Below are positions 1 through 64,000 of a stretch of DNA of 64,000 bases, piece after piece; the first letter of the stretch is position 1; every line of letters starts with the position of its first letter. Source of the stretch: Reclinomonas americana ATCC 50394 (Eukaryota). The translations under genes and the position numbers were made by a program. The notes beneath the pieces were generated by a model that ran no database searches, had not been told where the DNA came from, and worked only from the letters and a program-made list of their open reading frames with translations. The stretch covers positions 122,128 through 186,127 of the forward strand of contig PS015099.1 of assembly GCA_048213135.1 (NCBI GenBank), given 5' to 3'.

Positions 1-11600: not shown

Positions 11601-14149
11601 CGCGCTCTGGCGCTCGCCTACGATCGTTGCGACAATTTTGTTCCCCTTTTCCCTCCTCCTCCACCCTCCATCGTCACTTACCCTGTTCACGTTGTCGTTG
11701 ATACAGGCGAGGTCGAAGAAAACTCGGCGGCGAGTCGTGAGGGTCGCGCTGCACTGTGCAGTTTCCGACGGCGCTCGGTCAGCGAACCGCAACGCATGGC
11801 CTCCTCACCCAAGTACGCTCATCGCGCCAACACCGGACCAAGTGCCAACCCGTCGCCAACCGTACAACAGCCATCAGTGGCTGCCGCTGTTCCAACGCCT
11901 GTCCCCCTGCGTCCCACGACTGCGCCGACTCCCACTTCCTCCTCTGTCACCCCAGCTGCCGCTGCGGTGTACATCTCCGACGGTCATGGTATGCTCTCCA
12001 GGAAGATGATTACAGATTTTTGCAAGTTTTGCTCACGTCGTGTGGCACAGGGAGTCCGTCCAAGAGACGACCGCTTTCGGCAACCGCAAAGCGCATTCGT
12101 GCTGCCGGCAATGAGCACCTGGCCACTGCGCAGCAACAGCTGGCCACCCTGTCGTCCATGGCCAAGAATCGGAAGACGCAGTTGCGATTACTCACACACC
12201 TGACTCTCCCTCTCACTGTTTCACTCATCGCATCTCCAGGGGCGCATCGTCATCCTCTTTATCATTGTCGTCATCATCGACTTTGGTTCCATCGTCAGCG
12301 GCCGCCATGAACACCGGCAACACAACGACCTCTGCCACCACTGGCACCGCGTCGACGACGACGAGCACGGCACACTCGGCCGTGGCCCGTCTCACTCGCC
12401 GCGGCCGCGGCTGCATTCCGTCGTCCACCGAACCCGGCGATCCGGTGCTGGCCGAGGCGATGCAAGTGCGTCAGGTGGCCGTGTGTGGCTTTGTCCCCCA
12501 CGCTCCGGTGCTCGAACATTTGCGACGCGGCTCACCACCGCGCATCGCTGCGCCGAATGGTGGCCAACTCGTCACTGGCTCCGGCACTCTCTCGCGCCGA
12601 CCTCTGTCGGCGTCGTCGGCCTCCGCCGCCGTCATTGTACCCGCTCCGGCGGCCGCTCCATTTTCTCCACCTCGCGGCGGCGGTGCTGCTGCTGCTGGCA
12701 ATGGCGGTGGCCACGGGGTCGATCCTCTGTCTGCGTTGCAAGGAGTGCTCTCTATTCAGTCGCCGACAGGCTCGCAGGGGCGAACAGATGGCGGCGCCAT
12801 TTTTGTGCCACATCCACGACCACACAGCGCATCGTCGGTTCGTGGAAAGGCCGGACGGCCAGCCAGTGCCGCCATTAACAGTCGCCTGCAGCACCAGCAG
12901 CGACCACAAGTTGCGTAGCGTGCGGGTGGAATCAAGGGCATCGCTTAGAATTGTGCAGCTGACCCTCCATGATGGCCGTCGCAGAGTGCCTCGCCCACGC
13001 GGAGAGCAGGATCGAGTGTCGATTTGTCCGCACCGGCGGCAGCAGAGGCGCCCCCAGCAGTGGCGCCGCCCAAGGTGCGTCCAGCCTCCGCCACAGCGAT
13101 CGGACGGATGGTGGCCGCCGCTGCTGTACCGCGGGCAGCCGACGACAGCAAAACCAAGGAGCGTCTGCTGGCCCGCATGCACATGCGGCGGCAGGCCAGT
13201 GCCAACGTGCACATTCGGTTCGTACGGACACCATTGTGCTGTGTTGCGTCATGTTGTCGCTGACCTTTTCGTTATGAGCAGGAAAGCGGGAGGCGACGGA
13301 TTCATGTTGGAAAAGGCGGTGCTGGCGCGCGGTCGCGTGCTGGCCGTCGATCTCGAGCAGAAACTCGCCGAGGCCGTTCACGGGCGTCTCCCAGTGCACG
13401 AGGACGATGTGTCCGGTGAGTGTGGTGTGGGAGGGGGGAAAGCAATGCGTGGAGCTCACCGCGTGCGCTCCTCCACGCAGATCTGGCGGGTTCGTCACAC
13501 CGGCGCACACAGTCCATGCCGGCGCACATTCACTCGCCACTGGACACGCTCTTCAACCTTGTACATCGCGAGCGCATCACTGGCTTTGGTATGAGCAATG
13601 CGCAAGAGGAGGGGAGCCGTTGTTCTGCTCACTCACTCACCTCATTGTGTGCCACACAGATCGCCGCAAGCTCGAGCAAGTCTCCAAGCACCAGTTGTAT
13701 GGACTGTATGCCAGCATCAACGGGGCCGAGCCGGAGTGCACTCCGCGCCTCGAAGAGGTCGAGATGACGGTGCAAGCCAAGAGGTGAGACGGGCGGGTGG
13801 TGAAGCCGAACAAGGCAAGGTCTCATGGGGTGTCGACAGGGAGGAGGTCTCGGAGGTCGAACACTCGTCGCTGGCCGCCACTGCGCATCGCCTGTTGGGC
13901 ACTGCCTTGGAGAACGCTCCGCTGCCGGACGGCGAGGACTCGTGGGGCGCATACGTGCTGCAGAGCAGCTTGCAGCGCCTGTACCCGACATCTGGTCGCG
14001 TGCGTCACCTCAAGTTCGAGGACGACTTTGAAAGCGCTGCCGCCGCTGCCGCTGCCGCCAAGGTCGAGGACAGCAAGCAGCAGGTGCATCATGCACGTGT
14101 GCGACCAGCCTCTGCCGGCGCCTATCGTCGCTTGCGGCTGGACTTGTGA
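8689..14149 (+). CDS. Large low-complexity protein with a central EF-hand-like domain
   Basis: Phase-consistent GT-AG exons run from MGRRRPH to LRLDL* (first intron boundaries ambiguous). Central globular segment: LIKNWWKCANESRTGILTRDEF...MTFPQFFEAAFELVESWTETADENEYVEF. Confidence 0.65.
9500..9970. repeat. Intronic 225-bp tandem duplication with an internal sub-repeat
   Basis: GCCTGAGAAGCAGAGAC at 9533, 9639, 9758 and 9864; the flanking sequence repeats at period 225. Confidence 0.9.
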
Positions 14150-14285
14150 GAAGTGAAGAAAATTGCGATGAAAATCGACAGCTAGTGTGCGAAGTTTTCG
14201 CGCGAGCTCGTGTCCGGGCAAGACGCACAACACTCACAAGATCTCACAAGCAAAAAGTGGCCACAGGGCGTGTGCAGGTGGTGTC

Positions 14286-14802
14286 ATGATTCGTGCCGGT
14301 TGGGCCACGAAAGAGGTGAGCGTGCGTGTGTGCGTGCAAGTGTGTTTGAATGTGCAACTTTGTGAAAGTGGGTGAGAGGGTGTGAGAGTGTGCACGTGTA
14401 GAGCACGTGTAGAGAGAGAGAGAGAGAGAGAGAGAGAGTGCATGAGAGAGTGTGAGTGTGCGCGGAGTTCGATATCCATTTTCTTGCACACACAGGGCAA
14501 CACTGTGAAATCGTGGAAGCGGCGGTACTTTGTGCTCACAGACCACCAACTGGCGTACTACACTGACGAGACAGTTGCGCATTCTACTTCAATCTCTCAT
14601 CTCTTTCTTTGTGACTCTGACACACACTCGCGCGCGCGTTGTTCACTCCGCCACAGCGCAAGTCATGCAAGGGCGTCATTGAGCGATCGCAAGTGGTCAG
14701 CACACGCAAGGCGGAGGATAGGCCGAAGCATCCGCACATTTGCTGCGTGGAGACTGCGGCGGCCAAGAGTTAAGTGACAAAAGAGACAAAGACAGAGAGA
14801 GA

Positions 14803-14881
<79 letters not shown>

Positions 14882-17800
14882 CGTATGAGAGTTTGTCTGT
14901 GTGCGCCTGACCCTCTCGCCGCAGAGCTGAGATCGTATTTCATCTCGTTTGACTCAGTGGAGGAACGCGACGATTGGGCCGCTGTGCTCTCACAGTGGCA
15001 CAAGGGACCCGAGGACCTGGCGCCTCTCGACTCGGTACGCCAGCCAGACGCGTGCGCGGGTACGATGGAGAGAACTCACGAGTGTGTTGTGGCGGTGCAG
15101 TTGGCCAGTTTCTCCGACTCGATGGGCTCGGGCGGCATGTTGGGAGGAGGAGGAGGAGGGGGTCCGCCGGCGCGAGGAACCGGCTCGTTGTTTAGTTCAT
15201 CGGCTGGCGGACGCACGCCGTTGAGCACGCCACTGGGGGCGCCTGTGTCGTCTGGCCCGTTGCGCGTGTTCATTGCGTTGGTCGGTTCTCATCATCCGCC
15301 CGAGCTGCGTGCGCTGGCCGGTGCGGTAGCACATGCCGTCCTCCGGCTGCGCTCGCTCCTGGTGGTGTTTGGTGCCACGAGTTTGGAAGCGGTGCGTGCA
15401 TGTGTGTGTGTGCTTGCCGTTCTTATCTGCTTGCGCATTGACCTTTGGTGCACAGACGGACGACTTGGCGGAGGCCGGCTGCAAGACGGTTCTGCTGGAT
15501 GTCTCCGACGAGAGTACGATCGCCGATGCATTGGTTGGCTGTGATCGGCTGTTGATTGTGCCGTCGTATTCCTCACGAACAGGTGGGAGGCTGTTGTGAG
15601 AGCTCGTCTCCGGTGAAACGTTGTGCTTACCACGTCGCAGTGTCGTCGGATCTGGAGCGGCTGTTGCGAACGTCTGTCGAAGCCGGCATCCAGCAATGCC
15701 TCCTGCTGTCGACCATGGCCGCCAATGCAGGGTCCAGTGTACCCACGGCGAAAGCGGTGATTTATGGCTCTGTGTGTGTGCACTCTCGACATTCGACTGA
15801 TCGCATCGGCTGCTGTGCTCACAGGCAGCGGCGGCGGAAAATCTCGTCTCGCGAAGTCGGATCCCGTGCTGGACGGTCCTCCGACTCGCACCGCTTATGG
15901 AGTACTTTGACCACGAGGCTCGGTACCTGGCTGCCAACTTGCAGTTTCTCGGAACGACGGGTTGCGTCTGTCGCGGAGATTTTCTGTTTCTCTCTTGTGC
16001 CGCCTCGCACTCATTCTGCGGCGATTGGTTAGGCGTAACGTCCTATGCAAGTGTCAGCGCCGACGATGTCGCCGAGGGTGTTGGGCGCATCTTCTCCGCG
16101 CCCGATTTTCACCACCGCGCCGTGTACAATTGGACCGGTCCACAAGTGAGTGCATGTGGGGCAATGAGTGCAAAGCACGTTGTTGAGTCCTCATCTCGCA
16201 CGCAGGCCATGAACGAGTCCGAGTATGCGGCGTGCTTGTCGGCCGTGCTGAAGAGACCAATAGAATACGTCGAGGTGACGAGGGACGAGAAGCGCGCACA
16301 GTTGCACTCGGCTGGCTTTCCGCCAGCTGCTACTGAGGTGAGTGGTGGGGGGAAAGGGAGGGCACGGAGTGAGGCGGTTTAGGAAAGGGCAGATAATGCC
16401 ACGATATGAGATGGAGAGGGAAGGAGAGTGAAAGAGAGAGAGAGAGAAGAGAGAGAAGAGAGAGAGAGAGAGAGATAGAGAGCGAGAGAGAGAGAGAGAG
16501 AGGTAGAGTNNNNNNNNNNNNNNNNNNNNNNNNNNNNNNNNNNNNNNNNNNNNNNNNNNNNNNNNNNNNNNNNNNNNNNNNNNNNNNNNNNNNNNNNNNN
16601 NNNNNNNNNNNNNNNNNNNNNNNNNNNNNNNNNNNNNNNNNNNNNNNNNNNNNNNNNNNCCGTTGGAGCAGGAGAAAGAAGAAAAAATGAGAGAATGATA
16701 GAAGGAGAGAGGGAGAAGGGAGAGAGTGTCTGTGCATGTGAGAGAAAGAAGGATGAGAGAAAACAGAGAGAGAAAGAGAACTATGGATTTCGAATGTGGA
16801 AGTGTTGTCACTCTTTCCCTCACTTCGTCCCGCCGTGCGTGTGCTGCTGCAGACAATTCTCGACATGTTCGACTGCAAGCGCGGTGGGGCATTCGCCACT
16901 GTCGAGTCGGGGCTTGGAGGTTGCGTTTCACTCGTTTTTTATTCTTCTTCTCGCTTCTCTCGGTTGTCGCCCACTCGTCCCTTCTCGCGCTGCAGAGTTT
17001 CTTTGTCGGCCACTCGTGAAGTTTGCCGAGTATGTCGCACAGAAGTCGTCGCGATTTGGAGTTGCGCGAAATCTCATCCATTATCTCATTCTGCTGCATG
17101 CTGATCGCTAGCGAATACCTGCAGACGTCGTACGCGCGCGTGGAAGCTGTCCTGGCGTCGTCGGTGCAAACTGTGTGGGATCGAGTGGGAGACTTTTATA
17201 CCATGGAGTCGTGGTTTCCGCCAGCCGAGGTGTGACCTGCTGATGTCCACCGTCTGTGATCTCGATCCTCGCAAAAATGTTGACCTGTCTGCTCGCAGCG
17301 CTGTGAGAGGCTGTCGGATGGTCTTCGTCGCGTGCACCGCACCGGCGGTCTCGTGGTCCTCCATGCACTGGTAGCGTGTAGTTGATGTGCGAGCCGACTG
17401 CGATATAAGAGACTGACTTGCATATTCCACTCTAGAAACCGAGTCCGCGAAGCACGGTGAGCGATCCTCACACGCGTGCGATTTCGTGGACGCTGGTGGA
17501 TCGTGGCGACACGTTGATTGTGCGAGGATCGCTGCATGTTGCGTGCTGGTGCTGTCATTGTTCGTGCGCGTTTTTTTACTGACCGCCGGTGCTGCAGTCC
17601 ACCATCAAACTGTGGCCAGTGGCGGGCGACCAGACGTATTTCTCATGGCATGCCGTGTGGGATCCAGTTGATTGGCGAGCTGGTTTGTTAGGCATGTGCA
17701 GAGGATAGAGTGGGATAGCGAGAAGCGAGAGAGATCGGAGTTTGTGAGGGTGGAGGAAAACGAGAGGAAGAGGCGTATTCGCATGTTCTACGCACCCGTG

Positions 17801-19442
17801 CTCACAAAGCGATTGCATACAGCCGACGAGGCACTCTCCATTGTACAACAAGATTTTTCGCGCGGACTCTCCCGCCTCACCGAGCTGTATGGCGCGGGTA
17901 GGGTGGTGATTGCGTCCGAGGACGTTCTTCTGGCGTCGTTTGCGGCTGACTCGCTGGCGCTCGGTTTCCACTGGGCACACAATCCCGAATGTGCGTACTG
18001 CTGTCTGCCTGCATCATCTCGCACGCAGTCGTCAACTGATGTGCGCATTACAGTGGTTTCGGAGCGTGCTTCACATCTCAGCTATCTCCGCCCGCCGACC
18101 ACTGTGTCGCACCATCCGCAAAAGGAGGCTGGCGACTTTACCAACAAGTTGCGTGTGCACATCACGAATCTCGGTAGCTCGTCGCAGCCTGTCTCACCTG
18201 CTTGGACATTAGTGGTGACCAAATGCTGATGCTGCTCGAATCGCTGGTCGACCACCGCGGAGAGTTCAACGCCGACGAGTACTGTGAGGTGCGCAAAGCA
18301 CATCTGATTATAATAGTGTGTTTAGATTGCACGACACTCATCGATCTCTCGATGCAGCACCTGGTGCGATCGTATCTGGAGCGCGATCACCTGTATCGGT
18401 ATGCATCTCAGTCTTACTCGTCGCGGCGTCGTACCCAGTATTCTCAAGCGCCCTGTTTTTCTTTTTTGATTGTCAGCGATCAAGCCATTCAGACACTGAT
18501 CGAACGCCGCGGTGCCAGTCGGCGTTTCACCGAATTCGCTCTCGACAGCAGGGACATTTGTGGTTCATGTCGCGTTCCACCACTGTTGTTGTCAAAGGCA
18601 GTTGTGGCCTCCAAGGCCGACGAAGATTTGCTTGTCGGGTATGTCAACTGGAGATTATTGAGGTACTGATGCGGATGGTACTCATTGGTGCAACAAAAAT
18701 CCATCGCAGCTTGGCCCGCGAGCAGACGCGCAGCACCCACAATACTCCGGAGGCGATGCTTGTTGCCGAGTTTTTTGCGCGCTCGCTCGTGCGGCTGCAA
18801 CAGGCGGGTGGTGAATTGCGCCCGCATCGCGCGTTTGAGATGGTGTTGCGCGACATGGACGACGTGTGGCTCTCTGAAAGAGTTGCGTGTGTGCGCATTG
18901 ACACAACGCACTCGTGCGCTTACGGGAGTGTTTCGTACAGATCAACGCCGGTCTGCACAGCGCAGATGTCGACGATCTCGAATTCATGAGCGCCTTGTCA
19001 CCCGAAGGCTTGCAGAGCTCTCGGGAGCTGCCCGTCGGCCTCGGCGCGTCGTGCACATACGCCGTGCCGGCCATCGTACATTTTGTTGTCAAGTACGAAC
19101 GGGTGCGTCCTCTTGATGGTCATAGCCGAGCAGGATTATTCGCGGGTTGACTCAACTTGTTTTTTGTCTGGATCAGGACGTCGAGTTGGCCCTGGTGCGC
19201 AACTNNNNNNNNNNNNNNNNNNNNGCGCGGTGGGCGGAGAGTGCGCCGCTCGCGGCGTTATGATTGCCGCCCTGTTGACGGCGGCCAACGGCACGTGCGA
19301 GTTCGTACGTCGTCTGTTTGCGGGCGTGCGGCAAGGTACACGCATTCGGCGGTTAATCGGCGAGCTGAAGGGAGGGTGCAGCAGCGAATCCGCGCCACCG
19401 GCACCGTCATCGTCGGGCCCCGTGCGCTCCTCTCTACGATAG
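14286..19442 (+). CDS. Fusion protein: PH, NmrA-like Rossmann, SRPBCC (polyketide cyclase-like) and ADP-ribosylglycohydrolase domains
   Basis: 23 phase-consistent introns with no internal stop. PH: AGWATKEGNTVKSWKRRYFVL...ERDDWAAVL. NmrA-like: SVSADDVAE...YNWTGPQAM...VLKRPIEYVEV. SRPBCC: VQTVWDRVGDFYTMESWFP. ARH: LASFAADSLALGFHW...GDFTNNGDQMLMLLESL...TRSTHN...GGECAARG. Confidence 0.8.
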
Positions 19443-19476
19443 CAATAGTAATAATACTACGCAATGTGATGATTCT

Positions 19477-22400
19477 TCACTGTTTCGGCGTGTGCGCCAC
19501 CATGGATGGTCGGCGAGATGCCGTTCGCTTGCTGCTGCTCATGGCCGAGGTGAAGCTGGGCATACTTCCGGTGGCCGACAGCGGGATGCGGCTCAACAAG
19601 GACGGCTCCACCGAGGCGGAGCGCTTGCGCTGCGACTGCATAGGAGAGGAAGTGGATGAGGATATGGAAGAGAGGACATGGAGAGGACACAGAGGGGTGC
19701 CAACCTGCGCCGCAGACTCGGAAGCACCACCGCGAGGCGGGCTCGGGTTGCGTAGTCGCTGCTCCAAAAACCCATAGCCAATCTTGTCGTCGATCTCTGC
19801 CAGTACCTCGTCCGCGTGACACGACGCCGAGATCGGCCGTTGGCGCCAGAGGGACCGGCGACCTCGCTGTCAATGGCTCGAGTCAGTGACTCCATCGCGA
19901 CAACAGAGGTAAAATAGCGACTCACCACGGCACTCTTGTTGGCGCTTCCATGACTGGTTGGCGACCCGTGTCCGCTGGCGTGTGACACGGGCGATCCGGC
20001 GCCGCCAGCAGGCGCGGCACCACCCCGCGCGGCTTCACGCTCACCTCCACCGGCCGTCCCGCCGCCAGGATGGATAATGGAGCGCAAGCCGAGAGCCTCC
20101 GTGAATGTGGTGGTCTCCCGACGGCGACGATCCTGCCGCTCGCGCAACGACGCAAAAATGGCGCGCTGCTGCGACTTCAAACTCTCAATGTGCGCCTCAC
20201 GTGTCCGCACTGCGAAGGGTGGTCAGCTGCGCGTAGCATGAGACAACACTGACTGCTATGTCACTAAGACGACGCAACTGTCCTGCTGTGACTCCTTCCG
20301 AATATCCTGCTTCACACGGCTGTACTCCTGGTCGACACGTGCGATGCGATCCGCAACGGCCTGCCATCGCGGTGCACCGATCTCGTCCGTCACGCGCATT
20401 CTGTGAACCGCCACATGAGCGCCAGCAGGAAGCGACGACGGAAATGAGTGGGAAGAGGAGAGTTACTTACGCTGAGCGCGGAGAGGGGACGTGGCGAGAG
20501 AGGACTCGATTCCGACGCTCCATGTGATTCGGTTTCTCGCGCCCAAGATAGTGCTGTCGCGTATCGATGAGCGAATAGTGGAACGCGAACGACCGATACG
20601 CCCGCTCTCCCACGCAACTGCGACGACTGGCGACAGCTGGCGCAAGTCGAATACATCTTCGCGGAGCGACAACAGCTCCTTTGGTCGCATGCGCGCCGGG
20701 TTCTCGGTGCGCACCTTGACTCGGCTGTCGCGGTACTGTGCACAAGAGACGACGATGAGAACTGCTCGTAATACTCTATCTCTTCCCCCAACACCGCGCA
20801 ACTGCTTGAGATGGCGTGGTGCCGCCGGGGAACTTCTTCTGCGGCTCGAGAGCCGACTTGTCGCCACGAATGGTCATGCCGTAGCGATCGGTCATTGTCG
20901 GCACCAGGCGACCACTGCGTGTCAGCTCCCAGTTGCTCTTGTGCAGCGCCGCTCGCTGTGCCGAGCGGTGGTAGGCGTAGCGCGTTGTCAGTGAGCCGCG
21001 TTTTTCTGTGAAAGGGGGAAGGGGGTGAGCAAGGGAACATGAAGAGAGTGGTGGATGGAGATTGAACAGAGTGGCAACGACGAAAGTTGAGGAGAGAGAG
21101 AACGTGACATCGGAGAGAAGGAGAACAAGAGGGAAAGAGTGAGAGAGACACACAGGAGAGAAAAGGAGAAGGAGAGAACGCGGCATCGGAGAGAACAGAA
21201 ATAATCGCAGAATGAAGAAGGGTTTGAAGCGGACAAGGAGGTAAGAGAAGGAGAGAACGTGGTATTGGAGAGAACGAGAACATAAAAGAGCGCAAAATGA
21301 ACAAGGGAATGAAAAAAGAGCGAGAGGGAGAGAGAGAGAGAGATACACACCCACGAGAGAAGGAGGAACGCGGCGCCAGACAGAGCAAGAATAGACAGTG
21401 GCGCAGAAAGAACACTTGCAAGGGATCAGAGAGATAGAGAGAGAGACAAGCGTCATCAAACGCGTGTGTGTGAACGCGAGAGAAAGAAGACAGAGACGGC
21501 GATGCACTTCTTCCCGCACACTCTCGATTCACCTCCTGTTTCCGACATGCGGTACTGGAGAATGCGTGTCTCGACGAGATCGCGTTCCGTGAGTGCGCTC
21601 GGATCGTGCGAATCACGAGCGACTGGCTTGGAGTACGCGACAATTTGTTCGACAACGCCACTTGCCAGCTGTGGTGTGTCAGAAAAAATATCGGCGCTCC
21701 GCACCACCCTCTCACATTTTGTACGCACCTCTCGGTCGACCTCTTTCAGCAAACTCTCAAACGCCACCTCCTCGTCAAACAGCTCCTCGAGAGCCATGAC
21801 GAGGCGTGGCAAGAACAACTTCTCGCCCGTCAGCAACTCAAACACGTGCTTGAGCATGGCCACTCGCAGACTCTCTTCGGGAATCGGCGAACTGCTGGGC
21901 AACTGCAACAGTTGGAGGAGGGCGCGTGTGATGGACTGCGCCAAACAAATGGCCATGTCCTGAGCACGGCGAGTGAGAAAATCGGGGGAAGGCAAATGAA
22001 AAGAATACAGAGAGAGATACCGTCAAATGCAATTGCACCGCCTGCGTCTCGTCCGCATGCAGCAGGTACACAATCGTGAGCGACACTCCATCCAGCTGCT
22101 GCTCCATATGTTCGCGCCAGAGTTCCCACGAAATGTCGATGGGCACGCAGAATTTGGAGACCTGTGCGGTGCGCAGCGAGCAATCAGAGAATGGGAGGCA
22201 TCCCACAGAGGGGGGAGGGGGTATGGACACGCACCAAAAAGTCAAAAATAAAGCGCAAGAGGTAGGGGACCTCCTCCTTGCCGAGAAAATCGGCAAACAC
22301 CTGTAGTTTGCGATTGGTCTCCATCAACTCGGCCTGCGTGCGCACGTTCTTGCACAAGTTGGTGCGCATTGCATCGAGCGAGCGATCGAGCTCCACTCGT

Positions 22401-24350
22401 GGTCGGAAGTGGAACCACGCTGTGTCGGGGTGCTCCGAGGTGTCGAGTGTGCCCGTTTGATTGGATCTGTTGGCAAACAAGAGGAAGGGGGTGTGTCAGA
22501 AGGGGGGGGAGAGAGAAAAGTGCTCAAGGGTAATAACGCAACCCAAGGTGACCGTCAAGCTCCGCGGCACGTTGCCGGCGTTTGTGGAACTCTGCAATCG
22601 CCACTTTGACTTGCTGTGAAGAGAGGAAGGAGGTGAGTCCAAGAGAATGGGGGGAAAGAGGGGGAAAGAGGGGAAAGAGGGGGAAGAGGGGGAAAGAGGG
22701 GGAAGAGAGGGGGAAAGAGGGGGAAAGAGGGGGAATGGGGGGGAATGGGGGGGAATGGGGGGGGAATGGGGGGGGAATGGGGGGGGGAAGAGGGGGAAAG
22801 AGGGGGAAAGAGGGCGAAAGGGNNNNNNNNNNNNNNNNNNNNNNNNNNNNNNNNNNNNNNNNNNNNNNNNNNNNNNNNNNNNNNNNNNNNNNNNNNNNNN
22901 NNNNNNNNNNNNNNNNNNNNNNNNNNNNNNNNNNNNNNNNNNNNNNNNNNNNNNNNNNNNNNNNNNNNNNNNNNNNNNNNNNNNNNNNNNNNNNNNNNNN
23001 NNNNNNNNNNNNNNNNNNNNCTGCGACGAGGGACACGGTGAGAATGCCTGAATGCAGATAAAGAGAGAGACAGAGAAATGAGGAAGAGAAATAGAGGTCG
23101 AGAGAGGACAGAAGGTCATTCAATGAGCAAAGAGAAAGGAGAGAGAAGAAAGGGGCGGAGAAGGAACGGATAAACGACGCCGATATAGCGTGACTGGAAC
23201 CAGAGAGAGCAAGAGAAGCAACGGGGTGGAGCAAGGAGCATACAATGCCGATACGGTGTCATCGGAGCCAGCGGGGAAAAGAAAAGAACGGCTGCGAGCT
23301 GGACTGCGAGAGAAGAAAAGAGGGAAGGAAGGAGGGAAGAAAGAAAGAAAGAAAGAGAGATATATAGAAAGAGAGAGAAGGACGGGAATACAGCGTGACT
23401 GGAACGAGCGAGAGCAAGAGAAGAAGAATTGAGCTGCGAGCTGGCCTGAGAGAGAGTCGAAGTGTCACGCACTCCCTCCCCCTCTCCTCTCCTCTCCCCT
23501 CCCCTCTCCTCCCCCTCTTCCTTCCCTCTTATCACACAACTGCGGTGGCGGACTCATCGAGGCCGCCCGCGAGTGCCGACGGTTGCCCGGCGATCCACTC
23601 CCGTGATGCGGAGGCGTTCCCGCACCCGCTCCTCCTCGGTGCGGCGACGTGTGACCCGCCGATCCGCCGGCGCCCGAACCCGCGTGTGCACTCGAGGCAG
23701 CCAACGAGGCCGTATTCGCCGTGCGCCGCAACTTTTCCGAGTTGCGCGCCTCATCCTGCATTTGCCGGATCTTTTTCTCTGCGTCATGGTGATTGATTGA
23801 GACAGAGAGGGAGAGGGAGAGGGAGAGAGATTAGATAGGAGGGAAAGAGGGAGGAACAAGAAGCAGCATTGATCCAGTTGAAAGAGAGAAGAGAGAGAGA
23901 AGGAAACACACAAAGTGATGCATGCGGGCAAACCTTGAGCAAACTCATGCAGCTGCTCAACCTCGCGCTGGAACTGCACTCCGCGTCGAAAGCAATCGAC
24001 CTCCTGTACAACAACGACGTGAGCAACAAACAAGCTCTCTCTCTCTCTCCCTTATTCTTCTCTCATCGCAACATTCTCCGACGAGGCCGCCTCGAATGCT
24101 CCCTCAGTGAACAGCGTGTGAAACACCTCAATGCGCAGTCGATCCAGGTCAATCTGTGAGTGTGCTCTGTGTGTGTGAGCGAGCGCACACACTGCAAGCA
24201 AGCAACAACACAAACCTCCACAACGCCCGGTTCTCCGTGAGTCGAGTAGAGCGCCGAGCTGAGCATTGTTGCGCCATCCTCGTGCATTGGTGAGGGCATG
24301 GCGGTGGGCGTGCCCGCAGCAGACACCGCGGCGAGCGCGCGGACTGCCAT
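19477..24350 (-). CDS. FAM227-like (FWWh-domain-like) protein, divergent
   Basis: Spliced exons from MAVRAL to HTPKQ*. The core FADFLGKEEVPYLLRFIFDFLVSKFCVP...CLAQSITRALL...PSSSPIPEESLRVAMLKHVFELLTG aligns by eye with the FAM227 core. Some junctions lie in or near a gap. Confidence 0.55.
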
Positions 24351-24510
24351 GTGTGTGTGCACAAACGACCAGACACATGTCGCATCGGCACATCATCACA
24401 CCTCCTCATTCATTGTGGATGCGCCTCCCATATTCACACCACCCTCCATCTCCATCAAAACAACAAAGCAGAACGATAACCAAAAACAAAAAGAGGCCGC
24501 GGTATTCGGA

Positions 24511-27210
24511 TTACGGATTCATCTTGCTGATTTCCGTGTGGACCTTGGTGTAGTAGGCCTCCAGCTCGCCGAGTTTTGAGTGCACGTACTCCTTGTGGTC
24601 GACAATCGAGGAGAAGGCCGGCAGCAGCATGTCGCGTACTTGCTGGCGCTCGGCGGCCAACTCCTCGGCCAGTTCCTCGTACCTGCGGTGGCGATGTGGT
24701 GGGGTTAGCATTTTTTTCCCGCAGGCGTTGGCCTCGGTGGACGCAACTGCTCCTCCAGCAAGCGGATTTGCATTTCGCTCTCCTCCACAGTCATGCCCGT
24801 GTTGGCCTCCATGGCGCGGATCTCGCTCCAGATCTCCGCCTCTTCTCGCTCGCCGTCGCGCACGCGCTGCTCCAGCAACTCCTTGTCGTGCTTGTACTGC
24901 TCCTCCAGCTGCGCAAGCGTCAGCTCCAGCTTGCGAACTTCGTCGCTACGCTCCTCCAGCTCCTCTTCCACGCGAGCCAGCTGCTCCCGCGCCTGCACCG
25001 CCTCCTGCTGCTTCCTGCGCGCCTTGTCCACGTACCGCTCGCGCACCGCCGTCAGCTTGGGTCGCAGTGTGCCCTTGAGATCGAGAGCCACCGGCTCCTG
25101 GAAACCCGTGGCGTCTCGGTTGACCGACACCTCAAACACACGACCACCAGCGTGCTTGGCCTGCTGGGGCACCAGCTTGAGACGAGCCGCAATGCTGTTG
25201 TAATCAAACACGCGCAGATCGAGCTGTGTGGGCGAGAGAGCGAGGCAGAGAGGAATGAGATGAGCTCCCGCAGGCTTGGATTGCGCAAGTGTACACACCT
25301 CGTCCATCAGCTTGCCGTACATGGATTCGGCCTCCCACAGCTCGCTTTCGATCTTGGCACGCTGCTGCATCAAGGTGTGCAACTTTTCGTCGAGTCGCGA
25401 CCGGTCGCGCGTCATGCGCTCCACATCCGCCGGGGTCAGCTCCTGGCGTGACAGTGCGTCCTGCAGCGACGCCTGCAACTGTCGCAACTCCTCCAGCTCG
25501 GTATCTACAGGAGGTGTGGAGTCAGTCGCGTGCTGCATCCGTGCAAAAGCACGGAGGGTGCGCGCAACTTGTTGTCGCCAGCGACTGTTGCTTCTCGGCC
25601 AGCTTCACCTCCAAATGCGCAATGTAGGCCGACGTCTTCTCCACCAGTTGCTCAAACTTGGCCACGTCGCGCCGTGCATCCTCTCGCTCCTTGCTGTATT
25701 GCAGCAGGAGCGACGGATTGTTTCGCATCTCCGTCAGTGCCTCAATCAGCTTCTCGCGCACCGTGTACAGCCTCTCCGTCTCCTCAATGACTCCGGCATT
25801 GCGCTCATCTGCGCCCAAATGATTTTCCGTTGAGTTCACGACACTGGTGGCGACGGCGACGACAAATTCATCGCGCAACTGATGCTCTCACACAGTCGCT
25901 GCTCGACATCTGAAAAATCGTCGGCTCCTGCCAAGAACTGATAGTAGGCGTCGCTGACGTACGCCAGCACGAGATCTTCATCGGCGGCCGGCGATGAGGC
26001 ACGGCGCTCCTCGTACTGTTGTTGGCATGCAGGTGCGTTGAGTGCGACAGCGAAAGAGGGGTGTCAGTCACATGCACTGCTTGTGCTACGCGCACACCTT
26101 CAACAATTCGATGAACCAGTTCAGGTATCCGAGAATGGTCGGCCACGTGTGCTGCGTGCCGACCGACTGCAGCTGTCGCTTGCTGACGGGGAAGGGGTAC
26201 TTGAGACGCGCAATAATCGCCGCAATGTCATCCTCCGCCTGCGATCGGGTGAGGAACCAGCCAATACAGAGAGAGGGGGGTGTGTGGAGAGAGGAGGCGC
26301 GCACCTTGCCAGAGTAAAAGTTGAATTGTGGGTCGAGCTGGCGCACGAGGAACAGGAAGATCGAGGTAAAGTCCTTCATCGACGGCGCAGTGAGACTCTT
26401 GGGTGAGATGGCTTCGGGGTAGCCGCGCTCGACCAGATACTCAATGAGGTTTCGCAGGCTCTGGGCAATGTAGCCGCGGTCGCCGAGAGGGCGTGGGTCC
26501 TTGCGACGCTGCAAGTGCTGCAGGTTGGATGGAGCTGCGGCTGCCGACGATGGGCTGTTGAGGGAGGAAGGAAGAGAGAGTGAATTGCACAATCGTGAGA
26601 TGATTTTGATGATGATGAAACAAACTTCAGAGTTGCACACTGATGCCATTAATCTCTCTCACTCTCAAGAGCACAAAAAGGAACGAGCTGCGAGGAGGCA
26701 CACACGCTCGCACGCACGCACGAAATCTACCACAGACGATCTCGCTCTGGACAGTGAACACGATCACACACTCTCTCTCCTCCAAGAAGACATTTTGGGT
26801 CCCTCTCACAGGCAGAGCCTCGCTTTCTCAGCCCCCCTCTCGAGGCGTACACACACACACAGACACACACACACAGACACACGCACACACACTCCAACGC
26901 CTGCGTCTGAATAACAATCACCCTCGTCTCACCGTCCACCACTGGCCGTCGACGCACGTCCACCGCCCAGCGAGCTGTTGCGAGCCGCGCCCATCTGGCC
27001 TGGTGCTGCCAGTGCGCCACCCATAGACGGTGCCATGCTGTGCCTCTCAGCACCCCCCTGCAACGACACTTTGCCGGGCACACCACCCGCAGAGTGTCGA
27101 GCGCCAGGGCCCAGCGATGCGCGACTGTTGAGTGCGCCCATGGACAGTGGGCCGAGGGTGCGCCGTTGTGCGGCACCACCGCTGCTGCCTTGACTGTTCT
27201 GCGATGCCAT
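24511..27210 (-). CDS. NDC80: Kinetochore protein NDC80/HEC1 (7 introns)
   Basis: KDPRPLGDR, PSMKDFTSIFLFL, LKYPFPVSK, HTWPTILGYLNWFIEL; long coiled coil with QELTPADVERM and YNSIAARLKLVP. Confidence 0.95.
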
Positions 27211-27580
27211 TCTCCTTCTCGCACAAACAATCAAACAACAAGACGCGTAACGGTCTTGAAATTTGCAGGCAAATTCGTCCCGCGCGTTTGTTCTTCGTCG
27301 CTAAAAAGTAACGGTCTCCGCGCAGAGTGAGAGGGAGTGAGTGAGTGCGCGCGTGTGGGGAAGAGCGATCGCGCACGTCAGTGCTCGATTCTACAAGAGG
27401 GTGCGTGGTTGTGTCCTGCGCTGTTTGTGTGTTGTTGCCTCGTTCTTTCCTCTTTGGCTCTGTGGGGAACTGTGTGTGTGTGTGTGTGTGTTTGGCGCAG
27501 TGCGTTTTCATCAGTTCATCTCTCCCTCGGCTCGCCACTCAATTTCTTGGCACAGATATCCTTTCGCGAGTGTCGTTCGT

Positions 27581-30500
27581 ATGGGCCGCTTCACGTGGGA
27601 AGGTGTGCTGGCCGTCGGCGCCCTGGCACTCTTTCTCGGCGTGTTCTTTGGCCTCCTCTTCCCCGATCTGAGAGTGCGCGACGACTATGAGAGGTGAGTG
27701 CAGGCCACTCACGCGCGCGCACACGCACACATTGTCATCATTTTTCTCATCGATGCGATGATGATGACGACACACAGCGCGGTGTGCGATAATTTCCGTA
27801 CAAACGTGGCACCGGACGTGTGCTGCGACACCTCGTGTGCCTCCAACACGTGCGAGTGCTGTTCGTTGCGTGGTTGGGAGAGGGAAGGGAGGGGTATAAG
27901 GAAAGGGTGGAGAGATGACGGGTGGAAAGGAGAGGGACATGCCCTAGAGTTGCAAGCAGCATTGTGGGTCGAGAGGAAGGAGAGGGAAAGTGAGTTGAAG
28001 TGTGAGCGGCAGAGGGTTAGGGAGAACAGCATGGGCATGTTGGAAGGGATCACATGTCCTTGAGTTGCAAGCAGCATTGTGGGTCGAGAGGAAGGAGAGG
28101 GAAAGTGAGTTGAAGTGTGAGCGGCAGAGGGTTAGGGAGAACAGCATGGGCATGTTGGAAGGGATCACGTGCGCTGGGAGAGGATATAAAGACATAGGCA
28201 CTGTAGCAAAGCTTGTTGAGGTGCGACGATTCTCTGGATTGGAGAGGAGCGCGCTATAGTTGAGCTTCGTGAGCTGCAAGAAACTTTGTACGTCGAAAGA
28301 GTGGTGTGTGCGAGAGAGGGGTAGGGAGTATGTAAAGGCAGAGGCAGCGCTAACTGTAGCAAAGCTTGTTGAGGTGCACGACGCTCCGTATATCAGAGAG
28401 AAAGAGAGAATGAATGACCGCACATGAACAGAGGCCTCTTGAGCTGCAAGCGCCTGTGTGGGTCGACCCCGTGATCTGTGTGTGCGAGCAGGAGGAGACA
28501 AGGAGTGAATGTCAGGGAAAGTGACGAAGTTCATGTGTGTGCACGTGTGTGCCAGAGGGCAGCAATCTGTAGCAGGAGTATGTTTGTGTGTTGTGAGAGA
28601 GATACTTTTCGACGAGCGTGACAGAGAGAAGATGTGAAGAGAGATCGCAGGGGTGCAAGTGAGCGAAGAGACCAAGAGCGCGTCCACTTTGCCTCATTCT
28701 CTCGTCCCCTTTCCCCCCCCTTCGCAGCCTATCCATGCCCATCTGCGACTCGTTTGTCCNNNNNNNNNNNNNNNNNNNNNNNNNNNNNNNNNNNNNNNNN
28801 NNNNNNNNNNNNNNNNNNNNNNNNNNNNNNNNNNNNNNNNNNNNNNNNNNNNNNNNNNNNNNNNNNNNNNNNNNNNNNNNNNNNNNNNNNNNNNNNNNNN
28901 NNNNNNNNNNNNNNNNNNNNNNNNNNNNNNNNNNNNNNNNNNNNNNNNNNNNNNNNNNNNNNNNNNNNNNNNNNNNNNNNNNNNNNNNNNNNNNNNNNNN
29001 NNNNNNNNNNNNNNNNNNNNNNNNNNNNNNNNNNNNNNNNNNNNNNNNNNNNNNNNNNNNNNNNNNNNNNNNNNNNNNNNNNNNNNNNNNNNNNNNNNNN
29101 NNNNNNNNNNNNNNNNNNNNNNNNNNNNNNNNNNNNNNNNNNNNNNNNNNNNNNNNNNNNNNNNNNNNNNNNNNNNNNNNNNNNNNNNNNNNNNNNNTTT
29201 TTTCATCACAATCTGCACAATATCGCACGCCCCCCTGCCTTGTTTCTGTTCGCGTGTCCGCCCGTAGCTCCTGCCATTTGTTTCTGTTGCTTTTCCTTGT
29301 TGCATGCTTGTTCGTTTGCTAGCCTCAGTACTGCGCGTCTTCTTTACTTGATCTTGTCATTGTTCTCCACATTGCTTGATTTCACGAGCATGTTTCGTCT
29401 CTCTGCCGTCCCTATTTCCGCTTTCTGTCGCACTTGATAATCTCGAGGCATCCTTTCTCTGTAGTGCGTTGTCTCAATCATTCTGCTTGCGTCTTCATTC
29501 GCTGATGCGCCCCCCCTCCCCACCGATCCAGGCATCGTCAACGAGACCGTGGGTATTGCGCTGACGTTCGTCGCCTGCGGCCTCATTGCGGTTTGCCTAC
29601 CGGTGACCCTTTGGCTGTGCTTGCCGTCTGTGCTGCTGCTCTTGTCCGTCATTTTTGTGTTCTCGGTGCCGACGGTGGCGTTTGTTCCGGTGGTGGCGGC
29701 AGGTGACTTTTCCGCATTGTGCGCCTAATGGCACATTTTTTCGTCTCATCCTTGCTTTTTCCATCGCAGCCTGGGTGCGTGGCGTCAATGCTCGCATTTT
29801 GTTGTCATTGGTGATTGGTGTACCAGCCTTCACTCTGGCGTCGGCCATGGTTGCTTTTTGCATCCGACGGAAACGTGAGCCGCAAGGCACAGTGCTTCGC
29901 TGGCTGCTCGGTCTCGCTCGCTGGGAGTCGCGAGCGTTTCCACCGCTCTACTCGGCCGGCTACAATTCCGCCGCCAAGTATCACGAAACTGTCACATTCC
30001 TCGTTTTTCGCATGTGCATCACGGCCGCTGTGTGTGTGGTGAGCAGGCATGTCAACTGTAGCGATTCTTCAGCGGTGAACTCACCGTCATTTTTCGCTCG
30101 CCAGGGTGGTGGCCTAATCATTCTCCTCACCGTTGGCGATCACGCGCACAACGCCGGTTGGGCGGGAGCAGCAGCCTACGTGATGGTGGGAGTCGGCACC
30201 GTGGCATTCTATGCCGCGCGTAAGCGATTCCACAATCTGCATCTATTCGTTCCGTTTTGCATGACGGGTTCAGCTGTCCACCGTCGACAACGACGTTGCT
30301 CACCGCTAATCTCTCTCTCTCTCTCTCTCTTGCAGTGCGCGGTGACTGGCTGGCTGGCGGGGACGGCGTTTTTGTGCGTCGGCTTGTGGGTGGAGGCTAC
30401 TTTTGTGGCGCAGTGCCGAGCGGTCGTCAACGCAAGTGGCGCGTGTGCCAATTATGACCAGCTGCAGCATTTTGCATTCCTCGCTCTTGGCTTGGCGTCA

Positions 30501-31489
30501 CTCGACATTATCATCCTGGTACGTCACGGTCTCGCGTTGCCTCCCGTGGTTGGCAGACTGCACAGTGTGTATCATGTGCACGCGAGCACAAGCACGGAGA
30601 TACATGCACGCAGAGGCACACACACACACACACGCCGGTACACACATTCACAGAGTTTGATCCGACCATCACGAGAACACGCACATTCGATCACGACTGC
30701 CGTCAAGTGCACACCATCATGTTGTCAGGATGGCAGATGCATGCGCTCGATCCTCGTTACCATCACACAAGCATAGCACAGGCTGACTATAAATCCGCAG
30801 TTCTACATGTTTGTCACGGCATTTTCCTTTTGGTCGGCGAGCACCGCGATTCCGGGAGACGAAGACGAGTCGCTTCTCGGTCGGCGAGATGCGCAACAGC
30901 GCGCACGTTGCGTCGACTGGATGCGATGCTGGCCATCTCGCTCGTGCTCGCCGTCGTATTCAACGCAGAATTTTGTGAGCAGGATCGTGCGCTCTGGAGG
31001 TCAAGGCCGGTAGCCGATTGGAGACCGTTTTCATGGATCGACATGATGTGTTCCAAAACGGGGTCACGCTGGAGGTGAGGGATCAGAGGAACTCTTGTAG
31101 AGGCATAGGAGGAGGAGGAGGAGGCATAGGAGCAGTAAGAAAGAGTGCTATGTTCGACGGTTGAGACATTCGTTGTCCTTTTGCACTTGCTCACGGACGT
31201 GGTGTGTAACAGTGGTGGACCTGCATGAACGATCGCAGTCGCGTCGATCGAGTTCGTAAGTACGATGTCGAGGAGAGTGGAGGCATGGGTTTGGCAAGGT
31301 TTGTGAAGAGAGAGGGAGAGGGAGGGAGGGAGAGAGATGAAGGGAAAGAGAGGGAGGGAGACGGAGATGAAGGGAACGAGGGGGAGAGAGAAAGGGGCAA
31401 AGCGATTGCTGTCTGTCTGTCTATCTGTCTGTCTGTCTGTCTGACTGTCTGTCTGTCTGTCTGTGTGCATGTGAGATTATTTGTCTTGG

Positions 31490-31532
<43 letters not shown>

Positions 31533-31621
31533 GTGCCTCTATCTGTCTATGTGTGTGTGCGTTAAATGTGAGCCTTCTTTCTCTTTGTTTCTAAGTCTAT
31601 CTGTCTGTCTTTCTGTCTATG

Positions 31622-31674
<53 letters not shown>

Positions 31675-34581
31675 TTCTGTATGTCTGTTTGTGTGCCTCT
31701 TTCTGTCTGTTTGCCTGTCTCGATCTCTCCCTCCCTCCCTCCCTCCCTCTCTGTATGTGTGTATGTGTGTGGGTGTGTCTGTCTGTCTGTCTGTCTGTCT
31801 GTATGTAGTCTGTTTGTGTGTCTCTTTCTGTCTATTTGTGTGTGTGCGTTAAATGTGAATCTTCCCTCTCTGTTGTGTTTGNNNNNNNNNNNNNNNNNNN
31901 NNNNNNNNNNNNNNNNNNNNNNNNNNNNNNNNNNNNNNNNNNNNNNNNNNNNNNNNNNNNNNNNNNNNNNNNNNNNNNNNNNNNNNNNNNNNNNNNNNNN
32001 NNNNNNNNNNNNNNNNNNNNNNNNNNNNNNNNNNNNNNNNNNNNNNNNNNNNNNNNNNNNNNNNNNNNNNNNNNNNNNNNNNNNNNNNNNNNNNNNNNNN
32101 NNNNNNNNNNNNNNNNNNNNNNNNNNNNNNNNNNNNNNNNNNNNNNNNNNNNNNNNNNNNNNNNNNNNNNNNNNNNNNNNNNNNNNNNNNNNNNNNNNNN
32201 NNNNNNNNNNNNNNNNNNNNNNNNNNNNNNNNNNNNNNNNNNNNNNNNNNNNNNNNNNNNNNNNNNNNNNNNNNNNNNNNNNNNNNNNNNNNNNNNNNNN
32301 NNNNNNNNNNNNNNNNNNNNNNNNNNNNNNNNNNNNNNNNNNNNNNNNNNNNNNNNNNNNNNNNNNNNNNNNNNNNNNNNNNNNNNNNNNNNNNNNNNNN
32401 NNNNNNNNNNNNNNNNNNNNNNNNNNNNNNNNNNNNNNNNNNNNNNNNNNNNNNNNNNNNNNNNNNNNNNNNNNNNNNNNNNNNNNNNNNNNNNNNNNNN
32501 NNNNNNNNNNNNNNNNNNNNNNNNNNNNNNNNNNNNNNNNNNNNNNNNNNNNNNNNNNNNNNNNNNNNNNNNNNNNNNNNNNNNNNNNNNNNNNNNNNNN
32601 NNNNNNNNNNNNNNNNNNNNNNNNNNNNNNNNNNNNNNNNNNNNNNNNNNNNNNNNNNNNNNNNNNNNNNNNNNNNNNNNNNNNNNNNNNNNNNNNNNNN
32701 NNNNNNNNNNNNNNNNNNNNNNNNNNNNNNNNNNNNNNNNNNNNNNNNNNNNNNNNNNNNCTCTCCCTCTCCCTCTCCCTCTCCCTCTCCCTCTCCCTCT
32801 CCCTCTCCTCTCCTCTCCTCTCCCCTTCACCCCTTCTCCCTCTTCCCTCTCCCTCTCCCTCTCCCTCTTTCACCCCTCATTCCACGCCCTCTCACTTGCT
32901 GCGTGTTGCCTGCTGTAGCCCGCCCGCACCCACCTTGCTCGACGTGGAACTGGCTGACGATGATGGCAATCGTTTCCTCTCACTGCGCGTCGATGTCGAT
33001 GGTCGCATGCGCTGTGCAGCGCATCGTGTAGGCGGCAAGCAAGCTGCCGACGACCAAGATGACACGCTGGTGGTCACTCACCATTCCGCATTTGTTGTGG
33101 GCGAGGTTTGGCGATCATCCTCTCATCTGTTGTATGTGTGTGTGCGCGCGCGCTGTTTATGTCGTCACCTCGTTACAGTGGAAGCACATTGCCGTGACGC
33201 TCTCAAGACAATCGCTGGCGCTTTACGTCAATGGCCAGTTGGTGCCTGGACAGGGCGACCGATACGTGCAAGAGTTGCGTCTCTGCCAAATTTTTCCTTA
33301 TCGTATGTGGCTTCTTACCTCTCACACCCGCCGCAGTCCGCAGCAGCTAAACATCTTCTCTGAGCTGGTGCGTTCACGTGAGCCGAAGCTGGCCTTCGCT
33401 TCCGGTCTTGCGGATGTGCTCTTGTGCGAAATCCGGGTGTGGAACACGGCTCGTTCGTTTGCGGCGATTCAGGACTACTTCAACTGCGCGTTGCGCGCGT
33501 GCCACCAAAAGGCCAATGATGTGGTGTCGGCGGTGGCCGATTCTCTGGTTCTGTGGTTTGAGTTCAACACCAACCTGGCGCCGCGCTACCTCGAATCGGC
33601 CTCGTCACGTGGTCACGTGTTTGAAGTGCTTGGAGAGTCGTCGTCGCTTGTGACGAAGACCACGCTCACGCAGCAGGAGCGAACGGACCCGCAGTTGGAT
33701 GCTGCTGCGGCCCGGCGACTCTACGATGCGTTTGGTGAGATACGCACGTCACTCCTCTCTCTGTGGCTCCGATTTTCACTTGCAGTATCCACGCGACATG
33801 TCTCTTCTCTCCCATCGCCTTCCCCGCCGCGTCGCCACTCACACCCCCCTTCCCCGCTTCACCGCAGTTCCTGGCCCTGTGCCACTTCTCAGCATTCGCG
33901 CCGTGCAAGATGGCTTTGCGGTGGTAAGCTTTGTTTTCTGCACCGCAGTGCCATGTGTCATTGTTATTCTCACGCTCGTCTTGTTTTCTTGTCTCTGCAG
34001 CGGTGGATGCCATACGAGTTCAACGTCCCCATCACCAGCTACCTCATCATGTACGAGGAAAAGGACAAGGTGGACTCGGATCCCGGCCACGAGTACTTGC
34101 CAAAGAAGGATGCCACCCATGTGGCGCGAGCGGATCTGGCCTGTGACGAGTGGAACGAGGCCGGTGAAGGCGCTTCAGCCAGCGTGCTGCTGCGACAGCA
34201 GCAGGAGCCCGTGGAGTACACGGCACGCGGGCTGCGACCGGACACCGACTACCTGGTGTGGGTGGCCGCAGCGCAGACCACACGGTATGGGCCGTGCTCG
34301 GCGCCTGCATCGGTGTGCACATTGCAGTCGTCGTCGTCGACTACAACTACCCGGTCCCACAGCAGCAAGCGAGGGGGCCACGGCCACCGCCTCCGAGCTA
34401 CGAAGACTCTCTCTCTCTGTTGCGCATATTTTTGGTGCTTTGTTCTCGCGTCATCTGCGGTGGCTGTCTGACGTTGCGTTTGTGTGGTAGTATACCGGCT
34501 CGCGTTGGGCGGGACGGAGAGGATGCAAATGGAACTGTGCAGCCAGCTGCCAGGCCGCCACCGTCGTACTCCGAGGTGTGA
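27581..34581 (+). CDS. Multi-pass membrane protein with Cys-rich loop, LamG/ConA-like domain, FN3 domain and two PPxY motifs (spans two gaps)
   Basis: N-terminal TM and VCCDTSCASNTCEC; many hydrophobic segments at 29530-30520. LamG: WKHIAVT...LYVNGQLV...EIRVWNTARS. FN3: GLRPDTDYLVWVAA. Tail: PPPPSYE and PPPSYSEV*. Continuity across the gaps is inferred. Confidence 0.6.
27947..28168. repeat. 107-bp direct repeat (period 115) in an intron
   Basis: GAGTTGCAAGCAGC...GGGATCAC at 27947-28053 and 28062-28168, apparently identical. Confidence 0.95.
31409..31800. repeat. (CTGT)n tetranucleotide microsatellite region
   Basis: Multiple GTCT/CTGT runs within an intron. Confidence 0.9.
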
Positions 34582-34959
34582 GGCAGAAGACGCTGTGATG
34601 AGCTCAGTGTAAAAATCGTGTTCGAGAGTTTACGGTGTGCGAGTGTGAGACTGCATTCACGCACATGCATGCCTTTGCAGAATAGATGTTTTTATCAGCG
34701 GAAACAGCTGGATGATGACGGTCACGACGCGTGGACGGATGGCCATTGGTGTGGTCGAGCATGTCGGCACCGATAAAAGTCAGCAGCTCGAACGCCTTGG
34801 AGTTTCTTTCGATGTTCAGCTAGTTGTGTGGGGCCGCTTTGCAAGTACGTATTCATGCAGTTTGTTCCTATCATTGTTGTTTTTGTTGTCTAAAAAATCA
34901 AGTTGCCTTGTCCGTACAACAGAATCGCAAGAGAGCTCCATTTCCTTCGCTTCTCGCGC

Positions 34960-37900
34960 ATGGATCGCCATCACCGCTCCCTCCCAGTGCAGCTCCGCGG
35001 CCCACAGGGGGCAATTGCTCTCGAATCCGTGGAGAAGGCTTCGCCGCGCGCCGCGCTACGATCTCCTCGCACCGAAGTGGTGCCGTGGTACGCACTGCCA
35101 GTCGCCGAATGCCTGCATGCATTGCATGTGGCTGACCCGGAGATCGGCCTGCTGACTGCTGCTGATATCGAGTCCCGGCGGCGTGAGTTTGGCCACAACC
35201 ACTTGCAGGATATCAAGCAGCGCACCGTGCTGGGTATCATCATACCGCAGTTTTTCAACTGGATCAACTTGGTCCTGTTGGCGACATTTCTGCTCACAGT
35301 CATCACTGCCGACTACGTGGAGATGACGGTGGTGCTGGTGGTGCTTTTGCTCAACGGTGTCATCGGTTCCTGGCAAGAGCTGCGCTCGGAGCAGTCGATG
35401 CGAGCCATCCGCTCGCTGGCCCGCAGTCAGGCTCACGTTCGTCGTGCCGCTCAGCTTCGCGTGGTGGACATGGAGGAGCTGGTGGTGGGCGACGTTGTGG
35501 AGCTGCGTGCCGGCGATCTCGTGCCGGCCGATTTGCGACTGTTGGAGACCACTCGCTTGGAGGTCGACGAGGCAGTGCTGACCGGTGAATCGGAACCCGT
35601 GCAAAAAATGGCAGGAGCCCTTCCTCCAGTACTCGAAGTGGCAGCAGACGCCAGTCCGATCGTCTCACAGCCGCCGGCCATACCGCCACTGAGTGATCAG
35701 GTCAACATGGCATTCCGGCAGACTCTGGTGACACAAGGCCAGGCGGTGGCCGTGGTTGTGGCTGTCGGTGCACAGACGCAAGTGGGCCGCATTGCAGAGC
35801 AGCTGGCAGCAAAGAGCGGGGCCGACGTCAAGAGCCCACTGGCACGAGAGCTGAGCATCCTCATGTTCACCATGGTGGCCGTCGGACTTGTGTTTGCCGT
35901 GTTCATTCTGTGGGCTTTCCGCTGGAGTTTCTCCAGCGACGCGCTACTCTACGCCACCGCCACACTTATCGCCATCCTGCCGGAGGTCATCAATGTGCTG
36001 CTGACAGTGGCCATGGCTTTGGCGAGCCAGCGGATGGCCTCGCAGAACGCGATTGTGCGCCGCCTCCCGGCGCTGGAGAGACTCGGCAAGGTCACCGACA
36101 TTTGCTCGGACAAGACTGGCACCCTCACCACCGGAAAGATGCAGGCCGTGCGCGTGTGGCTCGCAAGCGAGATTGGGGTGACCTCGGCGTTGCTGCGCAA
36201 CGATCTGCGGGCCGCTGATGGGCTTCGCGCCCCACCGATGGTTGCTACTGGTGCTCCGCGCTCGGCCACCGGTGGTTGGATCCGTGAGGGCGACGACGCT
36301 GTTCAGGATCGAGATGCGGAGCCAAGCTCGATGCAGGTGAGATTGCTTATAACCTCCTCTGTTTGTAGCGTCGCCACGGTTATCTTACAGATTGTGTGTT
36401 GCACAGGAGCGACCACCGCATTTGCGTGGTTACGCACACCCAGCATTGCAGCAGGAGTGGGTGTTGAGCATGATGGTGGCCGCATTGTGCTCGTCAACAG
36501 CACTGGAAGTTGACGACAATGGACATTTGTCGGGCTCTGGCAACCCGACCGAGGTCGCCCTGCAAGTGCTTGCTCACCAGAGCGGTCTCCCACGCGACGA
36601 GTTCCTGGTTGACTGGGAGGCACGTGGCGAGTGGGCTTTCGAGTCGGAGGTGAAACGAATGAGCACCGGGTGGCGACATCGAGATTTGCCGGTGGGCATT
36701 GTGCTGTGCAAGGGCGCACCGGAGCGAGTTTTCGAACGCTGCCGCAATGTGGCCCACGACGAAGTGGCGATGCAACGGTGCGAGGAGGCAGTCGTCGCTC
36801 TTGCCTCGCAGGGCCTTCGAGTGCTGGCGCTCGCGTTTCGTCTGGTGCGCAACTCACCGGTGGAAGGCAATCGCGCTGACGAGGATGGTGGCGGTACTGC
36901 GGCCTGTGCTGATCTCCTGCAGCCCGTGCGCTCATTCGGAGGCGGAATATCGGCGCTCAAGTTCGTGCATCGCCAGTCCAGCACCAGGTCCTTACCGGCG
37001 CGTCGCTCTTGGAGCCATCAACGTCCTCAACGAACTCAGTCGTCGTCGTCAGCGGCGACGGATAGTGGCGGTTCTGGAACACGGAAGCTGCCTACCGGTC
37101 GCCTCGTTGTTCGACTGGCCGCAGTGCAAACGTTTCTGGAGGCCTTGATGGAGGACTACGAAGAGGAGGTGGAGGAGAGGAGGGTGGAGGTCGGCGCAGA
37201 CGTGGGAGGCGATGTCGAGAGAGTGAACTCAGAGAAGAAGGTGAGTGCGATGGGAATGTGGATGTGAGCAGCGAGATATACTAGACCGGCAGCGCATCGG
37301 GTTCACCAGCTGTATAGCAATTGGTATTCACGGGCGGGTGTTGAGATGCTGATGGCATGCCAGTGCACTTGTTGCAAGTCATAGTCTGCGCACTGCAACT
37401 CCATCATTAGTTTGCTTTCGCATGCTCACGCGCACACACACACAAACATGCGTACTCGTACACTACTCTCATGTCAATTTTATCGGCATCCTCCCTATTT
37501 CTCTCCGCAATATCTGACTTGCTTCCCTACAGGACGACGGCAGCTCGCCGACTCCAGACCTCCGCCAGTCGATCATTGCCGAGTATGAGCGGGACTCTGT
37601 CGAGTGCGACCTGGTGTTCCTCAGTTTGGTGGGACTGCGTGACCCACCGAAACATGAATCAGCCGCCGCTGTGCAAGAGTGTATCGAGGCAGGCATCACG
37701 GTCCGCGTTCTCACGGGTGATCACGTGCAAACGGCTGTCGCTGTGGCGGAAGAGCTCGGCGTTCTGCCGCCGGTGCACATTCAGCAACCCGGTCACGGAC
37801 TGTCGGCAGAGCAAGTCCGCGATGCAGAGCTGGGAGTGGAGCGTGGAACGCATGCACAGCTGCTGCATAGGGCGGTGCTCACTGGGCCGCAGTTTGATCG

Positions 37901-39355
37901 GCTGACGGATGAAGAGCTGGATGCCATGGTTGATTTGCCGAGAGTGGTGGCGAGGTGCGAAGGGAGGGAACGGGAGGGGAAGGGAGGGAGGGAGGGAAGG
38001 CGGAGGGAGGGAGGGAGGAAGGGAGGGAAGGCGGAGGGAGGGAGAATGGGAGGAAGGGATGGAGAGGGAGGGAGGAAGGGAGGGAGGGAGAAAGGAAGAG
38101 GAAAGGTAGAGAGATTGATCACGCGACAAAAAGAGAGGCGAGAGACAGAAGAGAAAGAGGGAAAAGAATGGGAGAAAGGGGATGAAAAGCAAAGAAAGAG
38201 AGAGTTGGATGTTAGGGAAGAGGGGGTGGTTGAAAACAAGGCAAGGAAAAAAAGAGAAAGAGAGAGAGAGGGGCATACGTGACCTGCATCTTTATCGCGC
38301 ACAATACCGTGGTCAACGTACATCCTCTGCAGACTATGCAGTCTCTCTTGTTGGCTGTCTTCAATATCTCTACCCTTCTCTGACTATCGCTTTCTCGCTG
38401 CTTCCGCGCGCCTCGCAGATGCACGCCAAGCACCAAGGTCCGCATGGTAGAGGCCCTTCGTCGACGCGCTCGTGTCGTGGCCATGACGGGCGACGGTGTC
38501 AACGATGCGGCCGCCATCAAGGTCGCCAATGTCGGCATTGCGATGGGCATTTCCGGGTCAGAAATCACCAAGTCAGTGGCCGACATGGTGCTGGCCGACG
38601 ACAACTTTGCCACCATTGTTATGGCGGTGCGCGAGGGTCGCCGGTTGTTTTACAGCATTGCCAACTTTGTTGTGCAATTATTGGTTGGCAACGTGGCAGA
38701 GGCCATTCAGCTCATGCTCGTCTTGTCTTTTTCGACCGATGAGCAAGGACTGCCCGTGTTTACCCTGTCGCCACTGGCGATTCTGTGGATCAACACAGCG
38801 ACAAGCACCGGCCCGTCGCTGGCTCTGTCGCTGGAGCCGCCGCCGCGCGACACCATGCGTCAGCCGCCGCTCCCATCGTCGCTGTTTACTCGGCAGCTGG
38901 TGGTGGATGTGCTGTTCTATGGGACACTGATCGGTGCTCTGAGCCTCGGCGGATACGTCATTGTTGTGTGGGGTGCCGGAGGCGGGGAGCTCGGCCACAA
39001 CTGCAACCACAGTGGCAACAGTGGCGCGATGGCCACCAACTGCGAATCTGTGACGCGCGGTCGAGCGGTAGCATTTGCCATTCTCAACTTTCTTCTGCTG
39101 TACAACTACGCTTTTTACCGTGCCACCTTCCCCCAGCGATGGCCTCTGCTTGCCTGCATTGTGGGTGGCATGGTGGCTGCCACTGTGCTCATATACATTC
39201 CGGTCGTGAATGACCGGGTGTTTCGACACGCCCCCATTACGTGGGAGTGGGGTGTGGTGGTCGGCGCGGTGGCGGTGTTCCACACGTGTGGTGTGATGTA
39301 TCAGTGGGCCGTGCGTAGGTATCGTCGCTTGCGTGCGGCAAGGGCGAGTGAGTAA
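34960..39355 (+). CDS. ENA1: P-type ATPase, type IID (ENA-like Na+/K+ exporter), 3 introns
   Basis: LTGES, DICSDKTGTLTTGKM, GNPTEVALQV, KRMS, KGAPE, DPPK, LTGDH, TGPQFDRL..EELD...LPRVVARCTPSTKVRMVEAL and AMTGDGVND. Confidence 0.85.
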
Positions 39356-39807
39356 CGCTGCGGTGACTCTATATATGTAGTGATAAAGACTCAAGAGGTG
39401 AAGAGTACTGAAGAACGAAGTGAACTGAGCGACAACAGTAACAATGCCAACTACCTGTGCACACCAAAACCATTGTGAACCTCTAATCCCCAATTCGACC
39501 TGCTGCTAGCTGTCGCAACGACGCAGCGCTTCCAGTGAATTGTTTGTCTCTCACTGCGAATCCAAATCGGCTTTGCAGTGTTTGGCGGGCCTTGCGAAGA
39601 CTGGGCGTGACACTCTGAGCGCTGCGTCTGTGCATTACGTGTGCCAAATCCACTTTCAAATTCAGTCCATGTGAAGAATACACTCCAGATATGAAAGCGA
39701 AGGCGCGGATACGTAGAGATAGAGAATGGAACATTGAATAGAGCAATGGCAATGTGCATGGGGAGCAACACGACTTGCAGTGATTGCTGGCAGTGCAGTT
39801 GTCATGA

Positions 39808-42800
39808 TCACGTCTTCCCGGCCACACTCGCGCGAGTCAACGAGGCCACATGGAACTGTTGCGCACGGCCACTTGGATCCTCTGTGTGGCTCCACTTGGG
39901 CTTCCACGCGCGCACCGACTTGCGCAGTCCCTGGCACGCCTCGTGTTCTCCAAAGAGCTTTTCGAAGATGATGCGGTAGTAGTAGCCTTCCTTGGTTGTC
40001 GGTGGCTCATGTGGAAACAGATCGGCCGCTCTTGCCAGGTCATCGTCGGACACTGCAAGCCCACAGTGCTGTACAAGAGTTACAAGTCGGTGATCGCCCG
40101 GGACAACAGTATCAATCGCTCGCTACGCCTTGCATAGCACACCTCTTTCAAGCCGTCGATCCACGAGTAGCCGACGCCGTCGCTGAACTGCTCCTTTTGA
40201 CGCCAGAGAATGTCTCGCGGAAGGTACTCTTCACCACAGACCTCCGGGTCAAATGCGTAGCGCATGACCCACTTTTCGATGCGAGAAGAACCATCTGCAT
40301 TCTTGCAGATCTTGTGCCGCGGATGCACCGCCATGGACACCTCGAGAAAGCTGCGTCGACACCACGGCACGCACTTTGCATGTGAGTTCACAATCGTGCA
40401 GTGCGCTGCGTGCATGCATATGCATCTCAACGCAAACAGCGCAACTCCACGTCCAGGAACGGAACGCGCAGTTCCAAGCTCTGACCAGAAGTTGATCGAT
40501 CGCCGCGAAGCACGTCGGCCTTGCTCAGCCGCTTGATTCGCTCCACCGTTTCTCGGTGAAACGCTGTGTTTTTGGTGGTTCGGTCTGTGAGAATCGCAAG
40601 CAACTCGCGATCGCTGCGTGTTGGCGGTGCATCATACCTTCTTCAGATGGCGCATTGTGAAAGTAGAGATAGCCGCCAAATACCTCGTCTGCGCCTTCGC
40701 CGGAGAGAACCACCTTGACATTCTTGCGTGCCAGAGCCGACACGAGGAACATCGGGGTTGAGGCGCGCACGGTTGTGATGTCGTACGACTCCAGGTGCCA
40801 AATCACCGACTCGAGAGCATCAATGCCCTCCTGATCATGCACATAAGAAGCCACAGCGTCAATAATTAAAACGTTCAGCACGCGAAATACAATGCAGTGT
40901 AACCGCCAGGTTGGCGTGCGCACACACCTGCACGGAGAAGACGAGCTCGTGATGCACTGTACCAAGGTACTCTGCGACACGGCGCGCCGCAGGAAGGTCG
41001 GAGCTGCACTCGCAAGATGAATTAGTCCATTGGGTACATGCACTGTGCCTACAGATCTACAGTCTACTACAGGCGGAACTGACTGCCAGCAACACCGCCA
41101 GCAACGCTGCGCCGTCACACACAAGATCTCGAGCTCCATACAGCGACATACCTTCCTTCCAGACCGCATGCGTAGCTGTGGAACGGGTACCCGTCTGGAA
41201 GATGCTTCTTCGCAACACTGGCCACGAGGCTCGAATCAAGACCGCCAGAAATAAACACTCCCACCTGCATATGACAAAGTGAGACATAGCGCTCGCCACC
41301 AGCAGTTGGCAATGGTCGAAGAGCTGGGCAGTCCCACACCATTCCATTTGACCAGTGCACGCNNNNNNNNNNNNNNNNNNNNNNNNNNNNNNNNNNNNNN
41401 NNNNNNNNNNNNNNNNNNNNNNNNNNNNNNNNNNNNNNNNNNNNNNNNNNNNNNNNNNNNNNNNNNNNNNNNNNNNNNNNNNNNNNNNNNNNNNNNNNNN
41501 NNNNNNNNNNNNNNNNNNNNNNNNNNNNNNNNNNNNNNNNNNNNNNNNNNNNNNNNNNNNNNNNNNNNNNNNNNNNNNNNNNNNNNNNNNNNNNNNNNNN
41601 NNNNNNNNNNNNNNNNNNNNNNNNNNNNNNNNNNNNNNNNNNNNNNNNNNNNNNNNNNNNNNNNNNNNNNNNNNNNNNNNNNNNNNNNNNNNNNNNNNNN
41701 NNNNNNNNNNNNNNNNNNNNNNNNNNNNNNNNNNNNNNNNNNNNNNNNNNNNNNNNNNNNNNNNNNNNNNNNNNNNNNNNNNNNNNNNNNNNNNNNNNNN
41801 NNNNNNNNNNNNNNNNNNNNNNNNNNNNNNNNNNNNNNNNNNNNNNNNNNNNNNNNNNNNNNNNNNNNNNNNNNNNNNNNNNNNNNNNNNNNNNNNNNNN
41901 NNNNNNNNNNNNNNNNNNNNNNNNNNNNNNNNNNNNNNNNNNNNNNNNNNNNNNNNNNNNNNNNNNNNNNNNNNNNNNNNNNNNNNNNNNNNNNNNNNNN
42001 NNNNNNNNNNNNNNNNNNNNNNNNNNNNNNNNNNNNNNNNNNNNNNNNNNNNNNNNNNNNNNNNNNNNNNNNNNNNNNNNNNNNNNNNNNNNCGGAACGT
42101 CAGACATGAGTCGGCGCACCACGGCCTTCGTAAAGGCTTCGTGGATGCCTCGGAAGTCCGCCACCTCAACTGGAGTGGGCATCCATCTCTCGTCATAGAA
42201 CACTGGTTGGTACCACGCCTGAAAGCCACCGCCGTCGTCTCGTGATACGCGCGTGGCACCAGCCACGCACGAGCCCATCTGGGGGAGCCAGTGCGCAGCG
42301 CGCAGTTCAGTACACAGAAGACAAGCAGTGTCACACTCAAATGTCTAACTGAGGATGACGCACATAGTAGTGACCAGGCGGGAACTCTGTGAGTTCGCAG
42401 CAGTGCTTCAACAGGGCTTTGGCTTCCGACGCGAACCACAGTGCTACAAAGACAACATGAGACGACTGTTGAGATTTTGAAACAAAACACTTCATTCACC
42501 ACATTCCAATAATGCGACAAATGTCCATACTGACACAAATAATAGACATGATCCACTTACCTCCGTCGCTGCTGCGTCCAAAGAAGAGGCTTCGGATCCC
42601 AATTGGGTCGCGACCGACTACAAAGCGACCGGCAGCCACATCCACCAGGACAATGGCAAATTCCTACGCAACCACCAACAAGTTCAGTCATACTGCAACA
42701 CTGAACATGCAACGGCAGACGTCTATAATGGTGTCGCACGTGCACGCAACTCCACGCAGAAGATTGAAAAATGTGGACACGGCAGCCGCGTCACTGGTTC

Positions 42801-43276
42801 GGCCGAGACAATGCTTTTCGAAGAGTGGCGCCAGTATCTCGCAGTCTGAATCGGAACGCATGTGCACGTCAGATAACTCCAGTGCTCGCAGCTGCTGATG
42901 GTTGTAGATTTCGCCATTGGCAATGCCTGGTGTGTGCGCACTCCACAGTGAGGACATGTACAACGAACTTTGCCGCGCTCTTTTCACCATGTGTACCCAC
43001 GAAACTCAGCACAATCGGACTTGCGACGTCACCCACGCGCACATCTTGCTCACGAAGAGTCTCCACGTCGCCGCTGGACATGGGTTGGTGACCGTCTTCG
43101 GGTGCGACAATGGCCAGGCGAGCAAAGCCCAGACCCACCAGTCCGTCAGCACTCACAAATGAGGTGATTTCATCGGGTCCGCGATGGACGATTTGCTGCG
43201 TGCACGCTTCAACCAGAGCTTTCTTCTCTCGATCATCAGACGACGGCTGCCCAAGAACGGCAAAGATTCCACACAT
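39808..43276 (-). CDS. ASNS: Glutamine-dependent asparagine synthetase
   Basis: MCGIF N-terminus, [69 protein letters not shown] and DPSGRA. Confidence 0.97.
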
Positions 43277-43299
43277 GCTAGCTCCTCTCTCACGGGCGT

Positions 43300-43412
43300 C
43301 TGTATACGTATAAGTGAGAATTCGAAGGTGCGAGAAGGGTGAGCTCGAGACCACTCATGTGATCGCATGAGCACGCGAAAGTAGCTAACGTTGTCTGCTC
43401 TCCGCCACTCAC
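43300..43412 (-). other. Probable 5'-UTR intron of asparagine synthetase
   Basis: GAG|GTGAGT donor, CTCAC branch-like motif and TACAG acceptor about 23 nt upstream of the ATG. Confidence 0.5.
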
Positions 43413-44071
43413 CTCAATCAGTATAGTCAAGTTGTGAATTTGCGAAGTGATGCTCACACGTGTTTCGCCGTGGTCGTGAGATTTGCCTTTGTGACGACTG
43501 CTGCAATCGGCCGCAAAGCTGCCGGGTGCTGCAGTGGCGATTCTCACCTCCCTGCCAAAAGCGAACACACCTCGCCACTGTAGTCAGTGGTGACTCGCAG
43601 ATGTGTGTATATACTGGAACACCTCGGTGCGCCGTGCGCGCACTGCCCATGCGCAACTGCTGTACACAGAGAAGTTTAGGTCGGTTGGGCTATTTTTGGT
43701 GTGACTGTTGCAGTGTGGCAGTTCCCAATTGCCTTCACGACCGGTCACGATCACGAGTCGGTTGCGAGAGACTGCACCAGTCGGGCCCTGACATATAGAT
43801 AGCAGCAGCGCGTCTATAACACAACAATTGTGTCGCTTCGCACAAGGAAAAAATGGTACGCTGCTTAGCGCACGTGGCACAACACCGTGAATGATTCGTG
43901 CGGTGGGTGTGTCAATCGAGATTAAACACCCCGTCAAAGAAGCCATGAGATCGAAGAGGAGGAACACGCACGGCGCTGTGGCACACAAAGACGCAGCGCA
44001 GCGTGTTGCTGTTGCTGCTGGAGAGTAGACAATGCACAACACTGCGTGCATTTTTCCGTTTCTGTACGTGT

Positions 44072-47000
44072 TTACAGTTTCAGGTTGATAAGGTCCTTCT
44101 TTGTCACCACACCCAACAGGTGTCCACCAGCACTTGTCACAAATACGTGCCCAATATTCAGCATGTTGAACATGAAAAACAGCTTCGGCAGGGGAGTCAA
44201 CTCGTTCACAGTTAACGGCGACGGTTCGGCCGGGACGTATATGATTCTACATGCACGCTGGTCTGTCAGTGTCGGGATCCTATACACCAGCACGAAAAAT
44301 GACTCGACTGCTCACCCTGCATTGATCATCGAGAGCAAGTCAGAGTTCGGCGAGAATACGCTCGGTCGGATCGGCAGCCCGTCGGTGCTCTGCTCGGAGA
44401 CAAGCAGCACACCGGCTGGATCAACCCGCCGCCCGTCCACACTGCACACGTTGCATGAGAGTTTGTATGTATGTTGACCCCCCCGCCCCCTCACGTGCTG
44501 CTGTACACGCGTGCACCACGCAACGAATTCCTAACAACGGGTGCCACATCGAGCGGTCCGGCACCTGCAGCATTCGAACCCTCAGCAGCGAGGCCAAGTA
44601 CACAGAGAGAGCGATGCAGCAATTTTGCGGAAAACCATCTGCGGGGACATGAGACATGGTGCTCTCCTCCGTTTCCGCAACGTCCGCAGATGGCGCGCTC
44701 TGGGCTCACGTCGGTGAAACAAAGAAATAAGAAGAGAACGACTTCTCCCAATGCACAAACCAGTTCGAGTGGAGCGGGTTTCACTTCTGGCAAATCCATA
44801 CTTTTCAACTCTTGCACCCGATCGCGGCGGACGAGAGACGGCCGATCAATCACAAATTGTACTCGCGGATTCTGTATGCCGTCGAAACATCAGTACGCAA
44901 GCGGCAGCAAGAGACTGAAGAGCAACTAGTTAATTCTCCGAACCTCGTCATCGGAAAGTGCGTCCAGCGGCTGCATTGCAAGCTGCTGACACAGGGCTTC
45001 GTATTGCACAAGTACTTGCATGATATCGCCATACTGCGCAGTACCCACCAAAATGCGATCAACTGCACAGACAATAAAGAATGTCATCGGTCTGGAAAAC
45101 ATCGAAGCTAGATTCGTTCTTCTGCAACTTGCTCATTTTCGTAATGTGCACTGCACGCACTTACTCATGCAACCGTTTGATCTCCGCCATCCATGATAAT
45201 CACTCATGCACTGTACGGCCCTCTAGTTCCCTCCCACCCTCGAGCTCTACTCGCCCGCATAGCACCTGCACGCAACTGTGATTGTTGACCACAGGATACG
45301 TCAGTTTCCGGCTCGCTTGACACAGAGTGGCCAACTTGCGCAGCGACGTCGTCTCTTCAACAGTGATGAGCGTCAGAGTCCGCATAACATCGGCAGCCAC
45401 CAACGCATTGTTGCTGTTAAGTGGTTCAAGGCAGAATAATTGAGTCTGCAAGCAGACAGGCAGTTCGCCTTCTCTGCGTACGCAACACTGGATCTCGGAT
45501 CTGCTCCAAGTACGGTAGTCCACGGAGCAAAATCACCGCGTCATAGATGGAGATTATCATGGATCTGGAAAGAAGAACACTGGACATGGTCGCCACCTGC
45601 AACAAGGAGATCAGTACGCTGTATGGGCACGAAGGGCAGTCACGCGCCAGCCTACCAGGACCGGCAAGAAATAACTCAAATCGCCACTGAGTTCGAACAC
45701 AATGATGCTGGTGCTGTGGTGTACGAGACGCAACAAAGTTCAATCGCAGGCTACTGTATTTACACGTACGCTCAGTGTCACTGTTCTTACCTGACGGCTT
45801 GCGTAGCTCCAGAATTTACGGCTCCGGAGCCTGACAATCGCAAGTGTAGGTCCGCATTGAGAAAGACTAACAATTGCAAGTCGCATGTCTCACTCAAGAT
45901 CCTGAATCTGTATGCGTGCCTCTGAAATAGCATATCAAGTGTTTTAAACTCCTCTCTTAGTGCAACGACAGAAAATGGCGACGAGGGGAAAAAAGACAAA
46001 AAACGGGGCGGGGGGGGGGGGGTGTCGGAATGTCAATCTTCCTTCCACCACACGTGTGCCACACATTCTTGCTCTCCTCATCTGTTACGCATGTGTGAAA
46101 CTCACCGACAACAGCCCACGCGGCTGGCGGAATGCCAATTGACGGCCAAATTACGTTGACGAGCTCACCAAAGAACCGACCAAGCAAGCTTCCGAGTACG
46201 TACAGCGGGACAAACACACCACTGGGGATGGGCTGCGTAACCGACACGGGCGACAAGAGAAGCTTCAACAATAAAAAACAACAACAATAGCTCGTCAACA
46301 CAGCAGCAACTCGAATAGTGTACACACGCAATTTTTCCTCGCACACACCACCCAGCCGAAGAGCATCAACGTGGAGACGAAATAGTTGGGATACTCCCAC
46401 GCTCCCTGGCGCTCCAAGTCATACATGTCGCCTAGAATCTTTCGCGGCAGCGCCTGTGACGATTGAGGTCACAAAATCAGACTGGAGCAGGCACTTGCGC
46501 CACGCGCAAAAATGAAAGCACTAATGGACGCACCCGCGCAAAGTCGAACGGATACGAGCCGATGGATGTGACGAGGTACACAATGATCACGGTGGCATAT
46601 TTCCTGAACCGACGGTCAACATCGTCAGGATACAGCGCGAAAGGTTCAGGCGGACGCAACGATGTGCGCATCCACGTGTACTTGCGACGAGTGAGGACCC
46701 AGAATTTGACCAGTCGCACGTACAAGACACCAATGAGACCGCCAACCAAACCAAGCACGGAAAAGAGCAGCATGTCTTGCATGCGATACTTGATTGGATT
46801 GAACTTGGTGGCAAATAAGATGGTGCTTCCCACCGCCACGTCTGCGAACACACCATTCGTTACATCACGGCAGCAGAGGAAATGGTGGACACAGACGAAC
46901 CGCGCACGAGGTAAAAGAATACGGCCGCCGAACCAGCACAAAGAAATCCCTTCCACAAATTGGTCGTAAAGTAAAACGTGGTTGTCACCTCCACCGAGAA

Positions 47001-48037
47001 GAGCAAGCCTACTATGCGTGTTTGTAACAGAGAGAGAGAGAGAGAGACAGAGTTGCTGGCACACATTTTCGCTCACCTCCAAATGGTGCCCCGAGTGCCG
47101 CACACACTCCAGCGGCGGCAGCCGCACCCAAAAGTTGCGTATGGAGAACATCATTCTACGTAAGATGACAAGCTAACGGGTAGGAGTACGGTATTGCAGC
47201 AGTGGTGCAACAAAACACAACACGAAACGGTGAGCAGCTGGCGGAAGAAAGGCAGTCGTGCACTGCAACGGCGTGGGAATCAATTGCCACGACAGGCGTC
47301 GGAAGGCATACGGACGCAACATGTTATGTGCTAAGCAAATGGCAATGTGGACCAAGGGACCCACACGACCAACATAAAGCGCTGCACCGAACACAACATG
47401 AGAAACTCATACACAGCCGCCCACTAAGAATAGACAGGCACACACACAAACACACACCGCTAGCAAGACTGCCGCAAACTCCCACCGTCTTCGCAATCAT
47501 GGTGCGAATAGACATGTATCGGTTCATGACAATGCCGGAGATGAGGCACTTGAGTTCGGGGATTCCACTACCTGCGTGGCAGAGGGAGACCTGTTCAGAC
47601 GTCTTAAAACTGAAGGGGCCTTGCTCAGGGACCAAGAGCTCGCCTGCAGCATCCCGCGATATGAACTGCACGGCGCACGGTGCCACAAGCACGAATGCCA
47701 AGCCCATTCCCACGTACACAGCATATCCCGCCCAGTAGCCACCGGCACCGTCACTGTCACGCACAGCCTGTACGACCCACGCTCGACCTGCGAGACGACC
47801 CGAATGAGAGGCTGCGAAAGATGAAGACAGAGCCTAATGTGTCTGCTAAATACAGAGGTATCTCTCAGTTTCATCTCCACCCCTCATTCTCTGTCTCTCT
47901 GTCGCAGACAAACTCTCCCAACATCACACCGTCGTCAGCTCGTTGTACGGCAACGTCGATGAGGATACCAAAGGCGCCGGTCAGCAAGCCCACCACCAGC
48001 AGGAACAGCACAATAACAAACGTCTGATTCCTGAGAG
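44072..48037 (-). CDS. CLC chloride channel (ClC-1/2/K-like) with C-terminal CBS domains; N-terminus beyond the gap
   Basis: GSGIPELK, GRVGPLVHI, GLLFSVEVT, PSGVFVP..VLGSLLGRFFGE, SIYDAVI..RGLPYL, and CBS end FVTSAGGHLLGVVTKKDL. Confidence 0.93.
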
Positions 48038-48391
48038 CTATCATCACAACGGGTGAGTGTGTGTCACGCACACACATATGTAGAGAGAGAGACAGACAGT
48101 CACACACACAGGGATAACAGGGACAGAGAGACAGTCATACACAGACACAGAAACCGCAGACACACGCCATCTACACACTAGCACACGCACACACGCTCAC
48201 ATACACACACACACACAGAGAGAGAGGTAGTCAGTTGAGACCATAGACTCACATATAGTGAGATTAAGACTCGTTGAGACAGTCAGTCACACAGTGAGAC
48301 ACGCAGCCAGCACAGACACAGATACACAAGATAGACACACTCACAGAGAGTCACACAGAGACACAAGCACAGACAGATATACAAACAAAAA

Positions 48392-48427
<36 letters not shown>

Positions 48428-49038
48428 TCATACGTACATACAAATATACACCAGTGAGGCAGAGAGGGAGAGACTGAGAGAGAGAGAGAGGAGGGACAGA
48501 CAGACACGAAGCCAATACACACACATACACACACACANNNNNNNNNNNNNNNNNNNNNNNNNNNNNNNNNNNNNNNNNNNNNNNNNNNNNNNNNNNNNNN
48601 NNNNNNNNNNNNNNNNNNNNNNNNNNNNNNNNNNNNNNNNNNNNNNNNNNNNNNNNNNNNNNNNNNNNNNNNNNNNNNNNNNNNNNNNNNNNNNNNNNNN
48701 NNNNNNNNNNNNNNNNNNNNNNNNNNNNNNNNNNNNNNNNNNNNNNNNNNNNNNNNNNNNNNNNNNNNNNNNNNNNNNNNNNNNNNNNNNNNNNNNNNNN
48801 NNNNNNNNNNNNNNNNNNNNNNNNNNNNNNNNNNNNNNNNNNNNNNNNNNNNNNNNNNNNNNNNNNNNNNNNNNNNNNNNNNNNNNNNNNNNNNNNNNNN
48901 NNNNNNNNNNNNNNNNNNNNNNNNNNNNNNNNNNNNNNNNNNNNNNNNNNNNNNNNNNNNNNNNNNNNNNNNNNNNNNNNNNNNNNNNNNNNNNNNNNNN
49001 NNNNNNNNNNNNNNNNNNNNNNNNNNNNNNNNNNNNNN

Positions 49039-49087
<49 letters not shown>

Positions 49088-49141
49088 AACTCTCTCTGCC
49101 TGTCTCCCCCCCTCACCGACACCGCCTCCCTCGACGCACAG

Positions 49142-49627
49142 ATTGACGCGCCTCCCCGCGTACGCCTTGTGTCGTTTGCCACAGGCGACAATGTGCGTCG
49201 GAGTCGCTATTCGTGCACTCCTTTTGCTTTGCTCATACACGATGCGCATGTCTCCTATGTTACAGGAGAATGTGGTAATGGGAATTGCGGATCCCCAACT
49301 GGCGCACTTCGCTATCGGGCCTGGGGTCGCTCGCGCACGCACTTCGACGGCTGTGCAGCCCATGGCCCTGGCCGAGGCACCGACGGTGGTCGATGTCCAC
49401 AAGGAGCATCCCTACGACGTGGCCGATTTCATGGCGTCCACGCGCGTGGTTAGCAAGAGTGCAGCGCACGATGAACGTGAGGTGCGGTGCCAGATGGTGA
49501 TGCGCCATTTGATGTGCGTTACTCACATGCACCGTTCAGGCCAAGGTGGCTGGTCCCTTTCATGACCTGGTGCAGCACGTACATGTCATTACCATCAAGC
49601 GCTCGCGGTGGGGCCGTCTTGCTGACG
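49142..49627 (+). CDS. Three exons on a small contig, probably the CLC N-terminal region in inverted orientation
   Basis: Plus-strand GT-AG exons IDAPPRV...RSRWGRLAD end in a phase-1 donor matching the phase-1 CLC acceptor at 48037. Gaps flank both sides. Confidence 0.55.
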
Positions 49628-49648
49628 GTTGCGTCGTCTTCCTTGGCG

Positions 49649-49759
<111 letters not shown>

Positions 49760-51077
49760 GTCGTCGTCGTCTCGTCTCTCTCTCTCTCTCTCTCNNNNNN
49801 NNNNNNNNNNNNNNNNNNNNNNNNNNNNNNNNNNNNNNNNNNNNNNNNNNNNNNNNNNNNNNNNNNNNNNNNNNNNNNNNNNNNNNNNNNNNNNNNNNNN
49901 NNNNNNNNNNNNNNNNNNNNNNNNNNNNNNNNNNNNNNNNNNNNNNNNNNNNNNNNNNNNNNNNNNNNNNNNNNNNNNNNNNNNNNNNNNNNNNNNNNNN
50001 NNNNNNNNNNNNCCACTCCCTCTCTCTCCTCGTGCTCCCTCCCTTTCCTTCCCACCTCCTCTCTCTCTCTCACTCACTCTCTCTCTCTCTCTCTCTCTCT
50101 CTGACTGTCGGTCTTTACTCAATCAGGACGACGATGTCCTGGCTCTTTTTTCTGCCTACACTAGCCGATACACGAATTGCGCGCAACAACAACAACAACA
50201 ACAACAACAATTCATTCACCAACAAACAAGCAACAGCTGTCTTGATGACCAAGTTCAACCATATCCAAAACTTCAACACAGACACCAATCTTGAGGCAGC
50301 AGCAGGTTCCTTGTGTGCGTGTACATGTGTTCGCTCTCGCTGCGGAGCTCCGAACAAAACGAGAACTGCGATCTTCACCGCATAAGCGTGGTCAGCAGCC
50401 TGCGAATGCAGCTGCAACAATGAAGTCCTGGACCCCACCGCCAAAACGCGATTGCTTGTACATGTACATGTTTAGAGAATTCCTGTAGTTTGCGCCTTGG
50501 TCACTGTCGGTAAGGGATTTGTGGACATCTGATCTTGAGCAATAACAACAACAACAACAACAACTGCGCCCACCACCAGCCACCACCGATATGAACCCCA
50601 TCAACAACATTACAAGCTCTCTTGTGTGTTTCAACCACGCCACACCACCACTGTTTGCTTTTTTGCTTTGCCTGCTTCACGGATCCGGACCCGGCTTTGC
50701 TTTGTTTGCCTGGCTTATGGCCTTGTCCCAAATTCGATGTGCCGTGTACGATCGCAGAAAACGCTATGCGTCAAGTCCACTGTTCAACCACGCTTTATGC
50801 TGTGAAGATCACACTTCTTGATCTTTGTTTCGATCTCGACGTCGACTTGTTCGCGATCGGATCTCCGACAGTGAACACACGCGCGCAAGGAACCAGCTGC
50901 GCTCTGCCTCAAGACTGGCGTTTTTGTTGATAATTGGAATATGGCCGGAGTTGGTCATCGCAGCTGTCGCAGCGTAGATTTTGTTGGCGAGTGAGGTTTC
51001 ATGCATCCAACGAACGCGCGAATTCCCGCGCATTTTTTCGTTTACGTTGTTTGCATTTTCCCCCGTGCGAACAAACA

Positions 51078-51694
51078 ATGCGTCGTCACGCGCTCCCTCT
51101 CCTCTTTCTCTCTCTTCTCTGCATTGCTTGTGTCGCCCATGTGGCATACGGTGAGTGACATGCGCACGCACACAAGGAGCACAAAGCGCAGTGCTCTGTG
51201 CGATCGTTTTAGTATGTTCAGAATGGCATTCATCACACACACACACGCATCACTCCGCTTTGCTGTCGTGGCGCACGTCTTCGTCCTTCGCATCATGCGT
51301 GTGCAGCGTGGCAGCCTTGAGAGAGGGTCTTTGGGGTGGGCATGGGCGCGAAAAACTTTCTCCACATGTCCGCCCCACGCACTGCACTCTCTCAGTTTGT
51401 TAGTCTCGTGCCTGCACGGTTTTGACACACTCGTGCGTGCCACAGTGAGAGCGCACACCGAGAGAGGGAGAGAGGGTGATGAGATGACAAATTATACGGA
51501 GTTATAAGTGAAAAATGGTGCATCTGTGTGTGCGTGTGTGTGTGTGTGTGTTTGTGCGTGTGCGTGTGTGCGTGTGTGTTTGTGCGAGGGAAGGCGTGTA
51601 TGTGAGTGAGCGCGGGGGTGTCTCACGCACTTGATTCATTTTNNNNNNNNNNNNNNNNNNNNCTCCCTCCTTCCTTCGTCTCGTCCTCCTCCTC

Positions 51695-51749
<55 letters not shown>

Positions 51750-53494
51750 TTTCCCGTTGTCTTTTGCTTTCCGTCGCCGCTGATCGCTTCCACCACCCAG
51801 GCCGACAACGACGCCGTTCGCAAAGTGACGCCAGATCGAACGACGTCCACCTTGGTGGACAACAGCACCAATTTGAATGGCTCGCCTCTGATCGACAGTG
51901 CTTTCAGTGTCGCCTACGATTCGTCGTCGCAGTACGTGTACTTCAGCTCGTACAACACGCACACCATTCGGTACGTGTGTGAGCACTCGACTTGCGTCTT
52001 GTCAATGCGTGACGTAAACTCTTCTGACTTGTCGACAATTATAGACGGATCAAGAGTGACGGGAGTGGCGCGATAGTCTTCTGCGGACAGCACAATACGA
52101 GCGGGGCCGTCGATGGCGATTGTTCGACGACGGCTACATTCAATCAGCCATCTTCGTTTGCGGTGGACCAGGCACGCAATATGCTGTACGTTGGCTCTGA
52201 TACCGACAGGGTTGTTCGACAAATCAATCTGACCACGAATCAAGTGACGACGATTGCGGGCACTGGGGCGACTGGATCTGATGACGGGGCTGCGCTCAAT
52301 GCGACTTTCCAGTCGACAATCAGCGTGGTTCTGGATGTGACGCGCAATGTGTTGTACGTTGCCGAACGCGACTATGGCAGCGTCCGCCAGCTCGACCTGT
52401 TAAGCATGAACGTCTCGACCATTGTCAACGGCCCGAGTGGCAGTGTCAACGGGCCACTGGCAAATGCGCAATTCAACTTTGCGGTGAGTATCTTGCTTCT
52501 CTGCTGCGCTATGGTTTCTCTCGTGAGTCCAAAGGAATGGACTGACACGCTACTCTTGTGTGCAGTTTGGCATCATCGTCGACGGTAATCGGTTGTATGT
52601 CACCGGTGAGTCAGAAAATGAGCAGAGGGGAGGGCTTGTGAACTGCTGGAGGTATTGAGCATCTTACACGTGGGATTGTTGGTACAGACTTCAGCGCATG
52701 TGTGGTCCATCTCATCAAGTTGCAACCATCAACTGCACGGATCACGGCATCGCCGAGCACAACTGGGGCCGGCTTCCCCGCCTCGGTATCGAAAGCTGTT
52801 GCGCAGCTCAACAGCGGCGCGACGTACTACTTCCGTGCGGTGACTGTGTTGTCCGACTCGACGGTGCTTACCGGATCGACACTGTCGTTTACGAGTGCGT
52901 CCGCGTTTGTGTGTGGGGTGCTTTGTGCGTGTATTGATGGACTGATAGTACTCACACTGGACGTATGTGTTGTGCAGCATCTGGCGCACTGACGACAGGG
53001 TTCTCGCCGACGTCGATTGCGGCGACGACGAGCAATGTGCAGATTGTGGTGACGGGTGTGAACTTGTTGGCGAGTGACGTGGTGCAGGTGGAGTCGGGGG
53101 CAACATGCAGCGGCAGTGGGACGGCGCTGACGCACGTGTCTGTGTCGAGTGACGGGACTACGAAAACTGTCAAGACTCCGAGTCCGTCGACGGCACTGAC
53201 GAATGGATTGTACTCTGTGTGGTACGTGGCTGTTGAAGTATGAGAGGGAGAGAGAGAGAGAGAGAGGAGGAGAGGAGGAGAGGAGGAGGAGGGAAGGAGG
53301 AGGAGGAGAGAGAGGAGAGAGAGAGAGAGAGAGAGGAGGAGAGNNNNNNNNNNNNNNNNNNNNNNNNNNNNNNNNNNNNNNNNNNNNNNNNNNNNNNNNN
53401 NNNNNNNNNNNNNNNNNNNNNNNNNNNNNNNNNNNNNNNNNNNNNNNNNNNNNNNNNNNNNNNNNNNNTCGTCGTTCGTCGTAGTACGTACGTA

Positions 53495-53544
<50 letters not shown>

Positions 53545-56500
53545 CTCCATCTCGTGGATACGACAGCTGCACTTGCGACGAGCAGCGCGGCGACTGCAGT
53601 GTCTACGTACACGGCGACGGTGAATGGGTCGATCACGAACAACTCTGGTGCGGCGAGCAGCAACTATTTCGAGTTGGCGCGATCGAGCAGTGATTTCACG
53701 ACAGCGTCGTCGGTGACGACGTATGCTGGTACGCTGGGCACTCCTGGAACAACCAATGGACCGCTTGCGAGTGCGCTGTTCAATGATCCGCGAGTTATGT
53801 CTCTGCTTCCTGCATGATTGCTTGTGCTTATGAGCGACCGCGAATGATATTTCTCCTGACACTTGATTTCGTGATGCGTTCCGCAACTGCAGGCAATCGT
53901 TGGCGACTCTGAGGGCAACTTGTACTTGGTGGAAGCAGTGTTGCGTGCTTGTGCTGCGTCTTGCGCTGATGAGCCGGCGATAGGTTGTCGCTGAATCTCT
54001 CTCTCTCTCTCTCCTCCTCTCTCTCTCTCTCTGTGCACCCTTCGTTCCTGTCTTGAACATCTTCCCGTGTAATTGTATTTTGTCGTTCTGTTTCGTTTCA
54101 TCCGCTTCTGCTTGGCGGTTGGGTATTGATCTTCTGCGTCTCTGCGTGCTCACCCACTTGCCGTCGTAGTCGTCAAACAACGCCATTCGTCGCGTGTCGT
54201 CGACTGGGTACACGACATCACTGGTCACGAGCAGCAGTGCCACTCCCGCTCCAGACTTTATCTACAGTGTGGTGTACGACGCGGGCAACCAGGTGCTTTA
54301 CTTTTCCGAGTTGAACCAGCATACTGTAAGGTGAGGTGGCACGCAGCATGTGGAGTGTGTGAGAAGGAATGTGGAGCGTGTGCTTTGTATGTGGAGCGAT
54401 TGCCTTGATCAGTATTTGCAGTTGTCTATGTGATTAGCTCTTCCGCTTCCCGATGCATGTCCCTGACGCGGTATACGGAGTTTGAACGTATTTGCTCATA
54501 TCTGTATGTTTCCTCTTTTTCTAGGCGTGTGAACGCCGGCGGCTCGTCCATCACCTTGCTGTGTGGTCAATACGGCACTTTTGGTTCTGTAGACGGCGAC
54601 TGCTCTACCACAACTGCAACTTTCTTCAGCCCCGCCGGGCTGGCGTTGGATTTATCCGTCAACAAGCTGTATGTGGCTAGTGCTAGTACCTCAAAGGTTA
54701 GGCAGCTGGACTTGGCGGCGAGCCCACTGCAGCTTGGCACTCTTGTCGGCCAAGCCACCCAGGGGTACACTGTGGGCCCCGCTGCATCTGCGCTGTTCGT
54801 CGCCCTACGCGCGCTGTACCTCGACGAAGTGCGACGGATCCTGTACATTGCTGACGGTTCAGTGGGCGTCAAGCAGCTGGATCTCAACACCATGGTCGTG
54901 TCGGCTCTCACTGTGCCTGCGCTGCGTGCGTCGTCTGTGGATGGACCGTTGACAGATGCCGTTGTAGCCTTCCCGGTGCGTGAATATCACTGCAACGTAG
55001 CTGGAAGTTTGATGAGATCTTTGTTTGCACTCGTATATATGTGTACTTCCCATGAATGTGTGTTGTGTGTATATCTGTGTGTGACTTTGTACATTGATGG
55101 AGCACGTATCTTGTTGTCGTTCGATGTTGTGTGTGAAACCAGTCACTATGTCAACAAAATAGCATGGGATTTAGAGGAGTGGATGTACAACATCATACAC
55201 TTTGCTGTTGCACTACGCGTGTAGCTGAGGCCTGCATCTTCTTTACAGTTTGGCATGTACTTGGCGCAAGGCAATCAACTCTATGTGACTGGTGAGTTGC
55301 AGAATTCCTTTTGCGCGCTTGGCTGATTGACGGCGACTGTCCCGTTCACTGTGATTCTTTGTATTAGAGTTTTCTGGTACTCCTGGAGCTGGTAACATCA
55401 TTCGATTGATCACGCTGCAGCCTGGAGAGTGCCGCATCACTGCCGGTCCATCGACAAGTGCGTCCGGCACAACCGCCAGCATCAGTGACGCCCTGTCGCA
55501 GCTGACGCCTGGATCGGCCAACTATTTCCGTGCGGTGACTGTGCTGTCGGATTCGACTGTGGTGGCTGGATCGACGCTGTCGTTCACGACGAGTTGCGTT
55601 GGCGGAGTGGGTGGTTCCCTTTGCGCGGCTCTTGTTGACTTTGCTCTCTTCCCGCGTCGTGATTAGATGTTGCACCGTCGACGACGAGCTTTTCGCCGAG
55701 CAGCATTACTGCGGAGACGAGTGGCGTGCAGATTGTTGTGACGGGCACTGCGTTGCAGACGTCAGATGTGGTGCAAGTGCAGGTGGGAGCGAATTGCACT
55801 GGCGGCGGCACAGCGCTGTCGTCGGTGTCTGTGGGCGGCGGCGGAACGACGAAGACGGTGCAGACGAGTGGCGTGTCACTGGCAGTGGGATCGTATGCTG
55901 TGTGGTGCGTTTTGTGATGGGGAGAAGCAAGAGAGAGTGAGAGAGTGAGAGAGAGGAGAAAATCCAGGGAGGCGGAGAGGGATGAGAAGAGTCGATACAT
56001 GAGATGTCAGTGCGGTTGTTTGCGAATTTGATTAAGAAAATGAGGGAGGTGATGAGGAAGAAAGAGGTGGCTGTTGTTAGAGGGTGTAGTTGTTGTGTTG
56101 GGTGTTTGCATTGACGAGTAGCTGGGGTCAATAGATAGACAGTGTGGAGCAAGATGGAAGTGGGAGAGTAAAGTATGGCGTCATCAAGCCGACTTGGTAC
56201 GAAACTGACTGTTTTTGACCTCCACAGCATCCAGTTTGGAGGAACGGGACTGTGGAGCACTGTGCCGGGGACGCTGACTGTTGGTGTGTTAACCTTCATG
56301 TGTTTTATAGAGTGCCATCTCTCTCTCTCTCTCTCTCTCTCCCCTTCTGCGTTTTTTGTAGATGCTCATGCTGATTTGTGGTGTGTGTGCAATGTGCAGT
56401 GGCTTTGGCGGAGTCGTTTTCGCCATCGTTAATACATCCGAACACTGCTGGCCAGACGGTGACAGTGACTGGGCGTGCGTTGACGGCAAGTGATACTGTG

Positions 56501-57998
56501 CGATTGGTGTCTGGCGGAACGTGCGTGAGTGGCACAACGACGTACAACATGACGAGTGGAGCGTTGGGTGGGTCGGCTGGAGCGCGCACGCTGACCGTGT
56601 CGACGGGCAACACCAGTCTCGCGGCCGGATCGTATCTTGTGTGGTTCGTTTGTTGCCCTCATTTTTGTTTCTCTTCGTGCACTGCTTGTGTGACAATCCT
56701 CGTGTTTGTGTTTGCAGTTACTTGTACGGCGGAACAGGGACGCCAGTGCAAGTTGGCAGCACATCGCTTCTCGTCAGCAACGGTGAGTTCATTTACTCAT
56801 GATAATATTAGCCAGCACACATGATTATTGACTGTCGTATTCTCGATCATATCAGCGTCGTCGGCAACGACAAACGCCGCGTCAGCAGTGTCGTCGCTCA
56901 CTGCGACACTGAATGGCCTGGTCACCAACGTTTCTGCTTCGGCCAGCAACAACTACTTTGAGCTCGCGGTCGACAGCGGGGATTTCTNNNNNNNNNNNNN
57001 NNNNNNNAGATGGATCACACACTCAGCAAGACCTGAACCCACAACGCCATGTAAGATGCTCTATCCGCCCGACAATTCACAGGACCTCCCTTTTCTTCTT
57101 CTTCCACTCACCGGTGGCGTACAGCCGATTACCGTTGACGACGACGCCAAACTGCACACAAGAGTTGCGCCTCAGTTCGTTGTGCTGGAATCACAATACA
57201 ACACAGCAAACGAAATCAATGAAGAACTACAAACCACATATTGCAACAGCGCACTCGCCAGTGGCCCGTTCACAGTGCCAGGCCCATGAACGACAGTTGA
57301 AACATCCATACTCGACAGGTCGAGTTGACGAATACTACCATGGCCGCCTTCGGCAACGTACAGCACATCGCGCGTGATATCCAGAGCCACGCCGAATGTC
57401 GACTGGAAAGTCGCACTGAGCGCAGCTCCGTCATCTGATCCAATCACCCCAGTGCCCGCAATCGTCGTCACTTGGTTCGTGGTCAGATTGATTTGTCGAA
57501 TTATCATACTGATGCCAGAGCCAACATACAGCATATTGCGTGCCTGGTCCACCGCAAAGGAAGATGGCTGATTGAATGTAGCCGTCGATAAACAATCGCC
57601 GTTGGTGGTGCCGCTCGTATTTTGATGTCCGCAAAACAACGTCGCGCCAGTTCCGTCGCTCTTGATGCGACTGTATACGCGAACCTAGAAATCAGAGTCC
57701 GCATAACAGTCAACGAGCGTANNNNNNNNNNNNNNNNNNNNNNNNNNNNNNNNNNNNNNNNNNNNNNNNNNNNNNNNNNNNNNNNNNNNNNNNNNNNNNN
57801 NNNNNNNNNNNNNNNNNNNNNNNNNNNNNNNNNNNNNNNNNNNNNNNNNNNNNNNNNNNNNNNNNNNNNNNNNNNNNNNNNNNNNNNNNNNNNNNNNNNN
57901 NNNNNNNNNNNNNNNNNNNNNNNNNNNNNNNNNNNNNNNNNNNNNNNNNNNNNNNNNNNNNNNNNNNNNNNNNNNNNNNNNNCGTACGTACGTACGTA

Positions 57999-58058
<60 letters not shown>

Positions 58059-59520
58059 CTCGTGGATACGACAGCTGCCCTTGCGACGAGCGCTGCGGCG
58101 ACAGCCGTGTCCACGTACACGGCTACAGTGAACGGGTCGATCACGAACAACTCTGGTGCGACGAGCAGCAACTATTTCGAGTTGGCGCGATCGAGTAGTG
58201 ATTTCACGACAGCGTCGTCGGTGACGACGTATGCTGGCACGCTGGGCACTCCTGGAACAACCAATGGACCGCTTGCGAGTGCGCTGTTCAACGATCCGCG
58301 AGTTACGTCTCTGCTTCCTGCGTGATTGCTTGTGCTTATGAGCGACCGCGAATGATATTTCTCCTGACACTTGATTTCGTGATGCGTTTGCACTGCAGGG
58401 CATTGTTGGCGACTCTAAAGGCGATTTGTACCTTGTGGAAGCAGGGTTGCGTGCCTTTGCTGCGTCTTGCGCCGATGAGCCGGCGATCACTTCTCGCTGA
58501 ATCTCTCTCTCTCTCCCCCTCTCTCTCTCCTATTCCTTGCTCTTGCGCAGCAATAACTGCATTCGGTTTATCGATGTGTCGTCGGGCATGGTGTCGACGT
58601 TTGCTGGTGTGTGTGGAGCAACTGGAGCATTGGTGGATGGTGTGGCGACTACGGCGCGGTTCAACGGGTTCGTGTGGTTTTTTCATTTGAGGCTGTCGTT
58701 AGATTGAGGTCGGAGTGTGTGTCTGACATGTCGTCGATAATGTTTCGTGCGTGTGTGCAGTCCACGAGGCCTCGCCATTGATCTGGAGTCGAGCACGCTG
58801 TTTGTTGCTGATGTGCGTGAGACACCGGGCGATTCGTTCGCCTTGTTTCTATGTCATGTGTACGCTAGTTACCACGATGCACACTTCTCGTTCCTTCTTG
58901 CCACCTTGCTGCGATTCTGTTGTTCTATTATGTCATTCCTTTTGAAAAAAACACGAATTCTCTTTATCTTGACTTGGCTGTAAACTGTTGGCCATGTGCG
59001 TCTCTGTGAACTCACTTCTGTTTTCACAGTCATCAAACAACGCACTACGACGAGTGTCGTCGACTGGGTACACAACGACGCTGGTCACGAGCAGTAGTGC
59101 GACACCGGCTCCGGACTTCATCTACAGTGTGGTGTACGACGCGGGCAACGAAGTGTTGTACTTTTCCGAGTTCATCCAGCATGCTGTGCGGTGAGTGGCT
59201 GGTGGAAAGTAAGCCTGGAGCAGCAGAGTGCAAGAGAGATTTTATTTATCAGTGAGTTGGTAGGATAATGTCAGAAAGTGCCAGGCTGACCATCTCTTTT
59301 GTGGCTTTCGTGTTTGTGGTGGTCTTTTTCGACGGGGTTTCTATCTCTATGTCATTTGCGTTTACTGAACCCTCTGTGTNNNNNNNNNNNNNNNNNNNNN
59401 NNNNNNNNNNNNNNNNNNNNNNNNNNNNNNNNNNNNNNNNNNNNNNNNNNNNNNNNNNNNNNNNNNNNNNNNNNNNNNNNNNNNNNNNNNNNNNNNNNNN
59501 NNNNNNNNNNNNNNNNNNNN

Positions 59521-59578
<58 letters not shown>

Positions 59579-61819
59579 AGTGGCTTCGGCGGAGTCGTTT
59601 ACTCCATCGACGATCACGCCGAATACGGCCGGGCAGACGGTGACGGTGACTGGGCGAGCATTGTCAGCAAGTGATGCTGTGCGATTGGTGTCTGGCGGAA
59701 CGTGCGTGAGTGGCACGACGACGTACAACATGACGAGTGGAGCTGTGAGTGGGTCGGCTGGAGCGCGCACGCTGACTGTGTCGACGGGCAACACCAGTCT
59801 GGCGGCCGGATCTTATCTTGTGTGGTACGCTCACTGTATTGCGTTTTGTGACTCTCCTTGTGCAGTACTTGTGTGTCACCCTCGTGTTTGTGTTTGCAGT
59901 TACTTGTACGGCGGAACGGGTACGCCAGTGCAAGTTGGCAGCACGTCTTTAACCGTTGCAACAGGTGTGTTCTATGTTGTATCACTTTGCATCCATTTTC
60001 CCGCTTTTCACTCTCTCCTTTGGCAACAGGAACAAGCGTGACGAGCTTCACGCCGAGCAACATCATTGCGGAGACGAGTGGAGTGCAAGTGACTGTGAGT
60101 GGCAGTGGTCTGGCGGATGCGGATGTGGTGCAAGTTCAGAGTGCGGGATCGTGCACGGGTGCTGGCACCGTGCTGTCTCTCGTTTCGACGGCTGCCGATG
60201 GACTGACCACGATTCGGCAAACCACGAGCACGTCGCTTGCGGCGGGATCGTACTGGGTGTGGTGCGTGTGTTTGTGTCGTTCGGATTGGAAGACATGCAT
60301 GTGTGCAACGAGCGAAGAAGCGTTCGTGCTTTAGCAAGCAAGCAAGAGAGTTAGAGAGAGAGAGAGGGAGAAGAAGATCTACGAACGAGATTGCATGTTT
60401 CGTCTTGAACTGATCAGACTGGCGTGTGTTTCTCGCACAGCATTCACTTTGCGAGCGCGGGTGCGGGTGTCTGGCAGCAAGTGCCGGGCGTACTGACAGT
60501 AGGTGCGTGTCTGTGTGGCATGTGTTGAACTGAGAACTGTCACCCTTCTTCTCTCTCTCTCTCTCTCTGTGTGTGTATGTGTGTGTGTATGTGTGCGTGT
60601 GTATGTGTGTGTATATGTGTGTGTTGTGTGTGTGTGTTGTTTTTCGTAACGAGTTGACCTCATGCTGATTGTGATGTGTGATGTGCAGTGGCGTCGGCGG
60701 AGTCGTTTTCTCCGTCGACGATTACACCCAACACGGCTGGCCAGACGGTGACGGTGACTGGGCGAGCATTGTCAGCAAGTGATGCTGTGCGATTGGTGTC
60801 TGGTGGCACGTGCGTGAGCGGCACGACGACGTACAACATGACGAGCGGAGCAGTGGGTGGGTCGGCTGGAGCGCGCACGCTGACTGTGTCGACGGGCAAC
60901 ACGAGTCTGGCGGCCGGATCGTATCTCGTGTGGTTCGTTTCTGCATTCAGTGTGCGACTCTCCTTGGGTACTGTTGTTGTGACATCCTCGTGTTTCGGTG
61001 CAGTTACTTGTACGGCGGAACGGGGACGCCAGTGCAAGTTGGCAGCACGTTGCTTCTCGTAAGCAATGGTTTGTTCGTTTTCATGATATTATCCTCATTA
61101 CGCATGATTATTGACTGATGTATTCTCGATCGTCTCAGCGTCGTCGGCAACGACAAACGCCGCGTCAGCAGTGTCGTCGCTCACTGCGACACTGAATGGT
61201 CTGGTCACCAACATTTCTGCGTCGGCCAGCAACAACTACTTTGAGCTTGCGGTCGACAGCGGGGATTTCTCGACGGCGTCCGCGGTCAGCACCTTTGCTG
61301 GCAGCTATAATACCAACGGTTTCAAGAACGACGATCGACTGCATGCGATGTTCAATGGCCCACTTGTTGAGTAACTGATCGCATGATTTACCATGCAACA
61401 TGCTATGTATGAGTTTTTTTCCGATCTTGATCTCATGTGTTTTCATTTGTTAGGGAATGACAACGGATGCACGCGGCAATCTGTATGTCGCCGACTACCT
61501 GTTGCGTTGATGCCCGCATGTATTGCCATGATGACGCAGACCTGATTTGACTCTGGTGTGTGCTTCCGTGCAGCAATCAATGCATCCGATTTGTCGACAT
61601 TCACTCTGGAGATGTGTCGACATACACTGGCGGATGTGGCCAGACGCACGACTATGTGAACGGCGGTCCGTCTGTTGCTCGATTCTATAAGTTGCGTTGA
61701 ATTGCTGCTGTTGTGCGCGCGCGGGGTTCCTCTCTCGTTANNNNNNNNNNNNNNNNNNNNNNNNNNNNNNNNNNNNNNNNNNNNNNNNNNNNNNNNNNNN
61801 NNNNNNNNNNNTCCTCCTC

Positions 61820-61882
<63 letters not shown>

Positions 61883-64000
61883 TTTCCCGTTGTCTTTTGC
61901 TTTCCGTCGCCGCTGATCGCTTCCACCACACAGGCCGACAACAACGCCGTTCGTAAAGTGACCTCAGATCGGACGACGTCCACCTTGGTGGACAACAGCA
62001 CCAATTTGAATGGCTCGCCTCTGATCGACAGTGCGTTCATTGTCGCCTACGATTCATCGTCGCAATTCGTGTACTTTAGCTCGTACAACACGCACACCAT
62101 TCGGTACGTAAAGTCGCGTATTAACTGTGTTTGCACTCTGACCCCATTATTTGGCGCACACAGTCGCATCAAGAGTGACGGGACTGGCGCGATTGTGTTC
62201 TGCGGACAACACACGACGGGTGGCACTACCGATGGCGACTGCGCGACGGCAGCTAAATTCACTCTACCGTCTTCGATTGCGGTCGATCAGGCACGCAATG
62301 TGCTGTATGTCGGCTCTGGTTCCAACGTGGTAATTCGACAAATCAATCTGACCACGAACCAAGTGACGACGATTGCGGGCACTGGGGCTGCTGGATCAGG
62401 TGATGGAGCTGCACTCAGTGCGACTTTCCAGTCGACATTCGGCGTGGTTCTGGATATCACGCGCGATGTGTTGTACGTTGCCGAACGCGACCGTGGCAGC
62501 GTCCGCCAGCTCAACCTGTCGAGCATGAACGTCTCGACCGTTGTCAACGGCCCGAGTGGCAGTGTCAACGGGCCACTGGCAAATGCGCAATTCAACTTTG
62601 CGGTGAGTATCTTGCTTCTCTGCTGCGCTATGGTTTCTCTCGTGAGTCCAAAGGAATGGACTGACACGCTACTCTTGTGTGCAGTTTGGCATCATCGTCG
62701 ACGGTAATCGGTTGTATGTCACCGGTGAGTCAGAAAATGAGCAGAGGGGAGGGCTTGTGAACTGCTGGAGGTATTGAGCATCTTACACGTGGGATTGTTG
62801 GTACAGACTTCAGCGCATGTGTGGTCCATCTCATCAAGTTGCAACCATCAACTGCACGGATCACGGCATCGCCGAGCACGACCGGGGCCGGCTCTTCTGC
62901 GTCGATATCCAAGGCTGTCGCGCAACTCAACAGCGGAGCGACGTACTACTTCCGTGCGGTGACTGTGTTGTCCGACTCGACGGTGCTTACCGGATCGACG
63001 CTGTCGTTTACGAGTGCGTCTGCGCGTGTGTGTATGATATATATTTGTGATTGATGGACTGCAATATCTAACACATGCCGTGATGTGGTATGCAGCAACT
63101 GGAGCACTGACGACAGGGTTCTCGCCGACGTCGATTGCAGCGACGACGAGCAATGTGCAGATTGTGGTGACGGGTGTGAACTTGTTGGCGAGCGATGTGG
63201 TGCAAGTGGAGTCTGGAGCGTCGTGCAGCGGCAGTGGGACGGCGCTGACGCACGTGTCGGTGTCGAGTGACGGGACAACGAAAACAGTCAAGACGCCGAG
63301 TCCGTCGACGGCACTGACGAATGGATTGGACTCTGTGTGGTACGTGGGTGTGAAGGAAGAGAGGGAGAGGGAGATAGGAAAGGGGAAGAAGTAGAAGGAG
63401 CAGAAGAAGAAGGAAGAGAGAGAGAGATAGGACGAAGGAGATGGAGAGAGAGAGAGAGAGTGAAGAAGAAGAGAGAAAAATGAGGAGGTGGACGAGGATA
63501 GAGAGTTGTGGAACTCGGTGCGTTTTCTGACGTATTGTTCTTGTTGATGTCACTGTTATTATTGCTGTTGTGCGTGTTCAGTTACTTGTATGGAGGCGTG
63601 GGCGCGGCGGAGCGTGTCGGAACGACGTCGCTTGTTATCGGCAATGGTTTGTTGGATGTTCGGGGCGCATTTTGCCTGTTGTCGCATGTCGTTGATATTT
63701 CTCTCTCTCTCTCTCTCTCTGTGGGACAGCTGCCCTTGCGACGAGCAGCGCGGCGACTGCAGTGTCTACGTACACGGCGACGGTGAACGGGTCGATCACG
63801 AACAACTCTGGTGCGACGAGCAGCAACTATTTCGAGTTGGCGCGATCGAGCAGTGATTTCACGACAGCGTCGTCGGTGACGACGTATGCTGGTACGCTGG
63901 GCACTCCTGGAACAACCAATGGACCGCTTGCGAGTGTGCTGTTCAACGATCCGCGAGTTGCGTCTCTGCTTCCTGCGTGATTGCTTGTGCTTATGAGCGA
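51078..64000 (+). CDS. Giant secreted/surface protein of repeated NHL beta-propellers, FN3-like and IPT/TIG-like domains (3'-partial, gapped)
   Basis: Signal-peptide exon MRRHALPLLFLSLLCIACVAHVAY with GTGAGT donor at 51151. NHL blades (FNQPSSFAVD...LYV; VTTIAGTG..G..DG), LNSGATYYFRAV and FSPSTI...TVTVTGRAL all recur. Linkage across gaps is inferred. Confidence 0.8.
57008..57670 (-). CDS. NHL-propeller exons of the giant protein on an inverted contig
   Basis: Minus-strand RIKSDGTG...IRQINLTTNQVTTIAGTG with the same intron positions as the plus-strand copies at about 52040 and 62160; bounded by N-gaps. Confidence 0.85.

What the first reader, a model, noticed from the sequence alone, without database searches (positions are those of the whole stretch)
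14286..19442. Unusual four-domain fusion: PH, NmrA-like, SRPBCC, ADP-ribosylglycohydrolase
Seen: one continuous spliced frame joins PH (about 14286-15000), NmrA-like Rossmann (about 15260-17060), SRPBCC (about 17125-17890) and ARH (about 17920-19370). The SRPBCC-ARH junction lies within a single exon. Known: PH binds phosphoinositides, NmrA-like domains sense NAD(P), SRPBCC binds hydrophobic ligands, and ARH binds or removes ADP-ribose. The last three usually occur as stand-alone proteins. I do not recall this architecture. Inference: a membrane-recruited sensor or eraser linking redox or ligand state to ADP-ribosylation, for example in anti-toxin defence or signalling.
Basis: partly seen in the sequence, partly recalled or inferred. 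Interest (0 to 1): 0.78.

Follow-up and report, generated by a model that had tools for sequence, protein, structure and literature searches.

The report
Four-domain fusion gene with pseudoenzyme-like modules
An intron-rich gene of an unidentified protist most likely encodes one protein of about 1000 residues that joins a membrane-binding PH domain, an NmrA-like domain, a hydrophobic-ligand pocket and an ADP-ribosylhydrolase-like domain, and the two enzyme-like parts lack the usual cofactor and catalytic residues, so it looks more like a sensor or scaffold than an enzyme.

Summary
All four domains are present, in the stated order, on the + strand. I rebuilt a 23-exon GT-AG model (14286-19442) that gives an open frame of about 1002 residues.

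Domain support:
- PH passes Pfam's cut-off.
- Single exons gave only weak Pfam hits for the other three.
- Against profiles I built from Pfam-verified bacterial members, the spliced protein scores 90 bits for NmrA, 21-28 bits for SRPBCC and 64-72 bits for ARH. The best of 2000 shuffles scored 10 bits or less.

Links between domains:
- PH to NmrA lies in one exon.
- NmrA to SRPBCC crosses a typical 64-nt intron.
- SRPBCC to ARH depends on one splice (about 17667-17731) that I could not place canonically.

The interpretation needs revising. The NmrA-like domain lacks the GxxGxxG loop. The ARH-like domain belongs to an uncharacterised bacterial "His-type" subfamily without the Mg-binding acids. 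An ADP-ribose eraser gated by NAD(P) is therefore unlikely.

No relative, transcript or publication of this architecture was found, but the lineage is poorly sampled. Moderate interest: a new combination of known domains.

The parts
14286..15000 (+). PH domain. It spans exons e1 14286-14315, e2 14496-14573, e3 14657-14768 and the start of e4 (14925 onward). The start codon is at 14286.
   Evidence: Pfam PF00169 scores 30 bits (E 7.8e-7, cut-off 25.1) on the ORF that holds e2. The C-terminal helix with the conserved Trp (DDWAAVLSQW) is read directly in e4.
15001..15244 (+). Gly/Ser-rich low-complexity linker, inside exon e4.
   Evidence: Translation of e4. No Pfam family was found on e4.
15245..17060 (+). 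NmrA-like Rossmann domain with a degenerate nucleotide loop. It spans the end of e4 (to 15391), e5 15456-15582, e6 15641-15756, e7 15825-15960, e8 16033-16145, e9 16206-16337, e10 16853-16919 and e11 16996-17060.
   Evidence: My own profile of 30 Pfam-verified NmrA members scores 90.1 bits, E 1.4e-26, over model residues 222-443 (hmm 28-250 of 250). The GATGxxG loop has no aligned counterpart, and Arg is replaced by Thr225. The alignment runs unbroken across the intron that holds the N gap.
16338..16852 (+). Intron 9, 515 nt as assembled. It contains the assembly gap 16510-16659 and (GA)n repeats.
   Evidence: The NmrA profile alignment is continuous from e9 to e10, so no exon appears to be missing.
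17061..17124 (+). Intron 11 (64 nt, GTTGCG...CTGCAG). It is the only link between the NmrA-like and SRPBCC parts. If it is retained, the frame stops at 17109-17111, and an ATG at 17098 could start a separate SRPBCC-ARH gene.
   Evidence: The donor GTTGCG is used at 7 of 22 introns, and the length falls in the 58-83 nt class of 19 of 22 introns.
17125..17881 (+). SRPBCC (Polyketide_cyc2-type) domain. It spans e12 17125-17229, e13 17299-17370, e14 17436-17537, e15 17598 to about 17666, and the C-terminal helix in the first half of e16.
   Evidence: Pfam PF10604 on e12 alone scores 19.6 bits, E 0.0012, below the cut-off. My own profile of 30 members scores 21.1 bits on the model and 24-28 bits on the listed splice variants, with hmm 115-143 placed on the e16 helix. 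Best of 2000 shuffles: 9.2 bits.
17667..17731 (+). Uncertain e15/e16 junction. The intron must have a length of 2 mod 3. The model uses 17667-17731 (GTTGAT...GAG). The alternatives include an assembly indel.
   Evidence: One search lists many in-frame GT..AG options. The only CAG acceptor (exon start 17702) gives an intron of 47 or 35 nt. Without splicing, the e15 frame stops at 17706-17708.
17927..19442 (+). ARH-like domain of the 'His-type' subfamily plus a short Ser/Pro tail. It spans the second half of e16 (to 17990), e17 18054-18147, e18 18213-18288, e19 18358-18398, e20 18477-18638, e21 18710-18881, e22 18941-19102 and e23 19177-19442 (N gap 19205-19224 inside). Stop TAG at 19440-19442.
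   Evidence: The broad ARH profile (51 members) scores 63.8 bits, E 1.9e-18, over residues 665-955. hhalign gives 98.1%. The His-type profile (6 members) scores 72.1 bits, hmm 3-282 of 284. Key columns: D670 kept, E to H677, DD to NN714/715, D to E936, D to A938, T to A939.

Best explanation
This is one nuclear gene of an unidentified, poorly sampled eukaryote. It has about 23 short exons and encodes a protein of about 1000 residues with four modules in this order: PH, NmrA-like, SRPBCC, ARH-like.

Shown:
- The four folds are present in that order.
- PH and NmrA-like share one exon.
- The ARH-like domain starts in an exon whose upstream half is still coding.
- The NmrA-like module lacks the glycine-rich dinucleotide loop.
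- The ARH-like module belongs to a divergent 'His-type' subfamily. This subfamily also occurs as stand-alone genes in bacteria and lacks the acidic residues that hold the two Mg ions in canonical ADP-ribosylhydrolases.

Inferred mechanism:
- The PH domain brings the protein to phosphoinositide-bearing membranes.
- The SRPBCC pocket binds a hydrophobic small molecule or lipid.
- The two enzyme-derived modules act as non-catalytic, or non-canonical, ligand-binding or protein-binding modules.
- Overall it would work like the PH-plus-START class of lipid sensors and transfer proteins, with two added pseudoenzyme-like modules. It would not work as an ADP-ribose eraser.
For: Gene model:
- An open spliced frame of about 1002 codons.
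- 19 of 22 introns are 58-83 nt, 18 of 22 acceptors are CAG, and 7 of 22 donors are GTTGCG.
- 17 of 22 introns would break the frame if retained.
- GC3 is 0.69 in exons, against GC 0.51 in introns.

Domains:
- PH is over Pfam's cut-off.
- NmrA scores 90.1 bits.
- SRPBCC scores 21-28 bits against 9.2 or less for 2000 shuffles.
- ARH scores 63.8 bits, with hhalign at 98.1% and 72.1 bits against the His-type profile.
- The profile alignments run collinearly across exon boundaries and across the intron with the N gap. This supports the splice model independently.

Motif losses:
- NmrA: the GATGxxG loop (29-30 of 30 members) is absent, and Arg (29 of 30) is Thr.
- ARH: Glu (41 of 51) is His, Asp-Asp (44 and 43 of 51) is Asn-Asn, Asp-x-Asp-Thr is Glu-x-Ala-Ala.
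- Six bacterial members (L096, L103, L105, L107, L109, L110) share the His and lack the acidic pair. They are the best pairwise matches (E 1.6e-9 to 1.9e-5 in a set of 51).

Context:
- No Pfam family was found on the opposite-strand ORFs or on the flanking ORFs.
- There is no second copy in the window.
Against: - No RNA evidence is available.
- The e15/e16 splice cannot be placed with this gene's own canonical signals. At that point, continuity depends on an atypical intron or on an assembly indel.
- The NmrA to SRPBCC link depends on one predicted intron. Its retention would give a stop at 17109, and an ATG lies at 17098.
- Pfam's own models, run on single exons, stay below threshold for NmrA (no hit; NAD_binding_10 E 0.037), SRPBCC (19.6 bits against 27.4) and ARH (13.2 bits against 26.2).
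- The stronger scores come from small profiles that I built myself from one bacterial phylum.
- The placement of the SRPBCC C-terminal helix in e16 adds only about 3 bits.
- The functional part is inference from motifs. A His-type ARH fold or a loop-less Rossmann fold could still bind nucleotides in a non-canonical way.
Confidence: 0.6

Rival explanations
1. Two or three adjacent same-strand genes were merged by the reader. Version (a): a PH-NmrA gene ends at TAG 17109-17111 and an SRPBCC-ARH gene starts at ATG 17098. Version (b): a PH-NmrA-SRPBCC gene ends at TAG 17706-17708 and an ARH-like gene starts at ATG 17783.
For: - Both stop/start pairs exist in the sequence.
- The e15/e16 intron has no canonical solution.
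- In the 401 bacterial genomes sampled, the His-type ARH-like proteins lie in open frames of 322-427 aa, so they look stand-alone.
- No transcript or orthologue was found to settle the matter.
Against: - Version (a) needs overlapping genes with no intergenic space. The alternative is an intron with this gene's commonest donor (GTTGCG, 7 of 22), a typical length (64 nt) and a CTGCAG acceptor.
- Version (b) leaves only 75 nt between genes.
- Version (b) also leaves an SRPBCC domain without its C-terminal helix, while the next ORF begins with a helix that aligns to that part of the profile.
- The PH-NmrA link and the coding stretch upstream of the ARH start are each within a single ORF.
Confidence: 0.15
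2. One reading: an active, membrane-recruited ADP-ribosyl hydrolase (eraser) whose activity is gated by NAD(P) sensing in the NmrA-like domain and by ligand binding in the SRPBCC domain.
For: - The ARH fold is well supported.
- The conserved Asp of the N-terminal motif, the Arg, Pro, Thr-His and Gly-Gly columns are kept.
- The NmrA-like fold is well supported.
- The profile of the His-type subfamily matches the solved ARH-fold enzymes DraG, ARH3 and Tri1.
Against: - Four of the five conserved acidic positions of the ARH family are non-acidic here: Glu to His, Asp-Asp to Asn-Asn, Asp to Ala. The fifth is Asp to Glu.
- That these are the catalytic and Mg-binding positions is my recollection of the ARH1, ARH3 and DraG structures. 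No call tested it.
- The nucleotide-binding glycine loop of the NmrA-like domain is missing.
- The vertebrate family member ADPRHL1, which lacks the catalytic residues, is described as a pseudoenzyme (abstracts of PMC10601310 and PMC7390403, seen in the listing).
Confidence: 0.07
3. A decaying pseudogene or an assembly artefact. The frame break between 17667 and 17731 and the degenerate motifs would reflect loss of function, or errors in a gap-rich draft.
For: - The window is a draft with 17 N runs (4252 N).
- One junction needs an atypical intron or an indel.
- Cofactor and catalytic motifs are degenerate in two domains.
Against: - About 1000 codons have no in-frame stop across 23 exons.
- GC3 is strongly enriched (0.69) relative to introns.
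- The splice signals are regular.
- The ARH motif changes are those of an intact bacterial subfamily, not random decay.
- Only one junction is problematic.
Confidence: 0.08

Closest known systems
PH-plus-START lipid transfer and sensor proteins, such as CERT/STARD11 in animals and EDR2 in Arabidopsis (recalled, not tested here)
   Same: A phosphoinositide-type PH domain at the N-terminus is combined with a helix-grip (SRPBCC superfamily) ligand pocket in one polypeptide. This is the logic I propose for how the protein works.
   Different: - The pocket here matches Polyketide_cyc2 (PF10604). I did not test it against START (PF01852).
- Two extra modules are present: NmrA-like and ARH-like.
- I did not look for a FFAT motif.
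- No sequence relationship to CERT or EDR2 was tested.
Bacterial 'His-type' ADP-ribosylglycohydrolase-family proteins: unnamed stand-alone genes at loci L096, L103, L105, L107, L109 and L110. The closest solved structure is MJ1187, PDB 1T5J.
   Same: - The fold and the hallmark motifs are shared: D-x-L-A-x-x-x-H-W near the N-terminus, and G-G-x-x-x-x-R near the C-terminus.
- The acidic pair is missing in both.
- The window's domain scores 72.1 bits against their profile.
- Their profile hits 1T5J at 57.6 bits, and DraG, ARH3-like and Tri1 more weakly.
   Different: - The bacterial proteins lie in frames of 322-427 aa. In 14 of 401 genomes sampled and at 6 inspected loci, none shows a fused or neighbouring SRPBCC or NmrA gene.
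- Here the domain is the C-terminal module of a four-domain eukaryotic protein.
- No NCBIfam equivalog names the subfamily.
ADPRHL1 (ARH2), the vertebrate pseudo-ADP-ribosylhydrolase
   Same: It is an ARH-fold protein that lacks the residues needed for catalysis and is treated as a pseudoenzyme with a structural or regulatory role (abstracts seen in the listing: PMC10601310, PMC7390403).
   Different: ADPRHL1 is a single-domain, heart-restricted vertebrate protein. I did not compare its sequence with the window. The substitutions here follow a bacterial subfamily pattern.
NmrA and HSCARG-type NmrA-like regulators (PF05368)
   Same: The Rossmann-type atypical SDR fold without the catalytic Tyr-Lys chemistry. 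It scores 90.1 bits against a profile of 30 bacterial members.
   Different: Canonical members keep the GxxGxxG loop (29-30 of 30 in my set) and bind NAD(P). That they bind NAD(P) is recalled. This domain has no such loop and is embedded between a PH and an SRPBCC domain.

Membership tests
PH domain (PF00169) | Match to the Pfam model above its gathering score | tested here: met
   30 bits against a cut-off of 25.1, E 7.8e-7, on the ORF that holds exon 2 alone (profile positions 6-37).
PH domain (PF00169) | C-terminal helix with the conserved Trp, and a basic beta1-beta2 motif for phosphoinositide binding | tested here: inconclusive
   The Trp-containing helix (DDWAAVLSQW) and the KSWKRRYF segment are read directly in the exon translations. 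That these imply lipid binding is recalled knowledge and was not tested.
NmrA-like (PF05368) | Profile match over the domain | tested here: met
   My own HMM of 30 members, each found with PF05368 at E <= 1e-20, scores 90.1 bits, E 1.4e-26, hmm 28-250 of 250. Best of 2000 shuffles: 7.0 bits. Pfam on single exons gave no NmrA hit, only NAD_binding_10 at E 0.037.
NmrA-like (PF05368) | Glycine-rich dinucleotide-binding loop (GATGxxG) | tested here: not met
   The loop columns are conserved in 25-30 of 30 members but have no aligned residue in the model. The corresponding stretch reads ALVGSHHPPE. The conserved Arg (29 of 30) is Thr225.
SRPBCC / Polyketide_cyc2 (PF10604) | Profile match over the helix-grip domain | tested here: met
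   My own HMM of 30 members scores 21.1 bits, E 2.9e-5, against 9.2 for the best of 2000 shuffles, and 24-28 bits on the listed e15/e16 variants. This is moderate support. Pfam on exon 12 alone scores 19.6 bits, below the 27.4 cut-off.
SRPBCC / Polyketide_cyc2 (PF10604) | Long C-terminal helix closing the pocket | tested here: inconclusive
   Profile positions 115-143 align to the helix in exon 16, but this adds only about 3 bits when contiguous and -0.5 bits as a separate stretch.
ADP-ribosylglycohydrolase (PF03747) | Profile match over the whole fold | tested here: met
   - My own HMM of 51 members scores 63.8 bits, hmm 5-259 of 263. Best of 2000 shuffles: 8.5 bits.
- hhalign gives 98.1% over 253 columns.
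- A narrower 31-member profile gave only 19.5 bits.
- Pfam on exon 21 alone scores 13.2 bits, below the 26.2 cut-off.
ADP-ribosylglycohydrolase (PF03747) | Acidic residues of the di-metal active site: Glu after the GDALG motif, the Asp-Asp pair, and Asp-x-Asp-Thr | tested here: not met
   Glu (41 of 51) is His677. Asp and Asp (44 and 43 of 51) are Asn714 and Asn715. Asp (48 of 51) is Glu936. Asp (43 of 51) is Ala938. Thr (41 of 51) is Ala939. The role of these columns in catalysis is recalled from solved ARH structures.
'His-type' ARH-like subfamily (defined here from six bacterial sequences) | His in place of the Glu, no acidic pair, and a GGxxxxR C-terminal motif | tested here: met
   72.1 bits, E 6.5e-21, hmm 3-282 of 284. 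Best shuffle: 10.3 bits. The motif pattern is shared in the alignment. The subfamily is my own grouping, not a curated family.
PH-START lipid transfer proteins (CERT-like) | START (PF01852) domain, FFAT motif, lipid transfer activity | not tested
   This is an analogy of architecture only. No comparison with PF01852 or with CERT was run.

The most novel reading that the evidence does not exclude
The fusion works as a 'Rosetta stone' for the uncharacterised His-type ARH-like subfamily. On this reading, these proteins do not remove ADP-ribose. They act together with a hydrophobic-ligand pocket and a loop-less NmrA-like module as a new kind of membrane-recruited small-molecule sensor or lipid-handling machine. 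The stand-alone bacterial members would then have partners of these two kinds.
Probability: 0.12. Interest if true: 0.6.

Novelty: new variant of a known kind. Interest (0 to 1): 0.35.

Why it matters
If the single-gene reading holds, two enzyme-derived modules have been recruited in non-canonical form. One is an NmrA-like fold without its nucleotide loop. The other is an ARH fold without its metal-binding acids. Both are attached to a PH plus helix-grip chassis that normally serves lipid sensing or transfer. This gives a testable functional hint for a bacterial ARH-like subfamily that has no assigned function. It also warns against annotating such genes as ADP-ribosylglycohydrolases. It does not bear on a long-standing question, and new domain combinations are common in protists.

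Tried and rejected
Searches for relatives:
- The search for homologous proteins with the junction exon (17702-17989, longer proteins): none of 306 candidates scored.
- The same tool with the NmrA stretch 15825-16337: none of 1265 candidates scored.
- phmmer of the 158-residue junction ORF (17702-18175) against 1.84 billion representatives: 0 hits at E <= 0.001.
- These queries were exon-sized, so the blanks are weak evidence.
- The search for related loci in genome contigs with exon 21 gave one locus, L003. It is a chance match on the antisense strand of an ABC-ATPase gene, in a genome with no PF03747 hit. I rejected it.
- The search for related loci in metagenome contigs with exon 16 and exon 20: no relative. 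Exon 7 was too short for that tool.

Expression and context:
- The look-up of sequencing runs: no run was listed and no RNA holder was listed.
- No whole genome is held for the window.

Other tools:
- ESM Atlas on 17774-18145 gave His_Phos_1 fragments at 0.91 with only 125-127 of 256 shared features. I judged this chance.
- phmmer of single ARH exons against PDB gave only unrelated hits: CpcB at E 0.96 and a cytochrome c at E 1.4.
- Weak single-exon Pfam hits that I treat as chance: CpcD 0.016, HicA_toxin 0.13, YBR230W-A 0.21, BDV_P40 0.19.

Literature:
- 0 papers hold both 'ADP-ribosylglycohydrolase' and 'SRPBCC'.
- None of the 15 listed of 27 papers holds both 'ADP-ribosylglycohydrolase' and 'NmrA'.
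- PMC5023847 (passages read) describes separate NmrA-like and SnoaL-like gene transfers into oomycetes, not a fusion.

Bacterial context of the His-type ARH genes, at 6 loci plus one ARH-PfkB fusion: no SRPBCC or NmrA neighbours.

The tools take only contiguous translations of the window, and joined sequence may not be typed.

Full report
**What the window is.**
The window is draft eukaryotic nuclear DNA. It has 17 N runs totalling 4252 N, GC of about 0.5-0.6, many (GT)n and (GA)n tracts, and short introns. Other genes in the window are ordinary eukaryotic genes:
- a ThiF/E1-type enzyme at 2269-2841;
- Ndc80 on the minus strand at 24705-26658;
- a P-type ATPase at 34894-39355;
- asparagine synthase and a CLC channel on the minus strand.

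The ATPase's best database hit is only 53% identical and unnamed. The best named hits are Tetraselmis and Chromera velia at 47-49%. The lineage is therefore poorly sampled, and blank homology searches carry little weight.

**Gene model.**
I rebuilt the gene on the + strand from the sequence, three-frame translations and scripts. It starts at ATG 14286, has 23 exons and ends at TAG 19440-19442. The open frame is 928 codons up to the N gap at 19205-19224 and 71 codons after it.
- 19 of the 22 introns are 58-83 nt. The others are 156 nt, 180 nt and 515 nt. The 515-nt intron holds the N gap 16510-16659.
- 18 of 22 acceptors are CAG.
- 7 of 22 donors are GTTGCG.
- 17 of 22 introns would shift or stop the frame if retained.
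- Exon GC is 0.60 with GC3 0.69, against 0.51 in introns.
- No second copy lies in the window.
- ORFs on the opposite strand and in the flanks match no Pfam family at E <= 0.01.

**Domain calls.**
Pfam can only be given contiguous translations, so on this gene it sees one exon at a time.
- PH passes with 30 bits against a cut-off of 25.1.
- The other three reach only NAD_binding_10 at E 0.037, Polyketide_cyc2 at E 0.0012 (19.6 bits) and ADP_ribosyl_GH at E 0.071 (13.2 bits).
- 13 of 19 exon pieces have no hit, and there are three unrelated weak hits.

To test the spliced protein I fetched bacterial family members that match the Pfam models, from a sample of one phylum. I built HMMs in the script box and scored the model against them beside 2000 shuffles of itself.

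| Profile | Score on the model | Detail | Best of 2000 shuffles |
|---|---|---|---|
| NmrA (30 members) | 90.1 bits, E 1.4e-26 | residues 222-443 | 7.0 bits |
| Polyketide_cyc2 (30 members) | 21.1 bits | 24-28 bits on the listed e15/e16 splice variants | 9.2 bits |
| ARH, narrow (31 members) | 19.5 bits | | 8.5 bits |
| ARH, broad (51 members) | 63.8 bits | residues 665-955, hmm 5-259 of 263; hhalign 98.1% over 253 columns | 8.5 bits |

The alignments are collinear across exon boundaries. For NmrA they also run across the intron that holds the N gap, so no exon seems to be missing there.

**How firm the fusion is.**
- PH to NmrA-like is firm. Exon 4 (14925-15391) carries the PH C-terminal helix, a Gly/Ser linker and the first strands of the Rossmann fold in one ORF.
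- NmrA-like to SRPBCC depends on intron 11 (17061-17124). It has the gene's commonest donor, a typical length and a CTGCAG acceptor. If it is retained, the frame stops at 17109, and an ATG at 17098 could open a separate gene.
- SRPBCC to ARH-like is the weakest link.
  - The ARH profile match begins at 17927, inside exon 16.
  - The upstream half of that exon encodes a helix that aligns to the C-terminal helix of the SRPBCC profile, but this adds only about 3 bits.
  - The e15/e16 splice has no canonical solution. Many in-frame GT..AG pairs exist, but the only CAG acceptor gives an intron of 47 or 35 nt. An assembly indel is an alternative.
  - Without splicing, the e15 frame stops at 17706-17708, and an ATG at 17783 could start an ARH-only gene.
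- I prefer the single-gene reading, for two reasons. The splits would require overlapping genes or genes 75 nt apart. Split (b) would also leave a helix-grip domain without its closing helix.

**The enzyme-like modules are non-canonical.**
In the NmrA-like domain the GATGxxG loop, present in 25-30 of 30 family members column by column, has no aligned counterpart. The stretch reads ALVGSHHPPE. The conserved Arg (29 of 30) is Thr.

In the ARH-like domain:
- The conserved Asp of the N-terminal motif is kept.
- Glu (41 of 51) is His.
- Asp-Asp (44 and 43 of 51) is Asn-Asn.
- GGDxDT reads GGECAA.
- The Arg, Pro, Thr-His and Gly-Gly columns are kept.

That these acidic columns hold the two Mg ions and the catalytic Glu is my recollection of ARH1, ARH3 and DraG structures.

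The pattern is not random decay.
- Six of the 51 bacterial sequences (L096, L103, L105, L107, L109, L110) also carry His and lack the acidic pair. They are the best pairwise matches to the window's domain.
- A profile of those six scores 72.1 bits over 280 of its 284 positions. The motifs D-x-L-A-x-x-x-H-W and G-G-x-x-x-x-R are shared.
- No NCBIfam equivalog names this 'His-type' group.
- Its profile's closest solved structure is the hypothetical protein MJ1187 (1T5J, 57.6 bits). DraG, Lmo0067, an ARH3-like protein and Tri1 follow.
- In 14 of 401 sampled genomes it occurs in frames of 322-427 aa, so it is stand-alone.
- At six inspected loci it has no SRPBCC or NmrA neighbour.

**Most likely mechanism (inferred).**
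The PH domain recruits the protein to phosphoinositide membranes. The helix-grip pocket binds a hydrophobic ligand. The two enzyme-derived modules serve as non-catalytic or non-canonical binding modules. The nearest working analogy is the PH-plus-START class of lipid sensors and transfer proteins (recalled, not tested). The ARH-like part is comparable in principle to the pseudoenzyme ADPRHL1 (abstracts seen in the listing).

**Novelty.**
I found no relative with this junction:
- two word-index searches;
- one exhaustive phmmer search;
- two metagenome scans;
- one genome scan, whose single hit was a chance match.

No paper holds both 'ADP-ribosylglycohydrolase' and 'SRPBCC', and none of the 15 papers listed holds both the ARH and NmrA terms. 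All sequence queries were exon-sized, and I could not run an InterPro architecture search, so uniqueness is not shown. I rate it a new combination of known domains. It has some value as a functional hint for the His-type ARH-like subfamily, and moderate interest overall.

Noticed in passing
window 52028-52588 (+), 54409-55224 (+), 57172-57684 (-), 61691-62707 (+): Several ORFs share long, nearly identical stretches (for example '...NQVTTIAGTGA.GS.DGAAL.ATFQST...VLYVAE...GS.RQL.L...'). This suggests a tandem family of repeat-containing, beta-propeller-like genes. Pfam gave no family at E <= 0.01 for 52028-52588.
   Followed up: partly
window 14286-19442, intron donors: The donor hexamer GTTGCG is used at 7 of 22 introns of this gene, and GTGCGT at 3. 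Introns cluster tightly at 58-83 nt. These unusual splice-site preferences may help to identify the lineage.
   Followed up: no
window 24705-26658 (-): A kinetochore Ndc80/HEC gene. Ndc80_HEC matches at E 8.3e-37 and NDC80_loop at E 4.8e-11.
   Followed up: no
window 34894-39355 (+): A P-type cation ATPase with unusually long exons (539- and 323-codon ORFs) and a Glu/Gly/Arg-rich low-complexity insert near 38000-38300. Its best database hit is only 53% identical.
   Followed up: partly
window 33032-34471 (+): A 479-codon ORF with sub-threshold Laminin_G_3 (24.7 bits) and fn3 (23.5 bits) matches, just upstream of the ATPase.
   Followed up: no
L114 4968-5927 and L116 4968-5933 (bacterial loci): In two sampled bacterial genomes the His-type ARH-like gene sits between parA-parB and a malyl-CoA-lyase-like (HpcH_HpaI) gene followed by succinyl/malate-CoA-ligase-like genes. 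Whether this conserved position has any meaning is unknown.
   Followed up: no
L120 3976-6129 (-): A bacterial 718-residue ORF carries an ARH-family match (G040) and a PfkB carbohydrate-kinase domain. ARH domains therefore do occur in fusions in bacteria, though not with SRPBCC or NmrA in what I inspected.
   Followed up: partly
window 1-2400, 28700-29300, 31200-33000, 48200-50400: Long (CT)n/(GA)n, (GT)n and other low-complexity tracts flank most assembly gaps. They produce many spurious long ORFs of the SLSLSL, RERERE and THTHTH kind.
   Followed up: no
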